NCBI GenBank assembly: GCA_947629935.1
Contig: CANRFQ010000003.1
Span: 10,986 to 74,985 of the forward strand
DNA: 64,000 nt
Reading direction: 5' to 3'
Source of the DNA: an uncultured Bacilli bacterium
GTDB lineage: Bacteria; Bacillota_I; Bacilli_A; RF39; UBA660
In this document: in pieces, positions 1 to 64,000 of the stretch
How positions within the stretch are numbered: the stretch's first letter is position 1
How the letters are laid out: each line of letters starts with the position of its first letter
Program-made: the position numbers and the translations under genes
The notes under the pieces: model-generated
What the model was told of the DNA's origin: nothing
Database searches by the model: none
The model's input: the letters and a program-made list of their open reading frames with translations, nothing else

Positions 1-571
1 CACTCTTGAGAATGTAACCTTAACTGATACAAATAATAAATTAAATGGCCAATCTACAACTTATAAAAATATATTTTTATATCAATCTATGAGTGGAGAT
101 GCTTCTACGGGTGTATCAGAATTTAGTGCTACTGATTCTGAAATAACGACAAATAAAGGTGATACTTTCTATATTACAAATACAAGTGCTAAAATTACTT
201 TAAATAATAATAAATTTATCAATAATGATTCTGCTGGTAACTTTTTAAGAGCAGGGAAGGATTCTTGGGGAAATGATGGAAGTAATGGTGGTCTTGTAGA
301 ATTATCAATGGAAAATCAAGAAGCTAAAGGGAATATTGTGATAGATTCTATTTCTACTCTTGATATGACAATGGGCACAAATTCTTATTATGAGGGAACA
401 ATAAATGGCGAAAATAGGGCAAAAGAGTTAAAATTAAAATTAGATAAAACATCTAAAATCAAATTAACGGGTGACAGTTATATAACTGCCCTTGATAATG
501 CGGATAGTAGCAATAGTAATATTGATTTTAATGGATATAAATTGTATGTAAATGGGAAGGCCATAAATTAA
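1..571 (+). CDS. 5'-truncated secreted repeat protein (beta-helix / DUF4097-like putative adhesin); the ORF is open to the window start
   Basis: The frame stays open from nt 2 with no stop. Asn/Thr/Gly-rich repeats (ITLNNNKFINND..., IKLTGDSYITALDN...) suggest a right-handed beta-helix. It lies directly upstream of the two-component-system / ABC module, as LiaG-like proteins do. Confidence 0.35.
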   Translation, partial: TLENVTLTDTNNKLNGQSTTYKNIFLYQSMSGDASTGVSEFSATDSEITTNKGDTFYITNTSAKITLNNNKFINNDSAGNFLRAGKDSWGNDGSNGGLVELSMENQEAKGNIVIDSISTLDMTMGTNSYYEGTINGENRAKELKLKLDKTSKIKLTGDSYITALDNADSSNSNIDFNGYKLYVNGKAIN

Positions 572-588
572 AAAATAGAGGTGGTAAG

Positions 589-1266
589 ATGAGAATTTTA
601 GTTGTTGAAGATGAAGAAGCTATTGCTGATATTATTGCAACAAAACTTCGTAAAGAAAAATATGAAGTTGATACCAGTTTGGATGGTGAAGACGGATTAT
701 ATAATGCCATGAGTAATATTTATGATTTAATCATTCTGGATATAATGTTACCTAAAATGAACGGATTAGAAATATTAAAAGAGATAAAAGAAAATGATAT
801 AAGTGCTAAAGTAATCATGCTTACTGCCAAATCGGAATTAGACGATAAATTAAAGGGCTTTGATACGGGAGCAGACGATTATGTAACAAAACCTTTTCAT
901 ATCGAAGAATTAATTGCGCGGGTAAATGTGCAATTAAGGAATAAAGGAAATAGTAAAGTTAAGGATATATTAGAATATAGCGATTTAGCCTTAAATATTA
1001 GAACTTCTACATTAACCTGTGTAAAGACAAATGAGGCAATAAATATCCCTTATCGTGAATTTCTCCTACTTGAATATTTTATGAATAATAAAGAACAAAT
1101 TATATCCAAAGAACAAATTTATGATAAAGTTTGGGGAATTGATACAGATTTTGAATCAAATAATTTAGAAGCGTATTTATCCTTTTTAAGAAAGAAAATA
1201 AAAATTATCGGTTCAAAAGTAAAGATAAAAGCTGTTCGTAATTTAGGCTATAAAATGGGGGAATAA
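589..1266 (+). CDS. OmpR-family response regulator (receiver domain plus winged-helix DNA-binding domain)
   Basis: MRILVVEDEE...LDIMLPKMNGLEILKEIK... is a receiver domain, and the C-terminus has a trans_reg_C-like winged helix. RBS GAGGTGG lies upstream of the ATG. Confidence 0.85.
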   Translation: MRILVVEDEEAIADIIATKLRKEKYEVDTSLDGEDGLYNAMSNIYDLIILDIMLPKMNGLEILKEIKENDISAKVIMLTAKSELDDKLKGFDTGADDYVTKPFHIEELIARVNVQLRNKGNSKVKDILEYSDLALNIRTSTLTCVKTNEAINIPYREFLLLEYFMNNKEQIISKEQIYDKVWGIDTDFESNNLEAYLSFLRKKIKIIGSKVKIKAVRNLGYKMGE

Positions 1267-1270
1267 GGAT

Positions 1271-2512
1271 ATGGAAAATTTAAAGAAGAAAACTTTTTTG
1301 ACAATTTTTATTATAATTTCAGTGTTTGCTTTTGTTTTTGCTATTTTCTTTAATGTTCAAACATATCGGCGAGAATATACGGGGATATTAAATAATTTAA
1401 CCCGAATGCGCAATTTAACTATGCAAAGACACGAACCAATTGACAAAGAAATCAAACCGATAGATGATGAACTTCGTAATCGTAAAGTTATGGATTATGA
1501 AATATATACCTTTATTTTAAATGATAATAATGATATCATTGATAAAATAAGTCATAGTGATAATGCTATAAGTGATGAGATAATAACTAAAGCTAAACAT
1601 ATTATTGCTAATAACAATACTAGCAAAGTAAAAATTGGTCTTTTATATTTAGAAAGTTATGCTTATAATTTTGCAGATAATAATTCTTTAACTATTGTAA
1701 ATATTTCTAATACTAGGAATATGTTACTTATCAATTTAGTTATTTCTTTACTTTTAATTGGAATTGGGGAAATTATTATTTATATTATTTCGAAAAAAAT
1801 AACGGAATGGATTACCAAACCGGTTTTGGAAAGTTTCAATCGCGAGAAGGAATTTGTGGCTAATGCTTCTCATGAACTTAAAACTCCTCTGGCTGTTATG
1901 ATGGCAAGCATTGATTGTTTAGATGTAAATAAGAAAAATGAAAAGTGGATAAACAATTTAAAAAGCGAGTCAGATCGAATGAGTAACTTGATAACAAGAT
2001 TACTTGATTTATCTAAAACTGAATATTTGCCGAAAGAAAATTTTCGTAAAAATGATATTTCAATGATCGTTGAAAAAAGAGCATTGACATTTGAAAGTTT
2101 AGCTTACGAAAAAAATATAACTATAGAAACTAATATTGCTTCTAAAATAAATATTTTATGTCATAAAGAAAGCATAGATGAATTAGTATCTATTTTAATT
2201 GATAATGCAATAAATCACGCCCAAGAAAAAAGTAAAATTAAGATTAATCTAACTAGTGATAAATCTGAAATAAAATTAGAAGTAATTAATAAGGGAGAAC
2301 CTATATCCCCTGATGAATGTGAGAAGATATTTGAAAGATTTTATCGCAATGATAAAAGTCATAATCGTAAAAGTGGAAGATATGGCCTAGGTTTGGCTAT
2401 TGCCAAAAATATTGTAGTATCCCATAATGGTAATATTAGAGCTTATTCCCAAAATGGATATACCACTTTCGAAGTTAAATTTAAAAAAATGAGCATTAAC
2501 GAAAAAAGTTAA
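1271..2512 (+). CDS. Sensor histidine kinase
   Basis: Two N-terminal transmembrane segments, a HisKA motif ASHELKTPLAV, and an HATPase_c G-box GLGLAIAKNIV. The start lies 4 nt after the response-regulator stop. Confidence 0.8.
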   Translation: MENLKKKTFLTIFIIISVFAFVFAIFFNVQTYRREYTGILNNLTRMRNLTMQRHEPIDKEIKPIDDELRNRKVMDYEIYTFILNDNNDIIDKISHSDNAISDEIITKAKHIIANNNTSKVKIGLLYLESYAYNFADNNSLTIVNISNTRNMLLINLVISLLLIGIGEIIIYIISKKITEWITKPVLESFNREKEFVANASHELKTPLAVMMASIDCLDVNKKNEKWINNLKSESDRMSNLITRLLDLSKTEYLPKENFRKNDISMIVEKRALTFESLAYEKNITIETNIASKINILCHKESIDELVSILIDNAINHAQEKSKIKINLTSDKSEIKLEVINKGEPISPDECEKIFERFYRNDKSHNRKSGRYGLGLAIAKNIVVSHNGNIRAYSQNGYTTFEVKFKKMSINEKS

Positions 2513-2574
2513 TGTTTTTTAATGTTTCTTTAATATTTACATAATAAAATGATATTGTTTAAAGGAGGAAGATT

Positions 2575-4017
2575 ATGTTTATCTTAAAAAATGCATGGAT
2601 TTCGATTAAAAGAAATAAAGGAAGGAATATTTTAATAGGAATAATTATTTTAATTATTGCTTGTGCCTGTACGATAACTTTGGCCATTAAAAATACGGCT
2701 GTCGATTTGATTGATTCTTATAAAAGTGCTTATGACAAGGAAGTAACAATTGGCTTTAATAGAGAAAATATGATGAAAGACTTCAATCCTGCTGATGAAG
2801 AAGGAAGGGCAAGTGCTCGAGAAAAATTTGATAATATCGCCAGTTACACAATTAATGATGTTGAGTCTTTTGCCGATAGTGATTACATCGAAAGCTATTA
2901 TTACACTTATAGTGTTGGTTTAAATGGAAATGATATCGAAAAAGCCGAAATCGAATCAAATGATGATATGCCCAATGGGTTTGGCCATGGTAAAGAAAAT
3001 AATATGTCATCTACAGATTTCAATTTAACAGGTTATAGTTCACAAGATGCCATGAGTGAATTTATAAGTGGCACTTATACAATGAGTGAAATAACAGATA
3101 ATGCTTGGGATGTGGCCTTTGATGGTAATTATGTTTTTATTAATGAAGAACTAGCTACTTTTAATAATTTAAAACTAAATGACAAAATAAAGTTAGAAGA
3201 CGAAGATGGCAACGTTTATGAATTTGAAATTATTGGGATATTTAAAGAAAATGACGATGAAAACGAGCAACCTATGTCAATGTTTTCTAATTCTGTAAAT
3301 ACAATCATAACAAATAGTAATGCAGTTGTAAATTTGACAAATGGAAACGAAAATTTACAAGCTTCAATTTATCCTACCTTTATTATCGATTCTTATGATA
3401 ATGTGGAAAAATTACAAGATGAATTCTATGAAAAAGGATTAGATGAGAACTTCATATTACAAACTAATGAAGAGTTAGCCTTAAGTGGGGTTTCCAGTAT
3501 TAAAAATATTAATTCATTTGCAACTACTTTCTTAGTTATTACCCTTATTATTGGGGGAATTGTTCTATTTATAATCAATATGATAAATATTCGCGAAAGA
3601 AAATATGAAATCGGGGTTTTAAGAACGATTGGTATAAGTAAATTAAAATTAACTATGCAATTTGTATCAGAACTAGTAATTGTTTCCTTAGTCGCTCTAA
3701 TGTTAGGGGCTGGAATCGGCGCAGTAAGCTCTAAAGGAGTAAGTAATTCTTTACTAGAAAGTGAAATAAATAGTAGTAAAGAAACAACAGAAGAAGTAAA
3801 TAAAAATTTTGGTAATCATGGTGGCGAAAGAGGCGGTATGCATGGCAAAGGGATGCCAGTTGTCGAAGCTTATGATTCTATTGATGCCGTAGTTGACATT
3901 AAAGTTTTAGTGGAATTGCTGGGAATTAGTGTTTCTCTAGTATTAATAAGTTCAATTGCTTCAATGGTTAGTATTCAAAGATTTTCACCACTTACAATAT
4001 TGAAAGAGAGGTCTTAA
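2575..4017 (+). CDS. ABC transporter permease, FtsX/MacB-like (N-terminal TM segment, large extracytoplasmic domain, C-terminal 3-TM FtsX module)
   Basis: Hydrophobic N-terminal segment, then a large hydrophilic domain, then a C-terminal FtsX-like hydrophobic block (IGVLRTIGISKLKL...). RBS AAGGAGGA precedes the start. Confidence 0.7.
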   Translation: MFILKNAWISIKRNKGRNILIGIIILIIACACTITLAIKNTAVDLIDSYKSAYDKEVTIGFNRENMMKDFNPADEEGRASAREKFDNIASYTINDVESFADSDYIESYYYTYSVGLNGNDIEKAEIESNDDMPNGFGHGKENNMSSTDFNLTGYSSQDAMSEFISGTYTMSEITDNAWDVAFDGNYVFINEELATFNNLKLNDKIKLEDEDGNVYEFEIIGIFKENDDENEQPMSMFSNSVNTIITNSNAVVNLTNGNENLQASIYPTFIIDSYDNVEKLQDEFYEKGLDENFILQTNEELALSGVSSIKNINSFATTFLVITLIIGGIVLFIINMINIRERKYEIGVLRTIGISKLKLTMQFVSELVIVSLVALMLGAGIGAVSSKGVSNSLLESEINSSKETTEEVNKNFGNHGGERGGMHGKGMPVVEAYDSIDAVVDIKVLVELLGISVSLVLISSIASMVSIQRFSPLTILKERS

Positions 4018-4019
4018 AA

Positions 4020-4778
4020 ATGGCAAATACGAAAAAAAATAACAATGTTTCTAAGGAAAAAACAAAAGATAATACAGAAGTTAAAGAAAAAAGTACATCA
4101 CCAAAGAATATTATTTTAAGTATTAAAAAAGCTAGCTATCGCTATAGTGACGCGGAAGAAAATGATTATGCTTTAAAAGATATTAGTTTTGATTTTGAAA
4201 GTGGAAAAATGTATGCTATAAGAGGTCGAAGTGGTACTGGAAAGACTACATTATTATCTTTAATAAGTGGACTGGAAAGATGTAGTGAAGGGGAAATTAT
4301 ATTTGATGGGAAAAGTCTAAAAGATATGAATTTGGATAAATATCGCAATAGTGATATCGGTATTGTTTTCCAAAGTTATAATTTGTTGCCTTTTATGACA
4401 GCTAGTGAAAATATAATTCTTTCTATGGATGCTAGTGGTCTAAAAATTAAAAATAAAAAGGCCAAAGCCATCGAACTTATGGAAAAAGTCGGATTAAAAG
4501 AAACTTATGCAGATCGTAAAGTATTAAGATTATCTGGTGGAGAACAACAAAGAGTAGCTATTGCCCGAAGTCTATCTTATAACCCGAAAATGATTATTGC
4601 TGATGAACCAACTGGAAATCTTGATAAGCAGACAGAAACAGAAATTTTAGAAATATTTAAAAAATTAGCTCATGAAGAAAACAAATGTGTAATTATTGTC
4701 ACACATTCCCAAAATGTTTGTGATACTGTTGATAAAATTTATGACTTACAAAAACTTCCAGAAAAAAAAGGTAAATAG
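4020..4778 (+). CDS. ABC transporter ATP-binding protein (MacB/LolD-like)
   Basis: Walker A GRSGTGKTT, ABC signature LSGGEQQRVAIARSL, Walker B IIADEPTGNLD, H-loop VTHS. Confidence 0.85.
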   Translation: MANTKKNNNVSKEKTKDNTEVKEKSTSPKNIILSIKKASYRYSDAEENDYALKDISFDFESGKMYAIRGRSGTGKTTLLSLISGLERCSEGEIIFDGKSLKDMNLDKYRNSDIGIVFQSYNLLPFMTASENIILSMDASGLKIKNKKAKAIELMEKVGLKETYADRKVLRLSGGEQQRVAIARSLSYNPKMIIADEPTGNLDKQTETEILEIFKKLAHEENKCVIIVTHSQNVCDTVDKIYDLQKLPEKKGK

Positions 4779-4779
4779 T

Positions 4780-6066
4780 TTAATGTATTATCTTTTTAAT
4801 TTCTTTAAAATTCAAGAATACCACAAAAATGATATTGACTATTTCCGAAATAACTAAGCCATAAATACCTATTTTAAATAAAGAGAATATCGCAATAACT
4901 AATAGTTTGATTATAACCCCATAGAGGGTTATTTTCATTGATTTGCCGGCTTTATTTAAAGCTTGTAACATACTTATTAAAGGCCCTTCTAAATAAAATA
5001 ATAAAAAGAAAGGACATAAAAATTTTATATATTCTACCCCAGCTGTTGTATTATAAATAAGTTGCAATAAATCTTGGGCATAGAAAAATAAAATAATATT
5101 AAAAGCTAAGCCTAAAATAAAAGAAATAAGTAACGCTTGTTTATAACGTCTTTTAACCATCTTCATATTCCTTTTTTCATAATATTTACTTATTTCCGGA
5201 ACTAAGGCAGAGGATAAAGCAGCGATGAAAAAAGAAGGTAACATTAAAAGAGGAATACTATAAGCATTATAAATACCATATTCTCTTACAATAAATTCGT
5301 TAGAATAACCCATTAAAAGTAAAATATTTGTTAATATAATGGGTTCAAAGAAAAAACCAATATTGCCTATAAAACGTGAGGAAACCGAAGGAATACTTAT
5401 TTTTAAAACCTCCTTGACACTGCCCATATCCGGTTTAATATCTTGTTTTTTAATACAAAAGTTTTTAGGTAAGAAAAATAAAAAGACAATAATGGAAACA
5501 ATTTCGGAAACAATGTTTAATAGAATTAAACCACTAACTGCAATAACAATACCATATTGCATAAGCCAAGGAATAATTAAGAAAATTAAACCAAGTTTTA
5601 CTACTTGTTCTATGACATTAGATAAAGTGTGGGGAAACATTTTTTGCTTGCCAAAAAAATAGCCTCTTAAAATACTTGATAAACTAATAAATGGTAAAAC
5701 TAAAGCCATAGATAAAAGTAATAAATGCGTATTACTTTCTTTTAATAAAACATTAGCAATAAAAGAAGAGGCAAAAAAGATAAAGATAATTAATAATAAA
5801 TTTAAAATGAGCATTAAGGGAATAAGGGAAAAAATAATTTTTTTACTACTTTTATTTTCCGCAACTAATTTAGAGATTGCTATAGGAAGACCTAACTGCG
5901 CAATAGTAATAAATAGTGAGTAAGTGGGCATAACAAGCATAAATAAACTAATGCCTTCTTGTCCAATTATGCGCGTGTAAACAATTTTAATTATAAAACC
6001 TAAAAGCTTAGTAACAAGACCACCTAAAATTAAAATTAATGTTGATTTAATAAATTTATTTTTCAT
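4780..6066 (-). CDS. MOP-superfamily polysaccharide/lipid II flippase (MurJ / SpoVB-like)
   Basis: 428-aa polytopic membrane protein. N-terminus KSTLILILGGLVTKLLGFIIKIVYTRIIGQEG is typical of MurJ/SpoVB/Wzx. RBS AAAGGGGAA. Confidence 0.6.
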   Translation of the reverse strand: MKNKFIKSTLILILGGLVTKLLGFIIKIVYTRIIGQEGISLFMLVMPTYSLFITIAQLGLPIAISKLVAENKSSKKIIFSLIPLMLILNLLLIIFIFFASSFIANVLLKESNTHLLLLSMALVLPFISLSSILRGYFFGKQKMFPHTLSNVIEQVVKLGLIFLIIPWLMQYGIVIAVSGLILLNIVSEIVSIIVFLFFLPKNFCIKKQDIKPDMGSVKEVLKISIPSVSSRFIGNIGFFFEPIILTNILLLMGYSNEFIVREYGIYNAYSIPLLMLPSFFIAALSSALVPEISKYYEKRNMKMVKRRYKQALLISFILGLAFNIILFFYAQDLLQLIYNTTAGVEYIKFLCPFFLLFYLEGPLISMLQALNKAGKSMKITLYGVIIKLLVIAIFSLFKIGIYGLVISEIVNIIFVVFLNFKEIKKIIH

Positions 6067-6096
6067 ATATTCCCCTTTATTTGTATAATAAAATAT

Positions 6097-6462
6097 ATGA
6101 GAAAAAGCTTGATTTTATTTAAAAATCCGCTGAGATATTATATAATAAATAAGGGAAGTAAAAAGAAGGTGTTTGTTATAGATACTATTAAATTTTCAAG
6201 TATTAAAGAACTTTATCAACGAGTAGAACCAGCTCTTTTATGTAAAACTGATGAACTGAAAAGAAAAGGATATAAATTTATCAAAAAAGAGGATGTATGG
6301 AATGCTTTAAAAAATAATAAATGGAATTCCGCTCAAAATTTATCGTTACATGATATAGTTGATGATATTTTAAATACTCCTGATGAATTTTTTACTAATT
6401 ACTTTCAAACTGTTTTTAAAAATTTAAAAAGAGATATAAATTTAGAAGAGAATATACTTTAG
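6097..6462 (+). CDS. ComN/YrzD-like post-transcriptional regulator (start uncertain; possibly internal)
   Basis: LKRKGYKFIKKEDVWNALKNNKWNSAQNLSLHDIVDDILNT matches the ComN pattern (GY..V..E.VW..L...KWK......L.V.DIL). It sits upstream of relA, as in Bacillus. Confidence 0.4.
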   Translation: MRKSLILFKNPLRYYIINKGSKKKVFVIDTIKFSSIKELYQRVEPALLCKTDELKRKGYKFIKKEDVWNALKNNKWNSAQNLSLHDIVDDILNTPDEFFTNYFQTVFKNLKRDINLEENIL

Positions 6463-6475
6463 AAGGTGAGGAACA

Positions 6476-8632
6476 ATGCCAGAAGAAAACACTTTGATAA
6501 AATACGAAGACTTAATTAAAAAGATTAAAAAATATATAAAAGATGAAGAAGAACTTAAAAATATTGAAAAGGCTTATCAATTTGCTTTAGAAAAACATAA
6601 AGGCAAAAAAAGAATTTCGGGAGAAGATTTTATTAATCACCCTTTATGTGTAACCGATATTTTAGTTTCTTTAAATGTTGATAGTGTGACCATTATTTCG
6701 TCTCTATTACATGAAGTAATCAATCATGGTAATACCACAAAAGAAGAGATTGAAGAAGAATTTGGCACCGAAGTAGCTAATATCGTCAATACCATTAGTA
6801 AAATTAATAAATTAACTTTAAATGATGATAGTGAGTCATCAGCGATTTATTTAAGAAAAGTATTAGTAGGTCTTGCCGAAGATGTGCGTGTGTTGTTTAT
6901 TAAATTAGCTGATCGTCTTCATAACATGCGCACGATATGGGCTTTATCATCAGAAGATCAAAAATTAAAAATTAGAGAAACAGAAACTGTTTTAATTCCT
7001 ATTGCTCATCGTTTAGGAATTAACTCTTTAAAAAGTGAGCTTGAAAATTTATGCTTGAAATATTCGCGTCCTGATATCTATCAAGATGTTTTGGATAAGT
7101 TAAATGATTCTATCGAAGACTTAAATTCTTATCTATTAGAAATGAAAGAAAGTATTTCGGACATATTAACTGAACACGGAATTAAGTTTGAAATTAAAGG
7201 ACGGGTTAAAAGCGTCCATAGTATATATAAAAAATTAGCAAAAGGTAAAAAGTTTAGTGATATCCATGATATTTTAGCTTTAAGAGTATTTGTGGAAAAA
7301 GAAAGTGACTGTTATTTAGTAGTAGGCTTAATTCATGCTAAATATCGTCCGGTTCCAGGACGCTTTAAAGATTATATCGCCATGCCCAAAGAAAATATGT
7401 ATCAAAGTTTACATACGACGGTTTTTGGTCGTAATGGCTATCACTTTGAAGTTCAAATAAGAACATATGAAATGGATGAAATAGCCGAAAAAGGTATGGC
7501 TGCTCATTGGACGTATAAAGAAAAAGGAACAGTTAAAATTCAAAAAATTATGGAACAAAAATTGGAAATGTTCCGTAACTTAATTGAATCAACTAATGCT
7601 TCTAGTGATACGGAATTTGAAGCTAAAGTTAATACTGAATTTTTATCACCAATGATATATGTCTTTACACCAAAAGGGGATGTGGTAGAATTACCAATTG
7701 ACGCTACACCCGTAGATTTTGCTTATCGAATTCACTCTGAGGTCGGAGATAAAATGGTCGGCGCCTTAGTTAATGAAAAAATAGTGCCTTTAAATTACGC
7801 TTTACAAGATGGGGATATTGTTAAAATTAATACCAATAATGCCTCAACGCCTTCTTTAGAATGGTTAAATTTTGTCAAAACAACACAAGCCAAAAATAAA
7901 ATTAAATCATTTTTTTCCAAACAAGATCGTTTAAATTATATAACTAAAGGAAAAAATTTATTAGAAAAAGAAATAAGAAAGAAAAAGTTAGCTATTAGTG
8001 AGATTTTAAGTGATGAAAACATTAATAAAATCTTAACTGACTTAAAATTAAAAGATTTAGAAGATTTATATCTAGCTATTGGTTCACTGCGCTTTACACC
8101 AACGTATATTATTAATTTAATTAATCAAGATCGTAAAAGTGTTTCAGATGCTTTATTAGATAAAGTTTTACCAAAAACTTATAACACTAAAAATGATTAT
8201 AAAGGCGATATAATTGTTTCTGGTACTAATGATATAAAAGTAACTATTGCTAAATGTTGTAAACCGGTTTTTGGTGATGAGATAGTTGGTTATGTAACAA
8301 GGGGAGAAGGAGTATCTGTTCATCGTAAAAATTGTAAAAATATTAAGGATAATAAACGTTTAATTGCCGTTTCTTGGAATGAAGTAACCGATAAAACCTA
8401 TTTAACGGATTTAAAAATTGAAAGTTTACCAAATAAAAATGCTTTATTAGAAATTATTACTAAAGCTTCTTTACGAAATGTTTATGTTGAAACAATTAAA
8501 AATAATGATTATGACACGCATTCGCTTTTTGAACTAACTTTAAAAATAAAACAAAAAGAAGATTTGGATAAGTTTATTACGGATTTAGAAATATTGCCTT
8601 ATATTAAAGAAGTGACAAGGATTAGCCGATGA
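6476..8632 (+). CDS. relA: Bifunctional (p)ppGpp synthetase/hydrolase Rel (RelA/SpoT family)
   Basis: HD hydrolase domain, RelA_SpoT synthetase domain (..YRPVPGRFKDYIAMPKENMYQSLHTTV..), TGS and C-terminal ACT-like region; 718 aa. RBS GAAGGTGAGGA. Confidence 0.9.
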   Translation: MPEENTLIKYEDLIKKIKKYIKDEEELKNIEKAYQFALEKHKGKKRISGEDFINHPLCVTDILVSLNVDSVTIISSLLHEVINHGNTTKEEIEEEFGTEVANIVNTISKINKLTLNDDSESSAIYLRKVLVGLAEDVRVLFIKLADRLHNMRTIWALSSEDQKLKIRETETVLIPIAHRLGINSLKSELENLCLKYSRPDIYQDVLDKLNDSIEDLNSYLLEMKESISDILTEHGIKFEIKGRVKSVHSIYKKLAKGKKFSDIHDILALRVFVEKESDCYLVVGLIHAKYRPVPGRFKDYIAMPKENMYQSLHTTVFGRNGYHFEVQIRTYEMDEIAEKGMAAHWTYKEKGTVKIQKIMEQKLEMFRNLIESTNASSDTEFEAKVNTEFLSPMIYVFTPKGDVVELPIDATPVDFAYRIHSEVGDKMVGALVNEKIVPLNYALQDGDIVKINTNNASTPSLEWLNFVKTTQAKNKIKSFFSKQDRLNYITKGKNLLEKEIRKKKLAISEILSDENINKILTDLKLKDLEDLYLAIGSLRFTPTYIINLINQDRKSVSDALLDKVLPKTYNTKNDYKGDIIVSGTNDIKVTIAKCCKPVFGDEIVGYVTRGEGVSVHRKNCKNIKDNKRLIAVSWNEVTDKTYLTDLKIESLPNKNALLEIITKASLRNVYVETIKNNDYDTHSLFELTLKIKQKEDLDKFITDLEILPYIKEVTRISR

Positions 8633-9063
8633 AAGTCGTTATTCAAAGAGTAAAAAAAGCCATGGTAAAAGTTGATAATAAATTAATCAATCAAATTGAA
8701 CAAGGTTATTTATTACTGGTCGGTTTTACCCATAATGATACTATAGATCAAGTGGAGACATGTGTTAAAAAGATTATTAATCTCCGAGTGTTTGCGGATG
8801 AGAATAATTTAATGAATAAAAGTATTTTAGATATAAAAGGAAGTATTTTATCGATATCTCAGTTTACATTATATGCCAATACCAAAAAGGGCAATCGACC
8901 CTCTTTTATCGACGCGCTAAATCCTCAAGATGCTAAGCATTTATATGAACAATTTAATGCTAAATTAAATGAATATGTTCCTACATATAGCGGAGTATTT
9001 GGTGCCGATATGCAGGTGGAACTTTTAAATGATGGACCGGTTACGATAATATTAGACAACTAA
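8629..9063 (+). CDS. dtd: D-aminoacyl-tRNA deacylase
   Basis: MKVVIQRV...SQFTLYANTKKGNRPSF... is the classic Dtd sequence. It overlaps the relA stop by ATGA, and relA-dtd linkage is conserved. Confidence 0.9.
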   Translation: MKVVIQRVKKAMVKVDNKLINQIEQGYLLLVGFTHNDTIDQVETCVKKIINLRVFADENNLMNKSILDIKGSILSISQFTLYANTKKGNRPSFIDALNPQDAKHLYEQFNAKLNEYVPTYSGVFGADMQVELLNDGPVTIILDN

Positions 9064-9152
9064 AAGTTAAAGAGCAATCTTTAATTTTTTTACAAATGTT
9101 AAACTTAGTTGAACAGTCAACTTAAATAATTGATTATGTTGCCAATATTTAA

Positions 9153-9181
9153 TTGACAAAATAATAAATTAAATATATTAT
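9153..9181 (+). promoter_or_regulatory. Sigma-A-type promoter: TTGACA, 17-nt spacer, TATTAT
   Basis: TTGACA at 9153..9158, a 17-nt spacer, and TATTAT at about 9176..9181, upstream of the 9223 ORF. Confidence 0.45.
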
Positions 9182-9222
9182 AAGGCAATAAAATGTAAAT
9201 AAAGCTGGTTATAGGAGCAAAT

Positions 9223-9696
9223 ATGGAAAAAACAATTTTTTATTTAGAAAGTAAGAAATTTATAGATGAAAAAGGGTATACCTGTTTTAAGGCTCAAGAT
9301 ATATATCAAATAATTTCTCATAAGTTGGAATATAAAGATTTTTTAAAAATGATTAAATCTTTAATTGTTGATAGCTATGATTATGTAAAGATTCAGCCAT
9401 TAGAAAAAAAAGATTGCGTTTTGTCATTAACGGTTATTAGGAAGTTATTTAGGTTATTAGAAGTAGATTCGGACTTACAAATATATATAAGTCTTTTAAT
9501 TAAAAAAGAAAGATTGACCACAGAAATTATAGCTTTGCAATATCAGATAGACGATTTATTAAAAGCCCGTCAAAATATTGCGGATACAGGTAAGTATAAA
9601 AATTGGGCATTACATACTAATATGACCAGTTGCAAGTTAGCTTTATCCTTAAAAAAAGCCAAAATAAATGAATATTGCCATAAAGAAATGAGATGA
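9223..9696 (+). CDS. Hypothetical protein; possibly the N-terminal half of a degenerate HisRS-like gene (see 9702..10487)
   Basis: No recognisable motifs of its own. It sits immediately upstream of a HisRS-like C-terminal half and is 5 nt out of frame with it; the two ORFs together total about 420 aa, the length of a HisRS. Confidence 0.3.
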   Translation: MEKTIFYLESKKFIDEKGYTCFKAQDIYQIISHKLEYKDFLKMIKSLIVDSYDYVKIQPLEKKDCVLSLTVIRKLFRLLEVDSDLQIYISLLIKKERLTTEIIALQYQIDDLLKARQNIADTGKYKNWALHTNMTSCKLALSLKKAKINEYCHKEMR

Positions 9697-9701
9697 TTTG
9701 A

Positions 9702-10487
9702 ATGTTAGAAAATAGAAAATTATTATATATCAATAATATTTTAATGGCTCTTTGTGAAAAATATAATTATGAATTTTTAATAGATTCCGCGCAATTAGCC
9801 AAAATAAAAGAGTCAAGAAAAGTGTATTATACAGATTTTCAAAATTTTAATATTGAAGTTTTGAATTGTAACAATGCTTTTATCATCGCCGAAGTTATTA
9901 GCTTAGTTTATAATACCCTCCAATTATTAGGTTTAAAAAAAATAAAATTAAATATCAATAAGAGTTTAATGAAAGAATATTCCTTAGAAAAATTATCGGA
10001 ATATTTAGAATTACTTGATATAACTTATAACTTAGATTCTAAAGAGAGTGATCAAGAAATACTTTGGGATATCCAAATATCTAACTATAAAAGTAAACTA
10101 AGTATAGGTAAATATACAGATAATAAAATTTCGGGAGAACTAGCTTTAAACCAGGTATTAGATATATTAACCAAAGAAGAAATTAAACTACCTTTAGATA
10201 ACTCTATAGATGTATTTATTTGCTATCATAATGAGGAAGAGAAAGAGACAGCTTTATATTTAAGCCAAGATTTAAGAATTAATGGCTTTAGTTGTGATAC
10301 CGATTATTTAGATAGTGATTTCGAAAAGCAACTGAAAAAGTCTTTAGAATTTAATAGTAAATATGTTATAATTTTAGATGATCAAGATATAAATAATTTT
10401 GTTGTTAATATCAAAGATAATAAGACTAATGAAGAACAAAAAATCCCAATAAATGATTTAGTTGATTATTTAGATATGAATATGTAA
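9702..10487 (+). pseudogene. Degenerate histidyl-tRNA-synthetase-like paralog/remnant, covering the core C-terminal region and the class II anticodon-binding domain; catalytic motifs are lost
   Basis: IIAEVISLVYNTLQLLGLKKIKLNINKSL aligns to the HisRS VIALAMSIYEKAGLENVKLVINSLGD region. A degenerate motif-3 region is followed by a clear HGTP_anticodon-like domain (IDVFICYHNEEEKETALYLSQDLRINGFSC...KYVIILDDQDI...). There is no RBS. In Bacillus the syntenic order is relA-dtd-hisS-aspS. Confidence 0.45.
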
Positions 10488-10506
10488 TAGAAAAAGAGGT
10501 ATATTT

Positions 10507-11817
10507 ATGCAAACTATTAAAGTAAAAGATTTAGAGCAATTTTATGATCAAGAAGTTTTAATTCAAGGATTTGTTGAAAACATTCGCAATTTACAATATG
10601 TTATTTTTATGATTGTTAAAGATGAAACTGGCAAAGTGCAAGTAACAATTGAAAAAGAAAATAATGATGAGTTAGTTAAAATAGTAGAAGACTTAACTTT
10701 AGAAAGTACTATTAAAGTTATCGGAAAATGTTTAAATAGTCCTTCTGTTAAATTAGGGGGAAAAGAAATTATTCCCAAAGAAATTGAAGTTACTAGTAAA
10801 TCTTTAGAAGAATTACCAATTAATATTAAAGATAAAGATAAAACTTTACGAGAAACAAGATTAGATTATCGTTTTTTAGATTTAAGAAGAGAAGACAATA
10901 ATTTACTTTTTAAAATCGAAACAACATTTGAACATGCTTTAAGAGAATACTGTATTAATAACGGTTTTATGGAAATTCATTCTCCAAAAATATCTGCATC
11001 CGCTGCAGAAAGTGGAGCCGAGACTTTTAAATTAGATTATTTTGGCGAGCAAGCATGCCTTTCGCAATCTCCTCAATTTTATAAGCAAATGGCCATGGCT
11101 TCTGGCTTTGGTAAAGTATTTGAAATTGGTCCAGCTTTTAGAGCGGAAAATTCTCATACTTCTTATCATGCGACCGAAATAAACATGGCTGATATTGAAA
11201 TTTCTTTTATTGATAGTTTTGCAGATGTCATGGATATGGAAGAGGCTTGGTTAAAATATGCTTTTTCGAAAGTTTATGAAAAATATGGTGACCAAATTCA
11301 AAAAGAATTTAAAACGGAACTTTCTAATTTAGATGTTGCTTTTCCGCGCATAACTTTTAAGGAGGCTAAAAAGATCTTAAAAGAAGAATATCATTTTGAA
11401 GGGGAAAGAACAGATGACTTTGAACGTAAAGAAGAAATGCTTTTATGTAAATATGCCAAGAAAAAATACAATAGTGATTTTATTTTTGTAACTAAGTATC
11501 CATTTGCCGCGCGTCCTTTTTATCACAATTTAGATGAAGAAGGTTTAACTAATAGTTATGATTTATTATATCGTGGGGTTGAAATAACTACCGGTGCCCA
11601 AAGAGAACATCGCGTAGATATCTTAGTTAACCAAATAAAAGAGAAAGGTATTGATCCTGAATCTTTAGAGTTTTATATTGAATTTTTCAAATATGGTTGT
11701 CCACCTCATGGCGGATTTGCAATTGGAATCGCCCGTGTTTTAATGCAAATGTTAAATATTGATAATATTAGAGAAGCTACATTTATATATAGAGGTCCCA
11801 CAAGATTAAAACCATAA
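10507..11817 (+). CDS. aspS: Aspartyl-tRNA synthetase, short archaeal/eukaryal-type (AspRS2; probably non-discriminating)
   Basis: 436 aa and collinear with archaeal AspRS: QSPQFYKQ motif, FRAE, and a C-terminus GAQREHRVDILVNQIKEKGIDPESLEFYIEFFKYGCPPHGGFAIGIARVLM. Bacterial-type AspRS is about 590 aa. Confidence 0.85.
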   Translation: MQTIKVKDLEQFYDQEVLIQGFVENIRNLQYVIFMIVKDETGKVQVTIEKENNDELVKIVEDLTLESTIKVIGKCLNSPSVKLGGKEIIPKEIEVTSKSLEELPINIKDKDKTLRETRLDYRFLDLRREDNNLLFKIETTFEHALREYCINNGFMEIHSPKISASAAESGAETFKLDYFGEQACLSQSPQFYKQMAMASGFGKVFEIGPAFRAENSHTSYHATEINMADIEISFIDSFADVMDMEEAWLKYAFSKVYEKYGDQIQKEFKTELSNLDVAFPRITFKEAKKILKEEYHFEGERTDDFERKEEMLLCKYAKKKYNSDFIFVTKYPFAARPFYHNLDEEGLTNSYDLLYRGVEITTGAQREHRVDILVNQIKEKGIDPESLEFYIEFFKYGCPPHGGFAIGIARVLMQMLNIDNIREATFIYRGPTRLKP

Positions 11818-11846
11818 TAACAAATTAAAATAAAGGAGAAAATACT

Positions 11847-13220
11847 ATGGACTTAAAAGATATATTTCAAGATAATTATTTAAATAAAGAAGTTACTTTA
11901 AAAGGTTGGATTAAAAATCATCGTCGTCAAAAAGAGTTTGGCTTTATTGATTTTAGTGATGGTACTTGTTTTAAAAGTATTCAATTAGTTTATGATAATT
12001 CTTTACCTAACTTTGAAGAAATTTCCCATTTATTAGTAGGAAGTGCTATAAAAATACAGGGAACCGTTATCGAAAGCCAAGGTAATCAAGATATTGAAAT
12101 TAAAATCACTTCTTTAGAAGTTTTAGTAAAATCTTCCGAAGACAATCCAATTCAACCGAAAAGACATACTCGGGAATTTTTAAGAGAAGTATCTTATCTT
12201 CGCCCGCGTACTAATTTATTTAATGCGGTCTTTAGAGTACGTAGTACTGTTGCTGGAGCTATCCATAAATATTTTCAAGAGAAAGGCTATGTTTATGTTC
12301 ATTCGCCAATTTTAACAGCTAATGATGGGGAAGGCGCTGGGGAAATGTTTAAGGTTACCACTTTTGATTTAGCTAATGTTCCAAAAACTGAAGATGGTAA
12401 TATTGATTATAAACAAGATTTCTTTGGGCAAAAAGTTGGCCTTACAGTTACGGGCCAGTTACAAGCGGAAGCTTATGCCTTAGCTTATAAAAAAGTATAT
12501 ACTTTTGGTCCTACTTTTCGAGCTGAGGTTTCCCATACGAAAAATCATGCTTCCGAATTTTGGATGATTGAACCAGAAATTGCTTTTTGTGATTTAGAGG
12601 GCTTAATGGATATTGAAGAAGATTTATTAAAATATTTAATCAAATATACTTTACAAAATTGTCCAGAAGAAATGGAATTATTTAATAAGTTTGTCGAACC
12701 AGGTATTATTGAAAGATTAAAAAAAGTCTTAGATACCAAAGCTGTACGCATTACTCATGCCGAGGCTATTAAAATATTAAAAGAAAGTGGCCAAAAATTT
12801 GAATTTGAACCTAAAGATGGAGAAGATATTGCTACCGAACACGAAAAATATTTAACCGAAGAATATTTTAAAGCTCCAGTTTTTGTTAAAGATTGGCCTA
12901 AAGAAATAAAAGCCTTTTACATGCGTCTTAATGATGATCAAAAAACTGTTGCTGCTGTTGATTTATTAGTTCCTGGTAGTGGAGAATTAATGGGTGGTTC
13001 GCAAAGAGAAGAAAGACTAGCTGTTTTACAAAAGAAAATGCAAGAATTAGGTGTTCCGGAAAAAGGCTTAGAATGGTATTTGGATTTAAGACGTTTTGGT
13101 GGAGGACTTTCGAGCGGTTTTGGAATGGGCTTTGAAAGATTAATTATTTATCTTACAGGCGTGGATAATATTCGTGATGTTATTCCATTCCCAAGAACAC
13201 CAAATAGTTGTGATTTTTAA
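11847..13220 (+). CDS. asnS: Asparaginyl-tRNA synthetase
   Basis: Near-collinear with E. coli AsnRS (…YLRPRTN…ANDGEGAGEMF…FGPTFRAE.SHT..H..EFWM.EPE…VIPFPRTP). Confidence 0.9.
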   Translation: MDLKDIFQDNYLNKEVTLKGWIKNHRRQKEFGFIDFSDGTCFKSIQLVYDNSLPNFEEISHLLVGSAIKIQGTVIESQGNQDIEIKITSLEVLVKSSEDNPIQPKRHTREFLREVSYLRPRTNLFNAVFRVRSTVAGAIHKYFQEKGYVYVHSPILTANDGEGAGEMFKVTTFDLANVPKTEDGNIDYKQDFFGQKVGLTVTGQLQAEAYALAYKKVYTFGPTFRAEVSHTKNHASEFWMIEPEIAFCDLEGLMDIEEDLLKYLIKYTLQNCPEEMELFNKFVEPGIIERLKKVLDTKAVRITHAEAIKILKESGQKFEFEPKDGEDIATEHEKYLTEEYFKAPVFVKDWPKEIKAFYMRLNDDQKTVAAVDLLVPGSGELMGGSQREERLAVLQKKMQELGVPEKGLEWYLDLRRFGGGLSSGFGMGFERLIIYLTGVDNIRDVIPFPRTPNSCDF

Positions 13221-13255
13221 TTAAATTGTTAAAAATTTAAAGTAGGGTGAAGTTT

Positions 13256-13555
13256 ATGTATTATTACAATAATTTAATAGAGTGTATATTATATTTAAAA
13301 CATTATGAACAAAACAAATTGTTTTTAGAGGCTTTTTATGAAGAATTAGCTACTGGTACAACACCAAATTTAATTAAATATAATCCGGAATATACTTTAC
13401 GTTATTTAAAATTTAAACAAGATTATTTAAGGGAACTAGCTACGGCCAAATCTTTAATTAATCAACAATATTACTTAAACGAAATTCAAAATAAAACAAA
13501 AGAAGAAAGTTTAAATATTGAACTTAAAATTAGTTATCAGTCAAGGAGTTTTTAA
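13256..13555 (+). CDS. Hypothetical small protein (about 99 aa; the ORF track starts at 13247 with GTG)
   Basis: GGGTGA RBS precedes the ATG at 13256. It is translationally coupled to the next ORF through an ATGA overlap at 13555. No recognisable domain. Confidence 0.35.
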   Translation: MYYYNNLIECILYLKHYEQNKLFLEAFYEELATGTTPNLIKYNPEYTLRYLKFKQDYLRELATAKSLINQQYYLNEIQNKTKEESLNIELKISYQSRSF

Positions 13556-13779
13556 TGATTTTAGATAAAATGCAAGCCCAAATTGATGAAATTATGAATT
13601 ATGAGTCTAACATCCGTTTTATGACTATCAAGACTTGGCAAGAACAAAGAGTTCCTCTTACTTACATGTTTAAACCGCAAGAAGAAGAAAGATATGCCTT
13701 GTGGCTTAAAAATTATTTACAAGCTCAAAAGAAGTTTTTAGAGTTACTAAATTCTCATGTGGAACGCAAATTAAAATAG
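13555..13779 (+). CDS. Hypothetical small protein (74 aa); not GatC-like
   Basis: AAGGAG RBS 7 nt upstream. It sits between asnS and gatB, and the sequence does not resemble GatC. Confidence 0.35.
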   Translation: MILDKMQAQIDEIMNYESNIRFMTIKTWQEQRVPLTYMFKPQEEERYALWLKNYLQAQKKFLELLNSHVERKLK

Positions 13780-13793
13780 AAAGGATAATCTTT

Positions 13794-15221
13794 ATGAAAT
13801 ATATTCCAACCATTGGTTTAGAGTTACATTGTGAAATGAATACTAAATCAAAAGTTTTTTCGCCGGCTAGAAATGAATATAATGAAATTCCCAATCTTAA
13901 TGTTAAACCTTTAGACATGGCTTTTCCGGGAACTTTACCTGTTTTAAATAAAGAAGCCTTAAGAAAAGCGTTTAGAATGGCTCTAGCCTTAAATTGCCAA
14001 ACGCCCGATATTTTACTATTTGATCGAAAAAACTATTACTATCCCGATTTACCTAAAGGCTATCAAATAACGCAAATGAAAAATCCCGTGGGAATTAATG
14101 GTTATTTGGATATTGATGTTAATGGTTGTGAAGAAAGAATATTAATTCATGATATTCATTTAGAAGAAGATACAGCCTCTCAAGATCACTATGATGATTA
14201 TTCCTTATTAGACTATAATCGTTCTGGCGTTCCTTTAGTCGAAATTGTTACAGAGCCATGTATTCATTCGGCTGAGGCTGCTGTAAGTTATTTAGAAACT
14301 TTACGCAATACTTTTAAATATTGTGATATTTCCTTAGCTGATACTAAATTAGGACAAATTAGATGTGACGTTAACGTTTCTTTAGCTCCTGAGAAAACTA
14401 ATAAATTGGGAACTAAAGTAGAAATGAAAAATATTAATTCTTTTGCTAATGTTGCTAAAGCTATTGATAGAGAAATTCAAAGACAAATGGATTTAATAAG
14501 CCAAGATAAACAAGCCGAAATTGTTCAAGAAACTAGACGTTATGATGAAGAGACAAATCAGACGATAAGTATGCGTAGTAAAGTAGACGCTATTGATTAT
14601 AAATATTTTGTCGAAGCTAATATTCCGAAAATGACTATTTCTGATGATTATATAGAAGAAATTAAAAAAGAAATTCCGGTATTACCTTATTATCGTTTTA
14701 AAAAGTATACCCAAGAATATCAGTTAACTACTAAAGAAGCTAATTTACTGATTAAAGAAAAAGAATTGGCAGATTATTTTGATAAATGTATTGCCATTGG
14801 TATTAATCCTAAATCAGCAGCTAATTGGATAATAGTCAATATTATTACAGAATTAAATAAAGAAGATATAAAAATAAGTGAATTTTATTTAACTCCTGAG
14901 TTTTTAAAACAAATAATTTCTAAGATTGATGATAATACTATATCTTCTAAACAAGCTAAAGAAATATTTAAAAAATCTATTGAAAATCACAAAGAACCTC
15001 GAGAATTTATGACTAACGAGAATACGCAATTATCAAATGAAGCAGAACTTAGAAATATTATTGAAACGATTATTAATAATAATCAAGAACAAGTGAAAGA
15101 TTATCAAAACGGCCATGATAATTTATTTAAATATTTTGTTGGTCAAGTAATGAAAGAAACTAAAGGTAAGGCTAATCCTATATTGACTAATGAAATATTA
15201 AAAGAATATTTAGACAAATAA
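13794..15221 (+). CDS. gatB: Asp-tRNA(Asn)/Glu-tRNA(Gln) amidotransferase subunit B
   Basis: 475 aa and collinear with B. subtilis GatB (IGLELHCEMNTKSKVFS…YPDLPKGYQITQ…HLEEDT…, with a C-terminal YqeY-like domain). RBS GAAAGGATAA. Confidence 0.9.
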   Translation: MKYIPTIGLELHCEMNTKSKVFSPARNEYNEIPNLNVKPLDMAFPGTLPVLNKEALRKAFRMALALNCQTPDILLFDRKNYYYPDLPKGYQITQMKNPVGINGYLDIDVNGCEERILIHDIHLEEDTASQDHYDDYSLLDYNRSGVPLVEIVTEPCIHSAEAAVSYLETLRNTFKYCDISLADTKLGQIRCDVNVSLAPEKTNKLGTKVEMKNINSFANVAKAIDREIQRQMDLISQDKQAEIVQETRRYDEETNQTISMRSKVDAIDYKYFVEANIPKMTISDDYIEEIKKEIPVLPYYRFKKYTQEYQLTTKEANLLIKEKELADYFDKCIAIGINPKSAANWIIVNIITELNKEDIKISEFYLTPEFLKQIISKIDDNTISSKQAKEIFKKSIENHKEPREFMTNENTQLSNEAELRNIIETIINNNQEQVKDYQNGHDNLFKYFVGQVMKETKGKANPILTNEILKEYLDK

Positions 15222-15247
15222 CATTATTTATATTGCAAAATAAAATA

Positions 15248-15345
15248 GGAAATTATATAATATAAATGTAAGTGCTAAATGTATGGCATTTACACAATGT
15301 GGGTAGACGTTATGTTAATTTTTTTAACGGCGTCGCATCTACTCC
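15248..15345. other. Structured GC-richer segment (nested inverted repeats) in the gatB 3' region
   Basis: A 9-bp stem tgtaagtgc/gcatttaca with a 10-nt loop, followed by nested repeats gtaga..cgtta..taacg..tctac. Function unknown. Confidence 0.2.
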
Positions 15346-15351
15346 TAAATG

Positions 15352-15420
15352 AAAACGTTCGTCAATTCGAACGTTTTTTCATGTAAATAAAAAAGAGAGT
15401 TTGGCTCTCTTGATTTTGGT
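15352..15420. terminator. Two tandem rho-independent terminators between the convergent gatB (+) and cotZ-like (-) genes
   Basis: aaaacgttcg-tcaatt-cgaacgtttt is a 10-bp stem flanked by an A-run and a T-run (bidirectional). aagagag-tttgg-ctctctt is followed by a T-rich tail. Confidence 0.7.
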
Positions 15421-15426
15421 TTATTT

Positions 15427-15894
15427 TTAAACACAATCAACTGTTGTATCACTTAAGCATTTAATGCAGCAAACGCAACTTAAGTTCATTGTAAAGAAAG
15501 AATTTGTTGCTACATATGGCATAGAATTGCAGCAGCTTGGTTCGGGATTGTCAGCTAAAACTCTGAATGTTGCACAATTACCATCTATTTTTTCAACTCT
15601 AAATACACATGAGCAGCAATTATTACCATTATCACTAGCTTGAGGATTAGAACATGTTATTGAGCTATCTTTACAAACAGGCATTGTCCATGGTGTTCCA
15701 TTACCGCAGCAAGTATATAACATAACTGGTCTTGTATTGCAGATTAAACAATTTGGGCCACCACCTAGCATAGGACGATCACAAGAATCTAAACAATTTT
15801 CGGGACTTGCATTTTGTTGAAGAATTAAAATGACATTTAATATATCAGCTATGCAGTTTCCTTGATTATTAGATGTCGAATTATTATTACACAT
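15427..15894 (-). CDS. CotY/CotZ-family Cys-rich spore coat/crust protein (the track ORF extends to 15921; the start is more likely the ATG at 15894, which has an AAAGGGTGA RBS)
   Basis: NNCCSCVFRVEKIDGNCATFRVL matches the B. subtilis CotZ segment NGPCFNTVFFRVERVHGSCATLSLL. NLSCVCCIKCL matches DLDCFCAINCL. 23 Cys residues in total. Confidence 0.55.
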   Translation of the reverse strand: MCNNNSTSNNQGNCIADILNVILILQQNASPENCLDSCDRPMLGGGPNCLICNTRPVMLYTCCGNGTPWTMPVCKDSSITCSNPQASDNGNNCCSCVFRVEKIDGNCATFRVLADNPEPSCCNSMPYVATNSFFTMNLSCVCCIKCLSDTTVDCV

Positions 15895-15958
15895 ATTATT
15901 CACCCTTTCATGTATTCTCACTAATAATTTATGTGAAAAGAATAAAAGAGTGCCAGTA

Positions 15959-17038
15959 TTATAATTTTATAATATAAGTTTCTTCATGTTTTATTGTGTC
16001 ACATACTTTGATTTTTAAGATTTTATCAATCAAAAGCGTATTTTGATTTGTCCATTTTTCGCCGATTATATTAAATAATATAAAGAAATAACAACAAATT
16101 TCTATTAAAATAGCATAAAGAGGATTAAGACCAAAGTAGATAAGAGGTAAATAAATATGGAGAAGTATGCCTTCTAGACATAAACTTCTAGCTATATTTT
16201 TAAAAATACTAGTATTTTCTAATCTGATATGAACAATTTTCTTACCGATAGTTTGACCTTTAAATAAAATTAAAGATAAAGCAAAGTAACAAATGATTAT
16301 TATAAATAGTATTAAATAGTTTAAATACTTTCTAAAAAGTAATACCGGAAGAGCAATAATAATTAAATCTAATAAGTAACCGATAAAACGACGAGAAAAA
16401 GTAACATCTTTGCTTTGTCTTAAAACTTCTTCTTCTAACTCTAAAGTACTTGGTAGAAAATGGGCAAAGATGGGCGTAATACCAAATCCTAAAAATCCTC
16501 CTAGTGTATTGGCTATTAAATCATTAACATCAAACATACGATAGGGGCGAGGATACAAATAGTAAAGCCCAGTAAGTTGGGTAATTTCTAAAAATAACGA
16601 TAATAAAAATGTATAAAAAATTGTAGTAAACCATCCTTTATTAAAATAATATCTTAAGTAAATTCCAAAAGGGATAGTTAGTAATACATTAAATAATGGC
16701 TCAAAAATGCGATGGGAGGTAAATAAAGAAATATAAGTAGAGGGATCAGTTAAAATAAATTGTTTGGCATTTCTTAAATCACTTATAAATTCAAACAATT
16801 TTAAGTTATACCATCGTCCTTGATAGGCAGCTACATCTTTAATCTTTGGTAAAGGCAGAATAACTAAAAAATAAATACACAGTAAATAAAAAATAAAAGA
16901 AAATATAATTAAAACGCGTTTTTTGGTAATAGCTCCATATTTATGATATTCATAAATCATATAGGGTATTGTTAAAATTAAGACTAGTAAAGGAAAAATA
17001 ATAAAAGCACTAATTAAGGAATGAAAATAAATATGCAT
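15959..17038 (-). CDS. Polytopic membrane protein with a VanZ-like N-terminal domain and an RDD-family C-terminal domain
   Basis: VanZ-like region (…EITQL…RPYRMFDVNDLIANTLGGFLGFGI) and an RDD-like region (RRFIGYLLDLIIIALPVLLF…GQTIGKKIVHIRL). RBS AGGTGG. Confidence 0.45.
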   Translation of the reverse strand: MHIYFHSLISAFIIFPLLVLILTIPYMIYEYHKYGAITKKRVLIIFSFIFYLLCIYFLVILPLPKIKDVAAYQGRWYNLKLFEFISDLRNAKQFILTDPSTYISLFTSHRIFEPLFNVLLTIPFGIYLRYYFNKGWFTTIFYTFLLSLFLEITQLTGLYYLYPRPYRMFDVNDLIANTLGGFLGFGITPIFAHFLPSTLELEEEVLRQSKDVTFSRRFIGYLLDLIIIALPVLLFRKYLNYLILFIIIICYFALSLILFKGQTIGKKIVHIRLENTSIFKNIARSLCLEGILLHIYLPLIYFGLNPLYAILIEICCYFFILFNIIGEKWTNQNTLLIDKILKIKVCDTIKHEETYIIKL

Positions 17039-17065
17039 AATACCACCTATAAAAAAAGATTTATT

Positions 17066-17383
17066 TTATAATAAATCCTCAATATATCTTTTTAAAGCTT
17101 TAGCATTTTTACCAAAAATTATTTTAAGTTGATTGTCGACTTCCACAATGCCTTTAGCTCCCAATTTTTGAATACCATCTTTATCAGCTTTACTAACATC
17201 TTTCAAAATAACTTTAAAGCGGGACATATTACATTCGCAATTTATTATATTATCTTTACCACCAAGATATTGAATTAATTTATTAATTTCAATTCCAAAA
17301 TCTTTTTTATTAATTTTAATTATAATTAAAGATATTATAATTAAAACTGCGATTATTATTAAATATTGCCATATAGAACTCAT
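17066..17383 (-). CDS. Membrane-anchored PTS EIIB-like domain protein
   Basis: An N-terminal TM helix, then GGKDNIINCECNMSRFKVILKD, which resembles the glucose-family EIIB active-site region (GGKENI..CxTRLR..LKD). Confidence 0.4.
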   Translation of the reverse strand: MSSIWQYLIIIAVLIIISLIIIKINKKDFGIEINKLIQYLGGKDNIINCECNMSRFKVILKDVSKADKDGIQKLGAKGIVEVDNQLKIIFGKNAKALKRYIEDLL

Positions 17384-17400
17384 ATCTTATCACCACTTTA

Positions 17401-17430
17401 ATTATACAATAAAGAATATTATTAATGCAA
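17401..17430 (-). promoter_or_regulatory. Extended -10 promoter (TTGCAT, 18-nt spacer, TG, TATAAT) for the EIIB-like gene
   Basis: On the minus strand: ttgcat, an 18-nt spacer ending in TG, then tataat, then RBS AGTGGTGA and the ATG. Confidence 0.45.
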
Positions 17431-17530
17431 TATTAATTATCTTAATTATTTAGGCAAAGTAATAGTATTTTTTTATTTAAGATAAAAATAAAAACTTTAG
17501 GTAAAGTATTTACAAAAAGTCAAAAAAATA

Positions 17531-17559
17531 TTGACACTTCATACAAATGTACGATATAG
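17531..17559 (+). promoter_or_regulatory. Sigma-A-type promoter TTGACA-N17-ATATAG
   Basis: A perfect -35 TTGACA at 17531..17536 and a -10-like ATATAG/TATAGA 17-18 nt downstream, upstream of the 22-aa peptide ORF. Confidence 0.4.
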
Positions 17560-17594
17560 ATGTTGCCGTACTTCTAAAGGAAGTAGGTGATATT

Positions 17595-17663
17595 ATGAAT
17601 AGAAAGAATTTATTAATTTTTTCTTTAATAATAATTATCTTATTAATATTATTAAAAATTTAA
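17595..17663 (+). CDS. 22-aa hydrophobic peptide (MNRKNLLIFSLIIIILLILLKI)
   Basis: A strong RBS AAGGAAGTAGGTGA lies 5 nt upstream of the ATG, with a consensus promoter further upstream. The peptide is a single predicted TM helix. It is not in the ORF track because it is under 60 aa. Confidence 0.3.
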   Translation: MNRKNLLIFSLIIIILLILLKI

Positions 17664-17674
17664 TATAAAATAAG

Positions 17675-17708
17675 AAATCATCTAACTCAGCAATGATTTA
17701 GATGATTT
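17675..17708. other. Perfect 11-bp inverted repeat (aaatcatctaa ... ttagatgattt) with a 12-nt loop
   Basis: Seen directly. On the plus strand it is followed by an A-run; on the minus strand by a T-rich tract. Possibly a terminator for the peptide transcript. Confidence 0.3.
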
Positions 17709-17982
17709 TACAAAAAAACTTACGGCAACAACTAACATGCTCTTGTTAATTTGTTCCTTTTTTATTTTATGCAAATTTTCTTTGCATAAACACTATACCA
17801 TATATTTTAATTTTAGACAAGAAAATGATTAAAATTTAAAGTAGATGTTTTAGTCAAATAAATTTTTATACCAATTTATTGCAGCAAGAACTATATAATT
17901 TAATTTATTAAAAATCAATAGTTTGACGTTAAAAAAGATTTATTATAAAATTATATTGCAATTTAGAGAGGAAGAAACCGCA

Positions 17983-19173
17983 ATGCAAAAATTAATTATG
18001 CTTAAATACGGAGAATTAACAACTAAAAAAGGTAACATTGGGTTATTTTTAAATACTTTAAAAGAAAATATTAAAAATTCTTTAAAAGATATAGAATGTG
18101 ATATTCATTTTGATAAAGGACGAATGTTTATTATTCCTCTTTCTAATAATTATGAAAGAATTATTAAGAGTCTTCAAAATGTTTTTGGTATCCATGAAAT
18201 TGCGATTGTGTATGAGTTAAAAGCTAATGAGATTGAAAAAATAGGTGAGTCTTTATTAAAACTTCTAGAAAATTATGAATTTAAGACTTTTAAAGTAGTA
18301 ACTAAAAGAAGTGATAAAAAATATCCTTTAACAAGTATGGAAATAAGTGCCAAAATAGGCGGAATTTTACTAAAAAATATTAAAGACATTAAAGTGGATA
18401 TTCATAATCCTGATATATATGTAAATGTCGAAATAAGAAATCATGCCACATATTTATATTTTGAAACAATCAAAGGAATAGGGGGCTATCCCGTTGGCGT
18501 ATTAGGTAAAGGCCTACTTATGTTAAGTGGAGGAATTGATTCACCTGTTGCCGGTTATATGGCTATTAAAAGAGGAGTCAAATTAGAGGCCGTTTATTTT
18601 GAAAGTCCACCTCATACTAGTGTTGAAGCTAAAAATAAAGTAATAGCTTTAGCTCAAAAATTAGCGGTTTATAATAATAACATAAAATTACATATTATTA
18701 ATTTTACCGAAATCCAAGAAGCGATATATAAAAACATTCCGCACGAATATTTAATTACGATAATGCGCAGGATGATGTATCGAATCAGTGCTAAAATAGC
18801 AGCCAATATTAATGGTAAAATTTTAGTTAATGGAGAAAGTATTGGCCAAGTAGCTTCGCAAACATTAACTTCTATGCAAGTTATCAATGAAGTAGTCAAG
18901 ATACCGGTAATAAGGCCGCTTGCTTGTTTTGATAAATTAGAAATTATTGAAATTGCTAAAAAAATTGAAACATATGAAACTAGTATCTTACCTTATGAAG
19001 ATTGTTGTACAATATTTGTACCAGAACATCCTGTTATTAATCCGGATTTAAAACTTTGTTACGAATATGAAAAGTTAATACCTTATGAAGATTTAATAAA
19101 TAAAGCTCTAAAAGAACAAGAAGTCATAAAAATTGACCCCGAAAAAACGAATGATTATGCTGATATTTTATAA
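17983..19173 (+). CDS. thiI: tRNA 4-thiouridine(8) synthase ThiI (the track ORF starts at 17923; the ATG at 17983 has a GAGAGGAAG RBS)
   Basis: THUMP domain followed by the PP-loop LSGGIDSPVAGYMAIKRG. Length is about 396 aa from 17983. Confidence 0.85.
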   Translation: MQKLIMLKYGELTTKKGNIGLFLNTLKENIKNSLKDIECDIHFDKGRMFIIPLSNNYERIIKSLQNVFGIHEIAIVYELKANEIEKIGESLLKLLENYEFKTFKVVTKRSDKKYPLTSMEISAKIGGILLKNIKDIKVDIHNPDIYVNVEIRNHATYLYFETIKGIGGYPVGVLGKGLLMLSGGIDSPVAGYMAIKRGVKLEAVYFESPPHTSVEAKNKVIALAQKLAVYNNNIKLHIINFTEIQEAIYKNIPHEYLITIMRRMMYRISAKIAANINGKILVNGESIGQVASQTLTSMQVINEVVKIPVIRPLACFDKLEIIEIAKKIETYETSILPYEDCCTIFVPEHPVINPDLKLCYEYEKLIPYEDLINKALKEQEVIKIDPEKTNDYADIL

Positions 19174-19189
19174 TAGATAAAAAGGATGC

Positions 19190-19366
19190 TTAGTTGCATC
19201 TTTTTTCATAACTTTCACATATAGTTGCACTTTTATCTTTGTTATTATTTTTAGTCCCTACTAAAATTTTGGCTAAAGTACAACGTTTATCACTCGCATT
19301 ATGATAAGTGCAATCTGCTACATTACAATCGATGCATTGATTAAAATAAGGATCTTTGCCTTCCAT
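19190..19366 (-). CDS. DUF1540-like small Cys-rich protein (about 58 aa from the internal ATG; the track ORF starts at a TTG at 19513)
   Basis: QCIDCNVADCTYHNASDKRCTLAKILVG fits the DUF1540 pattern I.C.V..C.Y…C.A..I.V. GGTGA lies 4 nt before the ATG at 19366. Confidence 0.4.
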   Translation of the reverse strand: MEGKDPYFNQCIDCNVADCTYHNASDKRCTLAKILVGTKNNNKDKSATICESYEKRCN

Positions 19367-19431
19367 GTTATCACCATTATTAGTATGTATAATAATAGAA
19401 AAATTATGCATCATAATAATAGGTGAATAAT

Positions 19432-19626
19432 ATGAAATATATTGATTATCATTATAAACAGTCAGCTTTAGAATATCAGGATGAATTAGAACGTCAAAGA
19501 TTTGAATTAACAAATGAATACGGTTATAACTTTGATTGTGAGACTAAAAGACACATAAATGATGAAAGTTTATTTATGCGTCCTAAAAATCTTGTCAATA
19601 AGGATTTTATTAACTTAAAAAGATAG
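19432..19626 (+). CDS. Hypothetical 64-aa protein (the track ORF starts at a GTG at 19423)
   Basis: AGGTGA RBS lies 6 nt before the ATG at 19432. The gene is divergent from the DUF1540-like gene. Confidence 0.3.
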   Translation: MKYIDYHYKQSALEYQDELERQRFELTNEYGYNFDCETKRHINDESLFMRPKNLVNKDFINLKR

Positions 19627-19644
19627 CGAAATCATCTTTTTTTT

Positions 19645-19652
19645 TGTATAAT
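19645..19652 (+). promoter_or_regulatory. Extended -10 element TGTATAAT upstream of ackA
   Basis: tgtataat lies about 20 nt upstream of the ackA RBS GAGGTGG. Confidence 0.4.
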
Positions 19653-19671
19653 AAAAAGCGAGGTGGAAAAA

Positions 19672-20853
19672 ATGAAAATATTATCTGTTAATGCGGGGAG
19701 TTCATCATTAAAATTTACTTTGATAGAACTTCCGAGTCAAGAAGAATTAATGAGTGGATTATTTGAAAAAATTGGAATAGGAAATAGTTTTTATACTATA
19801 AAGGTAAATGGAGAAAAATTAAAAAGAGAAGTTGATTTAAAAGATCATTCTGTAGCTGTTAAATATTTAATTGAAGAATTAATTAATAATAAAGTAGTTG
19901 ATTCTTTAGAAGATATTGATGGAGTTGGTCATCGTATTGCTCATGGTACTGATAAATATAATCAAAGTGTTTTATTAAATGAAGATATTATTAAAGATAT
20001 TGAATCATTTAGTGAACTAGCACCATTACATAATCCCGCTAATTTAGTAGGAATAAGAGCCTTTATGGAAAATATGCCTAATACTCCAATGATTGGCGTA
20101 TTTGATACTGCTTTTCATCAAACTATGAAAGAAGAGGAATTTATTTATCCATTACCATATGAATGGTATACAAAATATGGCGTAAGAAAATATGGCTTTC
20201 ATGGAACATCACATCGTTTTATTAATAAAACAATTTGTGAATATTTAAAAAATGAAAATTTAAAAGTTATTTCTTGTCATATTGGCAATGGTGCGTCTTT
20301 AGCAGCGATTGCTAGTGGTAAGGTGGTTGATACTTCCATGGGATTTACACCAGCATCAGGAGTTATGATGGGTACTCGTTCCGGTGATATCGATGTCAGT
20401 ATTATCCCTTATATTATGAATAAAGAAAATAAAACTATTGATGAAGTAATGAATGATATTAATAAAAAATCCGGATTACTAGGGATAAGTGGCGTAAGTA
20501 GTGACGCGCGTGATATTGAGTTAGCTATCTCTGAAGGTAATGAAAATGCGAAATTAGCTTTTAATATGTTTAGTCAAAAAGTGGCTAATTATATTGCTAT
20601 GTACAATAATATTTTAGGTGGAGCGGATGTTATTTGCTTTACCGCTGGCATTGGGGAAAAAGGCCCAGACTTTAGAGCGGAAATTTTAAAAAGAGTAGCT
20701 AGTTTAGGAATAAAAATTGATGAACAAGCAAATAAGGATACATTTGGTAAATTTGGTTTAATCAGTACTAATGATTCTAGCATCCCCGTTTATGTCGTGC
20801 CTACTAATGAAGAATTAATGATTGCTCAAGATACTTATGATTTAATAAATTAA
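19672..20853 (+). CDS. ackA: Acetate kinase (the track ORF begins at a GTG at 19663, inside the RBS)
   Basis: MKILSVNAGSSSLKF…, with the conserved acetate/propionate kinase motifs (…FHGTSH…, …VHLGNGASI.. equivalent). Confidence 0.9.
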   Translation: MKILSVNAGSSSLKFTLIELPSQEELMSGLFEKIGIGNSFYTIKVNGEKLKREVDLKDHSVAVKYLIEELINNKVVDSLEDIDGVGHRIAHGTDKYNQSVLLNEDIIKDIESFSELAPLHNPANLVGIRAFMENMPNTPMIGVFDTAFHQTMKEEEFIYPLPYEWYTKYGVRKYGFHGTSHRFINKTICEYLKNENLKVISCHIGNGASLAAIASGKVVDTSMGFTPASGVMMGTRSGDIDVSIIPYIMNKENKTIDEVMNDINKKSGLLGISGVSSDARDIELAISEGNENAKLAFNMFSQKVANYIAMYNNILGGADVICFTAGIGEKGPDFRAEILKRVASLGIKIDEQANKDTFGKFGLISTNDSSIPVYVVPTNEELMIAQDTYDLIN

Positions 20854-20867
20854 AAGGAAGTGGTTTT

Positions 20868-21827
20868 ATCAAACCAATAATAAAAAAAATTCGGAAAAAA
20901 ATAAAGGAATATCAGGAAATTTACATTGCTCGACATATTGGCCCTGATCCTGATGCTATAGCGAGTCAAATTGCTTTAAGAGATTCTTTAAGAAAAACTT
21001 TTCCTAGTAAGAAGATTTATGCAGTGGGGGTAAGTGTCTCTAAATTTCGTTATTTTGGTGATTTAGATAAAGAGAAGATAGAAGATAAAGATTTATCTAA
21101 AGCTTTGCTAATGGTATTAGATGTTCCCAATATTGCTCGAGTAGATGTTCCTAATTTTCAAAATTTTGCCGAAGTATTAAAAATAGATCATCATCCCTAT
21201 GAAGATAAAATGGGCGAAGTAGAGTGGGTAGATGAAACCGCTAGTTCTACTTGTCAAATGATAATTGAACTTATTTTTGAAGCAAAATTTAGATTAACAG
21301 AAGAAGTTGCTAAAAATTTATTTTTAGGTGTTGTTTCCGATAGTGATCGTTTTCTTTTATCATATACATCAACTAAGACATTTGCTTTAATCAAAAAACT
21401 AATTGATAAAGTCAACTTAGATTTTACTAAGTTATATCCTTTATTATACGAAAGACCATTAGATGAAATTCGTTTTCATGGTTATTTATCACAAAATTTG
21501 CAAGTCACTAAAAATGGATTTGGGTACTTACAATTAGATAATGAAATAATTAAAGAATATAATGTAGATAATGCAACAGCTTCAAATATGATTAACGATT
21601 TTAATTTTATTAAAGAAGTGTTAGTTTGGTCATTCATTACTTATGATGAAAGAACAGGCATTTATAAGGTAAATATTCGCAGTCGAGGTCCTATAATTAA
21701 TGAAATAGCTTCTAAGTATGGTGGAGGAGGACATAAGTTTGCTAGTGGAGTACGTACAGAAGTTAAAGATGATATTGACAAATTAATAGCTGACCTAGAT
21801 GCAGCTTGTAAAGAATATAAAAAATAA
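20868..21827 (+). CDS. nrnA: NrnA-like DHH/DHHA1 phosphoesterase (oligoribonuclease / pAp phosphatase). The conserved N-terminus lies upstream of the track ORF (21024) and has no ATG/GTG/TTG; ATC at 20868 is the best candidate start
   Basis: The in-frame upstream translation (…KKIKEYQEIYIARHIGPDPDAIASQIALRDSLRKTFPSKKIYAVG) matches the NrnA N-terminus, including the DHH motif I (DxD). The DHH motif itself (KIDHHP) is further along. A strong RBS AAGGAAG lies 7 nt before the ATC, and the gene is 14 nt downstream of ackA. Confidence 0.55.
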   Translation: MKPIIKKIRKKIKEYQEIYIARHIGPDPDAIASQIALRDSLRKTFPSKKIYAVGVSVSKFRYFGDLDKEKIEDKDLSKALLMVLDVPNIARVDVPNFQNFAEVLKIDHHPYEDKMGEVEWVDETASSTCQMIIELIFEAKFRLTEEVAKNLFLGVVSDSDRFLLSYTSTKTFALIKKLIDKVNLDFTKLYPLLYERPLDEIRFHGYLSQNLQVTKNGFGYLQLDNEIIKEYNVDNATASNMINDFNFIKEVLVWSFITYDERTGIYKVNIRSRGPIINEIASKYGGGGHKFASGVRTEVKDDIDKLIADLDAACKEYKK

Positions 21828-21832
21828 TATTT

Positions 21833-21872
21833 AAAAAGATGAAAAAGTCAATAATTTCATCTTTTTTTGAAT
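21833..21872 (+). terminator. Rho-independent terminator after nrnA
   Basis: aagatgaaa-[loop]-tttcatctt followed by TTTTT. Confidence 0.65.
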
Positions 21873-21985
21873 AATTTAGTACTAAAATTAAAAAATTGCA
21901 GATAATAGTATTATATATATTTTTTATATTTTTAAATAAAAGTTTATATTTTGTTTACATAAATTAAATTCAATGGAATTAAAAC

Positions 21986-22014
21986 TTGACGCTTTTTTAG
22001 TTACGTTATAAAAT
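21986..22014 (+). promoter_or_regulatory. Sigma-A-type promoter TTGACG-N17-TAAAAT
   Basis: TTGACG at 21986..21991, a 17-nt spacer, and TAAAAT at 22009..22014, upstream of the tasA-like gene. Confidence 0.45.
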
Positions 22015-22052
22015 TATATTAGAGTATAGTGAGGAAAATAGGGTGTATTAAA

Positions 22053-22676
22053 ATGAATAAAAAAAATTTATCAAGCTTTTTAAAACATCAAACTATAATA
22101 ATTATTACTAGTTTAATATTAGTGATTTTAATAACAGGCTCAATTTCTCATGCCTATTTTACTGCTTCTGTATCTGGTAGTTCAAGCTCTGTTACAGCAA
22201 CAAGCGGTAATCTTAATATAACTTTAAATTCTACTAGTCCAAATAGCAGCAATGGTAAAATATACATTCAGGCAGATCCTTCTGGTCAAGATAATCCGTA
22301 TACGCTTACAATAAAAAATGATGGTGATGTCGCCGCCGCTTATGATATCGTGGTTATTAATACTTCTGGGGGAATTGCTGAACATGATATAAAGTATAAA
22401 TTAACAAAATCAGGAGAAACGTCTGGAACCTCTTCACCCCTAGGGAATTCTACTGATGCTCCTTCCAGTTATACCAAAAGCACAGTAATAAAGCATGTGA
22501 CTACACCACTTGCGGTGGGGGCAATAGATAAGTATGATTTAAGTTTTTGGATATCTTCTTCGATGGCAGAATCTAGCCAAGATAGTATTTTGAGTAGTAA
22601 TAAAAAAGTCAATTTGCAAATAAAAATCGTATCTAAAGCATCAGCTGATTCTTCTCAATTAAATAGTATTTCCTAA
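22053..22676 (+). CDS. TasA/CalY (camelysin, Peptidase_M73)-family secreted protein with a SipW-cognate-type signal peptide (the track ORF starts at a GTG at 22029)
   Basis: After the signal-anchor region, …SISHAYFTASVSGSS…TATSGNLNITLNS parallels the TasA/CalY …AYFSD…AGTLDL motif. The protein is about 207 aa and S/T-rich. Confidence 0.45.
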   Translation: MNKKNLSSFLKHQTIIIITSLILVILITGSISHAYFTASVSGSSSSVTATSGNLNITLNSTSPNSSNGKIYIQADPSGQDNPYTLTIKNDGDVAAAYDIVVINTSGGIAEHDIKYKLTKSGETSGTSSPLGNSTDAPSSYTKSTVIKHVTTPLAVGAIDKYDLSFWISSSMAESSQDSILSSNKKVNLQIKIVSKASADSSQLNSIS

Positions 22677-23074
22677 TAATATATTAAATAATTTAAATTT
22701 TTAAAAAGAAAAAGTTCAAATTAATGGTATAAACTTAATTTTTTAGACAAAGAAATGAGTTTTTTAATGAGCTTGAGATAGATGTCCTTATGAGCACAGA
22801 CTAAAAACAAAGGTATTAAAGTCTATACGGTTATTGCAAAAATGAAAATAAAAACGAAACCAAGTTTTTAAAATAGTTCACTCCATCAAACAAATTTCAA
22901 TATATAACAATGTTAAGTCTTTTAACGATAACAAAAAGCGAAATGAACAAAATTTGTTTAAATATATCTATATCTCTATTTATTTTAAAATAAAATAAAA
23001 TAATATAATTTAAATAAAAATAATTATATTTTTTTTTTAATGTTTATTATATAATTTAAATAGGGTGAAGATTA

Positions 23075-23839
23075 ATGCAGATACTAGAATATAAAAAACT
23101 CAAAGACAATAGATATATTGTTTATTTAAAAAATAAAAAAGAAATTATTTTATACGATGAAGTTATTTTGAAATTTAATTTGCTTAATAATAAGAATTTA
23201 AATGAAGAAAAATTAGAAGAAGTGCAAAAGTATAATGATGAATTAGATAGTTATTACAAAGCTCTTAAATATTTAACTATTAAAATGCGTACGAAAAAGG
23301 AAATTAGAGATTATTTAAAAAAGAAGGACTTTGGTGAAGAAGTAATTGTTAAAACCATTACAAGACTAGAAAAAGAAGAGTATATTAATGAAAAAAAATA
23401 TATTCATTATTATATTTTAGATCAAATTAATTTAACCTTAAATGGACCTCAAAAAATAAAGAAAGTCCTTTTACAAAAAATGCTTGATGAAAATACAATA
23501 AATCAAGAATTATCTAGAATTGATAATAAGGTATGGCTAGAAAAATGCCACAAAATTATTAATAAAAAATTAACAGCAAATAAAGATAGTAAAATAATAT
23601 TTTTAAATAAAATTCAAACGCATTTATTTAAAGAAGGTTATAGTAAAGATATATATAATGATTTAATTCAAAATATTGAGTTAAATGATAATGATAATTT
23701 TTTAAAGACCGCTAATCAGATATATCAAAAGTTACAAAAAAAATATACTGGCGAAAAGTTACTATATTATTTAAAAAGTAAATTATATTCTAAGGGGTAC
23801 ACTATAGAGCAAATAAATGGATTTATTAATAATATATAA
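23075..23839 (+). CDS. recX: RecX-family regulatory protein
   Basis: Repeated three-helix units, e.g. KKYIHYYILDQINLTLNGPQKIKKVLLQKMLDEN, which resembles RecX …GPRRI.QEL.QKGI…. RBS GGGTGA. Confidence 0.45.
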   Translation: MQILEYKKLKDNRYIVYLKNKKEIILYDEVILKFNLLNNKNLNEEKLEEVQKYNDELDSYYKALKYLTIKMRTKKEIRDYLKKKDFGEEVIVKTITRLEKEEYINEKKYIHYYILDQINLTLNGPQKIKKVLLQKMLDENTINQELSRIDNKVWLEKCHKIINKKLTANKDSKIIFLNKIQTHLFKEGYSKDIYNDLIQNIELNDNDNFLKTANQIYQKLQKKYTGEKLLYYLKSKLYSKGYTIEQINGFINNI

Positions 23840-23840
23840 A

Positions 23841-23868
23841 AAAGCTTTCCTTAATTGGAAGGCTTTTC
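23841..23868. terminator. Rho-independent (probably bidirectional) terminator after recX
   Basis: aaagctttcc-ttaatt-ggaaggcttt followed by T residues. Confidence 0.55.
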
Positions 23869-24155
23869 TAATTTAAGAGTTTTTTCTTGTTCAACTAGAG
23901 TACCAAATTCAATAAATTCGCCCATTTCATTAGATGTACATTCTACAGTTTTTTCATTTTGATAGAAGAATGTAACAATACTATTAACTACTTCAATATC
24001 AATTATAATATAACCAGGATGATAAGAAAATTGTTCGGAATTCTGACTACTTATGTCATAAAAATAAGATTTAGCAATAATGTGTTTTCACCATGATTAA
24101 AAGTTTTTGTTACTATTTTTTTATCATTGGTAATTTCTGATAGATTTGTATTCAT
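23859..24155 (-). pseudogene. Possible frameshifted small gene (about 110 aa if a +1 shift in a T5 run at about 24060..24064 is allowed)
   Basis: A minus-strand ATG at 24155 opens a 34-codon ORF that ends in a T-rich run. An overlapping frame stays open for about 84 codons down to about 23859 without any start codon. A one-base indel in the homopolymer would fuse the two. No homolog recognised. Confidence 0.2.
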
Positions 24156-24308
24156 CTCTTGTTTTTCAATATTAGGTATTAATCCAATGCTTGCGTTTGC
24201 ACATCTACATAGCGAAGTAAGAGATATAATGTTAGCTAAACTGCATGCTACTAATTTAGTTTTATTGTTCTTAAAAAAATCAATAAAAATAGGAAACCTT
24301 TTGGCTTC

Positions 24309-25331
24309 CTATTCTTCAGTTGAACTACTATTTTGTTCTATAGCTTTAGATAAAGAATTTTGAATGTAATTTGAATATTGTTTACTAAGTTCGCTATCTT
24401 TAATTTCCATATCATATTTTTTACGAATATCTTGTAAGGCATTAATGCTTGTAGTAGCATCATTACTAATTAATTCACTTGATAAAGTATCAATTATTTT
24501 ATCTTTAACATCTTCAAGTTTAGCTTTTTCTTTAGATTTAACTCTTAAGATAATATGGTATCCTAGACTAGTTTTAACTGGTTCTTTTGTATATTCTCCA
24601 TCATTTAATTTATAAGCTTCATCAGCAAATCCTTCATAGTCGCTAGATAGAGTATCAGTATTAATATAGCCTAAATCCCCGCCATTTTCACTAGTTGCTT
24701 CATCGTCAGAATTTTTCTTTGCTAATGTTTTAAATTCTTTACTAGCATCTTCAGCTTCATCAAGTTTTTTGATAAGTTTTTCAGCTTCTTTTTTCGCTTT
24801 TTCTTCTGCTTTTGTCTTTTCATCTTCACTCATATCATCTTTGACTTCAGGAGTAATTAAGATATGACTTACTTTAATGTCTCCATAAATACTTTCATTA
24901 TAGTATTTTTCAATATCGCTGTCTTTGATTTGATCTTTTGCGTAATCTTCAACGGCTAAATTTTGTAAATAGGCGATATATAGATAATCTTCATAAGCTT
25001 CCATTGTAGAAAATCCTGTAAATTGTTGAACTGCTGCTAAAGCGTTATCTCCATATTGACTTTTAATTTGCTCAATTTGACTTTTAGCAGAAGACTTAGC
25101 ATCCTCAAGATCATCTTTATATTCTTTTTCTAAGATTTGTTTATCAATCATAGTTATTAAAGTTGATAGACCATAAGTATCTTTTACCTCATTATATAGT
25201 TCGTTAGCACTAATATTGCCTTTTTTGAAAGTTACGACAGCTTCACTTCCATCTTTTAATTTTGGTATTGTTTTACCACATCCTGCAACAAGAAGCATAC
25301 ATGCTCCTAATACAATTATTTTCTTTTTCAT
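24309..25331 (-). CDS. prsA: PrsA-like foldase lipoprotein (parvulin-type PPIase). The start is the MKKKIIV ATG at 25331, which has a GGAGGA RBS
   Basis: Lipobox LVAGC after MKKKIIVLGACML. A parvulin/rotamase domain (…ENGGDLGYINTDTLSSDYEGFADEAYKL…SLGYHIILRV…). Confidence 0.7.
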   Translation of the reverse strand: MKKKIIVLGACMLLVAGCGKTIPKLKDGSEAVVTFKKGNISANELYNEVKDTYGLSTLITMIDKQILEKEYKDDLEDAKSSAKSQIEQIKSQYGDNALAAVQQFTGFSTMEAYEDYLYIAYLQNLAVEDYAKDQIKDSDIEKYYNESIYGDIKVSHILITPEVKDDMSEDEKTKAEEKAKKEAEKLIKKLDEAEDASKEFKTLAKKNSDDEATSENGGDLGYINTDTLSSDYEGFADEAYKLNDGEYTKEPVKTSLGYHIILRVKSKEKAKLEDVKDKIIDTLSSELISNDATTSINALQDIRKKYDMEIKDSELSKQYSNYIQNSLSKAIEQNSSSTEE

Positions 25332-25452
25332 ATAATCCTCCAAACATAACCAATTATATCAATCATTTTATAAAAATACAAGAAGAACACTCACACAAAT
25401 TCTGGGTTTCGTATACTATATAAGTGAAAAGACAAAAAAGGAGGAATGATTT

Positions 25453-25542
25453 ATGAACAACAATGGCTGCGGATGCTTAGGACCTGCTATAATCCTAGTG
25501 CTATTCATACTTTTAATAATCATTGTAGGAGCATTTATTTAA
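25453..25542 (+). CDS. YjcZ-family tiny sporulation membrane protein (29 aa: MNNNGCGCLGPAIILVLFILLIIIVGAFI)
   Basis: A perfect RBS AAAGGAGGA 7 nt upstream. A Gly/Cys N-terminus plus an AIILVLFILLIIIVG hydrophobic tail, as in the Bacillus YjcZ/TIGR01732 family. Absent from the ORF track because it is under 60 aa. Confidence 0.45.
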   Translation: MNNNGCGCLGPAIILVLFILLIIIVGAFI

Positions 25543-25568
25543 TAAATGAATAAAGGAGGGTATCCTAT

Positions 25569-25709
25569 ATGAGTACTTCAAATTCTTGTTGTAAACCACA
25601 AAAAAAATGTAACAATAATAACTCATCATGTGGTATGAGTAATGCATACTTTATAATTGTCTTATATATTTTACTTGCAATAATACTTGCAGGCATAATC
25701 TATTATTAA
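25569..25709 (+). CDS. Second YjcZ-like tiny membrane protein (46 aa: MSTSNSCCKPQKKCNNNNSSCGMSNAYFIIVLYILLAIILAGIIYY)
   Basis: RBS TAAAGGAGGG. A Cys-rich N-terminus and a hydrophobic C-terminus. It is in tandem with the preceding gene, as yjcZ-like genes often are. Confidence 0.4.
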   Translation: MSTSNSCCKPQKKCNNNNSSCGMSNAYFIIVLYILLAIILAGIIYY

Positions 25710-25710
25710 A

Positions 25711-25737
25711 TAAAAGAGGATTACCTCTTTTTATTTG
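25711..25737 (+). terminator. Rho-independent terminator after the yjcZ-like pair
   Basis: aagagg-atta-cctctt followed by TTTTATTTGTTTT. Confidence 0.55.
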
Positions 25738-25786
25738 TTTTAAATCAAAATAAAACTCGAATATAACTTCGAGTAATTAACAATTT

Positions 25787-25875
25787 TGGTGCCCAAGGCC
25801 GGACTTGAACCGGCACGGGCTTTAACACCCGCAGGATTTTAAGTCCTGTGCGTCTACCTATTCCGCCACTTGGGC
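25787..25875 (-). tRNA. tRNA-Leu (anticodon UAA), 89 nt, type II long variable arm, encoded CCA
   Basis: 7-bp acceptor stem GCCCAAG/CTTGGGC, anticodon loop CTTAAAA, T-arm GGTTCAAGTCC, 3' CCA. Confidence 0.85.
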
Positions 25876-26009
25876 AGGCACATGTCTTAAAATATAAGAC
25901 TATTAAAGTATATCCCATAATTTTCACTTTTTCAAGTCCTAAGTTAAAAAAGTTGTAAAAATTTTCAAAATAAAAATCTTAATATTTTTGATAAATCATT
26001 TATTAGTAA

Positions 26010-26039
26010 TTGACTTTTAAAAAATAGGTATGATATAAT
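26010..26039 (+). promoter_or_regulatory. Strong promoter for the tRNA operon: TTGACT, 18-nt spacer, TG-extended TATAAT
   Basis: TTGACT at 26010..26015 and TGATATAAT ending at 26039, about 23 nt before tRNA-Ser. Confidence 0.55.
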
Positions 26040-26062
26040 TCATTTGTTGTTGAAAAAATGTT

Positions 26063-26155
26063 GGAGGAATACCCAAGTCTGGTTGAAGGGACCGGTCTTG
26101 AAAACCGGGAGGTCGTGCGAACGGCGCAGGGGTTCGAATCCCTTTTCCTCCGCCA
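26063..26155 (+). tRNA. tRNA-Ser (anticodon UGA), long variable arm, encoded CCA
   Basis: Acceptor stem GGAGGAA/TTCCTCC, anticodon loop CTTGAAA, T-loop GGTTCGAATCC. Confidence 0.85.
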
Positions 26156-26163
26156 TGTGTTAT

Positions 26164-26240
<77 letters not shown>

Positions 26241-26243
26241 ATT

Positions 26244-26319
26244 GGTTCCGTAGTGTAGCGGTTATCACGTCTGCCTGTCACGCAGAAGATCGCGGGTTCA
26301 ATTCCCGTCGGAACCGCCA
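26244..26319 (+). tRNA. tRNA-Asp (anticodon GUC)
   Basis: Acceptor stem GGTTCCG/CGGAACC, anticodon loop CTGTCAC, 3' CCA. Confidence 0.85.
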
Positions 26320-26322
26320 TTT

Positions 26323-26398
<76 letters not shown>

Positions 26399-26408
26399 TA
26401 TTGATACC

Positions 26409-26440
26409 AAACTCGGACTTTTATGGTTCGAGTTTTAAAA
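26409..26440 (+). terminator. Rho-independent terminator of the tRNA operon
   Basis: aaactcggac-[loop]-gttcgagttt followed by TTTT. Confidence 0.55.
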
Positions 26441-26554
26441 TAATTCAAAATATGCTAAAAAGTTATATTAAATTGATATATTTGTCAATTGAGAAAACAT
26501 ATTATCATATCGATAAATCAATAAATATTTATAAGAAAGGATTTATACTTACAT

Positions 26555-26995
26555 ATGGGGAATGTTAAATTAGAGTATGAAAAAAATGATTATTTTAGAA
26601 AATGGATTATTGAAGAATGGAAACAACATAATACTGTGGATCCAATATATCAGTTAATTATTAAAAAGCCAGAACAATTAAGCTTTCAAAAAGAGGAAAA
26701 ATATTATAAAATAATCTGTAACAATATAGTAGTTGGTTTTATAGGAATAAAAGACTATAAAAATGAAATATACTTATATAGATTTTATATTGATAATCAG
26801 TATAGAAACCAGGGAATAGGCACAAAAGCTTTGGAGCAATTAATAGATATCGCAAAATTTCAGAATAAAGATATATCTTTGGATGTAATGGGAAATAATA
26901 ATTTAGCAAAAAAATTATATGAAAAAATGGGGTTTAAAACGTACTATACAAAAATGGTATTAAAAATAAATGATAACATTTATAAAAATATATAA
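26555..26995 (+). CDS. GNAT-family N-acetyltransferase
   Basis: Motif A: YRNQGIGTKALEQLIDIA. Motif B: NNNLAKKLYEKMGF. Confidence 0.55.
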   Translation: MGNVKLEYEKNDYFRKWIIEEWKQHNTVDPIYQLIIKKPEQLSFQKEEKYYKIICNNIVVGFIGIKDYKNEIYLYRFYIDNQYRNQGIGTKALEQLIDIAKFQNKDISLDVMGNNNLAKKLYEKMGFKTYYTKMVLKINDNIYKNI

Positions 26996-27066
26996 TAAAA
27001 AATTGTTGTACTTCTTTCTTTAGGATACCTGTGATATAATAATCAAGGGAAAGTAGGTTATATAAT

Positions 27067-28065
27067 ATGAACGTAAATCAAAAGCAAATAATTAGTCAAT
27101 TAGTTTATACATTTGCACAAAAAACTAACATAACTAATCAAGAAGAAATTCATAATACTATTAATAGATTGTGTTCAATGAGTATAAATGATGCAATTGA
27201 CGCTCTTTTAGTTTCTTTAAATGATTTAATAAATAGAAAAATGATAATTAAGGAGGATATTTTGACAAATGTGGATGCGATTATAAGTTTAAATCCTGAA
27301 AAATATGCATCTGCTACTAATCTAATCGAGAGACTAAATTGGATTAAAGACATGAATATGGAATATCCTAGTATGTCTTTAACTGAAAATCATCAATTAA
27401 TCATGGAAGCTTTTGATAGATTTAACGAATTATTAAATGGGCGTTTTGATTGTTATTATACTGGGGCTTTTCTAGGATATATAGCAACCGGACATGAATT
27501 AAAAAGATATCATGGAGACTTAGATTTATTTATCAATGAACAACAATTACTTATCTTAAAAGAATTGGTTGATTCTAGTTTGGATTTTAAATTTGTTAGT
27601 AATATGGATCACAAGGCAGTAAGTGGGCATGAATATAAAATCGTATATAAAGATACTCCTATGAGTATTGGATTATTCCTATTTGAAAGGCAACCTGATA
27701 GTAGTATAACTACCAAAGAATATTATTTTGAAAATCAAAATAATAATAGACAATTACTTGTAGATGAACACCATTTTTCTAAAGAATATACAAAAATGTC
27801 TTTTTCTGATGAGATAAGAGAATATAATGGAATACCATACAAAATGATGAGCTTAGAGCATATTTATAATTTAAAGAAAAATTCTAGACCAAAGGATAGA
27901 TATGATGCTCAAATAATAAAAGATAATGTAGATATGATGATTGATTACAGACTTGATGAGGAAAGAAAAAATAACTTTGATATAAATCGCAAACCTGTAG
28001 CTATATCAATAATACAAACTATTGAACAATTACTAAAAAAACAACAAGGTATTCAATATAAATGA
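27067..28065 (+). CDS. Nucleotidyltransferase-fold protein resembling ANT(2'')/Lnu-type (PF10706-like) antibiotic nucleotidyltransferases, with an N-terminal extension of about 100 aa
   Basis: YTGAFLGYIATGHELKRYHGDLDLFI parallels the ANT(2'')-Ia segment WIGGGWAIDARLGRVTRKHDDIDL (G…R.H.D.DL of the pol-beta-type NTase). The assignment is tentative. Confidence 0.3.
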   Translation: MNVNQKQIISQLVYTFAQKTNITNQEEIHNTINRLCSMSINDAIDALLVSLNDLINRKMIIKEDILTNVDAIISLNPEKYASATNLIERLNWIKDMNMEYPSMSLTENHQLIMEAFDRFNELLNGRFDCYYTGAFLGYIATGHELKRYHGDLDLFINEQQLLILKELVDSSLDFKFVSNMDHKAVSGHEYKIVYKDTPMSIGLFLFERQPDSSITTKEYYFENQNNNRQLLVDEHHFSKEYTKMSFSDEIREYNGIPYKMMSLEHIYNLKKNSRPKDRYDAQIIKDNVDMMIDYRLDEERKNNFDINRKPVAISIIQTIEQLLKKQQGIQYK

Positions 28066-28105
28066 CATCTTATGATAAGATTACACTTGATTGGAAGAGA
28101 TAAAA

Positions 28106-28558
28106 ATGACAATTAGAAAAGCAGATTATAATGATGTAAAAATATTAAATGAATTTTTAACACTGTTAATAAAAGATGAAAGACAATATGACTTAGGAAT
28201 TGATGAGAATTTTGTAGTTACTAATATGTATGAAAATTATATTGAAGATTCTAGCAAATTGATTATTGTTGCTGAAGAAGGCAAAGAAATTGTCGGATAT
28301 TTATATGGAATAATCAAACCAAAAGATGATACATATAAATATATAGTTGCCAAATTAGATGCCTTATATGTGTATAATAATTATCGTAATAGAGGAATTG
28401 CTACTTCTTTAATAGAAAATTTTAAAAAGTGGGCTATATCAAAAAAGGCTAATAAAATAGAAGTAAATGTATGGAGTAATAATATCAAAGCCAAGCACTT
28501 GTATGAAAAAAACAATTTCCAAACAACCAGCGAAACATTAACTATTGATAATTTATGA
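28106..28558 (+). CDS. GNAT-family N-acetyltransferase (the track ORF starts at a TTG at 28091)
   Basis: YRNRGIATSLIENFKKWA…NIKAKHLYEKNNF. RBS GGAAGAGA precedes the ATG at 28106. Confidence 0.55.
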   Translation: MTIRKADYNDVKILNEFLTLLIKDERQYDLGIDENFVVTNMYENYIEDSSKLIIVAEEGKEIVGYLYGIIKPKDDTYKYIVAKLDALYVYNNYRNRGIATSLIENFKKWAISKKANKIEVNVWSNNIKAKHLYEKNNFQTTSETLTIDNL

Positions 28559-28603
28559 AATTATTAAACTTTTTTATTTAAGATAACTTGGAAATTAATA
28601 TAA

Positions 28604-28636
28604 AAACTACTTTCAAAACCAAATTGAAAGTAGTTT
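28604..28636. terminator. Bidirectional rho-independent terminator with a perfect 13-bp stem
   Basis: aaactactttcaa-aaccaaa-ttgaaagtagttt, flanked by an A-run and a T-run, between convergent genes. Confidence 0.7.
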
Positions 28637-28655
28637 ATTTTTCTATTATATAAAA

Positions 28656-29012
28656 TTATAATTTACCTTCTTTGCTTAGTTTATTCCAGCGATCATGAAC
28701 ATAGGAATTACCTCCTAGTTGTTTATAACGATCATATAATTCATAGGCATTCTGTTTTTGAATTTGCGTCTTAATCACTCCTAATTCTATATCATTAATA
28801 AAATTAACTAAAATCATTTTTATTAATTCTAGTTCAATATTATTACGACTTTGCATAGATATTTCGCCTATGCGATCTATTTTTTTATCAAGAGGATTCA
28901 ATATTTTTTTTATTTGGGATTTATAAAAAGCAATTAAACTTGTGATAGCACCAATAAAAATGCCGACAAAGCTAATAATCGCTGCAATTTGCCCCAACGT
29001 AACATTTTCCAT
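28656..29012 (-). CDS. Hypothetical membrane-anchored protein (N-terminal TM helix plus coiled-coil). Distantly BhlA/holin-like in architecture only
   Basis: An N-terminal hydrophobic helix (IAAIISFVGIFIGAITSLIAF) followed by a charged helical region. RBS GAAGGAA. No confident family assignment. Confidence 0.3.
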   Translation of the reverse strand: MENVTLGQIAAIISFVGIFIGAITSLIAFYKSQIKKILNPLDKKIDRIGEISMQSRNNIELELIKMILVNFINDIELGVIKTQIQKQNAYELYDRYKQLGGNSYVHDRWNKLSKEGKL

Positions 29013-29132
29013 ATAATTCCTTCTTTCTTTAAGGCTATTTTAACTTATGAAAAAGAAAAAAAATTATTTATAATAAATGTATTGGGATCATTAAAATATT
29101 TACTAAATATATAGTAATATTGTAAAATATAG

Positions 29133-29417
29133 ATGGTGATAATAATGGAAATTGTAAATATTAATGCTTTATGGGGCCAAAATTATTTTAATCATAAAAC
29201 ATTAATGCAAAAATTAAAAAATCAATATAAAGAAATAAAGTATACGGAATATGATTATGATTTTCATCGAGAACAAATAAAATTTTTTAATATTGCTCCT
29301 ATGCTTCCAGTTTTAATCATCTTTAATAATAAACAAGAAATAGCAAGATTGCATAATCCTACTTTAGAACAGATAGAAAAAATATTAACCAAATTTAATA
29401 AACAAATTGACTTTTAG
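29133..29417 (+). CDS. Hypothetical small protein (possibly a thioredoxin-fold remnant without a CxxC motif)
   Basis: APMLPVLIIFNNKQEIARL resembles the thioredoxin-fold beta-strand region, but there is no active-site Cys pair. Weak. Confidence 0.25.
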   Translation: MVIIMEIVNINALWGQNYFNHKTLMQKLKNQYKEIKYTEYDYDFHREQIKFFNIAPMLPVLIIFNNKQEIARLHNPTLEQIEKILTKFNKQIDF

Positions 29418-29460
29418 GCTTATTTTTATTATTATTAATTTAGAATAGAGGGCGTTATAG

Positions 29461-30216
29461 ATGAAGAAAAATCAAATAGCAGAGCTAACATGTTTTTTAT
29501 TAATATTTATTTTGGGATGTGCTTTGATGCTATTTCCAGGACTAGGTTTTGATGATATGAATTATTTATTCTTCATTGTAATGACATTTTATGGCTTATT
29601 AAGTTATATATTATATATGATAGTTCGGTGCAAAGATGATTATGAGTATTTATTCATTGCTTTAGCTTCTATAATTGCCGCGGCAGCGGGGGTTACATTT
29701 CAATATGAAAATCCAAAAATGGTATTATCTTTATCATTAATTGGCTGGATTTCAATGGTAGCAATCATTAAACTTATTAAAATGGATTATTATAATGATC
29801 GCAACAATATTTTGTGGTTTGTTCGTACGATAACATTTGTCTTATTTTTAGTAGTGGGAACATTAACTTGTGTAAATTTATACTATAATATAGAAATACA
29901 ATCATTAATGTTAGGTTTCTTTTTGGTAGTAGTGGCTATATTAGAAAGTTTTGATCCATTAGTAGTTTATTTATTATCCAAAAAGAATAGAAGAGTAATT
30001 CAAAAAGTTGATCCTATTGTAGTTAAAGAAAATGGAGTAAAAAATATTAAATCTGAACCTATTGCTAAGCCAAAAACTGGGCAAAATAAATCAAAAAGTT
30101 CAACTGAAACTACTAACAAAAAGATAGTTAGTAGTAAACCTAAAACAAAAACTACTAACAAAAAGATAGCTAGTAGTAAACCTAAAACAAAAACTACTAA
30201 TAAAAAGACTAAATGA
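29461..30216 (+). CDS. Polytopic membrane protein with a C-terminal K/T-rich 13-aa tandem repeat
   Basis: About 5 predicted TM helices. The C-terminus reads TTNKKIVSSKPKTK TTNKKIASSKPKTK TTNKKTK, encoded by a roughly 39-bp tandem DNA repeat. Confidence 0.4.
   Translation: MKKNQIAELTCFLLIFILGCALMLFPGLGFDDMNYLFFIVMTFYGLLSYILYMIVRCKDDYEYLFIALASIIAAAAGVTFQYENPKMVLSLSLIGWISMVAIIKLIKMDYYNDRNNILWFVRTITFVLFLVVGTLTCVNLYYNIEIQSLMLGFFLVVVAILESFDPLVVYLLSKKNRRVIQKVDPIVVKENGVKNIKSEPIAKPKTGQNKSKSSTETTNKKIVSSKPKTKTTNKKIASSKPKTKTTNKKTK
30100..30215 (+). repeat. About 39-bp tandem repeat (roughly 2.5 copies) encoding (TTNKKIxSSKPKTK)n
   Basis: aaaactactaacaaaaagatagttagtagtaaacctaaaaca is repeated with one substitution. 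Confidence 0.6.
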
Positions 30217-30272
30217 TTTTGTAAAATCGTTGTCAAAACTTTTTGTTTAAATTGAATAAAATAGGATATCTG

Positions 30273-30286
30273 TAGTAATATTACTA
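30273..30286. promoter_or_regulatory. Perfect 14-bp palindrome TAGTAATATTACTA, 22 nt upstream of the rpoZ start; a candidate operator
   Basis: Seen directly. It lies between the putative promoter and the RBS AAGGACGTGA. Confidence 0.25.
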
Positions 30287-30307
30287 ATGTAAGGACGTGA
30301 TATTATT

Positions 30308-30502
30308 ATGCTTTATCCTTCAATAGATAAAATTTTAAATATTGTGGATTCTAAGTATAAGCTAGTTCATGTTTGTTCTTTTCGTAGTAAGCAAATGTTA
30401 GAAAATAAACATTTTCAAATGAAAGAAGAAGAATATAAGAATAAAAAGGAACTAGGAAGAGCATTAGAAGAAGTGGAAAAAGGGTTAATTAAGGTAAAAT
30501 AA
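30308..30502 (+). CDS. rpoZ: DNA-directed RNA polymerase subunit omega
   Basis: MLYPSIDKILNIVDSKYKLVHVCSFRSKQM matches the RpoZ N-terminus (MLYPSIDSLL.K.DSKY.LV.VAAKRAR.). 64 aa. Confidence 0.7.
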   Translation: MLYPSIDKILNIVDSKYKLVHVCSFRSKQMLENKHFQMKEEEYKNKKELGRALEEVEKGLIKVK

Positions 30503-30582
30503 TCGATTAATCCTTTTTTTGTATTGACAATTAAGTAAAAAAGTGTTAACATACAGCCAGAAATGGAGGTTGAGGTCTGAAA

Positions 30583-32144
30583 TGACAGAAGAAAGAAGAT
30601 ATGGAATTAACTGGGTTGATTTAATAATTAAAGTAATTCTATTGATTTTATTTGTTTTATTAATTTGTTGGTTATTTCCAATGCCAAAGCTAGATACTTT
30701 CTATGATAAAGTATTTAATGAAAATATTCAAACAATGAAAAATGCAGCTCGTAATTATTATACTGTAGATCGTTTACCTAGTGCTATTGGCGAAACTAAG
30801 ACAATGAGTTTAAAACAATTAGTTGATAGTAAGGTTATCCTTGAATTCTCAGACAAAGATGGAAATACGTGTGATACAGCAAATAGTTATGTACAAGTAA
30901 CTAAAACTTTAGATAGTGAATATGCTTTAAAGGTTCAATTAACATGTGGTGATGAATCTGATTATATTATTGATACAATTGGTTGTAATGGAACATGTTT
31001 ATTATCTGAGGTAAATAATGCTAAAGACACAGCAGATAAAGTAGAAAACGATGATGATAGTTATACTACTGATGTAAAATTGGGAGGTAGTGGTTCATCT
31101 AATAACACCAAATATTACTATTATCCATTAGGAGGTAGTACAGGTACAACAAGTACCACTACAATAATTAAATATCCAGAAAATACTACTAATAATAGTG
31201 AGACAACAACAAATAATAAAACTAGTAATCCAACTAGTCCTAGTGTAACTAAAAACCATAATAACAGTAATAACAACAATAATAATAGTAATAACAACAA
31301 TAATAATAGTTCTAATAATAGCAGTAACAATAATAACAATAATAATAGTAATAATGGCAAAACTTTATATTATCAGCAAGCTAAAATTGTTAAAGATTAT
31401 GGTAATTGGATAGAAGGTTATAAGACTGGTAATAATATTGAAACTAAAACAAAAAGAGTAAATTATTATTACTATACTAAAAATGGATCTAGTAGCACAA
31501 CTAGACAAACTTCTGAATATCGTACTACTTCATATATTGGATCTACCGAAGCATACAATGGTAAACAATATTCATATGAATTACAATTAACTGATATTCC
31601 ATCAAATGCAACTAGTGTAAGTGTTACATCTGATAGATATTTCCAAGCTGCTGATTATCAAAAATATTTAAATACTTATAGTACTAATTTATATATGAGT
31701 GGAAATGATATGTTACATAATTCTAATATATCATCGTCTACGGTATTTAAAAACGCTTCATTAAAAAGCAGTAACTTTGACTATAGTATAAGTAGTGCAT
31801 ATAAAACTAATGGCGTATGGCGTGTTAGGGTAAACATTTATATAAGAAATAAAGTCGGTGTAACATCATATTATGACGGTTCTTTAAATAAAAATATAAT
31901 GTTTGTACCAGTTTACTTTAAAACTAGTTATTCTGCTAGTACTAGCAGTGGAAGTACTAAGAGATATTTAGATACTGAAGATAATGCTTACAAATATAGT
32001 GGATATACTAGAACATTTGCTTATTCTGATACGATAAATTATTACCGTTATATAACAGAATATGTTGATTATAATCAAACAAAATGGTCAACTTCTCGTT
32101 ATTTAGATGGTTATCAATTTACGGGTAATACAAAATATATGTAA
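30583..32144 (+). CDS. Membrane-anchored or secreted protein with a poly-Asn/Ser low-complexity linker (the track ORF starts at 30543; the ATG at 30583 has a GGAGGTTGAGGT RBS)
   Basis: A signal-anchor (LIIKVILLILFVLLICWLF), an N-terminal domain, then S/T/N-rich segments including NNSNNNNNNSNNNNNNSSNN, then a C-terminal domain rich in Tyr/Ser. No family recognised. Confidence 0.45.
31255..31360 (+). repeat. AAT/AAC-rich tandem DNA repeats encoding a poly-Asn tract
   Basis: aataacaacaataataatagt units are repeated. The antisense poly-Leu ORF 31121..31360 is an artefact of this repeat. Confidence 0.6.
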
Positions 32145-32209
32145 TTAAAATTGACTTCGGTCAATTTTTTTATGTATTTTATTATTTATAATGTAAACTT
32201 GATGAATAA

Positions 32210-32737
32210 ATGATGAAAATATGTTATATTTATATAGTGATGGATATGAAAAAGAACGATAAAGAATATGCGCAAATTGTAAATGCAATCATCAATCACC
32301 CCGAATTTCAAAGGAGAAAGAAATTTCTTCATCATGGGGATATTAGTGTTTATGAACATTCTTTAAAAGTTTCCAAAAAAGCATATTCTATAGCCAAATT
32401 TTTTCATGCTGATTATAAAAGTGCTGCCATAGCAGGATTATTACATGATTTTTATGAAAAACCTTGGCAAGAAGATAAAGAGAAACATAAATTTTTTGAA
32501 CAACATGGTTTTACGCATGCGAAAAATTCTTATGATAATGCGCATAAATACTTTAAAGAATATATGAATCCTCAAATTGAAAATGCTATTTTAAGGCATA
32601 TGTTTCCTTTAAATATTAAACCACCTAAATATAAAGTTGGTTGGATTGTAACATTGGCTGATAAATTAGTATCTTTAGAAGTATTTAAATATCCGTCAAA
32701 ATTGTTAATGTTATTAGGAATCAAAACAAATAAATAG
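32210..32737 (+). CDS. HD-domain phosphohydrolase (the start may be internal)
   Basis: LHHGDISVYEHSLKV… H…AGLLHDFYE, an H…HD…H…D metal-binding pattern. Confidence 0.5.
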   Translation: MMKICYIYIVMDMKKNDKEYAQIVNAIINHPEFQRRKKFLHHGDISVYEHSLKVSKKAYSIAKFFHADYKSAAIAGLLHDFYEKPWQEDKEKHKFFEQHGFTHAKNSYDNAHKYFKEYMNPQIENAILRHMFPLNIKPPKYKVGWIVTLADKLVSLEVFKYPSKLLMLLGIKTNK

Positions 32738-32753
32738 TAAGGTAGTAGGAAAT

Positions 32754-33491
32754 ATGGATAAAATACAAATATACTTTTTATTGTTTATTATTTATTCTTT
32801 TATAGGATGGATAATGGAAGTAATATATAATTATTTTGATTGTAAAAGATGGATGAATAGAGGTTTTTTAATTGGTCCGATATGTCCTATTTATGGAATA
32901 GGGAGTATTTTGATTATATTATTGTTAAAAGACTATCAAACTCAACCCTTTGTACTTTTTATTTTAGCTATTCTAATATGTTCTGTTTTAGAATATTTAA
33001 CTAGTTTTATTTTGGAAAAAGTATTTAAAATAAGATGGTGGGATTATTCGCATAAAAAATTCAATATAAATGGCAGAATATGCTTAGAAACAATGGTGCC
33101 TTTTGGTATTATAGGAGCATTGCTTGTTTATTTTATCAATCCTTTTTTTGAACATGTACTATCATTAGTAAATATCCAGATTTTAAATGATCTATTTTAT
33201 ATAATATTTTTAATCTTTTTAGCAGATTTAATTATATCTTTGAAAATTATTTCGAATATTAAATTAATTACGAGCAATATCATCAAAGATAATACAGAAG
33301 AAGTTAGTAAAAAAGTTAAAGATAAAATAGTAACGACTCTAAAATCATTTAAAAAGAAAATTAATAGCCCTGATAAAAAAATACGGAAAGTGTTTTCCCA
33401 ACAACCTTATTTTACGAAAAGAGTAATTGAGGCATTTCCTAAATTTAAAGTTAGTAGTATTTTAAAGAAAAAAAGTAAAGGTGATAAATAA
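32754..33491 (+). CDS. Membrane protein of the DUF1113 / putative ABC-transporter type IV (CmpB-like) family
   Basis: FIGWIMEVIYNYF…RGFLIGPICPIYGIGS is a conserved signature, with 4-5 TM helices. RBS AGGTAGTAGGA. Confidence 0.4.
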   Translation: MDKIQIYFLLFIIYSFIGWIMEVIYNYFDCKRWMNRGFLIGPICPIYGIGSILIILLLKDYQTQPFVLFILAILICSVLEYLTSFILEKVFKIRWWDYSHKKFNINGRICLETMVPFGIIGALLVYFINPFFEHVLSLVNIQILNDLFYIIFLIFLADLIISLKIISNIKLITSNIIKDNTEEVSKKVKDKIVTTLKSFKKKINSPDKKIRKVFSQQPYFTKRVIEAFPKFKVSSILKKKSKGDK

Positions 33492-34012
33492 TGGCAAATA
33501 AGTTAGTTAAAGGAATAATAAATATATTTGGAGGAATTACCTCTATGGCCTTTGGAAAAGAAATATTAGTTTTTATTATTTCTTTAATGCCAATTTTAGA
33601 GCTAAGAGGAGGACTTATTGCCGCTTCTTTATTAGGAATGGATCCTATTCCTAGCTATATAATATCGATAATAGGAAATATTCTCCCAATTCCTTTTATT
33701 TTGTGGTTTATGAATTCTATTTTAAATTGGATGCGTAATTGTCATTTAAAAAAAATAAAAAGTGTAGCTAAGTGGCTAGATAAAAAAGTAAAAAAACATA
33801 GAGGCTCTATTGAAAAATATGGATTTTGGGGTTTAGTATTATTTGTGGGAGTGCCTTTGCCTGGAACTGGTGCATGGACAGGTTGCTTAATTGCTTCTGT
33901 GCTAGAAATGGATAAGAAAAAATCACTAATTGCTGCTTTAATTGGGGTTTTAATGGCCAGTATAATAATGATGATTTTATCGTTTGGATTAATTAGGGGT
34001 ATTATTAATTAA
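33491..34012 (+). CDS. Small membrane protein, putative small multidrug export family (COG2426-like)
   Basis: PILELRGGLIAASLLGMDPIPSYIISIIGNILPIPF. ATGA-coupled to the upstream gene. Confidence 0.35.
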   Translation: MANKLVKGIINIFGGITSMAFGKEILVFIISLMPILELRGGLIAASLLGMDPIPSYIISIIGNILPIPFILWFMNSILNWMRNCHLKKIKSVAKWLDKKVKKHRGSIEKYGFWGLVLFVGVPLPGTGAWTGCLIASVLEMDKKKSLIAALIGVLMASIIMMILSFGLIRGIIN

Positions 34013-34025
34013 GTAGGAGATAATA

Positions 34026-34556
34026 ATGAATATAAGAGACAATTTAGAAAGATTAAAGGAAAAATTATTAAGTACGAAAATGGAAAAACCAATGTATAGA
34101 TTACATTTTTTAAACTATCATAAGATAGGCTCTGATTATGGCATGCCTAACAAGTATGGCGTGATTGATTGGCCTTATGAGCCTTTTATTTTGCCAGATG
34201 GAATCGAAGAGGCGGAAGCTTTTAAAATATTATCTTATTTTACAGATTATGTAGAAAATAAATTTAATTTGGAGCCTTGTTGTTTTAAAAGTGTTTTCGC
34301 TTTAAATAAATTAATTGATTTAGAAGGCCTCGGCTTTAAGCACTTGAATGTTGCTGTTAGTGGTAATGAAGAAAATCTTTGTGATTTATTTACGGTAACC
34401 GGCAGAGTGGAAAGGTTTGAGCAAAGTGCTTATAGTTCTAAATATTTTGAGTGGTATACTAATGATGTTTCATTAGCTGAAGTCCAACAAATATATGAAA
34501 AAATCGGGAAAAAATTACCTGACTTTAAAATTCTAGAAAGAAAATTACAACGTTAA
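34026..34556 (+). CDS. Hypothetical protein
   Basis: RBS AGGAGATAATAATG. No family recognised. Confidence 0.4.
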   Translation: MNIRDNLERLKEKLLSTKMEKPMYRLHFLNYHKIGSDYGMPNKYGVIDWPYEPFILPDGIEEAEAFKILSYFTDYVENKFNLEPCCFKSVFALNKLIDLEGLGFKHLNVAVSGNEENLCDLFTVTGRVERFEQSAYSSKYFEWYTNDVSLAEVQQIYEKIGKKLPDFKILERKLQR

Positions 34557-34570
34557 AATTATGATAATAA

Positions 34571-34608
34571 AAAGGCTGAGTAGAAACAAAAATTCTATTC
34601 AGCCTTTT
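34571..34608. terminator. Rho-independent terminator (13-bp stem)
   Basis: aaaggctgagtag-[11 nt]-ctattcagccttt followed by TT. Confidence 0.6.
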
Positions 34609-34619
34609 GATATTAAATT

Positions 34620-34696
34620 TGGTGGAGAATAAGGGATTCGAACCCTTGACCCCCACGGTGCAAACGTGGTGCTCTAGCCAGCTGAGCTAATTCCCC
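34620..34696 (-). tRNA. tRNA-Ala (anticodon UGC)
   Basis: Acceptor stem GGGGAAT with the G3·U70 Ala identity pair, anticodon loop TTTGCAC, T-loop GGTTCGAATCC, 3' CCA. Confidence 0.85.
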
Positions 34697-34736
34697 AAAC
34701 GGAACAAATTAATATTATCAAATTCTAAAGCTAAAA

Positions 34737-35051
34737 TCAAGTATTTATTTGCAAAATTTGGGAAATATGCAATTTTATTTGGTTATTTAGCGTAATTATT
34801 TTTATGCTAGGTTTAATTTCAGTTATTATTCCCCTAATTTTATATATTTGATTACTTTTAAAATAACAAATAACAATTTTAACTTGATTATAATAACTTT
34901 CTAAAATTAATTCATTCAATTTTTCGAGTTGGTCGCTAGATAGGATAGGTTTATTAACTTCATTTTTCTTTTTTAAGATAGAATTTACAACTTCTTTAGA
35001 CGAAATTAAGGATTCAAAAGGTTGCCATTTTATCATTCCCCGATCATTCAC
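34737..35051 (-). CDS. YolD-like protein (UmuD functional analog; partner of the Y-family polymerase)
   Basis: MIKWQPFESL is the YolD-family hallmark. It overlaps the upstream polymerase gene by ATGA, the same arrangement as B. subtilis yqjW-yqjX and uvrX-yolD. Confidence 0.5.
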   Translation of the reverse strand: MNDRGMIKWQPFESLISSKEVVNSILKKKNEVNKPILSSDQLEKLNELILESYYNQVKIVICYFKSNQIYKIRGIITEIKPSIKIITLNNQIKLHISQILQINT

Positions 35052-36301
35052 TGTTCATGACCTCCTATTTTTTGATTACGAGAAATAGCCGTAGAATCTT
35101 CTAATAAAGCGGTGGCTTTTAAGATACTATTTTTCCCAAATTTATTTTTAATATCATCAATAGTCTTATTATAGTTGTCTTCGGTATGAATATGATTTAT
35201 AGTTTCAAATATATTTAGTTGAATAGCTTTTTTTTCACTAAGCCTAGAAAAACAAAGAGTAACTTTTCGAATAGGCATATTCTCGTAATATTTATCAAAT
35301 AAAAGATAAAGAGTTTTTAAAATTAATTTTATATCATCGGTAGGATTGTCGAGTTTAGTTACATGGTAAAATCCACCTCCCACATTTTTTGAATAGCCTA
35401 TGCCTAAACCAATACAACTAGTCAGCTTTTTTTCTCGTCTTAATCTTTGCATTAAAACATCAGTCATTTCTGAAATGATTAAACGAATGTTATGGCCATT
35501 ATAATCTTTAAATAAAACTTGACTATGACTCATTGATTTATCTTTAGCAATATGTTTATAATCTTTTATTCGGCTGAAATCAATGCCATTAGCATGATTC
35601 CATAATTCTTCGCCCATGATACCAAATTTATCTTTTAATTTATTTTGGGGATAGTGAGCCAGATCGTAAATAGAAAAAATATTTAAAGCATTTAATCTTT
35701 TTTCCATTCGGCTTCCAATGCCCCAAACTTTAGATAAAGGACTAAGGGGCCACAGTTTCATTGGAATATCTGCATAAGTCCATTTAGCAATACCATTTTT
35801 ATATTTTTTGGCTTCAGTATCCATGGCAATCTTAGCTAAAAGAAGATTAGGTCCAATACCACAAGTAGCTGTAAGACCCGTTCTTTTATAAATATCTTGT
35901 AAGATAGTTTCAGCTAATTGATAATCAGTCATTTTATATAGTTGTAAGTAGTCCGTAACATCCAAAAAAACTTCATCAATAGAGTAAATGTGCATATCAT
36001 CAGCAGCTACATAATCCAAATAAATACCAACTACTTCTTTACTTTTTTTTAAATATAAGCTCATCCGAGGAGGGACAATAGTATATTGAATGTTTTTGGG
36101 AATTTCATATAAACGGCCGCGTGATTTTAAACCTTTACTTTTAAGATAAGGAGTAATAGCTAAAGTAATTGCCCCGTTTCCTTGTTTAGTACTTGCTACT
36201 ACTAGAGGGAAAGAAAAAGGATCTAAATGTCTTTCCACACATTCACACGATGCAAAAAAGCTTTTAAGATCAATACATAAAATATTCCTTTCTTCCATCA
36301 T
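35048..36301 (-). CDS. Y-family (UmuC/DinB-like; UvrX/YqjW-type) error-prone DNA polymerase
   Basis: ILCIDLKSFFASCECV is the IMS/UmuC N-terminal signature; …YSIDEVFLDVT…; 417 aa. RBS GGGGTGA. Confidence 0.8.
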   Translation of the reverse strand: MMEERNILCIDLKSFFASCECVERHLDPFSFPLVVASTKQGNGAITLAITPYLKSKGLKSRGRLYEIPKNIQYTIVPPRMSLYLKKSKEVVGIYLDYVAADDMHIYSIDEVFLDVTDYLQLYKMTDYQLAETILQDIYKRTGLTATCGIGPNLLLAKIAMDTEAKKYKNGIAKWTYADIPMKLWPLSPLSKVWGIGSRMEKRLNALNIFSIYDLAHYPQNKLKDKFGIMGEELWNHANGIDFSRIKDYKHIAKDKSMSHSQVLFKDYNGHNIRLIISEMTDVLMQRLRREKKLTSCIGLGIGYSKNVGGGFYHVTKLDNPTDDIKLILKTLYLLFDKYYENMPIRKVTLCFSRLSEKKAIQLNIFETINHIHTEDNYNKTIDDIKNKFGKNSILKATALLEDSTAISRNQKIGGHEQ

Positions 36302-36446
36302 ATCACCCCAAACATTTGTTCTAAGACTATTATAGTATATTTTAGAAAAAAGGCAACTGGAAAAATTTACAATTTTCCTTGCTATTTTAATAATATTTAG
36401 TATAATAAATTTTACAATGAATTTCTATTGAGGAAAATGATATCTA

Positions 36447-38792
36447 ATGAATTACAATAATTTATATCCTGAAACTTTACCGGAACCGTTGAATGATAGT
36501 CAATTAAAAGATTATTTTCTAAAATATAAAAATGGCGATTTAAAAGCCAGAAACGAAATTATAAAACATAATCTTCGTTTTGTTATTCATATAGTCGAAA
36601 AACGCTTTAAAAATATTGATCTTGACAAAGAAGAGTTAGTTAGTATTGGAACTGTAGGTTTAATAAAAGCCGTTGATACATATGATGTTTTAAAAAACAT
36701 AAAATTTGCTACCTATGCTGGACGCTGTATAGAAAATGAAATTCTCATGTTTTTGAGAGTAAATAATAAACATTTAAACAATATTAGCTTAGAAGAACCA
36801 TTAGGTGATAACGATAAGCTTACATTGGCAGATACGTTGGAAGATAAACAAATTAATATAGAACTCGATTATGAGGCTAAAGATGAATTAAATTATTATC
36901 AAAAAATCCTTTCGAAAGCTTTATCTTTATTAGATTCAAGAGAAAGGCAAATAATAAATTATTACTATTATCATAAAATGACGCAAAGCCAAATAGCAGA
37001 CAAATTAAATTTATCTCAATCCTATTTGAGTCGAATAAAAAAAAATGTAATAAAAAAATTAAAGAAGATAATAGAAGCAAAAAATATAAATATTGCTGAT
37101 TTTTCAAAACTGGAGATTAAAGAAGGAGGAATTAAACAAATGAGTAAAATACGTTCAATAGAAAAATTTTTCCCCAATAATACCATAGAAGAACTTTTAA
37201 TAGCAAGCAATAAATTATCAGCCAAAGAAAAAGAAATTTTATATTTATATTATGGATTAAATGGTAAACAAGAGCAAACGACAGAAACCATTGCTAAGCA
37301 ATATGGATATACAAAATCATCAATCACAACTAGTGTAATTCCGCGTATCAGAGAAAAGCTAAAAAAAATATTAACTAATCCCAATTTAATTGAAGAAGGT
37401 AAGAACACAGGTGTAAGATTAAAAGGTTTAAAGCAATTTTTCCCTGATCAAAGTTTAGATGATATATTAACTGCGAGCAATAAATTATCAGCCAAAGAAA
37501 AAGAAATTTTTGATTTATATTATGGATTAAATGGAAAACAACAGCAAACGGCAGAAACTATTGCTAAGCAATGTGGATATACAAAATCATCAATACAAAC
37601 TGGTGTAATTCCGCGTATTAGGAAAGAGTTAAGGGAAATATTAGCTAATCCTAATTTAAATGAAACAAGTGTAAGATTAAAAGGTTTAAAACAATTTTTC
37701 CCTGATCAAAGTTTAGATGATATATTAACTGCGAGCAATAAATTATCAGCCAAAGAAAAAGAAATTTTTGATTTATATTATGGATTAAATGGAAAACAAG
37801 AGCAAACGACAGAAACTATTGCTAAGCAATATGGATATTTAAAATCTACATTACAAACTAGTGTAATTAAGCGTATTAGGAAAAAGTTAAGAAAAATGTT
37901 AGTTAACCCTAATTTAAATGAAGAAGGTAAGAAAACAAGTTTGAGATTAAACAGTTTAAAAAAATTTTTCCCTAATAATACCATAGAAGAACTTTTAATA
38001 GCAAGCAATAAATTATCAGCCAAAGAAAAAGAAATTTTTGATTTATATTATGGATTAAATGGAAAACAAGAGCAAACGGCAGAAACTATTGCTAAGCAAT
38101 ATGAATATGCAAAATCTACATTACAAACTAGTGTAATTCCGCGTATTAGGAAAGAGTTAAAGAAAATATTAGAGACTGCTCACACTCAAAAGATTAGTTA
38201 TGAAAATATTCAAAAAGCTATCCAAGAAATAGAAAAACAAATTTACAATAATACCTTTGATGAAAACAACTTATCATATAAAATTGGTGATGAAACAATT
38301 TATGTTGATATTATCGATACTAAATGTTCTTTAGCTTTTAAATCTAGCAAAACAGGTTTATTAGATAGAATTCATGCCCAAAAGAAAAAATGTTTAGTTT
38401 ATAAGATATATTTAAGTCAACCACATGATAATATTCAAGATAAATATATTATTAAAGATAAGAAAACCAATAAATGTTATAAATATGTTTATCTGTATGA
38501 AGATGGCAATTTTGATTTAACTGGCGTTTTAAATGAATTAGTTTGTTTTAAAATGGAAAATATTAAAATTGAAACACTCCCATCTTTAAATAATAATTAT
38601 AATGCCCAAAAGACACAAGAATATATAAAACGAAAAAAACTAATTGAAGAACAAAAGGCAGAAGAAAAACAATATCAAATAAATTTAGAAGAAGCAATTG
38701 ACCTACTTAAAAATCAAAATTATTCTGAGGCTATTAAAAAATTAGAAGCTAGTTTAAAGTCTACTAATCCTACAAACTTTAGCCTCAGTTAA
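36447..38792 (+). CDS. Sporulation-type group-3 sigma factor (SigE/SigK-like sigma2-sigma4 core, about 235 aa, with no pro-sequence) fused to four tandem additional sigma-region-4-like HTH domains, plus a C-terminal domain of about 200 aa with no recognised family
   Basis: The N-terminal core (KARNEIIKHNLRFVIHIVEKRF…LVSIGTVGLIKAVDTYD…KFATYAGRCIENEILMFLR, then LSQSYLSRIKKNVIKKLKKI) closely matches B. subtilis SigK/SigE. After that come four repeats of about 95 aa (…ASNKLSAKEKEIFDLYYGLNGKQEQTxETIAKQYGYxKSxxQTSVIPRIRKxLxK…) that align to the SigE region 4.2 sequence ([50 protein letters not shown]). The single ORF is 781 aa. Confidence 0.7.
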   Translation: MNYNNLYPETLPEPLNDSQLKDYFLKYKNGDLKARNEIIKHNLRFVIHIVEKRFKNIDLDKEELVSIGTVGLIKAVDTYDVLKNIKFATYAGRCIENEILMFLRVNNKHLNNISLEEPLGDNDKLTLADTLEDKQINIELDYEAKDELNYYQKILSKALSLLDSRERQIINYYYYHKMTQSQIADKLNLSQSYLSRIKKNVIKKLKKIIEAKNINIADFSKLEIKEGGIKQMSKIRSIEKFFPNNTIEELLIASNKLSAKEKEILYLYYGLNGKQEQTTETIAKQYGYTKSSITTSVIPRIREKLKKILTNPNLIEEGKNTGVRLKGLKQFFPDQSLDDILTASNKLSAKEKEIFDLYYGLNGKQQQTAETIAKQCGYTKSSIQTGVIPRIRKELREILANPNLNETSVRLKGLKQFFPDQSLDDILTASNKLSAKEKEIFDLYYGLNGKQEQTTETIAKQYGYLKSTLQTSVIKRIRKKLRKMLVNPNLNEEGKKTSLRLNSLKKFFPNNTIEELLIASNKLSAKEKEIFDLYYGLNGKQEQTAETIAKQYEYAKSTLQTSVIPRIRKELKKILETAHTQKISYENIQKAIQEIEKQIYNNTFDENNLSYKIGDETIYVDIIDTKCSLAFKSSKTGLLDRIHAQKKKCLVYKIYLSQPHDNIQDKYIIKDKKTNKCYKYVYLYEDGNFDLTGVLNELVCFKMENIKIETLPSLNNNYNAQKTQEYIKRKKLIEEQKAEEKQYQINLEEAIDLLKNQNYSEAIKKLEASLKSTNPTNFSLS
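37150..38190 (+). repeat. Four divergent tandem repeats of about 260-285 bp, in an A-B-B'-A' pattern, encoding the extra sigma4-like domains
   Basis: Units 1 and 4 share FFPNNTIEELLIASNKL; units 2 and 3 share FFPDQSLDDILTASNKL. The copies differ by scattered substitutions, so this is not an assembly duplication. Confidence 0.75.
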
Positions 38793-38913
38793 TCAACATT
38801 TAGGAGCAGTATATTTTAAAGCAGGGAAGGAACTGTTAGCTTTAAAATATTACCAAGAAAGTCTAAAATATAATGCCAAAAACTATTATTCTTATCTAGG
38901 CATAGGTCAATCT

Positions 38914-41331
38914 TTGCTAGCTATGAAATATTATGATGATGTTTTAACTTACTTTCAAAAATGTGAGGATTTGCGAACTTCGCATTTGAGTCATTACTTT
39001 GCAATGGCGGAATATTATAAACAAAAACAAGAATATTCTCAAGCTCTTCAACAATTAGATAAAGTATTAAAAAAATATGATGATAATTCTCGAGCATATC
39101 ATACAAAAGCTCAGATCTTAATGGAAATAGGCCAATATGAAATGGCAGAAGAAACAATAAAACAAGCATTAAAATACTATGATTATTGTAGTAATAGCTA
39201 TAGTTGGGTTCTTTTAGGAAAAATTTATTATTTAACTAATAGCAAAGAACAAGCATTTCAAATTTTTGATGATATAGCAGCTAAGCAATTACAATCGGAG
39301 TTATATGAAATAGGAGGTTTCTTTCATCATTTAGGACTTAAGGGCTTAGCTTATAAATATTATTTACAAGCTAATACATTTTATGGTAGAAGTAAAATGA
39401 ATAAAGCTGATGTAGAACATCATATTAGAAAGCATACGGTCTATAATAATGAAAAAATGCATTCATTATTTAATTGTTCTATAAATTTAGCAACCTTAGA
39501 AGAATTAATAAAAGATAGTGACAAAATAGGAATTCAAAATGGCACGGATATTTATCAATTTAAATGTCCTAACATTGGGACATTATATGTTGATGAAAAT
39601 GATAAAAGAACTGTCCATTATTTAACTATATTCACTTTACCATTTACAAAAAGAATAATAACAGCTTATCCTGATTATAAACTATTAACTAATCAAGAAC
39701 TTCCCCAAATAAGTGTTGATCAGATAAATAAAATATATGAGCGTAGCCTTGAACCAAAAATATCTTCTAAAATATGTGACATAGAAGAAAAAACAGAAGA
39801 TTCTTCTAAAATATGTGACATAGAAGAAAAAATAGAATATTCTTCTAAATTATGTGACATAGAAGAAAAAATAGCCCATGATGTTGAATATGCTATTAAA
39901 TTGTTTGAACAACGCGATTTTAAAACAGCGGAAAAGATATTGCAAAAATGTTTAATATCGCAAAGTGCTCAAACCTTTAGAAAAGTAAATTATTATTTAG
40001 GCTTAATTTATACTAAACAAAAAAAATATTTAACAGCTATCAAATATTTTCAAGATAGTTTAAAACAGAAAACGACGTACGGAGTTTTATGTGCTTTAGG
40101 TTATGCCTATATGATGGAAGAAAATTACGAAGAAGCCATTCAGTGTTTTAAAGAGTGCAATAATTTTGATGATCCTAGAAATTGGCATTTAATTAACTTA
40201 GGTATTTGTTATAAAAAAGAGCAAAATTTTGAGAAAGCTTTGGCTATTTTTGATAAAATTATTAGTCAAAATCCTAATAATTGGCTAATTTATTATAATA
40301 AAGCCTTACTATTATATGAATTGCAAAAATATGATGATGCCTTAAATGAAATAAGTGTAATAAAGAAATTAAAACATAAAGCATTAGTTCTTAAAACGTT
40401 ATTAGGAAAAATATATTATATGACTAATAAAAAAACAGAAGCGCTTTCTTTGTTTGAAGAAATAGTTCAAAGTGATCTTAAACATAATAAAATTTTCAAT
40501 ATAAAGGCTATTGGTAATTTCTTTCATGAGTTAGGCTTGCCAGAATTAGCTTATAAATATTATTTAAAAATTTCAATTTTTGAGAAATGGATACACCTGA
40601 AACCAAAAGAAGTAAATGCTCATTTTCAAAAACATTTTTCAGTGCCAAATAACCCGGCTATGCATTCAGTTTTCAATACAAAAATAAGTCTAGAATTATT
40701 AAATTATTTAATTAAAGATGAAAATAAAGTGGCTATTCGAGATTATTATGATGTATATCAAATAAAATGTCTTAATATTGGGAAATTATATATTACAAAA
40801 GATGATATTAAAAATGAAGATTACATCACAATTTTAACAGCACCATTTAGTAAAAATATCATGTTAGCTTATTCCGATTATAAAGTTTATTCCGATGTTA
40901 CAATTCCAATATATACTTTAGAACAAATTGAAAAATTATCTGCCCAATTCCCAGAAAAAGTAACAGAGCCAACTCAAGAAAATAAAACTCAAGAAGTGTA
41001 TGAAGGAGAACTATTAGATAATAGTGAAAACATTAACTTAATAAATCAAATTCCAGTCGCTGATGAAATAGAAATGGAATCATATCGTCAACAAATTAAA
41101 ATGTTTATTAACGTTTTACCAGACCCACAAGAACAAACCGTATTATTATTAAGTTTAGGATATATCCAAAATAAATATTTTAGTCTAAAAGAAATCAGCC
41201 AATTCTTTAATATGGAACAGATAGAAGTTAATAATATCTTTAATAGTGCTTTAAAGAATGTGGAAAATATGGCAAAGACATCTTTAAAAGGAGTAATGAG
41301 GGTCAAAAGCTTGTTAACTCCAAATAACTAA
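38914..41331 (+). CDS. TPR-repeat protein (805 aa) with a large internal duplication, a short 13-aa triple repeat, and a C-terminal sigma4/LuxR-like helix-turn-helix
   Basis: TPR-like YY…A…F motifs throughout. The N-terminal and C-terminal halves are paralogous (…FFHHLGLKGLAYKYYLQA… vs …FFHELGLPELAYKYYLKI…). (SSKICDIEEKxEx) occurs three times. The C-terminus INVLPDPQEQTVLLLSLGYIQNKYFSLKEISQFFNMEQIEVNNIFNSALKNV resembles a sigma-70 region 4 HTH. Confidence 0.55.
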   Translation: MLAMKYYDDVLTYFQKCEDLRTSHLSHYFAMAEYYKQKQEYSQALQQLDKVLKKYDDNSRAYHTKAQILMEIGQYEMAEETIKQALKYYDYCSNSYSWVLLGKIYYLTNSKEQAFQIFDDIAAKQLQSELYEIGGFFHHLGLKGLAYKYYLQANTFYGRSKMNKADVEHHIRKHTVYNNEKMHSLFNCSINLATLEELIKDSDKIGIQNGTDIYQFKCPNIGTLYVDENDKRTVHYLTIFTLPFTKRIITAYPDYKLLTNQELPQISVDQINKIYERSLEPKISSKICDIEEKTEDSSKICDIEEKIEYSSKLCDIEEKIAHDVEYAIKLFEQRDFKTAEKILQKCLISQSAQTFRKVNYYLGLIYTKQKKYLTAIKYFQDSLKQKTTYGVLCALGYAYMMEENYEEAIQCFKECNNFDDPRNWHLINLGICYKKEQNFEKALAIFDKIISQNPNNWLIYYNKALLLYELQKYDDALNEISVIKKLKHKALVLKTLLGKIYYMTNKKTEALSLFEEIVQSDLKHNKIFNIKAIGNFFHELGLPELAYKYYLKISIFEKWIHLKPKEVNAHFQKHFSVPNNPAMHSVFNTKISLELLNYLIKDENKVAIRDYYDVYQIKCLNIGKLYITKDDIKNEDYITILTAPFSKNIMLAYSDYKVYSDVTIPIYTLEQIEKLSAQFPEKVTEPTQENKTQEVYEGELLDNSENINLINQIPVADEIEMESYRQQIKMFINVLPDPQEQTVLLLSLGYIQNKYFSLKEISQFFNMEQIEVNNIFNSALKNVENMAKTSLKGVMRVKSLLTPNN

Positions 41332-41358
41332 TACAACTTATTGTAAATTAGTGTCAAC

Positions 41359-41395
41359 AAGTATAAGTATAACGCAATACTTATACTTTTTTTTG
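41359..41395 (+). terminator. Rho-independent terminator (perfect 12-bp stem plus T8)
   Basis: aagtataagtat-aacgca-atacttatactt followed by tttttttt. Confidence 0.75.
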
Positions 41396-41420
41396 ATAAG
41401 ATTAAGGTGGAGGAAAAATT

Positions 41421-42443
41421 ATGAAGTGTGTAAAATTAGTTGGAAAAAGAAAATTTGAAATTGGCGAAATAGAGGAGCCCCAAGCGCAAGATGGATATGT
41501 TTTAATTGATGTTAAAAAAGCCGGAATTTGTGGTTCGGATATTCACTACTGGGATATTGGGGAACCAAAAGGGCTAGTACTAGGTCATGAGTATTGTGGT
41601 ATTGTGACAAATACTGGTGGTAAAGAAGGTTTGCAAGTAGGGGATAGAGTAACAGCTCTACCTATATCGCCCTGTTTAAAATGTAGTGCTTGTAAAACGG
41701 GCAATATTCAATATTGTAAAGAGACTTGGACAAATGCCACCGGGTTATCTTTAACAAATTCGGGAGCATTAGCCCCAAAAATGGCTATAAGAGAAGATAT
41801 GGTTATCAAAGTTCCAGATAATATAAGTGATGAAGAAGTAGCAATGGTTGAACCAACAGCCGTAGGCTTACATGGAATTCATTTAGCAGATATTAAAGTG
41901 GGTCAGAAAGTATTAGTAATTGGGGGAGGAATAATTGGCCTTGTTTCAGCAATGTTTGCTAAAATGGAAGGTGCTAGTTTAGTTGTTGTTAGTGAAACAA
42001 ACGAAAAACGTGGTCAAAATGCCGTTGATTTAAAAGTCGCAGATAAATGGTATGACGCTAAAAGTGATTTAAGTGCTAAAATAACCGAAGATACTTTAGA
42101 AGGATTTGATGTGGTTATCGAATGTTGTGGTAATGAAAAGGCGGTAACAAGTGCAATTTTAGCTACTAAACCGGGAGGTACTTGTGTGCTAGTTGGAGTT
42201 TCTATGTTACCAATTACTATTCCAACTGTATCCGTTGTTATGAGTGAACTTACGGTCAAAGGCGCAATAGCTTATACGAAAGAAGAATTTGAGACTTGTA
42301 TTGAACTGATGGCGAATAACCAAATAGATGTTAAAAAATTTATTTCTGATATAGTTACCTTAGAAGATGTTCAAGCTTCTTATGAAAGATTAACTAATGG
42401 TAACGATGATGCCATCAAAATAATTGTAGATCCCAATAAATAA
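41421..42443 (+). CDS. Zn-dependent medium-chain dehydrogenase (threonine/sorbitol/alcohol dehydrogenase family)
   Basis: GICGSDIHYW…GHEYCGIV (catalytic Zn site), a structural-Zn Cys cluster (CLKCSACKTG), and a Rossmann motif VLVIGGGIIG. Confidence 0.7.
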   Translation: MKCVKLVGKRKFEIGEIEEPQAQDGYVLIDVKKAGICGSDIHYWDIGEPKGLVLGHEYCGIVTNTGGKEGLQVGDRVTALPISPCLKCSACKTGNIQYCKETWTNATGLSLTNSGALAPKMAIREDMVIKVPDNISDEEVAMVEPTAVGLHGIHLADIKVGQKVLVIGGGIIGLVSAMFAKMEGASLVVVSETNEKRGQNAVDLKVADKWYDAKSDLSAKITEDTLEGFDVVIECCGNEKAVTSAILATKPGGTCVLVGVSMLPITIPTVSVVMSELTVKGAIAYTKEEFETCIELMANNQIDVKKFISDIVTLEDVQASYERLTNGNDDAIKIIVDPNK

Positions 42444-42549
42444 AAATTGAAAATTATTCATATTTTCAGTTGCTATCTGGGCTGTGGATTTCTAATTGCT
42501 CATAGAAATAAAATATGATAATATAGTTTATAGTAGAAGGTGGATGTAA

Positions 42550-43752
42550 ATGAATGAAGAAAATGAGCAATTAGTAACTCCAGCAGAAGAACTTAGTGAA
42601 AATAAAGAAGAGAAAATGGTAGAGACCAAGCAACCTGAGGAAGTACCAGATGGTGGAAATAAGAAAAAAAGTAAAAAGAAAATTATTATAATCTGTAGTA
42701 TAGTAGCAGTTGTTTTAATTGGGGCTTTAATAGCTGGTTATTTCTTAATATTAAAAAAAGATCCGGTAACTAATGATTCTAATCCGAAAACCTGGAAAGA
42801 TATCTTGCTATTAGAAGCTAAAAATGGATCTTTAAAAGAAAAATTAACTGATCAAATAGATGATTATAATTATCATGCTGATGATGTTGATGTAATGCTT
42901 TTAGATATTGATTCTGATGATGATATGGAACTAATTGCTTATGTCGAAGATGAAATAACTGAAAAAGATAAAATCATGGTCTTTGAAATAGACAAAAAGA
43001 TTAAATTCTCGAAGGATTACGAGGTTTTAAACGAAGATGTTTTAGCTTATGCTTATAATGTAATTAATGAAAATATGTATTGGTATATAACTGATATTAA
43101 TAATAGCAAAGTAGTTATTTCTTTAGAAGATAAAGAATATACAGAAGAAGAATTTAATATGAATTTCCATTTAGTTGCTCATCAATATAAAAATGATGAA
43201 ATATTTGACCAATCCGAAGCAATCGAATTAAATGACAAAAGTAATAATTTAACTTCTATTGTCAATAAAATAATTAATAAGAAATTTACTAATGCCGAAT
43301 TTTTAGAAAACAATAATACTAGTAAAAGAGCAATTGAAAGAGAAATTGAAGATGAGAAAAAAGAAGCCGAAGCTAAATTGGAAGAAGAACAAAAACAGTT
43401 AGAAGAAGAACAAAAGAAAGCGGAAGAGGAAAAGAAACAACAAGAAGAAGCTAATAAAAATAATACTACTACCAATAATAACAGTGGAACGGGAACAAAT
43501 AGTGCCAATATAGATAGAATTGTCGATGAAACTCAAAATCCTGATGTGATGTGTGCGCAAGCTATTCAAGAGTTTTACCAAGATGAAAATTATACGTATT
43601 ACTTTAGTTGCCAAAAAAGTGATGTTGTTAAAGTAATATATACTGATGGCACGATGGAAAAAGTAGCAGTGGCTTTAAAAGCGGGACACATTAAAATTAC
43701 GGATTTAGATAGATTTAATATTTCTTATCTTAAAGAAAAAAATTCTGATTAA
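42550..43752 (+). CDS. Hypothetical membrane-anchored protein with an E/K-rich coiled-coil and a Cys-containing C-terminal domain
   Basis: TM helix (IIIICSIVAVVLIGALIAGYFLIL), a highly charged segment EKKEAEAKLEEEQKQLEEEQKKAEEEKKQQEE, then N/T-rich low complexity. No family recognised. Confidence 0.4.
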   Translation: MNEENEQLVTPAEELSENKEEKMVETKQPEEVPDGGNKKKSKKKIIIICSIVAVVLIGALIAGYFLILKKDPVTNDSNPKTWKDILLLEAKNGSLKEKLTDQIDDYNYHADDVDVMLLDIDSDDDMELIAYVEDEITEKDKIMVFEIDKKIKFSKDYEVLNEDVLAYAYNVINENMYWYITDINNSKVVISLEDKEYTEEEFNMNFHLVAHQYKNDEIFDQSEAIELNDKSNNLTSIVNKIINKKFTNAEFLENNNTSKRAIEREIEDEKKEAEAKLEEEQKQLEEEQKKAEEEKKQQEEANKNNTTTNNNSGTGTNSANIDRIVDETQNPDVMCAQAIQEFYQDENYTYYFSCQKSDVVKVIYTDGTMEKVAVALKAGHIKITDLDRFNISYLKEKNSD

Positions 43753-43758
43753 AAATAG

Positions 43759-43787
43759 TTGACAATCATAAAATAAAAATATATAAT
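43759..43787 (+). promoter_or_regulatory. Consensus sigma-A promoter TTGACA-N17-TATAAT for the infC-rpmI-rplT operon
   Basis: TTGACA at 43759..43764 and TATAAT at 43782..43787, both perfect hexamers. Confidence 0.6.
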
Positions 43788-43794
43788 TGAATTA

Positions 43795-43930
43795 TTGATG
43801 AAAAAGGAAAGAGATGTGTCCACATCCACCTGATTACCACAGGGTGATAGGTAAAAAGCCGATAGTTAATTGTACTTTAAGGTGAAAAGTGGACATATTA
43901 TGTCTGCTTTTTTCAATGTTGGAGGTGTGT
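43795..43930 (+). promoter_or_regulatory. Structured infC leader (candidate L20-responsive attenuator) with long-range complementary segments and a T-run
   Basis: tgtgtccacatccacc upstream is complementary to gtggacat downstream, and gacata-ttatgtc is followed by TTTTTT at about 43905..43912. By analogy to the Bacillus infC leader that L20 regulates. Confidence 0.35.
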
Positions 43931-43934
43931 TGAA

Positions 43935-44456
43935 ATAGCAAATAAAAACGATTTACCAATTAACGAAAATATTACAGTTGCAGAGCTAATGGTAATTGGT
44001 CCCAATGGAGAACAAATGGGAACCAAAAAATTAGAGGATGCTTTAACTTTAGCAAACTATGCGGGTTTAGATTTAGTCTTAATGAGTGGTAATAGCGAGA
44101 GAGCCGTGGGTAAAATAATGGACTATAATAAATATCGTTATGAAAAGCAAAAGAAAGTTAAAGAACAACAAAAGAAACAAAGAGAAAGTAATAAAGAAGT
44201 AAAAGAATATCGTTTTACAATCGCTACAGATGTTCACGATTTTGAAACTCGGAAGAAAAACGCAATTGAATATTTAAAAAAGGGTCATAAAATAAAGGCA
44301 TCTTTAAGATTTAAAGGACGCCAAATGGCTCATCCAGAACTTGGTAAAGAAATGTTATTAAAATTTGCTGAAAGTTTAGCAGAATATGCGGATATTGATC
44401 AAAAACCAAAACAAGAAGGTAAAAACATGTTCATGCTACTTGCACCTAAAAAATAG
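43935..44456 (+). CDS. infC: Translation initiation factor IF-3, initiating at a non-canonical AUA codon (the track ORF begins at the internal ATG at 43989)
   Basis: The in-frame upstream translation IANKNDLPINENITVAELMVIGPNGEQMG matches the conserved IF-3 N-terminus (…INE.IRA.EVRLI..NGEQLG). GGAGGTG lies 7 nt before the ATA, and there is no ATG/GTG/TTG in frame. Atypical starts (AUU/AUA) are a known infC hallmark. Confidence 0.75.
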   Translation: MANKNDLPINENITVAELMVIGPNGEQMGTKKLEDALTLANYAGLDLVLMSGNSERAVGKIMDYNKYRYEKQKKVKEQQKKQRESNKEVKEYRFTIATDVHDFETRKKNAIEYLKKGHKIKASLRFKGRQMAHPELGKEMLLKFAESLAEYADIDQKPKQEGKNMFMLLAPKK

Positions 44457-44471
44457 AAAGGAAGTATTATT

Positions 44472-44669
44472 ATGGCAAAAGGACCAAAACAAAAAACTCA
44501 TAGTGCAACAAAAAAGGTTATTAATAAAAGACCTGGAGGAACTATCAGTTATAAAAAATCGGGAGGAAACCACAAAACTGCCAAAGATTCATCTAAAGCA
44601 GTTAGACAAAGAAGAAATCAAGGAAAAGTAAGCAAAGGAGACTTAAGCAGATTAAAATCTGTTATATAG
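44472..44669 (+). CDS. rpmI: 50S ribosomal protein L35
   Basis: MAKGPKQKTHSATKKV… VSKGDLSRL; 65 aa, basic. RBS GAAAGGAAG. Confidence 0.8.
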   Translation: MAKGPKQKTHSATKKVINKRPGGTISYKKSGGNHKTAKDSSKAVRQRRNQGKVSKGDLSRLKSVI

Positions 44670-44684
44670 TTTGGGGTGAGATAA

Positions 44685-45239
44685 ATGACAAGAGTTAAAG
44701 GTGGAACTGTTTCTAAAAACAGAAGAAGAAAAGTTTTAAAACAAGCAAAAGGTTATTTTGGTAGTAAACATAGATTATATAAAACTGCCCAAGAACAACT
44801 ATTCCATAGTGGAGCTTATGCTTATCGTGATCGTAAAGCAAATAAAAGAAACTTCCGCAAATTATGGATTACACGTATTAATGCGGCATGCCGTACCAAT
44901 GAAATTAGTTATTCTAAATTCATAAACGGTTTAAACATTGCGGGTGTTACTATAAATCGTAAAATGTTAGCCGAAGTTGCTATTGATAGTCCCGAAAGTT
45001 TTACAAATTTAGTAGCTATTGCTAAAGATGCTCTAAAATCTGGTAAAACTGTTAAAGAAGTTAAAAATGAAGAAAAAACGGAAGCTAAACCTGTAGCTAA
45101 AAAAGAAGCTTCTGGTAAAGATGCCAAAAAAGATTATAGTAAAATGACTTTAACTGAACTTAAAGCTATTGCTAAAGAACAGGGTATTAAAGGTTATTCA
45201 ACGATGAAAAAAGATGAATTAATTAATAATTTAAAATAA
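44685..45239 (+). CDS. rplT: 50S ribosomal protein L20 with a C-terminal extension of about 65 aa containing a Rho_N-like motif
   Basis: Residues 1-119 match L20 ([29 protein letters not shown]…[11 protein letters not shown]…). The extra tail …[31 protein letters not shown] matches the Rho N-terminal domain pattern (L.EL..LA.E.GI.G.S.M.K.ELI). Confidence 0.8.
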
Positions 45240-45257
45240 GCTCTCTGAGCTTTTTTT
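45238..45257 (+). terminator. Rho-independent terminator after rplT
   Basis: aagctc-tct-gagctt followed by TTTTTT. Confidence 0.6.
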
Positions 45258-45306
45258 AGTTTGGATAATTTTCTACATGACAATATAATGTAAATTTTGT
45301 TTATAA

Positions 45307-45705
45307 TTGTTTACATGTATAAAAACAAAAAGTCAAAATGATTATGTAAACATTTCAATTAAATTTTTAGTGAGAATTATTTTATATATTATAGTATTTA
45401 TAACTAATAATCCTTTAGTTTTAATAATTGCAATGGGATATACTTTAATTACAAATATTTCTTATAGTAACTTAATATCCGGATTTATGACCAATAATAT
45501 TAAAGAAAACTATGTTTTAGATTTTACAGTAATAAATTACATATTTCAATTAATAGGTGAAGCTATAGGAATATACATTGCAGGAATTATATTTAATTAT
45601 GGATTTGCTAAATTACTATTAGTTGCCGCAGGATTTATGATAGTTCAGTTAATAATGGCATATTATATTATTTATCGAAAAAGACAAAAATTAAAACAGC
45701 CTTAA
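45307..45705 (+). CDS. Hypothetical small membrane protein
   Basis: 3-4 hydrophobic helices. The start is uncertain. Confidence 0.3.
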   Translation: MFTCIKTKSQNDYVNISIKFLVRIILYIIVFITNNPLVLIIAMGYTLITNISYSNLISGFMTNNIKENYVLDFTVINYIFQLIGEAIGIYIAGIIFNYGFAKLLLVAAGFMIVQLIMAYYIIYRKRQKLKQP

Positions 45706-45800
45706 ATATTTTTTAAGGTTGTTTTAATTATAAAGATATATTATAATATGAACCAATAAAAAAGAAGATAATTCGTCCTTTTAAACAAGGAGGGGGACTT

Positions 45801-46850
45801 ATGACTTATTTAGAAATAATGAAAAAAGCTTTAGATTACTATATAAATGAGCCATATAATAAAAAATTTAATCAATTTTGGCAAAATGAGTATTATTTAG
45901 AATCAAAAGAAAATAAGCCAAAGATAAAACAAGAATATAAAGATTTACAAGCATATTTAATATTTAAAACGCTTTATTCTAAAAAACTTTTAACTAAAGA
46001 ACAAATTAATAAGTTAAAAAAATTAGAAATAAAATTAACTACTTTCAATCCTGCACTTCGTGACCTTCATTATCTTTCACAAATGCAGATCAATGCTGCT
46101 GTAGATCCTTATTATTATGATTCTTTATGTTTACTTAAAACGGAAGAATTATCTGATGAAAAACGACAAGAGTTAGAAGATTATATTAATGGTAATATTA
46201 CCTGGGATAAAGATTCCATTGGTATTATTCAAACACCTATTGAACAAATTATTACGGAAACTTGTGTAATATTAGGAGATTTATTTTTTAGCGAACAAAG
46301 TTACAAATATATTCCTAAAGAATACTATATTGAAAATGCTAAGCTACGTCAGGAATGTTATGAGTTATTAAATGCTAACATTTGAAACAAACACTTGGAG
46401 GTAGATGATTATAAGTCTTTATATTTTTCTGTCAAAGCATTAAATGTTATTTTAGATTTAGCCAAAGCTGGTAAAGAAGATTGGCTTTCTAAATTAGAAA
46501 AAATTGATACATCTTATACTCGAAATTCAAATTTGCGTGTTAGTAATCCCATGATAAGTATTATATTTAATTCCAAAAAAGTTAATGCTTTAAATCTACA
46601 AACCAATGCTTTTGAAAATACTTTAAATAATTTGTATCTCAATTTCTTTTTAGGTGATAATTCTTATATAAATAAATTTTCTGATAGTCAAATATCTTTA
46701 TTGTTATTTTATTATTTTAAAGATAATAACAGTCCCAATATAATTGCCGATATTATTGCAAATCAAGATAAATTGTTCCAAACATTAAACACTACAGAAA
46801 AAGATTACATTAAAGGAGAACACTTACGAAAATTAATTAAAAGTAATTGA
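45801..46850 (+). pseudogene. Hypothetical gene interrupted by a single in-frame TGA at 46383..46385 (track ORFs 45801..46385 and 46395..46850 share one frame)
   Basis: A strong RBS AAGGAGGGGGA precedes 45801. The second ORF has only a TTG and no RBS, and the two frames are identical (…LLNANI*NKHLEVDDYK…). This is a nonsense mutation or a readthrough site. Confidence 0.4.
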
Positions 46851-46889
46851 AATAATTAAAAAAATAAGATAAAATAAATCTAGAAATTG

Positions 46890-47085
46890 TTGATTAGGAC
46901 ATGTTAATTAAAGCTCTTAAATAAAGTGATTTAGGAATAGTGAGAACCTAAAGTTAACCTTTAATTAATCCTACCTAGGAATGTAGTTAATACCTACCGG
47001 ATAAAACCGTTATCTTAAATCAAGTGAAAAAAAGGATGGTACCGCATTATTTGCTCCTTGCAAGTAGTGTGGTTTTTATTTTAGG
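46890..47085 (+). promoter_or_regulatory. T-box riboswitch leader for proS (probable specifier codon CCU), ending in a terminator
   Basis: A conserved T-box sequence AAAAAGGATGGTACCGCA at about 47028..47046, whose 3' half is embedded in the terminator. The terminator has a 13-bp stem, CCGCAUUAUUUGC/GCAAGUAGUGUGG with G·U pairs, followed by UUUUUAUUUU. AGTGAGA (an AGAGA-like box) sits in stem I. CCT followed by A in the aattaatCCTAcc loop is the candidate specifier. Confidence 0.5.
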
Positions 47086-47099
47086 AAGAAGGGAAAATA

Positions 47100-48383
47100 A
47101 TGAAATTAAGTCGTTTAAATATTAAAAAAATTAATTTAAATGATGTGTCTGATAATTATGCAGGTCAAGACATTCTAATGAAGTTAGGAGAACTTTATCA
47201 GTTTGAAAGTGGTATTTATGGTTATGGTAATATCTGGACTAAATTAGAAAGAGTAGTTGAAGATATTATTATTGATGAATTAGATAAAGCCGGTTGTATT
47301 CAAGTGGAATTTCCTAAATTACAACCACGAAAAATTTGGGATCAATCTAAACGTTGGGATATGTATACTAAAGATGGGGACATTATGTTTACTTTAAATA
47401 ATAATTTAGGGGAATATGGTCTTGCTCCTACGGCGGAAGAATGTGCCACTTTATTTGGAGCTAATCGCCTGCCTTCTTATAAAAATTTACCAACTACTTA
47501 TTATCAAATAGGAGAAAAATTTCGTAAAGAAATAAGAGCTCGTGGTTATTTGTTTCGTCCTCGTACTTTCGTGATGATGGATGCTTATTCCTTTGATAAA
47601 ACAGAGGAAGATATGCGTAAAACTTATGAGTTAATGCATGAAGTTTATTTAAAAATATTTGCTCGATTAGGTATTAAAATTATTCCTACTGTAAGTGATA
47701 ATGGGGTAATAGGTGGAAGTGTTGCGGAAGAATTCCAAGCTATTACTAAATTGGGCGAAGATAATATTTTATATGATGAGCAAACAAATATTGGTTTAAA
47801 TAAGGAAGTTCTAGAATTTGCAAATAAAGAAGAGTATTTAAAACAATTAAATATTACCGATATTAATAATTTAAAAGAATATCCTGCGGTTGAACTAGGA
47901 AATAATTTTCAATTAGGTACTAAATATTCGGAAAGCATGCAATTATACTATGTTGATGAAGAGGGGAAACAAAAACCTTACTATATGGGATGTTATGGTA
48001 TTGGTTTAGGACGTATTATTGCTTGTTTAATTGAAAATAATATTATTTTCAAAAATGAAAAAGTTAAAGGCTTTTCTTTACCATATAACATTGCTTATTA
48101 TAAAGTACAAATTATTTATAATGAGCAAAACCAAGAAAAAGCTGAAGAACTATATCAGGAGCTCGTGGCTAGTGGAGTAAAAGCTATTCTTGATGACCGT
48201 GAAAATTTAAATATTGGTAATAGAATTAATGATGTCTATGTTTTAGGTACGCCAACAATGATTGTTTTAGGTAATAAATTTAATGATACAGAGTATGAAG
48301 TAGAGCATACTAAAGATGGTCAAGTAACTAAAGTTTTAAAAAAAGATATAATTTCATACTTTCTAAATAAAAATAAAAATTAA
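47100..48383 (+). CDS. proS: Prolyl-tRNA synthetase, short form (427 aa, lacking the bacterial INS editing insertion)
   Basis: Class II motif 2, FRKEIRARGYLFRPRTFVMMDAYSF, matches the ProRS IR.E.RPR.G..R.REF.MKDAYSF. The N-terminus LMKLGELYQFESGIYGYG resembles the ProRS …LRAGFIRQ.ASGIY. The upstream T-box is consistent with the CCU specifier. Confidence 0.7.
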   Translation: MKLSRLNIKKINLNDVSDNYAGQDILMKLGELYQFESGIYGYGNIWTKLERVVEDIIIDELDKAGCIQVEFPKLQPRKIWDQSKRWDMYTKDGDIMFTLNNNLGEYGLAPTAEECATLFGANRLPSYKNLPTTYYQIGEKFRKEIRARGYLFRPRTFVMMDAYSFDKTEEDMRKTYELMHEVYLKIFARLGIKIIPTVSDNGVIGGSVAEEFQAITKLGEDNILYDEQTNIGLNKEVLEFANKEEYLKQLNITDINNLKEYPAVELGNNFQLGTKYSESMQLYYVDEEGKQKPYYMGCYGIGLGRIIACLIENNIIFKNEKVKGFSLPYNIAYYKVQIIYNEQNQEKAEELYQELVASGVKAILDDRENLNIGNRINDVYVLGTPTMIVLGNKFNDTEYEVEHTKDGQVTKVLKKDIISYFLNKNKN

Positions 48384-48446
48384 GCTTTGATAAATAAAAG
48401 TTGTATGTTATAATAGCAGATATATTTTAAAGGAAAAGGAGAAAAA

Positions 48447-48794
48447 ATGGAAAGTAAAGATATAGTTGAATTTAAAGATTTTATTTTTCTAAGTAATCAT
48501 AGCATTTTAGTAAAACAAACATCCTTAGACCCAGAATATAAGGATGATACTACTAATAACTTTGCTGTACTAGAAATAGGAACATTTAAAGTGAAAGCTT
48601 CACTTCATTTGGACAAAAATAGTATTTTATACAATTTAGTTGATATTCAAGGCGCTTTAACACCTGGGGAAATGCGCACTTTACTAACAATGATTGAAAA
48701 TGTAAACAATGCCTTTTTATATCCACAAGAAGAAGAAGCACCAGCTGTTTTACAGTTGAATAAAAGGGTTTTACAGGAAGGTAATCATGAGTAA
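48447..48794 (+). CDS. Hypothetical protein
   Basis: RBS AAAGGAGAAAAAATG. No family recognised. Confidence 0.35.
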   Translation: MESKDIVEFKDFIFLSNHSILVKQTSLDPEYKDDTTNNFAVLEIGTFKVKASLHLDKNSILYNLVDIQGALTPGEMRTLLTMIENVNNAFLYPQEEEAPAVLQLNKRVLQEGNHE

Positions 48795-49017
48795 TATTTT
48801 AGAAAAAGACTATCCCGAGTTAAATATTACTGAGCAAACTATTGAAAATATTAAAAAACATCCAAGATTATATAGAAATTCTCCAACGAGAATTTCTATG
48901 GGAAAAATTTATACTACCGAAGAATTTCAAAAAAGAAGCGATGAAATTTTAACTATGAGATTACCTGGAAATGAAAAATTGGTATTAAAAAGAGAAAGAA
49001 GTAAATGGAAGAGATAA
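48787..49017 (+). CDS. Hypothetical small basic protein (overlaps the upstream gene by 8 nt)
   Basis: Translational coupling with the upstream gene. No family recognised. Confidence 0.3.
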   Translation: MSNILEKDYPELNITEQTIENIKKHPRLYRNSPTRISMGKIYTTEEFQKRSDEILTMRLPGNEKLVLKRERSKWKR

Positions 49018-49091
49018 TCTTGCATTTATTTTTTTATTTGTATGTTTGTTTTTGCATAATATTTATTATATAATAATTATTGGTGATATAA

Positions 49092-50399
49092 ATGTTTGAA
49101 TACATGGGAGATAGATTAAGTGAAGCTATAAAAAATATTAAAGGCATGGGTAAAATAACAGAGCAAAATATAACTGAAGCTATGCGAGAAATAAGAATGG
49201 CTTTACTAGAAGCAGATGTTAATTATCAAGTAGTAAAAGAATTTACTAACAACGTTAAAGAAAAGGCTTTAGGTGAAGAGGTAGCTAAATCTTTAAAACC
49301 TGATGAATTATTTATTAAAATAGTTAAAGATGAACTGGTTAGTTTATTAGGAGAAGATTATGTTCCTTTAGAAGTAAATAAAAAGCCAACTATTTTAATG
49401 CTTGCAGGTTTACAAGGATCAGGAAAAACAACGACTAGTGGTAAGTTAGCTAATATGCTAAGAAAAAAACATAATAAAAAACCTTTACTAGTTGCTTGTG
49501 ATGTTTATCGTCCGGCCGCAATTGATCAATTAAAAGATATTGGAAAACAGCTTAATATTGAAGTTTACACAGAAGGTAAAAAAGACCCTGTCGAAATTGT
49601 TCAAAATGCTTTAGTATATGCCAAAGACAAAGGTTTTGATTATATTATTATTGATACGGCTGGTCGTTTACACGTTGATGAAGCTTTAATGGCTGAGCTT
49701 AAAAATATTTGTGAAATTGCTCATCCCGAAGAAGTTATTTTAGTTATTGATGCCATGATGGGTCAAGATGCCATTAATGTTATAACGGGATTTAATGAAG
49801 CTTTATCTCTAACAGGTTGTATTTTAACTAAACTAGATGGTGATACCAAAGGTGGTGTTGCCTTATCCGTAAGACATTTAACTAATGTTCCTATTAAATT
49901 TATTGGCGACTCCGAAAAAATGGATGGTCTTTCGGAATTTGTTCCGGTGCGTATGGCCGAGCGTATTTTAGGTATGGGAGATATCTTATCAATTGCCGAA
50001 AAAGTAGAAGGCGTAATATCCGAAGATGAAGCCAAAATGCAAGCTAAGAAAATGCGTCAAGGTAAATATGATTTAGAAGATTTCCTAGCCAATTTAAAAC
50101 AAATAAAAAAACTAGGCCCTCTTGAAAATATTATTAAAATGCTACCGGGTGCTCGTAAAATGGGTCTTAACAATATTAATATAGATCCTAAAGACATGGC
50201 TCATGTGGAGGCCATAGTATTATCTATGACGAAAGAAGAACGTCATCATCCGGAAATCTTAAAGGCTACTCGTAAACAAAGAATAGCCAAAGGTAGCGGA
50301 CGCTCTGTGGAAGAAGTCAATCGTTTATTAAAACAATTTGATCAAATGAAGCAAATGATGAAACAAATGAGTAGCGGAAATTTTAAAATGCCATTTTAG
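49092..50399 (+). CDS. ffh: Signal recognition particle protein Ffh
   Basis: N domain (…ALLEADVN…), G domain (LMLAGLQGSGKTTTSGKLA; DTAGRL), and a C-terminal Met-rich M domain (…MKQMMKQMSSG…). Confidence 0.9.
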   Translation: MFEYMGDRLSEAIKNIKGMGKITEQNITEAMREIRMALLEADVNYQVVKEFTNNVKEKALGEEVAKSLKPDELFIKIVKDELVSLLGEDYVPLEVNKKPTILMLAGLQGSGKTTTSGKLANMLRKKHNKKPLLVACDVYRPAAIDQLKDIGKQLNIEVYTEGKKDPVEIVQNALVYAKDKGFDYIIIDTAGRLHVDEALMAELKNICEIAHPEEVILVIDAMMGQDAINVITGFNEALSLTGCILTKLDGDTKGGVALSVRHLTNVPIKFIGDSEKMDGLSEFVPVRMAERILGMGDILSIAEKVEGVISEDEAKMQAKKMRQGKYDLEDFLANLKQIKKLGPLENIIKMLPGARKMGLNNINIDPKDMAHVEAIVLSMTKEERHHPEILKATRKQRIAKGSGRSVEEVNRLLKQFDQMKQMMKQMSSGNFKMPF

Positions 50400-50449
50400 A
50401 TTTAAATGTTGTTTTAGAGTATTCTAAAATAATGAGGAGTTGATATTAT

Positions 50450-52045
50450 ATGGATGATTATGAAATAGCTAGGAAGACCAATTTAAAACCAATTAAAGAA
50501 TTAATAAAAAAATATAATATAAAAGAAGATTTAATTGAAGAATACGGGAAGTATAAAGCAAAAATTGATTATACTAAGATTGCCAATAATAAGAAAGGCA
50601 AATTAATATTAGTTACATCTACTTCGCCAACGCCAAGCGGAGAAGGCAAGACTACTTTAGCTATTGGGATCAATGATGCCTTAAATAAACTAGACCGAAA
50701 TAGTATTGTAGCTTTAAGAGAACCTTCTTTAGGTCCCGTATTTGGCATTAAAGGAGGAGCTTGTGGTGGAGGCTATGCTCAAGTAGCACCTATGGATGAT
50801 ATTAATTTGCATTTTACTGGAGATATTCATGCTGTAACAGCTTGTAATAATTTATTGGCTTCGATTATTGATAATCATTTATATTGGGGTAATAAATTAA
50901 ATTTAGATGAACAGAAAATTGCTTTTAAAAGATGTTTAGATATTAACGATCGCGCTTTAAGAAATATTAAGCTTGCTAATCGAGAAGAATCTTTTAATAT
51001 ATCAACTGCTTCGGAAATAATGGCTATTTTATGTTTATCACAAAATATGGAAGATTTGAAAAAACGCTTAGGTGAAATATTTATTGGTTTTACGAAAGAT
51101 AATAAAAAAGTATTTGCTAAAGATTTAGATTGTGTAGGAGCTTTAGCTATCTTACTTAAAGACGCTTTAAAACCCAATTTGGTTCAAACCTTAGAAAATA
51201 ATTTAGCTCTTGTTCATGGCGGCCCTTTTGCTAATATTGCTCACGGAACTAATTCTATTATTTCTACTAATTTAGCTTTATCTTTAGCGGATTATGTTGT
51301 GTGTGAAGCTGGTTTCGGCAGTGATATGGGCGGTTTTAAATATTTTGATTTAATTAAACGTACCTTTAATTTAAATCCCCAAGTAGTTGTCATTAATACA
51401 ACTATTAAAGGTTTAAAATATAATGGTCATGACAATTTAAATGAAGGACTTGCTAATTTAGATTATCATGTTCAAAATATGCAAAAATTTAGTGGAAATA
51501 TTATTGTAGTTTTAAATGAATTTACTACCGATACCAAAGAGGAAATAGCTTTGTTAAAAGAAAGGTGTCAAAAACTTAAAGTGGCATTTGCTATTAGTCA
51601 AGCATTTAGTAAAGGTGGTGATGGTTGTCTTGATGTAGCTTCTAAAATAATTGATTTAGCTTCAAAAGAAATTAAAGGCATTTCTTTACCATATGATCTT
51701 CAAGATGATTTATTTACCAAAATAAAAAAAGTATGTACTAATTATTTAGCTGCTAAAGATGTAATGATTTCTGATAATATTAAAGATAAATTTACTTTAA
51801 TTGCTCAAAGTTTTCCAAATTTACCTATCTGTATTGCCAAAACTCAGTACTCAATTAGCGATAATAAAGATTTATTAGGATATCCTAAAAATCATATTAT
51901 GACAATTAGTGATATTGAAGTAGCAAATGGGGCAGGATTTATTGTCATTAGTATGGGAAGTATCCTGCGCATGCCTGGTTTAGCTAAAAAAGCCAATTAT
52001 TTAAACATGGATATAACTGATGATGGTATTAAAGGTTTATTTTAA
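50450..52045 (+). CDS. fhs: Formate-tetrahydrofolate ligase
   Basis: LVTSTSPTPSGEGKTTLAIG… is the FTHFS P-loop region; 531 aa (the normal length is about 555). Confidence 0.9.
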   Translation: MDDYEIARKTNLKPIKELIKKYNIKEDLIEEYGKYKAKIDYTKIANNKKGKLILVTSTSPTPSGEGKTTLAIGINDALNKLDRNSIVALREPSLGPVFGIKGGACGGGYAQVAPMDDINLHFTGDIHAVTACNNLLASIIDNHLYWGNKLNLDEQKIAFKRCLDINDRALRNIKLANREESFNISTASEIMAILCLSQNMEDLKKRLGEIFIGFTKDNKKVFAKDLDCVGALAILLKDALKPNLVQTLENNLALVHGGPFANIAHGTNSIISTNLALSLADYVVCEAGFGSDMGGFKYFDLIKRTFNLNPQVVVINTTIKGLKYNGHDNLNEGLANLDYHVQNMQKFSGNIIVVLNEFTTDTKEEIALLKERCQKLKVAFAISQAFSKGGDGCLDVASKIIDLASKEIKGISLPYDLQDDLFTKIKKVCTNYLAAKDVMISDNIKDKFTLIAQSFPNLPICIAKTQYSISDNKDLLGYPKNHIMTISDIEVANGAGFIVISMGSILRMPGLAKKANYLNMDITDDGIKGLF

Positions 52046-52082
52046 CTTGTTTTGCCTATACAGGATATTCAAGGTATTCATA

Positions 52083-52109
52083 AAATACACTAGAAAGGAT
52101 AGTGTATTT
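52083..52109 (+). promoter_or_regulatory. Stem-loop (9-bp stem aaatacact/agtgtattt) that presents the cotD-like RBS GAAAGGA in its loop; the ATG follows 2 nt after the stem
   Basis: Seen directly. The RBS-to-ATG spacing is 12 nt in linear sequence and is effectively shortened when the stem forms. The element may also act as a weak terminator for fhs. Confidence 0.3.
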
Positions 52110-52111
52110 TA

Positions 52112-52432
52112 ATGTTATTAAATAAGCGTTGTATGGATAAGAGTGAACAAATGGATTACGCTACAACTGGAGATTATAGTGCTATGAATATGGGTATGGG
52201 AGCAAATCCTTGTTGTGAAAATCAATTTCCAGGAGTGACTTGTCCACCAGTTTATGAATGTCCTCAAGTAAGATGTTGTCATCGTGAAATATTTCATGAA
52301 GTACCACATATTATACCAGTAGAAACTAAAATTATTAATCATCATATTTATCGTCACACTTATACACCTGCATATACTTGTTGTGAAGAAAATGAAGTGG
52401 CAAATGTTTACGATAATAAATGTTGTTTCTAA
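52112..52432 (+). CDS. CotD-like His/Cys/Pro-rich spore coat protein
   Basis: EVPHIIPVETKIINHHIYRHTYTP resembles the B. subtilis CotD IVPHIHPQHTTNVNHQHFQHVHYFPHT. There are 11 Cys residues, including CC pairs. Confidence 0.4.
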   Translation: MLLNKRCMDKSEQMDYATTGDYSAMNMGMGANPCCENQFPGVTCPPVYECPQVRCCHREIFHEVPHIIPVETKIINHHIYRHTYTPAYTCCEENEVANVYDNKCCF

Positions 52433-52433
52433 A

Positions 52434-52456
52434 AATCTCCAATGGAGATTTTTTCT
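52434..52456 (+). terminator. Rho-independent terminator
   Basis: aatctcc-aat-ggagatt followed by TTTTCTTT. Confidence 0.6.
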
Positions 52457-52524
52457 TTAAAATAAAATATGTTATACTAAACTTAGGAAAAGATAGGTAA
52501 ATTTATTTATTGTGAGGTGAAAGA

Positions 52525-53403
52525 ATGTCAGAAAAAGATTTTATTATCACAAAAGACTTAGATGAGGTGGCTAAAATACATAGCAATCCTCAATATGCAA
52601 CATGGAGGTGTGAGCATGTTGATGATGAATATAGGTTTTATTCTCCTACATATAAAAAGCAAGATGTTTTCACTAGAAAAAAAGTAAAAGAAGAAGAAAC
52701 ATATGCTACATTAGAACAGTTAGAGCCCTTATTATCAGAAACAGGTTATATATGGTTTGGACATGGGACAGGTAGAATGGGAAATTCTGATGATGTAGTT
52801 GATTCAATTTTTAGGGAAGGACTTAGAACCAAAGACAACTCTTTATATTTTACAGCTGTAGGATTAAGTACGCCAACGCCTGAGTTAAAAAAGCAATATA
52901 AAGAATTAGATTTACCAGAACCAACTATAGAAAGATTAAAAAATCAATTTAATAACTGGGAACATCTAGATTCGAAAAAAATTATAATTGCGAGAATACC
53001 TACAGAATATGTAAACAACATGGGGGATCGTTCAGATCGGGAAGGGGAAATGTTTGGTGCCTTTTATAATCAAAAACTCCAACCTAATGGTAAAAAAACT
53101 AATTATTTATCTCCAAAATTTATTGTAGGATGCTTTGATGTAGAAAAGCAAGCAGTGAGGTTAAATAAAAATTTTGAACAAACATTAAGTGAAGAAACAA
53201 TAGAGCAATTAAAATCGGGCTATGAAGAAGCCTTAGCAAAAACAAAAGCAAGATTAAGCAGTTTTTCAATCTATCCAATTAACCAACAAGAAGAGCAAAT
53301 CGCATCCCAAGAACCACAATCTTTCGATTTTGAATCGAATAATATTTTTGATTTTCCTGATTTAGAATGGGAAGATTTTAATACTATTGGTAAAGTAAAA
53401 TAG
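52525..53403 (+). CDS. Hypothetical protein
   Basis: RBS GTGAGGTGAAAGAATG. No family recognised. Confidence 0.4.
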   Translation: MSEKDFIITKDLDEVAKIHSNPQYATWRCEHVDDEYRFYSPTYKKQDVFTRKKVKEEETYATLEQLEPLLSETGYIWFGHGTGRMGNSDDVVDSIFREGLRTKDNSLYFTAVGLSTPTPELKKQYKELDLPEPTIERLKNQFNNWEHLDSKKIIIARIPTEYVNNMGDRSDREGEMFGAFYNQKLQPNGKKTNYLSPKFIVGCFDVEKQAVRLNKNFEQTLSEETIEQLKSGYEEALAKTKARLSSFSIYPINQQEEQIASQEPQSFDFESNNIFDFPDLEWEDFNTIGKVK

Positions 53404-53502
53404 AAAAATTGTATAGCCGAATATTAATAAAAATTTATTCTTAATTCTATCTTGAAAATCTCGTAAATATGTGTTAGTATAGCCACTATGTTGGAGGTTT
53501 AT

Positions 53503-54150
53503 ATGAATCTATTAGAAGAAAAAATAAATACATTTAAAAGCAATGAAGAATTAATGCAAAGTCGAACATTTCCAAATAGTGATGCGCAAAAACTTGATAT
53601 ATATGATATAGCTAATATTTCCAATGAAGCTATTATTGCTGATTTAAAAAAAACAGCCACTTTTAATTTTGCAGTGATAATTCCACTTATGAGAGATATT
53701 TATAGTAAATTAAATGGAAAGAATTATCAAGCAATATATCTATCTAGTTTAGAAGAAGAATCTTTATATATTCCTAATAAATTATTTTCTAGAGAAAAAA
53801 ATCTATATACGAGAAAAATAGCTTTAATTAACGAAGATTTTAAGCAAGATTCTTTATCAGATGAAGAATTATTAAAATTACAAGAGCAAGGGGACTTAAT
53901 AGTAATACTTTCTCAAAAATTAACAGCTAATAAATTAAAATCTCCTTTTCCTAAAAAATTTGAATATGATATTTGTAACTTATTTAGTACTGATGAAAAT
54001 AATATCTTTAATAAATTTATGAAAGAATTAATTAATCGAAAACTTGAGTTAAATACTTCTGAATTAAGTATTGAAGAAATGCAAAAAATTAAAGATGAAT
54101 TTCTTTTAAAACAACAAGGTCACACATTAACAAAAAAAATCTCAAAATAG
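53503..54150 (+). CDS. Hypothetical protein (the track ORF starts at a TTG at 53488; the ATG at 53503 has a GGAGG RBS)
   Basis: No family recognised. Confidence 0.35.
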   Translation: MNLLEEKINTFKSNEELMQSRTFPNSDAQKLDIYDIANISNEAIIADLKKTATFNFAVIIPLMRDIYSKLNGKNYQAIYLSSLEEESLYIPNKLFSREKNLYTRKIALINEDFKQDSLSDEELLKLQEQGDLIVILSQKLTANKLKSPFPKKFEYDICNLFSTDENNIFNKFMKELINRKLELNTSELSIEEMQKIKDEFLLKQQGHTLTKKISK

Positions 54151-54158
54151 AGATTTTT
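54135..54158. terminator. Bidirectional terminator (9-bp stem aaaaatctc/gagattttt) between convergent genes; it contains the plus-strand gene's stop codon
   Basis: Seen directly. It has an A-run on one side and a T-run on the other. Confidence 0.6.
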
Positions 54159-55823
54159 TTATTTTACTTCCATAATAACTGGTAAAATAATTGGCCTTCG
54201 TCCGGTTAAATTATTAATATAGGGACTTAACTCCAAAATAATTTGATTTTTAAGATCTAAATAATTGTAAGGATTTGCGGAAAGAATATTTTTGACAATT
54301 TCACTTATTTTATTTTCAATCTTGGCAATTAATTCGGCATTTTCATTAACAAGTACGAATCCTCGGGTTGTAACATTTGGCTTAATGAGTAATTCTTTAG
54401 CTTTAATATCGATATTTAAAATTGTCACTAAAATTCCATCTTTACTCATAAGTTTACGATCTTTAATAACCACACTACCGACATCACCAATTCTCGAACC
54501 GTCTACATACACATCTCCTGACGTGACTTTTCCACCTTTATGAACACCATTATCATCGAGAATTAACTCTTCGCCATTTTGCATAACAAATACTTTATCA
54601 GGATCTAATCCACAGGAAATTGCTAGTTCTTTATGTTGCATAAGCATACGATATTCTCCGTGCATAGGCATAAAGAATTCTGGGCGAATTAAACGTAACA
54701 TTAATTTTAGTTCTTCGGCTTTAGCATGTCCAGAAGTATGGATATCACTAAATTCAGAATTGGTATAAACTTTAACACCTTTTAAATATAGTTTATTTAT
54801 AATGCGATTGATACTAGCAGCGTTTCCCGGAATAGGTGAGGATGAGAATACGACTAAATCATCGCTCATTAAAGATATTTGTTTATGAGTTCCATTAGCA
54901 ATGCGCGATAAAGCGGCTAGGGGTTCTCCTTGCGAACCAGTACATAAGATACAAACTTCATTTTTCTTTAAAGCCTTGGCAGCATTGGAATCGATAAACA
55001 TACTTCGATCATTTAAAAGACCATTATCTAAAGCGAGATTAATATTAGTTTCCATACTTCGGCCAAAGACTACAATTTTACGATTATGCTTTTTACAAGT
55101 TTCAACAATATGTTTAATTCGAAAAACATTAGAAGCAAAGGTAGCAATTATTAAACGGCCATAATGTTTAGAAAAAATGCCACTTAAAGCTTCATCTACC
55201 GAACTTTCACTTTTCGAGTATCCTTCGGTTAAAGCATTAGTACTATCACTTAAAAGCAATTTAATACCTTGATCGGAAAGTCTAGCCATTTTATGTAAAT
55301 CAGCCATTGGACCAATGGGATTTAAGTCAAATTTAAAATCACCTGTTGAGAAAATTGTTCCATTAGGGGTATGGACCACAACTGCAAATGAATCAGGAAT
55401 AGAGTGAGTAGTTGTTACAAATTCAATATTAAAATATTTTGTTTTAATAAAGCTATCTTTATTAATTGTTTCAATACCATTATAAGCCACACTACGATCT
55501 TCTAATTTTTTATAAATTAAATCAACTGCCATTTTGGGAGCATAAATTTTAGGAATATGAACATTTTGCAGTAAAAAAGATATTCCACCAATATGATCTT
55601 CATGGCCATGCGTAATAAACAATCCTTTAATTTTACTTTCATTTTGTTTTAAATAAGTAACATCTTGGATTACATAGTCAACTCCTAGAAGTTCGTCTTC
55701 GGGAAACATAACACCAGCATCAATGATAATAATTTCACTTTTGTGGGTAATAACATACATATTTTTCCCAACTTCACCTAAGCCACCTAAAGCAACCACA
55801 GATGTATAGTTATCTGTTTTCAT
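54159..55823 (-). CDS. rnj: Ribonuclease J (metallo-beta-lactamase / beta-CASP). The start is more likely the MKTDNYTSV ATG at 55823; the track ORF extends to 55844
   Basis: HGHEDHIGG (motif II), beta-CASP motifs, and the C-terminal RNase J domain. AAGGAA RBS lies 8 nt before 55823. Confidence 0.85.
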   Translation of the reverse strand: MKTDNYTSVVALGGLGEVGKNMYVITHKSEIIIIDAGVMFPEDELLGVDYVIQDVTYLKQNESKIKGLFITHGHEDHIGGISFLLQNVHIPKIYAPKMAVDLIYKKLEDRSVAYNGIETINKDSFIKTKYFNIEFVTTTHSIPDSFAVVVHTPNGTIFSTGDFKFDLNPIGPMADLHKMARLSDQGIKLLLSDSTNALTEGYSKSESSVDEALSGIFSKHYGRLIIATFASNVFRIKHIVETCKKHNRKIVVFGRSMETNINLALDNGLLNDRSMFIDSNAAKALKKNEVCILCTGSQGEPLAALSRIANGTHKQISLMSDDLVVFSSSPIPGNAASINRIINKLYLKGVKVYTNSEFSDIHTSGHAKAEELKLMLRLIRPEFFMPMHGEYRMLMQHKELAISCGLDPDKVFVMQNGEELILDDNGVHKGGKVTSGDVYVDGSRIGDVGSVVIKDRKLMSKDGILVTILNIDIKAKELLIKPNVTTRGFVLVNENAELIAKIENKISEIVKNILSANPYNYLDLKNQIILELSPYINNLTGRRPIILPVIMEVK

Positions 55824-55930
55824 AATTATAATTCCTTCTTTCAATAAAAATAAAGTTAATTGATTAAATTAATTATACAAAAAATATTTTATATTGTCTA
55901 GAAATTTAGTACAATAATAATGGTGATGGT

Positions 55931-56287
55931 ATGAAAAATAAAAAGGGATTTACTTTAATAGAGCTCTTAGCAGTAATTGTAATATTGGGAACTTTAATTA
56001 CTTTAGCGACCGTAGGAGTTATTAAAGTTATGAATGATAACAAAGAGAAAGTGGGAAAATTCACTTTGTCGCAAGTAGAAGATGCTTCAAAGACTTATGC
56101 TTTAGATCATGATTATTGCGAATCTTCTTGTGTTTTTAAGGGGCAAGGACCAATAATTGATGCCTTAGATGACTATTTTGCCGAAATTGAAACCAAATGT
56201 AATTTTAGTGCTGATGCAACTTTAACAATAAAATGGGAAAATAATGCGGTTTCTGTTAAGACAGAAGGTATAGAATGTACGGAGTAA
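55931..56287 (+). CDS. Type IV pilin-like / pseudopilin protein (ComGC-like) with a class III (prepilin) signal peptide
   Basis: MKNKKGFTLIELLAVIVILGTLITLA is the canonical G|FTLIE prepilin peptidase site followed by a hydrophobic helix. There are 4 Cys in the C-terminal domain. No other pilus genes are adjacent. Confidence 0.6.
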   Translation: MKNKKGFTLIELLAVIVILGTLITLATVGVIKVMNDNKEKVGKFTLSQVEDASKTYALDHDYCESSCVFKGQGPIIDALDDYFAEIETKCNFSADATLTIKWENNAVSVKTEGIECTE

Positions 56288-56293
56288 GAAATT

Positions 56294-57535
56294 ATGAATA
56301 TATTAGAAATTATTACAAAAAAGAAAAATAAACAAGAACTTTCTTATGCGGAGTTAGAATATGCTTTTATGGGATTTTTACATAAGCAAATACCTGATTA
56401 TCAGATGAGTGCTCTTTTGATGACTATTTGTCTTAATGAACTTAATGAAAAAGAGATATTTGCTTTAACAGATATTTTTATTAAAAGTGGCGAAGTTAGA
56501 GATTTAACTAAGGTGGATGGAGTTTGTGTCGATAAACATTCCACTGGTGGGGTTGGCGATAAAACAACATTAGTAATTGGTCCGATTGTGGCGACTTGCG
56601 GTTTAAAAATGCCGAAAATGAGTGGCCGAGGATTAGGTTTAACCGGCGGAACTATTGATAAATTAGAAAGTATTCCGGGTTTTCAAGTAGAATTAACAGA
56701 AGAAGAATTTTGGGCGGGGTTAAAAGAAGTAGGATTTGTCAATGTTTCGCAAAGCGCTAAGTTAGTGCCTTTAGATAAAGAAGTATATGCTTTAAGGGAT
56801 GTTAGTGGGACAACCGAATCCATTGGTCTAATTGCGGTAAGTATTATGAGTAAAAAAATTGCGGGTGGAGCTAGAAATATTTTAATAGATGTTAAATATG
56901 GAAATGGAGCTTTATTAAAAACAAAAGAGGAGGCAAATGCTTTTGCCAATTTAGTTAAAAAAATTGGGGAAAAATATCAAGTAAAAGTCCAAACTATAAT
57001 TGATAGTATGAATATTCCTTTAGGTAATAATATAGGTAATGCTCTAGAAGTTATAGAAGCGATGGATATTTTGCAAGGTAAACAAGGCTATTTAACTGAT
57101 TTATGTTTAAAGTTAGCAGCCAATTTAATTAGTATGGGTTATAATATTTCTTATGAAAAAGGCTATAATATGGCTCAAGAAGCTATTACGAGTGGTAAAG
57201 CATATCAAAAATTTTTAAAATTTGTCAAATTTCAAAAAGGTGATATTACAAAATTGAAAGTTAGTCCTAATACTTTAGAAGTAAAAAGTAATGAAGAGGG
57301 TATTCTAAAAGATATCGACGCCCATAAAATAGCAAAGTTAGCTAGTCAATTAGGATGCTTTCGCAATAATAAAGAAGAAAAAATTGATTACGGAGTAGGA
57401 ATAGTACTAAAGAAAAATTTAGGAGAATATGTCAATCAAGGTGATATTTTATGCACATTATATGTAAAAGATGTTAATATTAAAGTAGATAAGGAATGTC
57501 TTAAATGTTTTAAAATTGAAGGAGGAAATATATGA
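56294..57535 (+). CDS. pdp: Pyrimidine-nucleoside (thymidine) phosphorylase
   Basis: DKHSTGGVGDKTTLVIGPIVA; 413 aa. Confidence 0.85.
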   Translation: MNILEIITKKKNKQELSYAELEYAFMGFLHKQIPDYQMSALLMTICLNELNEKEIFALTDIFIKSGEVRDLTKVDGVCVDKHSTGGVGDKTTLVIGPIVATCGLKMPKMSGRGLGLTGGTIDKLESIPGFQVELTEEEFWAGLKEVGFVNVSQSAKLVPLDKEVYALRDVSGTTESIGLIAVSIMSKKIAGGARNILIDVKYGNGALLKTKEEANAFANLVKKIGEKYQVKVQTIIDSMNIPLGNNIGNALEVIEAMDILQGKQGYLTDLCLKLAANLISMGYNISYEKGYNMAQEAITSGKAYQKFLKFVKFQKGDITKLKVSPNTLEVKSNEEGILKDIDAHKIAKLASQLGCFRNNKEEKIDYGVGIVLKKNLGEYVNQGDILCTLYVKDVNIKVDKECLKCFKIEGGNI

Positions 57536-58242
57536 CACCACATATTGAAAGTGCAAAAGAAGATATTGCAGAAATCGTTTTAATGCCGGGAGATCCCCTA
57601 AGAGCAAAATATATTGCCGAAACTTATTTAGAAGAGGCTAAACTAATTAATACAATAAGAAACATGTTTGGCTATACAGGTTATTATAAAGATAAAAGAA
57701 TAACTGTATTTGCCTCAGGCATGGGAATTCCGAGTATTGGAATTTATGCTTATGAATTATTTAATTTTTATGATGTTAAAAGAATTATTCGGATTGGTTC
57801 GGCTGGTTCCTTTAATAAAAATATTAATGTTGGTGATATTGTTTTAGCTACAGAAGCTTATAGTATTTCCGATTTTGATAACTTTATGCTCAAAAAAGAT
57901 TTCCCTTTTATGCCTGGAAACGAAAAACTAAATCAAGTAATCGTCAAAACGGCGCAGGAGGCTCATCTTGATATAAAAGAGGGAAAGATTATTACAAGTG
58001 ATGTTTTTGATCATTATGTTGATTTTGCTAATTTTTTAGCTTTACATGAAAAAGAAAACTACTTGGCAAATGAAATGGAAGCCTTTGGGTTATTTAGTCT
58101 AGCTCAAAAATTTCATAGAGAAGCTTCTTGCCTTTTAACCGTCGTTGACACTCATCATAGTTCAGAAGAAATCTCGGCCGAAAATCGCGAAACCGCTTTA
58201 GATACGATGATTAAACTCGCTTTAGATTCTATCATTAAATAG
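57532..58242 (+). CDS. deoD: Purine nucleoside phosphorylase, DeoD-type
   Basis: IAEIVLMPGDPLRAKYIAETYLE… matches DeoD almost exactly. Overlaps pdp by ATGA. Confidence 0.85.
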   Translation: MTPHIESAKEDIAEIVLMPGDPLRAKYIAETYLEEAKLINTIRNMFGYTGYYKDKRITVFASGMGIPSIGIYAYELFNFYDVKRIIRIGSAGSFNKNINVGDIVLATEAYSISDFDNFMLKKDFPFMPGNEKLNQVIVKTAQEAHLDIKEGKIITSDVFDHYVDFANFLALHEKENYLANEMEAFGLFSLAQKFHREASCLLTVVDTHHSSEEISAENRETALDTMIKLALDSIIK

Positions 58243-58334
58243 TTTACAGTTACTGACAACGCTTATCATAAAATATACAATATCAGTTTACAACATTATT
58301 TACTTTTTGCTATAATAACAATGCAGGTGAAATA

Positions 58335-58814
58335 ATGAAGCAGTTAATACATTATATATTTAATTTAATTGGTAAACTAAGTGTAGTTGATATGATAGTT
58401 ATAATAGCTTTAATGACTTTTATAATTCTAATAATATCCGTGATTTACCTATATAAAATTAGTTCTTTAGAAATTATAGAAAGTGAAGAAAATGATATGT
58501 TAGATTTAAAAGAAATTACAAAGCAAATTGAAGAAAATCCTAAAAAAAGAAATATTGAATTAACCCCATACGAAAAAGAACAAGAAGAAAAAGCCATTAT
58601 CAGTTATGATGAACTTTTAAAAAGTAGCAATTCTATGAAGATAAATTACGATGATGAATATGATGCGACGGGTGTTCGTGTCAAAAAAGTTGATTTAAAA
58701 AATATTGCTGATTATGATGAAACTAGTACCGATACAGATGTGCATGTTATTAGTTATAAAGAAGAAGAGGCTTTTCTAGAAGCTTTAAAGAAATTAAAAA
58801 ATATGTTATCATAA
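58335..58814 (+). CDS. Hypothetical membrane-anchored protein
   Basis: An N-terminal TM helix followed by an acidic region. RBS AGGTGAAATAATG. Confidence 0.35.
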   Translation: MKQLIHYIFNLIGKLSVVDMIVIIALMTFIILIISVIYLYKISSLEIIESEENDMLDLKEITKQIEENPKKRNIELTPYEKEQEEKAIISYDELLKSSNSMKINYDDEYDATGVRVKKVDLKNIADYDETSTDTDVHVISYKEEEAFLEALKKLKNMLS

Positions 58815-58847
58815 GACCTACAAGGTCTTTTTTAGGTGGTGAAGAAA

Positions 58848-60140
58848 ATGAACGTGCATATAATCACATTAGGATGTAAAGTTAATGCTTATGAAAGTGA
58901 AATTATTAAAGAAAAATTTTTAGCTCAAAATTATAAAATAGTTGATGATTTAAACATTGCCCAAATTGTGGTGGTTAATACTTGCAGTGTTACTAATATG
59001 GCCGATAATAAATCAAAAAAAATAATTCGCAGTATTAAAAGAGACAATAAAGAAGCTATTATTGTTGCATGTGGCTGTATGACCCAAAATCATCAAGATA
59101 AGTTAGTTGATTTGGATATTGATATTTTAATAGGCACTAATAACAAAAGCCAAATTGTTGAATTAGTGACTGAATATTTAAAAAATAGAAAAACGTATCA
59201 GCATTTTGATAATATGCAAACAGTGCCCTTTGAAGATATGCAAGTTGCCAAATTTTCGTCTCTAACTCGTGCTTTTTTAAAAATTCAAGATGGGTGTGAT
59301 AACTATTGTTCTTATTGTGTTATTCCTTATCTAAGAGGAGCCAAACGTTGTAAAGATTTTAATGTTGCTTTAAAAGAAGCGGAAAGTTTAGTGCAAAACG
59401 GTCATAAGGAAATTGTGTTAACGGGTATCCATACGGGTTCTTATCAATGGGAGGATAAAGATTTAACAGATTTGATTGAAGCTATGAGTCAAATACCAAA
59501 CTTAAAACGCATTAGAATCTCTTCGATTGAAATTTTGGAAATAACTGATAAATTTATTAAAATGCTTCAAAATAATAATAAAGTCTGCAATCATTTACAT
59601 ATCCCTTTACAAAGTGGTAGTGATAAGATTTTAAAATTAATGAATCGCCGTTATAATAAACAAAAATTTCAAGAGATTGTTACGAAAATTAGACAAGTGC
59701 GTCCAGATATAAACTTGACTACTGATTTAATTGTCGGTTTTCCCGGTGAAACCGAAGATGATTTTTTAGAATCTTTTCAATTTTGCCAAGAATTAGGATT
59801 TAGTAAAATTCATACTTTTCCTTTTTCTTTACGCAGTGGAACAAAAGCGGAAACCTTGCCCAATCATTTAGATAATGCTTTAAAAAAACAAAGAGTCAAA
59901 AAAATAATGACTTTATCTAGCCAATTAGAAATCGCCTATTACCAAAAATTTCTTCATAAAAATGTGGAAGTGTTAATCGAAAAGAGTTTTCCCCAATATT
60001 CCTTAGGTCATACAAGTAACTATATTTTGGTAAAAATTAATCAAAAACTAGAACCAAATCAATTATATACTGTAAAAATTGTAAACGTAAGTAAAGAATG
60101 CGTAAATGCTGAAGTAATTGATTGCTTAATAACAAATTAA
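58848..60140 (+). CDS. mtaB: MiaB-family radical-SAM methylthiotransferase, MtaB-like (the track ORF starts at a GTG at 58836)
   Basis: An N-terminal MTTase Cys triad (C..C..C in the HIITLGCKVN…NTCSV…ACGCM region) and a radical-SAM CDNYCSYCVIPYLRG motif. At about 430 aa it lacks the long MiaB C-terminus. Confidence 0.6.
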   Translation: MNVHIITLGCKVNAYESEIIKEKFLAQNYKIVDDLNIAQIVVVNTCSVTNMADNKSKKIIRSIKRDNKEAIIVACGCMTQNHQDKLVDLDIDILIGTNNKSQIVELVTEYLKNRKTYQHFDNMQTVPFEDMQVAKFSSLTRAFLKIQDGCDNYCSYCVIPYLRGAKRCKDFNVALKEAESLVQNGHKEIVLTGIHTGSYQWEDKDLTDLIEAMSQIPNLKRIRISSIEILEITDKFIKMLQNNNKVCNHLHIPLQSGSDKILKLMNRRYNKQKFQEIVTKIRQVRPDINLTTDLIVGFPGETEDDFLESFQFCQELGFSKIHTFPFSLRSGTKAETLPNHLDNALKKQRVKKIMTLSSQLEIAYYQKFLHKNVEVLIEKSFPQYSLGHTSNYILVKINQKLEPNQLYTVKIVNVSKECVNAEVIDCLITN

Positions 60141-60166
60141 TAAGCTATACTAATAATGGTGAGGAT

Positions 60167-60823
60167 ATGAAAAATAATGATATAAAATATTACAGTTTAG
60201 AAAGACGCACCCCAACAAGTAACGAACATTTAGGAAAAACAAAATATTCCCAGCAAGCAATCCAAAAAATAAATCGTAATAAGAAAATAACTCTTAATAA
60301 AAAAGGGGCAATTGCTATTTTAATAGTAACGATGGCCACAGGATTTACTGCGCATATGGGACTTGAAAAAACCGTAGATTTCATGGCCCAACAACGCATG
60401 GAAAATGCTGCCTATATAGAAGCCCAAAAACCGGTAGCCTATACTAATTATAGTGATATACAAATATCAACAATGGACCTTGAATCAAGAATTGAATTAT
60501 ATAAATCTTATGCTTCTTATGTGGATAATAATGCTCAATTACCATATACTTATGAAGTTCAAGGCTTACCTGATAACTTAAATTATTCCAAAGCATTGTA
60601 TAATGCTAATGAAGCTTACGAATTATATAAAAGCACTTATGCTTATACCTTAAATCCTCAAGATAAACAAGCAGCTTTAAAGCAAATTCTGCAAAAATAT
60701 ATGCTTGTAGTTAATATGATAAATAGTGTTTATGAAGGTCATTATGCTATTAATGTGGAAAACGCTGATGATTCTTATAAGCTTATAAATCAAGTAAATG
60801 AGCACGCTTCGAAAACTTTATAA
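60167..60823 (+). CDS. Hypothetical membrane-anchored protein (the track ORF starts at 60122; the ATG at 60167 has a GGTGAGGA RBS)
   Basis: One TM helix (AIAILIVTMATGF). No family recognised. Confidence 0.35.
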   Translation: MKNNDIKYYSLERRTPTSNEHLGKTKYSQQAIQKINRNKKITLNKKGAIAILIVTMATGFTAHMGLEKTVDFMAQQRMENAAYIEAQKPVAYTNYSDIQISTMDLESRIELYKSYASYVDNNAQLPYTYEVQGLPDNLNYSKALYNANEAYELYKSTYAYTLNPQDKQAALKQILQKYMLVVNMINSVYEGHYAINVENADDSYKLINQVNEHASKTL

Positions 60824-60875
60824 AATTTTAGAAGTTTTTTTCTTGCCATAAAAAGCAAACTAATGTTATTATTTA

Positions 60876-63086
60876 ATGGGTGATAACATGATAAGTATTA
60901 AAGGCAACGTTCGTTACATGATTTATGAAAATAACAATGGTTATAAAGTCGGCCAATTTCATATTAAAAATACGGATGATGAACAAATGGCAGAATTTAA
61001 AAATAAAACTATTACATTTACGGGTTATTTTCCTGAACTTAATAAAGAGGATACTTACACTTTTAAAGGGGAATATATTTATCATGATCGCTATGGCTAT
61101 CAATTTGCAGTTAAAGAATATATTAAAGAAGCACCAGAAGGAAAAGATGCGGTTATTGAATTTTTAGCAAGTCCTTTAATAAAAGGTTGTGGGGAGAAAA
61201 CAGCTATTAAAATAGTTGATATTTTAGGAGAAAATGCTTTAAATATTATTAAAGAAGATCCCAATAAACTTTTACTTATTCCTAAAATTAGTGAAAAAAA
61301 AGCTCAACAAATTTATAATTCTCTTATTAAATATAATGAAAAAGATGATTTAATTTTAAGTTTACAAAAAATGGGTTTTTCCTTAAAAGAAACGCTTTTA
61401 TTAATGGAAGAATACGAAGATAATTTAAAAACGATAATTGAAGAAAATATTTATGAGTTAACAACATATATTGATTTTAAAAAAATTGATAAAATTTATT
61501 TAAATAATGGTGAAACTAATAGTGAAACAAGAGTTAAGGCTTGCATTATTGAAACACTTAAAAGATTAGAATTTATTAATGGGGATACTTATCATGATAA
61601 AGACGATATAATTAAATATCTAAATAAAGAATTTAATATTCCTCTAACTAATATCGATAGTTTTTTAACAAAATTACACGCTTTAAAAGAAATATATATT
61701 TTAGATGATAAAATATTTTTATTTGCTACTTACATAATGGAAAAAGATATTGCGGAAAATTTATATTTGATAAGTAGTAGCCCTAATAAAAAAGTCTCTA
61801 AATGTAATGAAAAGATTGAAAGATTAGAAAATGAATTAGAAGTAAAATATAACCATGATCAAAAAGAAGCGATTTTAAAAGCTTTAAATAATAATATCAG
61901 TATTATTACGGGTGGACCAGGAACCGGTAAAACAACAATTATTAATGCCATTGTCAAAATCTTAATTACCGAATATAATCTTTCGAACATAGATATTTTA
62001 AATTCCATTGCCTTACTAGCTCCGACGGGTCGAGCTAGTAAAAAAATGAGTGAATCGACTAATTTGCCAGCTATGACCATCCATCGCTTTTTAAAATGGA
62101 ATCAAGATACTAATACCTTCCAAGTAAATGAAGATAATAAAAATTTTCAAAAGTTTATAATTGTTGATGAGGTTAGTATGATTGATACCGCATTATTTGA
62201 TGCATTATTAAAAGGAATATATAGTAATGTTAAATTAATTTTAGTTGGGGATGCTAATCAACTTCCAAGTGTTGGGTCAGGGCTTATTTTAAACGATTTA
62301 ATTGCTTCTAATTGCTTTTCCCATACTGAACTTAAAGAAATATATCGTCAAAGTGCCAATTCTTATATACCCGATTTAGCTCGCGAAATTAGAGAATATA
62401 ATTTAAGTACTAATTTTTTAGAACAAAAAGATGATTATAATTTTTTAAATGTAGCTAATAATCAAATTAAAGAAACTTTAAGACAGTTATGTACAATGAG
62501 TAAAGAAAAAGGCTTAAATGAAAAAAATATGCAAATACTAGCTCCTATGTATAAAGGGGAAAATGGCATTGATAACCTTAACTTTTTACTGCAAAATTTA
62601 TTTAATCCTCCTAGTAAAGATAAAAAAGAACTTAAAGTCGGCGATGTGATTTATCGCATGCATGATAAAGTCTTACAATTGATTAATGATCCGGACAATA
62701 ATGTTTATAATGGCGATATTGGTTATATACATAAAATCGGTAAAGATGAACATAATAAAGATGTAGTTACCATAGATTTTGAGGGTAGCTACATTAACTA
62801 CAATAAAGATGATATGTTAAATGTTAAACATGCTTATGCGATGACTATTCATAAATCGCAAGGTAGTGAATTTGAACATGTCATAATGATAGTTAGCTCT
62901 TCTTACCACAAAATGCTCTACAATAAACTTATTTATACTGGGGTATCTCGAGCTAAGAAAAGTTTGGTAATTATTGGTAATCCGCATAGTTTTTTAGAAG
63001 CTACGCAAAATTCTTATAGTACACAAAGAAAAACGGATTTAAAAAGGATGTTAATGCATAATTTGTCGGCTTTTGAACCAAACTAA
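60876..63086 (+). CDS. recD2: ATP-dependent RecD-like DNA helicase (RecD2 / YrrC)
   Basis: An N-terminal OB/HhH region and the helicase motifs ITGGPGTGKTT (Walker A), IIVDEVSMID, LVGDANQLPSVG and AMTIHKSQGSEF. Confidence 0.85.
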   Translation: MGDNMISIKGNVRYMIYENNNGYKVGQFHIKNTDDEQMAEFKNKTITFTGYFPELNKEDTYTFKGEYIYHDRYGYQFAVKEYIKEAPEGKDAVIEFLASPLIKGCGEKTAIKIVDILGENALNIIKEDPNKLLLIPKISEKKAQQIYNSLIKYNEKDDLILSLQKMGFSLKETLLLMEEYEDNLKTIIEENIYELTTYIDFKKIDKIYLNNGETNSETRVKACIIETLKRLEFINGDTYHDKDDIIKYLNKEFNIPLTNIDSFLTKLHALKEIYILDDKIFLFATYIMEKDIAENLYLISSSPNKKVSKCNEKIERLENELEVKYNHDQKEAILKALNNNISIITGGPGTGKTTIINAIVKILITEYNLSNIDILNSIALLAPTGRASKKMSESTNLPAMTIHRFLKWNQDTNTFQVNEDNKNFQKFIIVDEVSMIDTALFDALLKGIYSNVKLILVGDANQLPSVGSGLILNDLIASNCFSHTELKEIYRQSANSYIPDLAREIREYNLSTNFLEQKDDYNFLNVANNQIKETLRQLCTMSKEKGLNEKNMQILAPMYKGENGIDNLNFLLQNLFNPPSKDKKELKVGDVIYRMHDKVLQLINDPDNNVYNGDIGYIHKIGKDEHNKDVVTIDFEGSYINYNKDDMLNVKHAYAMTIHKSQGSEFEHVIMIVSSSYHKMLYNKLIYTGVSRAKKSLVIIGNPHSFLEATQNSYSTQRKTDLKRMLMHNLSAFEPN

Positions 63087-63106
63087 TAATGAAGGATGGT
63101 GTATTT

Positions 63107-63259
63107 ATGAAAAAAGCAATGTCTTTAATGCTATCAGCAAGTATCATGGGAGCAGGAATTGCTACATATTGTTTTATGAATAAAGACACAAAAAAGAACG
63201 CTGATAAACTTTTAAATACCGCAATGGATTGTGCGGATAAAAGTCTAAAAAATATGTAA
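63107..63259 (+). CDS. Hypothetical 50-aa protein (not in the ORF track)
   Basis: RBS AAGGATGGTG lies 6 nt upstream and a terminator follows. MKKAMSLMLSASIMGAGIATYCF… has one hydrophobic helix. Confidence 0.3.
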   Translation: MKKAMSLMLSASIMGAGIATYCFMNKDTKKNADKLLNTAMDCADKSLKNM

Positions 63260-63267
63260 AATTAAAG

Positions 63268-63292
63268 GCCAATCATAGTATTGGCTTTTATT
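63268..63292 (+). terminator. Rho-independent terminator
   Basis: ggccaat-catagt-attggc followed by TTTTATTGTG. Confidence 0.5.
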
Positions 63293-63326
63293 GTGTGCTA
63301 TAATATTTTTTAGGGAAGTGAATAAA

Positions 63327-64000
63327 ATGCCGGTTAAAAAAGAAAAAAAAGAAACATTAGATATTCAAGCAATTAATGAATCTGTAGGTTTATCCAAAAA
63401 GATTTTAAGAATTTTATATGTATGCATGATTATTGGGGTAATATTACTAGTTACTATAATTGCTAAACAATGGCGTGTTCCAAGCTTTATTTTAACTTTT
63501 TTAAAGATTTTAACACCGTTATTTATTGGTTATATTATTGCTTGGCTATTTCATCCATTAGTTATGTTTTTAAATCGAAATGGCTTTAAAAAAGGCTTAG
63601 CTGTCGTTATAGTTTATATTGGCTTTATTGCCTTATTATATTTGTTTATGAGTATGTTACTTCCTACTGTGATTAATCAATTTAACGATTTAGTATCCTC
63701 ATTGCCGAAAATATTTAGCAGTATCAAAGATTTTATTAATGACTTTTTAAAAAATATTGATAACATTAATCCGACAACTATCAATAATATTAGAAATACA
63801 ATTTATTCTAACATTGGTGGCTTCTTTAATGGTATCGTTGAAGATTTGCCAAATAAAGTCATTGGTATTATGGGCTCTTTATTTAGTGGTATTGGTACTT
63901 TATTAATTAGTTTGATAATTGGCTTTTATATGTTATTTGATTTTGATTCAATACAAAAACATTTTGTGAAATTAATTCCAATAAAATATCGTTATGAAAT
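63327..64000 (+). CDS. AI-2E family transporter (PerM/UPF0118), 3'-truncated by the window end
   Basis: RBS GGGAAGTGA and ATG at 63327. A polytopic sequence typical of the YtvI/YdiK family (…LFIGYIIAWLFHPLVMFLNRNGFKKGLAV…). There is no stop codon before the window end. Confidence 0.55.
   Translation, partial: MPVKKEKKETLDIQAINESVGLSKKILRILYVCMIIGVILLVTIIAKQWRVPSFILTFLKILTPLFIGYIIAWLFHPLVMFLNRNGFKKGLAVVIVYIGFIALLYLFMSMLLPTVINQFNDLVSSLPKIFSSIKDFINDFLKNIDNINPTTINNIRNTIYSNIGGFFNGIVEDLPNKVIGIMGSLFSGIGTLLISLIIGFYMLFDFDSIQKHFVKLIPIKYRYE

Follow-up and report, generated by a model that had tools for sequence, protein, structure and literature searches.

An operon carrying gatB without gatC and gatA in an uncultured lineage of rabbit-gut Bacilli

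Gene content of the locus

The window, a 64-kb stretch of DNA representing about 5% of the genome, comes from a lineage of uncultured rabbit-gut bacteria within a wider clade of small-genome, uncultured gut Bacilli. On its + strand, positions 9153–15411 form one promoter-to-terminator unit that contains orfU, a HisRS remnant, aspS, asnS, orfA, orfB and gatB:

9153..9181, + strand: promoter-like site (TTGACA, 17 nt spacer, TATTAT) 5' of orfU; consensus match only
9223..9696, + strand: orfU, 157 aa, clade-specific (family U), 5' of hisS, with homologues at the equivalent position
9702..10487, + strand: HisRS remnant, 261 aa, catalytic motif regions deleted, anticodon-binding domain retained
10507..11817, + strand: aspS, archaeal/eukaryal-type AspRS, 436 aa, OB fold and class II core, no GAD insertion
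11847..13220, + strand: asnS, asparaginyl-tRNA synthetase, 457 aa; NF003037, 620 bits (cut-off 414)
13256..13555, + strand: orfA, 99 aa from ATG, helical, clade-restricted family A, Shine-Dalgarno-like sequence present
13555..13779, + strand: orfB, 74 aa, helical hairpin, clade-restricted family B, Shine-Dalgarno-like sequence present
13794..15221, + strand: gatB, full-length, 475 aa, B subunit of tRNA-dependent amidotransferase with cradle, helical and YqeY tail domains
15393..15411, bidirectional: terminator-like hairpin between gatB and a convergent cotZ-like gene; consensus match only

The five genes from aspS to gatB lie where the first-pass annotation placed them, and its gene identities are correct. 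The promoter-like site, which agrees with the consensus at 11 of 12 positions and is the best match within 6000–16000, is likely the start of the operon. A search with Rfam found no T-box or other leader or element in or upstream of the operon.

The hisS gene has degenerated. PF03129 is the sole match of its product, which scores 77 bits against TIGR00442 (cut-off 287), and alignment to the full-length HisRS of three related lineages (L008, L009 and L010) reveals the loss of motif regions 1, 2 and 3 and of the insertion domain. The remnant is 45–48% identical to its orthologues, which are about 80% identical among themselves, and has a dN/dS of 0.7–1.9 against L005 and L006. Since hisS in this species is a catalytically dead remnant, HisRS must come from another locus. 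The preceding orfU has no match in Pfam, NCBIfam, PHROG or PADLOC; its homologues share the same position in L005, L006, L008, L009, L087 and L095, with dN/dS values of 0.10–0.33.

The aspS product matches NCBIfam NF003483, “aspartate--tRNA(Asn) ligase”, with 494 bits (cut-off 353), and its best PDB matches are the archaeal AspRS structures 3NEL and 1B8A and Thermus thermophilus AspRS2 (1N9W). The gene is tightly constrained (dN/dS 0.01–0.03) and sits in the slot held by a bacterial-type aspS in L011–L013, which the archaeal type has apparently displaced in place. The family name makes the enzyme a putative non-discriminating AspRS. In an alignment to the AspRS of T. kodakarensis, the window enzyme carries Glu opposite W26 and Lys opposite K85, and neither the His nor the Pro that marks non-discriminating archaeal enzymes is present. 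Glu and Lys occur clade-wide, with or without asnS or gatCA.

The adjacent asnS is also constrained (dN/dS 0.03–0.05). Its product shares 84% identity with L095 AsnRS but only 58–60% with those of the other sister lineages, and the asnS tree conflicts with those of aspS and gatB. In L009, asnS is also absent between aspS and gatB. The hisS remnant, the aspS displaced in place and the discordant asnS tree provide precedent within this operon for supply from elsewhere.

Two clean deletions removed gatC and gatA

Comparison of 170 related loci gives the ancestral order hisS-aspS-asnS-gatC-[X-A-B small ORFs]-gatA-gatB, and the wider clade typically has orfU-hisS-(H)-aspS(archaeal type)-asnS-gatC-X-A-B-gatA-gatB. 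The view that gatC and gatA are missing here from a normally tight operon holds up: gatA lies directly 5' of gatB in 163 of the 170 loci, made up of 84 of 90 GatB-centred loci and 79 of 80 GatA-centred metagenome loci, and two more, one in each set, stop at a contig edge. Contig edges aside, gatA is absent before gatB only in the window, L005, L006, L008 and L009, which both the GatB and the AspRS tree place in a single clade. With GatA and GatC queries from relatives, tblastn yielded no match in the 64-kb window or the closest related contigs. The same layout was found again in independent ENA, Logan and NCBI assemblies (L001–L009), and its junctions are clean, with a ribosome-binding site at each. 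The common ancestor of the window lineage lost gatC and gatA through two separate, clean deletions that spared the intervening small ORFs.

A native-type gatA for the window clade was not found among 5.8 billion protein clusters. The GatA clusters that group with the sister lineages (P0014–P0022, P0024, P0032 and P0033) all come from canonical operons with gatA directly 5' of gatB. The queried database includes several window-clade assemblies, which makes a relocated native gatA unlikely.

The small ORFs had been described as standing in place of gatCA, a description that does not fit their distribution. Sister lineages that have both genes (L010, L087, L088, L090–92, L095 and L096) carry members of families X, A and B in the interval from gatC to gatA, so the small ORFs are older than the loss of gatCA. 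They are an older, clade-specific accessory module of the operon that neither descends from GatC or GatA nor arose to replace them. As previously proposed, they are unrelated to GatC, with no Pfam match and an hhalign probability below 2%; no similarity to GatF was found either. The reported coupling of orfA and orfB is real in that the genes overlap, but by one base (TAATGA, a tandem stop) and not by a four-base ATGA: the first in-frame stop of orfA, the TAA at 13553–13555, shares one base with the orfB ATG. An alternative orfA start, the GTG at 13247, would give 102 aa.

Neither orfA nor orfB has a match in Pfam, NCBIfam, PHROG or PADLOC. Family A occurs in 11 lineages, at an identical operon position in all, and is represented by only nine clusters among 1.84 billion proteins, all 61–101 aa long. 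orfA has a dN/dS of 0.085 against L005 and L006, and AlphaFold2 predicts three to four helices (mean pLDDT 75.6) in a fold with no PDB match. orfB evolves with a dN/dS of 0.25–0.30; its predicted fold of two helices (mean pLDDT 72) has no significant match. Its homologues lie directly 5' of gatA in L088, L090–92, L095 and L096 and directly 5' of gatB in the window clade.

Constraint on GatB and its possible roles

The gatB product contains GatB_N and GatB_Yqey, scores 566 bits against NF004012 (cut-off 338) and matches the GatB chains of 3H0L, 2DF4 and 3AL0 over its full length. Synteny and the GatB and AspRS trees identify it as the orthologous, vertically inherited gene and give no support to the suggestion that it might be a second copy. 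Of the 108 near-invariant columns, those with at least 97% conservation among gatA-adjacent GatBs, the window GatB retains 107, P275A being the sole change, and its dN/dS is 0.09–0.10 against a baseline of 0.03–0.15 for gatA-adjacent GatBs. The pattern of conservation by domain is unchanged in the window clade, and conservation is still highest in the cradle domain, the contact region for GatA and GatC (83% identity vs 80% in gatA-bearing lineages). When the threshold is lowered to 90% conservation, GatBs of the window clade deviate in 7–8 columns (median 2, 90th percentile 6), which hints at a mild shift in constraint. By these sequence measures, the remaining gatB is shown to be vertically inherited and constrained like a working enzyme.

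The explanation that we favour, though tentatively, is that the operon has been remodelled and that the retained gatB is active with a glutaminase partner encoded outside it. gatC and gatA were deleted separately, leaving the genes for small helical proteins and gatB tightly packed and translationally coupled. GatB would most likely still be the tRNA-binding kinase and amidation subunit for Glu-tRNA(Gln), and possibly for Asp-tRNA(Asn), with its ammonia most likely supplied by a non-native gatCA or equivalent elsewhere. The partner is taken to be non-native because the databases hold no native-type gatA for the window lineage. Against this explanation, no partner was found and a foreign gatA is assumed. 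Foreign gatCA would usually arrive with its own gatB, so keeping the native one would need a separate explanation.

If GatA and GatC are truly lost, GatB could be an amidotransferase that runs on ammonia and needs no glutaminase, either by itself or with the helical proteins X, A and B as a scaffold; it would phosphorylate Glu-tRNA(Gln) or Asp-tRNA(Asn) and amidate the product with the free ammonia that abounds in the rabbit caecum. This is unlikely. To our knowledge, no natural GatB-alone amidotransferase has been described, and every solved structure of GatB shows it in complex with GatA plus GatC or GatF. Loss of both partners would free the large GatA/GatC interface and should have relaxed the cradle domain to some degree, but no relaxation is seen. 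Because the sister lineages carry X, A and B alongside gatCA, these proteins did not arise as replacements, and the absence of gatA is established for the operon and the 64-kb window, not genome-wide. However, both the kinase and amidation chemistry reside on GatB (PMC2330236), and the glutaminase can be bypassed by ammonium chloride in vitro (PMC4027206). GatC helps GatA fold and dock onto GatB (PMC2330236), and the joint loss of the two fits this GatA-tied role. Also in favour are the lack of a native-type gatA in the protein clusters although clade contigs were included, the two deletions that took gatC and gatA and kept gatB and the intervening ORFs, purifying selection on orfA as strong as that on gatB, and the missing asnS of L009.

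Transamidation might instead have become dispensable through the gain of GlnRS in a lineage with AsnRS, gatB being kept for a GatB-only job, such as tRNA binding or handling, or starting to decay. In Mollicutes, GatCAB loss coincides with GlnRS gain, an exchange said to recur in bacteria (PMC4014445); the window lineage has an AsnRS under strong constraint, and synthetase genes have clearly been exchanged in the clade. We nevertheless consider it decidedly unlikely. The Mollicutes lost all three genes, not two; no GlnRS was seen in the general annotation of the 64 kb; and gatB is intact in lineages that differ by 17–25% in GatB protein (window, L008 and L009), its dN/dS being normal and its catalytic columns near-invariant, which argues against early decay. 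A complete foreign gatCAB elsewhere in the genome, which would make this gatB a redundant leftover, is quite improbable: translation genes have often been replaced horizontally in the clade and the visible sequence is 64 kb only, but the gene is the syntenic, vertically inherited orthologue, and a redundant gene should decay as the adjacent hisS has, whereas gatB has kept its low dN/dS and conserved columns. As a weak further point, none of the best 80 GatB loci from species-representative genomes (208 weaker ones lie beyond) comes from MAGs of L006–L009. Although the loci come from metagenome assemblies, an error in assembly or binning is virtually negligible as an explanation of the gap, as the asnS-orfA/orfX and orfB-gatB junctions repeat in at least nine independent contigs (ENA, Logan and NCBI) whose GatBs differ by 17–25%.

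Comparison with known systems

Compared with the canonical GatCAB of B. subtilis, S. aureus (2DF4/2G5H), A. aeolicus (3H0L) and T. maritima (3AL0), the window GatB is an equivalog-level, full-length member that shares their three-domain architecture and retains the conserved catalytic columns. Close relatives of the window lineage carry the canonical gatCAB operon, whereas the window operon lacks gatC and gatA and has three clade-specific small genes embedded in it. Clostridium acetobutylicum, a Firmicute, is said to have redundant direct and indirect routes to Asn-tRNA, with a T-box-controlled operon for tRNA-dependent amidation that includes an archaeal-type aspS, reportedly the subject of work by Saad et al. 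in J Biol Chem in 2012. The window operon differs in having no T-box leader detected by Rfam and no gatC or gatA. T. thermophilus and Deinococcus radiodurans, which make asparagine in a tRNA-dependent way, have an archaeal-type AspRS, AsnRS and amidotransferase genes, and 1N9W is close to the window AspRS. In these species, however, the archaeal-type enzyme is a second AspRS beside the bacterial one, while in the window it occupies the hisS-aspS slot, lacks the non-discriminating His and Pro, and is encoded where GatA and GatC are missing. The first-pass annotation had singled out the presence of both routes to Asn-tRNA as notable, yet AsnRS together with an amidotransferase is common, and co-occurrence of AspRS2, AsnRS and GatCAB in one organism has already been described (PMC4206432).

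Other amidotransferases depart from the canonical subunit composition. The Plasmodium apicoplast has a GatAB enzyme from which the small subunit has been dropped. In yeast mitochondrial GatFAB, it is replaced by GatF (PMC4027206), and in archaeal GatDE, the glutaminase is a different protein, GatD (PMC2330236). All three retain a dedicated glutaminase subunit, whereas none is visible at the window locus. The Acholeplasma/phytoplasma Mollicutes are, like the window clade, low-GC, reduced-genome relatives of Firmicutes that have remodelled the glutamine route, but they have lost all three gat genes (PMC4014445), while in the window clade gatB alone persists under purifying selection.

Gene content of the operon and retention of gatB

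The window, from an uncultured member of the Bacilli, has a G+C content of 28%, and its closest relatives are rabbit-gut (“Lapin”) metagenome-assembled genomes (MAGs). Seven densely packed genes run in the same direction from a promoter-like site to a terminator-like hairpin:

9153-9181, strong promoter-like site at the upstream end of the seven-gene unit
9223-9696, + strand, orfU, 157 aa, clade-specific
9702-10487, + strand, HisRS remnant, 261 aa, catalytic regions deleted
10507-11817, + strand, aspS, 436 aa, archaeal type
11847-13220, + strand, asnS, 457 aa
13256-13555, + strand, orfA, 99 aa
13555-13779, + strand, orfB, 74 aa
13794-15221, + strand, gatB, 475 aa, full length
15393-15411, terminator-like hairpin at the downstream end of the unit

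The first-pass annotation had correctly called and placed aspS, asnS, the two small ORFs and gatB. The ATGA overlap that it read between orfA and orfB does not hold, since the junction is TAATGA, where TAA overlaps the ATG by one base and an in-frame TGA comes next. Rfam detects no T-box leader or other element at the gathering threshold in the whole window, and none within 8900-15500 at E values up to 1; by these scans, this is not a T-box-regulated synthetase/amidotransferase operon. Four tRNA genes (Ser-TGA, Met-CAT, Asp-GTC and Phe-GAA) are clustered at 26063-26398, with tRNA-Leu-TAA just upstream on the opposite strand. The U1-A72 pair in tRNA(Asn) is a recognition feature for the amidotransferase; no gene for tRNA(Asn) or tRNA(Gln) occurs in the window or among those related loci that were scanned.

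The ORF at 9702-10487 is what is left of hisS. It scores 77 bits against TIGR00442 (cut-off 287), and alignment to orthologues, to which it is 45-48% identical, shows that the motif 1-3 regions and the insertion domain are deleted, so that the class II motifs 1-3 and the histidine-binding loops are missing, while the anticodon-binding domain is well retained. Its dN/dS is about 1. The remnant ORF is intact in the window and in the related loci L005 and L006, and hisS is full length in L008 and L009. Either the genome has a working HisRS gene at some other locus, or the remnant is a tRNA(His)-binding pseudoenzyme.

GatB, the B subunit of the tRNA-dependent amidotransferase GatCAB, has been kept in a very different state. 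The protein matches PF02934 (1e-103) and PF02637 (1.7e-45), scores at equivalog level with NF004012 (566 bits, cut-off 338) and TIGR00133 (516 bits, cut-off 315) and aligns over its full length to 3H0L_B, with the GatB_N catalytic cradle followed by the helical and YqeY tail domains. Of 108 near-invariant columns (97% conservation or more in gatA-adjacent GatBs), taken to represent catalytic and Mg-binding positions, it retains 107, the single change being P275A. Against the two closest genomes, gatB has a dN/dS of 0.09-0.10, inside the 0.03-0.15 spanned by closely related gatA-adjacent GatBs. Columns with 90% conservation or more carry slightly more substitutions than usual, 7-8 in GatBs of the window's clade (median 2, 90th percentile 6). 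In solved structures the cradle domain holds the active site and the contacts to GatA and GatC; it is still the best-conserved part of the protein, and a comparison of domain conservation gave no sign of relaxed constraint on this GatA-facing part. A pseudogene or decaying copy is ruled out by the dN/dS and the column conservation. Since the neighboring hisS is degraded, decay is detectable in this operon, and gatB shows none. By these sequence measures, gatB is a living, retained orthologue under constraint.

Ancestral layout and the loss of gatC and gatA

The window does not encode gatA and gatC alongside gatB. Searches by tblastn with three GatA sequences gave no match in the window or in L005-L009, and GatC was found in the window by neither tblastn nor Pfam. 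Relatives were gathered by a GatB scan of species-representative genomes and then from the context of GatA homologues. Among them, gatA directly precedes gatB in 163 of 170 related loci: the two genes are direct neighbors in this order in 84 of the 90 GatB-centered loci and in 79 of the 80 GatA-centered metagenome loci, and one more locus in each set stops at a contig edge. The sole real exceptions are the window, L005, L006, L008 and L009, an unusual layout for this part of the bacterial tree. These five form one clade in both the GatB and AspRS trees, so gatC and gatA were lost in a single ancestor.

The more distant relatives (L011-L013) carry hisS, aspS of the bacterial type, asnS, gatC, gatA and gatB in that order. 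In the nearer clade, an archaeal-type aspS occupies the same slot, and one member (L086) combines it with a clean gatCAB. Most members (L010, L087, L088, L090-92, L095 and L096) have additional small ORFs at fixed positions: family U ahead of hisS, family H in the hisS-aspS interval, and X, A and B between gatC and gatA. HMMs of these families match solely at these operon positions. Since the X-A-B block between the two lost genes was kept, gatC and gatA must have gone in two separate deletions; both junctions are clean, with ribosome-binding sites retained. The comparison shows an ancestral operon, two deletions and small ORFs that predate the loss. Family X was lost later still in the window and L005.

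OrfA and orfB, the window's members of families A and B, had been described as standing in place of gatC and gatA; their relatives sit between those two genes in the sister lineages, which places them before the loss. The other part of that description, that they do not resemble GatC, is borne out: neither has any Pfam or NCBIfam match, GatC (PF02686) included, at E values up to 0.1, tblastn agrees, and hhalign gives families A, B and X a probability below 2% (A 0.3%, B 0.2%). GatC and family A also occur together in L010, L087, L088, L091, L095 and L096. This lack of sequence or profile similarity, together with the coexistence with gatC and gatA, rules out divergent GatCs or gatC/gatA remnants. 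Phage, defense and other known families were rejected as well, as the small ORFs have no match in Pfam, NCBIfam, PHROGs or PADLOC. OrfA and orfB are unrelated to each other by profile comparison, and when 1.84 billion representative proteins were searched with a profile, only nine members of family A emerged, all 61-101 aa.

OrfA, with a dN/dS of 0.085, is under purifying selection of the same strength as gatB; orfB, at 0.25-0.30, is moderately constrained. OrfA is predicted, with moderate confidence, to be a soluble protein of three to four helices and orfB a soluble helical hairpin; Foldseek against the PDB returned generic helical hairpins alone, with E values above 1. The two are real, vertically inherited, operon-embedded genes older than the loss of gatC and gatA, and only their position ties them to the amidotransferase. 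In the closest relatives L006 (9192-9452) and L008 (9186-9443), a family X ORF of 85-86 aa separates asnS from orfA; it is deleted at the corresponding place in the window (13221-13255) and in L005; the sister-lineage proteins are 76-185 aa long, with three copies in L088. Families U and H (window 9223-9696; L008 6016-6441) are likewise clade-specific, have no database match and keep to their places before hisS and between hisS and aspS. Family H is missing from the window.

A gatA relocated within the genome was sought indirectly, by searching the GatA of L010 against a protein collection of 5.8 billion clusters that includes several assemblies of the window's clade. Genomic context was inspected, cluster by cluster and in one metagenome scan, for all GatA clusters that group with the sister lineages in the tree and for the next nearest pair; clusters P0031, P0072 and P0050, which fall outside the core clade, were left out. 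All those inspected adjoin their own gatB in canonical gatC-(X-A-B)-gatA-gatB operons, and no native-type orphan gatA was found in the collection. It is therefore unlikely, judging from these contexts, that a native gatA has been relocated in the window's clade. Other parts of the genome may encode a foreign gatCA, an entire gatCAB of foreign origin or a GlnRS. The best 80 GatB loci from species-representative genomes include none from the same MAGs as L006-L009, and a literature search for bacteria with gatB but without gatA found nothing.

Routes to Asn-tRNA and explanations for a lone GatB

The AspRS has the archaeal/eukaryal architecture without the GAD insertion. It scores 494 bits with NF003483, “aspartate--tRNA(Asn) ligase” (cut-off 353), a family label that is no test of specificity, and 390 bits with TIGR00458 (cut-off 368). 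Its best PDB matches are 3NEL, 1B8A and 1N9W. It was aligned to the discriminating enzyme of T. kodakarensis (1B8A) and the non-discriminating AspRS2 of T. thermophilus (1N9W). A His at T. kodakarensis W26 and a Pro at K85 reportedly enable charging of tRNA(Asn), a rule ascribed to Feng et al. 2003 in PNAS. T. thermophilus AspRS2 has His23 and “AKAPGG” at these positions; the window's enzyme has neither the His nor the Pro, with Glu24 at W26 and, in “PSVKLGG”, Lys at K85. The Glu/Lys pair is common to the whole clade whatever the operon contains, including L094, which has gatCAB and no asnS in the operon, and the two-residue rule may consequently not transfer to these bacterial enzymes. The archaeal-type aspS fills exactly the slot after hisS held in the next-closest clade by a bacterial-type, GAD-containing aspS of about 575 aa (L011 617-2344, L012 4437-6173); one AspRS type appears to have displaced the other in place.

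AsnRS scores 620 bits with NF003037 (cut-off 414) and 567 bits with TIGR00457 (cut-off 343) and has class IIb architecture. The asnS tree disagrees with those of aspS and gatB: the AsnRS (457 aa) of the window's clade is 84% identical to that of L095 (7104-8477), 58-60% to those of other sister lineages and 66-67% to those of the more distant L011, L012 and L016. These identities and the tree conflict suggest replacement of the asnS allele or recombination. In L009 (1931-4295), the interval between aspS and gatB lacks asnS, gatC and gatA and instead holds a pair of small ORFs, unrelated and of 75 and 95 aa; should this genome have no AsnRS at all, it could not do without amidotransferase activity.

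The first-pass annotation had singled out two routes to Asn-tRNA at one locus. An archaeal-type AspRS, asnS and gatB are indeed present; however, AsnRS and GatCAB commonly co-occur, both routes being possible in about 30% of the 547 genera covered by a survey (PMC4206432), and the combination with an archaeal-type AspRS2 is already known in Thermus and Deinococcus. This co-occurrence is not novel, and the earlier interpretation was right in part, with the small ORFs misread and the two routes overstated.

What calls for explanation is the lone GatB. Most bacteria without GlnRS cannot live without GatCAB, and to our knowledge every description of the enzyme includes a dedicated glutaminase, which is GatA or, in archaea, GatD. 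A conserved GatB after deletion of gatC and gatA leaves few options, namely foreign partners, a switch to GlnRS with another use for GatB, or free ammonia, each of which bears on the modularity of this ancient pathway. The most likely reading, which we hold tentatively, is that GatB would still phosphorylate and amidate in a tRNA-dependent manner, together with a glutaminase of non-native lineage that is encoded elsewhere. In the same operon, hisS has demonstrably been replaced from elsewhere, and aspS and asnS probably have been too, which is a precedent for such a partner.

GatB might instead run on free ammonia, either alone or with X, A and B serving as its new small subunits, making Gln-tRNA(Gln) and perhaps Asn-tRNA(Asn). 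Such an enzyme would be the first GatB-only amidotransferase found in nature and would exemplify how a glutaminase can be lost in a gut niche rich in ammonia, but we know of no natural precedent, and we consider it unlikely. Still, it fits the absence of a native gatA, the disappearance of GatA together with GatC, which helps it (PMC2330236), and the bypass of the glutaminase by ammonium in vitro (PMC4027206). Unlikely, too, is the gain of GlnRS with GatB kept for another role; for the exchange of GlnRS and GatCAB, Mollicutes provide a precedent (PMC4014445). Redundancy of this gatB next to a foreign gatCAB is improbable and hard to square with how well the gene is conserved. An assembly artefact as the cause of the missing genes is excluded for practical purposes, as the layout recurs in independent assemblies. 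Apart from these readings, the analysis brought to light several small, conserved proteins that are restricted to the clade and whose genes sit inside a synthetase/amidotransferase operon.

Other genes of the window and its relatives

L093 (1379-3293), a short Logan contig, carries a GatA 73% identical to the L010 type and 60-65% to other core GatAs, followed by a partial GatB with about 60% identity to all core types; the contig may be chimeric. A bacterial-type ProRS in the window (47100-48383) has only 427 aa and lacks the INS editing domain, and its matches to ProRS models of 559-568 positions are split in two; two ORFs precede it (45801-46385 and 46395-46850). A 781-aa protein (36447-38792) combines N-terminal sigma-70 regions 2 and 4 with several more region-4-like helix-turn-helix repeats, a domain order unusual among sigma factors; after it comes a TPR protein of 805 aa (38914-41331).

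Convergent with gatB is a gene for a Cys-rich, CotZ-like spore-coat protein (15427-15921, - strand). Further small Cys-rich ORFs lie nearby (52112-52432 and, on the - strand, 19190-19513), one of which matches DUF1540 in L005. Together, these genes indicate a spore-forming organism, despite small-genome relatives with contigs of 1.0-1.5 Mb.

Follow-up and report, generated by a model that had tools for sequence, protein, structure and literature searches.

Does the DNA at 36447-41331 of the window, by which we mean the whole 64,000-nt stretch of an uncultured Bacilli bacterium that was analyzed, encode two neighboring regulatory genes or only one? The list of open reading frames places an 805-aa ORF with a TTG start at 38914-41331 on the plus strand, downstream of a 781-aa ORF for a sigma factor that stops at 38790-38792. 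The earlier note had taken the two ORFs for adjacent genes, a sigma factor with several region-4 modules and a partner protein with a similar module at its end. Instead, we found that the interval is a single gene of about 1,627 codons, in which a 1-nt insertion at 38774-38776 produces the two ORFs. The insertion lies inside the first TPR; therefore, the 805-aa ORF is the 3′ part of this gene and no independent gene. We consider it probable that the complete explanation holds, namely that this gene, split by the insertion, codes for a sigma factor with a built-in regulatory or sensor extension. The features of the locus are collected in Table 1.

Table 1. Features of the reconstructed gene and its upstream region (window coordinates).
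Feature	Position	Strand	Details
SigmaA-type promoter-like site TTGCTA-N16-TATAAT	36379..36406	+	upstream of the gene; sequence block conserved in close relatives
Group-3 sigma core	36447..37139	+	region 2 aa 39-107, canonical region 4 aa 158-207; SigE/SigK-like, under the equivalog cutoffs
Internal AAGGAGG-N10-ATG	37123..37142	+	ATG at 37140 encodes Met232 in the sigma-core frame
Four tandem sigma region-4-like repeats	37155..38183	+	about 88 aa each, net charge +20
Domain X	38193..38582	+	about 130 aa; KKC-x-VY and VC-[YF] motifs conserved; kept across the family
First TPR of the array	38685..38771	+	shares the frame of the 781-aa ORF (LEEAIDLLKNQNYSEAIKKLEASLKSTNP)
'Intergenic' stretch in the downstream frame	38758..38913	+	open, TPR-coding (ASVNQHLGAVYFKAGKELLALKYYQESLKYNAKN...), continuous with the proteins of relatives
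Frameshift site ACAAAC	38772..38777	+	one base extra (within 38774-38776) relative to L001/L006
TPR array A, rest	38914..39318	+	aa 1-135 of the 805-aa ORF
Y module, copy 1	39319..39741	+	capping helices (FFHHLG...) and alpha+beta core aa 160-276
Tandem repeat, 39 nt x 3.0	39759..39879	+	93% matches over 39759-39874; encodes SSK[IL]CDIEEKxxx; inter-unit linker
TPR array B	39880..40569	+	aa 323-552; paralogous to array A
Y module, copy 2	40591..40944	+	aa 560-677; His motifs kept
Acidic linker	40945..41073	+	aa 678-720; 11 Asp/Glu, 2 Lys/Arg
C-terminal sigma region-4-like tail and stop codon	41074..41331	+	HTH core aa ~734-788

The junction itself provides the first evidence. In a DNA alignment with the relatives L001 and L006, the extra base is the sole indel in about 200 nt across the junction, and in the proteins P0001 and P0002 (78-80% identity) the junction is translated straight through. 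The apparent start at 38914 is an artefact, as the frame of the 805-aa ORF is open already from 38758, overlapping the end of the upstream ORF, and the stretch in between is TPR-coding and lacks a ribosome-binding site: no Shine-Dalgarno sequence was found before TTG 38914 or ATG 38923, while the neighboring genes have sequences of the AGGAG or GGTGG type. The 121 nt that separate the two ORFs code for a TPR. The 52 codons from 38758 to 38913 score as such, and the repaired junction peptide reaches 38.4 bits with TPR_2 (cutoff 27) and 31.3 bits with TPR_12 (cutoff 30.1), with one of the matching stretches spanning the lesion. No terminator-like site was found between the 781-aa and 805-aa ORFs.

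The homologs give the same picture. Their domain order is a group-3 sigma core, 1-10 tandem region-4-like repeats, domain X, TPRs, domain Y, an acidic linker and an acidic region-4-like tail, and distant members (29-53% identity) carry the whole set in one protein of 1,150-2,070 aa. Single ORFs with this order were found in P0003 (2,067 aa, with two sigma cores), L008 (1,363 aa), P0014/L009 (1,285 aa in L009), P0006, P0008-P0011 and P0015, that is, one polypeptide in at least nine lineages.

Whether the extra base is present in the organism is a separate matter. The 805 downstream codons are entirely open in DNA of 28% GC, which is compatible with a sequencing error as well as with a very recent mutation, and dN/dS values are 0.19-0.38 on both sides of the lesion. 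An error of sequencing or assembly, with the gene intact in the cell, is a variant of the single-gene explanation that we regard as possible but on the unlikely side. The open codons in such AT-rich DNA, a dN/dS of about 0.3 and a difference of just one base all agree with it, but the base sits in a run of just three A and not in a long homopolymer, and at least ten neighboring genes equal their L001 orthologs in length to within three residues. Moreover, L006, another close relative, has a different frame disruption (-2 nt, in the sigma region-4 helix), which suggests that the locus does accumulate lesions. The only contig from the same strain, L010, which has an identical ADH gene, ends 481 aa ahead of the stop, short of the junction, and an exact-sequence look-up of the 781-aa ORF found no record elsewhere. 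If the frameshift is a real and recent mutation, the sensor part is probably inactivated.

Ordinary sigma factors have a mass of 20-70 kDa, contain regions 2 and 4 once each and are usually controlled by separate anti-sigma factors. The upstream ORF scored 156.5 bits with TIGR02937 (cutoff 42.9), 43.9 bits with Pfam Sigma70_r2 (cutoff 24) and 104 bits with Pfam Sigma70_r4, the latter over five stretches that correspond to the canonical region 4 and the four repeats. With both region 2 and region 4, the reconstructed product falls within the sigma-70 family, and binding to RNA polymerase and promoter function are predicted from its sequence. Over the N-terminal 210-260 aa of the family, the highest scores came from models of the sporulation-type group-3 sigma factors SigE and SigK (and SigF and SigG) of Firmicutes, which have no counterpart of the giant C-terminal extension. 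In the window, the scores remained below both cutoffs (SigE NF006158, 243.4 bits against 339; SigK NF004471, 231.9 against 252), and the core aligns only from position 26-35 of these models, which suggests that it lacks an N-terminal pro-sequence. In L008, L009 and P0010 the core is of the SigF/G/B type by best models. As for the promoter-like site in Table 1, the promoter scan gave 52 sites where 36.5 ± 6.2 were expected, which is uninformative at 27% GC.

At the DNA level, the region-4-like repeats form a 270-nt tandem repeat of 3.6 copies at 37206-38172. There are four copies in the window, three in L006 and one in L001/L002. Domain X, which follows them, had no Pfam match and a PDB sequence-profile search with it gave 0 matches. 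The TPR scores of the 805-aa ORF are well over the cutoffs (TPR_2, 89 bits in seven stretches; TPR_19, 83; TPR_1, 69), which bears out the TPR-like repeats described in the earlier note. That note had also called the two halves paralogs, and we could align them at 36% identity over 286 aa (E 8e-58), the paired strings that it quoted, FFHHLGLKGLAYKYYL with FFHELGLPELAYKYYL and PFTKRIITAYPDYKLL with PFSKNIMLAYSDYKVY, being present. The TPR-Y unit is thus duplicated in the lineage of the window. Between the units lies the 13-aa triple repeat that had been reported with a conserved Cys; the repeat is real, but the Cys is not conserved, since relatives have a single copy in which Trp replaces it (PSKLWEIEEK). 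Both this linker repeat and the region-4 repeats are recent expansions in the lineage of the window. We found no transmembrane segment in the reconstructed protein, which is predicted on this basis to be cytoplasmic.

Domain Y was modeled with AF2 at a pLDDT of 93.9. Its first copy contains the motifs H-x3-H, MHS-x-FN, D-x-YQ and IITAYPDY; in the second copy the motif of the last strand is degenerate (IMLAYSDY, with Thr to Leu and Pro to Ser). The top Foldseek match of the model, and its sole notable structural neighbor, was the RNase A-like toxin CdiA-CT(Ykris) of Yersinia kristensenii (5e3e_B/D; probability 0.94, E 2.8e-3, TM-score only 0.35). The catalytic residues of this toxin are H170/H175 and T276/Y278, the latter in 'KIITGYP' (PMC5435912, PMC7297114). 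Y appears to share with the toxin a pair of His near the N-terminus, located on the first helix, and a K-I-I-T-x-Y-P-like last strand, which in the toxin carries the catalytic Thr and Tyr. The 'HHIRKH' and 'RIITAYP' of the first copy line up with H170-x4-H175 and KIITGYP, but the His spacing differs (H-x3-H in Y), and the Thr of the IIT motif is absent from the second copy and from most members of the giant family. Nor is there a significant sequence-profile relationship. When hhalign was run against the CdiA-CT sequence and family, only the last strand was aligned (probability 4%), so homology was not confirmed by profile and the RNase assignment was lowered to a lead. Neither Y segment alone matched any Pfam family at E<=10, a PDB sequence-profile search with Y gave 0 matches, and PF18431, the prokaryotic RNase A-like toxin family, was not among the families listed for 42 aligned Y cores, which showed only stray weak Pfam matches; EndoU_bacteria (PF14436) was one of them, in 1 of the 42 (E 0.0087). 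We therefore treat the RNase A/EndoU-like assignment as a weak one, made on the model; the H-x3-H...H arrangement would fit a metal site just as well.

The tail had been described as shaped like a sigma region 4 or LuxR-type HTH. Its relation to region 4 holds: hhalign against the family's own region-4 repeats gave 93.8% probability (E 1.7e-7), about 25 of 30 PDB matches of the tail profile, including the best (E 1.4e-3), were region 4 of primary sigma factors, an HMM of the repeats matched the tails of 11 family members (E 2e-5 to 1e-2), and the NCBIfam model RpoD_Cterm matched the tail at E 5.6e-4. For the LuxR alternative, GerE gave no match, and Pfam Sigma70_r4 stayed under its threshold on the tail (13.7 against 24.1 bits, E 0.045). 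The tail is kept at the C-terminus in most full-length members of the family, although P0015 gave no match with a tail-specific HMM, and the acidic linker before it is far longer in some homologs, for example L008. The net charge of the HTH core is -2 in the tail of the window and -4 in that of P0003, against +5 in a repeat and +8 in the canonical region 4. By inspection of an alignment with RpoD, the positions equivalent to R584/R586/R588 of sigma-70 are Q/E/N. Thus, the tail has the shape of a region 4, but it is doubtful that it binds DNA.

Taken together, we infer that the product is probably a sigma factor with a built-in sensor or regulatory extension. In the mechanism we have in mind, the sigma core would bind RNA polymerase, while the TPR-Y unit would sense a signal through binding of a protein or peptide by the TPRs and through the pocket of Y. 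Given the putative RNase A/EndoU-like alpha+beta fold of Y and its three conserved His, its ligand could be RNA, a nucleotide or a metal, and RNA or a nucleotide could also be cleaved. At the C-terminus, the acidic domain on its flexible acidic tether might act as a region-4 mimic that does not bind DNA and, in cis or in trans, gate either the genuine region 4 or the repeat array, which is basic.

Similar logic is found in known systems. In ECF42 (TPR), ECF41 (SnoaL-like) and ECF238/CorE (Cys-rich), as presumably in the giant family, a regulatory domain on the sigma polypeptide takes the place of a separate anti-sigma factor; in ECF42 the C-terminal TPR extension is essential for activity (PMC8999054). 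However, the core of the giant family is group-3-like (SigE/K/F/G-like), and its extension, with 900-1,800 aa, exceeds that of ECF42 (about 200 aa). The tandem region-4 repeats, X, Y and a second, acidic region-4-like tail are further features of the giant family, undescribed for ECF extensions. In the window, where the extension has about 1,400 aa, the repeats and X lie between region 4 and the TPRs, an architecture different from that of ECF42, in which the TPR extension directly follows the ECF (group 4) sigma2-sigma4 core. The resemblance to ECF41 and ECF42 would be one of logic, outside family membership. RNPP quorum-sensing regulators (Rap/NprR/PlcR/PrgX) likewise combine a transcription or DNA-binding module with a TPR array, possibly peptide-binding in the present case, but they have an XRE-type HTH, whereas the giant family has a full sigma factor and a different domain order and size. 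No XRE-type HTH architecture is present in the giant protein, and RNPP_C on the 805-aa ORF was weak, below its cutoff (17.6 against 26.5 bits, E 0.0028). A ZAS-type anti-sigma reading was also rejected, as the 1,627-aa reconstruction contains no HxxxCxxC or CxxC.

We also considered a bolder proposal, which we hold to be improbable: the family would be a class of its own, sigma factors that transduce signals within a single polypeptide. Its complete sigma core, joined to spare region-4 domains and to an RNase A/EndoU-like Y, would read the status of RNA or nucleotides, or a phage or host protein targeting region 4, directly, with the acidic mimic and the basic array acting as a built-in decoy and gate. 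If true, multiple region-4 modules and an on-board sensor or effector of ribonuclease fold would be seen here in a sigma factor for the first time. Still less probable, in our view, is a conflict system, in which Y works as an RNase toxin effector, phage anti-sigma proteins that target region 4 are baited by the repeats and the tail, and activation of the TPR-Y part leads to abortive infection. The nearest structural neighbor of Y is indeed an RNase from a polymorphic toxin, the copy number of the repeats is hypervariable, and sigma-like proteins are known in defense systems. Nevertheless, the PADLOC models matched only generic sigma (MzaA) and TPR similarity, for which reason membership of a defense system was rejected, and the toxin-fold assignment is weak. 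Domains of the CdiA-CT type form the C-terminal end of secreted polymorphic toxins and have an immunity gene next to them, whereas Y is internal to a cytoplasmic sigma protein. An immunity-like neighbor, a defense island and a mobile context are all absent from the locus, whose neighbors are housekeeping genes, and the complete sigma core argues for binding to RNA polymerase and promoter recognition. Across the lineages compared, no conserved neighbor of the locus was found; the housekeeping genes around it differ in every lineage.

The natural variation of the locus also bears on the two-gene model, a multi-region-4 sigma factor ending at 38792 followed by an independent 805-aa anti-sigma factor, co-regulator or decoy from 38914. 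The sigma factor and the TPR/tail module are indeed adjacent genes in L001/L002 and L018, L019 has the partner gene alone, and in the window the 805-aa ORF is intact. Yet the natural splits and the stand-alone partner all begin at a region-4 repeat, about 1.6 kb upstream of the 38792/38914 boundary, and never inside the TPRs; in L001/L002, the separate 'big protein' gene starts at the counterpart of the in-frame ATG at 37140. The boundary in the window falls within a TPR and is made by a single-base indel relative to L001/L006. The two-gene model is thus largely refuted, and we give it very little credence. The functional link that the earlier note had postulated survives, as the sigma factor and the TPR/tail module co-occur in every lineage but one (L019) and are fused in the single-ORF lineages; domain fusion implies such a link and fits a self-contained regulatory system. 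Since they are separate or unlinked in some relatives, the extension can work in trans. Hardly credible at all is a change of frame at 38772-38777 by programmed frameshifting on the ribosome or by phase variation, with either the full-length protein or a short product of sigma core, repeats and X as the outcome. Two products are conceivable, the frame differs among relatives at the locus, and where the sigma and partner genes of L001/L002 overlap there is a heptamer, A_AAA_AAA, whose frame would suit a -1 shift. However, the sequence ACA AAC TTT AGC of the window lacks a slippery motif for +1 shifting, relatives are in frame at this non-conserved site, and 3-nt runs are too short for slipped-strand phase variation.

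Having returned to a single split gene for a sigma factor with its own extension, we note that one base was enough to make a giant gene resemble a two-gene regulatory system, a lesson for annotation. The family consists of proteins of 130-240 kDa that join a sigma core to up to about 10 extra region-4 modules, TPRs, X, Y and an acidic tail, and among the papers searched we found neither giant sigma factors nor tandem arrays of region 4 described. Gating of the sigma core by the extension, if it occurs, would carry the 'on-board sensor' principle from ECF to group-3 sigma factors in a far more elaborate form, and if Y is RNase A/EndoU-like, it would be a cytoplasmic use, in a housekeeping context, of a fold otherwise known from toxins. 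The giant sigma family is rare, unnamed and uncharacterized. Among 1.84e9 protein representatives, 48 matched with E<=1e-3; giant members numbered about 15 (E<=1e-30), and all those looked up were unnamed. They are confined to uncultured low-GC MAGs of the gut Bacilli type and are nameless in any source, so they are at present invisible to annotation pipelines. The TPR-Y unit also exists as an autonomous protein, in one case with an HD domain attached.

The features that the earlier note observed are real, but its gene model is wrong. What it took for two adjacent genes, a sigma factor and a TPR partner (co-regulator, anti-sigma or decoy), is one: a giant sigma-factor gene of a rare, unnamed family, broken by a frameshift, with the 805-aa ORF as its 3′ part. 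The sigma ORF itself ends in TPR-like sequence (...NYSEAIKKLEASLKSTNPTNFSLS*), and the 805-aa ORF can be extended upstream in frame as far as 38758, so that it overlaps the sigma stop codon; 38758-38913 reads ...ASVNQHLGAVYFKAGKELLALKYYQESLKYNAKNYYSYLGIGQSLLAMKYYDD. These 52 'intergenic' codons alone match TPR (TPR_1, E 6.6e-4), and with one base removed the junction peptide scores 38.4 bits for TPR_2 and 31.3 bits for TPR_12, both above the gathering scores, one TPR stretch running across the lesion. No Shine-Dalgarno sequence was found at TTG 38914 or ATG 38923, the neighbouring genes having AGGAG-, GGTGG- or AAGGAGG-type sites, and a scan of 36250-41500 gave no terminator-like site. When the junction DNA was aligned with that of relatives, exactly one 1-nt gap appeared (cctacAAActtt in the window versus tctac-Tacttt), so the window carries one extra base. 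A separate gene starting at 38914 thus cannot be maintained, as its boundary lies inside a TPR, lacks a Shine-Dalgarno sequence and is made by a 1-nt insertion.

The ORF itself is present as described, and Pfam HMMs confirmed its TPR-like repeats (TPR_2 89, TPR_19 83 and TPR_1 69 bits). Its paralogous halves were also borne out by BLASTP (aa 1-282 versus 320-688: 36% identity, 286 aa, E 8e-58). The triple 13-aa repeat exists, but the unit occurs once in relatives and its supposedly conserved Cys is Trp there. In the sigma ORF, the top NCBIfam models, SigE (243 bits, cutoff 339) and SigK (232 bits, cutoff 252), both remained below cutoff. Its four extra region-4 units are a DNA tandem repeat, present in four copies in the window, three in the related locus L006 and one in L001/L002; repeat copy numbers differ even between close relatives.

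Coordinates of the features discussed, by sequence record
Feature	Record	Positions	Strand	Details
dinB	window	35048-36301	-	
Cheo/LexA-like box	window	~36305-36320		AAACATTTGTTC
Sigma ORF	window	36447-38792		781 aa; Pfam Sigma70_r2 43.9 bits; Sigma70_r4 104 bits, five stretches
Region-4 tandem repeat	window	37206-38172		270 nt x 3.6
Domain X	window	38193-38582		conserved KKC-x-VY and VC-[YF]
Extra base	window	38774-38776		
805-aa ORF	window	38914-41331	+	TTG start
13-aa unit repeat	window	39759-39874		39 nt x 3.0, 93% matches; SSK[IL]CDIEEKxxx
infC (IF3) ORF	window	43989-44456	+	155 aa from ATG
rplT (L20)	window	44685-45239	+	
rplT (L20)	L001	14665-15249		
Sigma/big-protein overlap with A_AAA_AAA heptamer	L001	~7975-8005		
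Sigma/big-protein overlap with A_AAA_AAA heptamer	L002	~2420-2450		
2-nt deletion	L006	~2395-2475		
TAG and 63-nt spacer	L018	1105-1173		
P0003 gene	L005	1597-7800		2,067 aa
Two sigma paralogs	L009	10851-13056		352 and 363 aa
P0039 gene	L014	5001-6764		587 aa

A search of 5.8 billion proteins returned only five relatives of the repaired 1,627-aa protein. P0001 (1,134 aa) and P0002 (1,107 aa), 78-80% identical, read straight through the junction (...KLEASLKSTNSTTLNLINRHLGTAYLK...), and their loci (L001-L004, L006) share the window's gene order (yolD-dinB, sigma, big protein, ADH, ... infC-rpmI-rplT); these loci belong to rabbit-gut MAGs that carry the label 'uncultured Bacilli bacterium'. Distant homologs are single ORFs, namely P0003 (29% identity), L008 (1,363 aa), L009/P0014 (1,285 aa) and P0006, P0008-P0011 and P0015 (1,156-1,706 aa), in which a sigma core is followed by 1-10 region-4-like repeats, domain X, TPRs, one Y module (a non-TPR alpha+beta module), an acidic linker and a region-4-like tail. 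In split members (L001/L002, L018, L019) the boundary always precedes a region-4 repeat. The 236-238-aa sigma gene of L001/L002 overlaps the big-protein gene, which has its own AAAGGAG-N8-ATG, by 22 nt; in L018 a single TAG, 63 nt and an RBS come between a 355-aa sigma gene and P0013; and L019 has only the partner, P0016, which carries an RBS of its own and lies behind an unrelated gene. The expected co-occurrence of the two parts therefore holds where they are fused (P0003, L008, L009) or adjacent (L001/L002, L018), but not in L019. The window's ATG 37140, with AAGGAGG-N10 upstream, is equivalent to the relatives' big-protein ATG and lies in the same frame as the sigma core. Since family splits precede a region-4 repeat and this ATG is in frame, the break inside the TPR array is a lesion and not a gene boundary.

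Several of these loci have further peculiarities. L001 and L002 have an A_AAA_AAA heptamer, read in the sigma frame, right before the partner's ATG, and a -1 slip at that point would fuse both proteins (...KELKK-MQKKRS...), although in such AT-rich DNA it may be there by chance. The spacer after the single in-frame TAG of L018 has no further stop, and read-through would restore the sigma-P0013 fusion. P0003 holds two complete sigma cores in one polypeptide, the N-terminal one SigE/K-like and the second (~aa 400-630) with regions 2, 3 and 4, as well as about ten region-4-like repeats. P0004 (1,056 aa, with an N-terminal sigma core) and P0005 (1,426 aa, without one) are made up of 9-15 tandem region-4-like units and little else, with neither TPR nor Y, so region-4 arrays also occur outside the TPR-Y family. 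Directly after the giant gene of L009 lie two more sigma paralogs, whose short C-terminal extensions resemble the segment after the giant protein's sigma core; the record is labelled Muribaculaceae while its gene content is Firmicutes-like, and it is possibly mis-binned.

The extra base may reflect a mutation in the organism or may have arisen in sequencing. It sits in a run of only three A, and at least 10 neighbouring genes match their L001 orthologs in length within three residues. In L006, the nearest relative with three repeats, two nucleotides present in the window and L001 are missing from the sequence for the recognition helix of sigma region 4, and sigma is cut to 216 aa as a result; with them, sigma and partner would share a frame as in the window. 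This second, independent disruption hints that lesions accumulate at the giant sigma locus. All 805 codons downstream of the window's lesion are still open, and dN/dS against relatives (0.27-0.32 downstream, 0.19-0.38 upstream) indicates that both sides evolved as coding sequence. An exact-sequence look-up of the 781-aa ORF found no record, and the one same-strain contig, L010, ends before the junction.

The C-terminal HTH described as sigma-70 region 4-shaped was sub-threshold in isolation against Pfam Sigma70_r4 (13.7 versus 24.1 bits), but profile comparison upheld its relationship to region 4: a tail profile (4 sequences) matched the family region-4 profile (16 sequences) with 93.8% probability (E 1.7e-7), about 25 of its 30 PDB matches were region 4 of primary sigma factors (best E 1.4e-3), and a region-4-repeat HMM picked out the tails of 11 family members. 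All this identifies the tail as a divergent region-4 domain. DNA binding by it is doubtful, given that its HTH core has a net charge of -2 (-4 in P0003) versus +5 for a repeat and +8 for canonical region 4, that Q/E/N occupy the sigma-70 recognition-helix Arg positions, and that the linker ahead is acidic (11 D/E and 2 K/R in 43 aa). Judging from these residues, a protein-interaction or mimic module would be more plausible.

The Y module, the non-TPR portion of each paralogous half, had no Pfam match. Its 7-sequence profile found 48 proteins at E<=1e-3 among 1.84 billion representatives, about 15 of them from the giant sigma family; the others are short TPR proteins (120-590 aa) with the Y core at their end, so TPR-Y is an autonomous unit. 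The stand-alone P0039 joins TPR-Y to an HD phosphohydrolase domain; its gene adjoins a response-regulator-HD gene and a histidine-kinase-like gene, a neighbourhood that hints at a nucleotide or RNA signalling link. An AlphaFold2 model from a 42-sequence alignment (pLDDT 93.9, pTM 0.87) has a helix with H-x3-H, a strand with (M)HS/HG-x-F, long beta-hairpins and a last strand with IIT-x-YP. In Foldseek against the PDB, its sole matches with probability >0.2 were both copies (5e3e_B/D) of the Yersinia kristensenii CdiA-CT toxin (E 2.8e-3, probability 0.94, 22-23% identity over 110 columns, TM 0.35), an RNase A-superfamily RNase whose functional residues are His175 in helix 1, with His170, and Thr276/Tyr278 in 'GYKIITGYPTP' (PMC5435912, PMC7297114). 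The 'HHIRKH' and 'TKRIITAYPDY' of Y1 correspond to His170/His175 and Thr276/Tyr278. However, Thr is replaced in Y2 (IMLAYSDY) and most giant-family members, only the last strand of the Y profile matched a 16-sequence CdiA-CT alignment (probability 4%), PF18431 gave no match, and EndoU_bacteria touched one of 42 Y members (E 0.0087). With the low TM-score, this leaves the RNase A/EndoU-like assignment a lead with about an even chance of being right rather than a family membership; alternatively, the conserved residues may form a three-His metal site.

Domain X matched neither Pfam nor PDB sequences, the reconstructed protein showed no TM segment or ZAS motif, and the giant protein did not qualify as a member of ECF42, SigE/K, RNPP, ZAS or PF18431. 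PADLOC gave generic sigma and TPR similarity only. Neighbouring genes change with every lineage and are all housekeeping (glmS, tsaE/D, typA, parAB, ftsEX, rpsB); no conserved partner, immunity gene or mobile context was found across these loci. By analogy, we propose that the family comprises sigma factors with on-board regulatory domains, an architecture uncommon enough to be of interest to specialists in transcription. Functionally, they come closest to ECF41/ECF42/CorE, which carry a fused C-terminal domain instead of a separate anti-sigma factor; in ECF42 the TPR extension is essential for activity (PMC8999054). The group-3 sigma core would bind RNA polymerase, the TPR-Y unit might serve as the sensor, for a protein or peptide or else for RNA, a nucleotide or a metal, and the region-4-like tail, itself acidic and tethered by the acidic linker, could gate either the genuine region 4 or the array of basic repeats (net charge +20). 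In the lineages with split genes the extension can evidently act in trans, which to that extent agrees with the earlier note's idea of a partner.

The Cheo/LexA-like box between the divergent dinB and sigma genes is kept in L001/L002/L006 and adjoins the yolD-dinB operon, which suggests SOS control of this Y-family polymerase. At 184-194 aa, L20 has a C-terminal extension, which in relatives Pfam assigns to Rho_N; such a fusion seems unusual for L20. Since IF3 genes usually begin with a rare codon (AUU/AUA) farther upstream, translation of infC probably starts ahead of the listed ATG.
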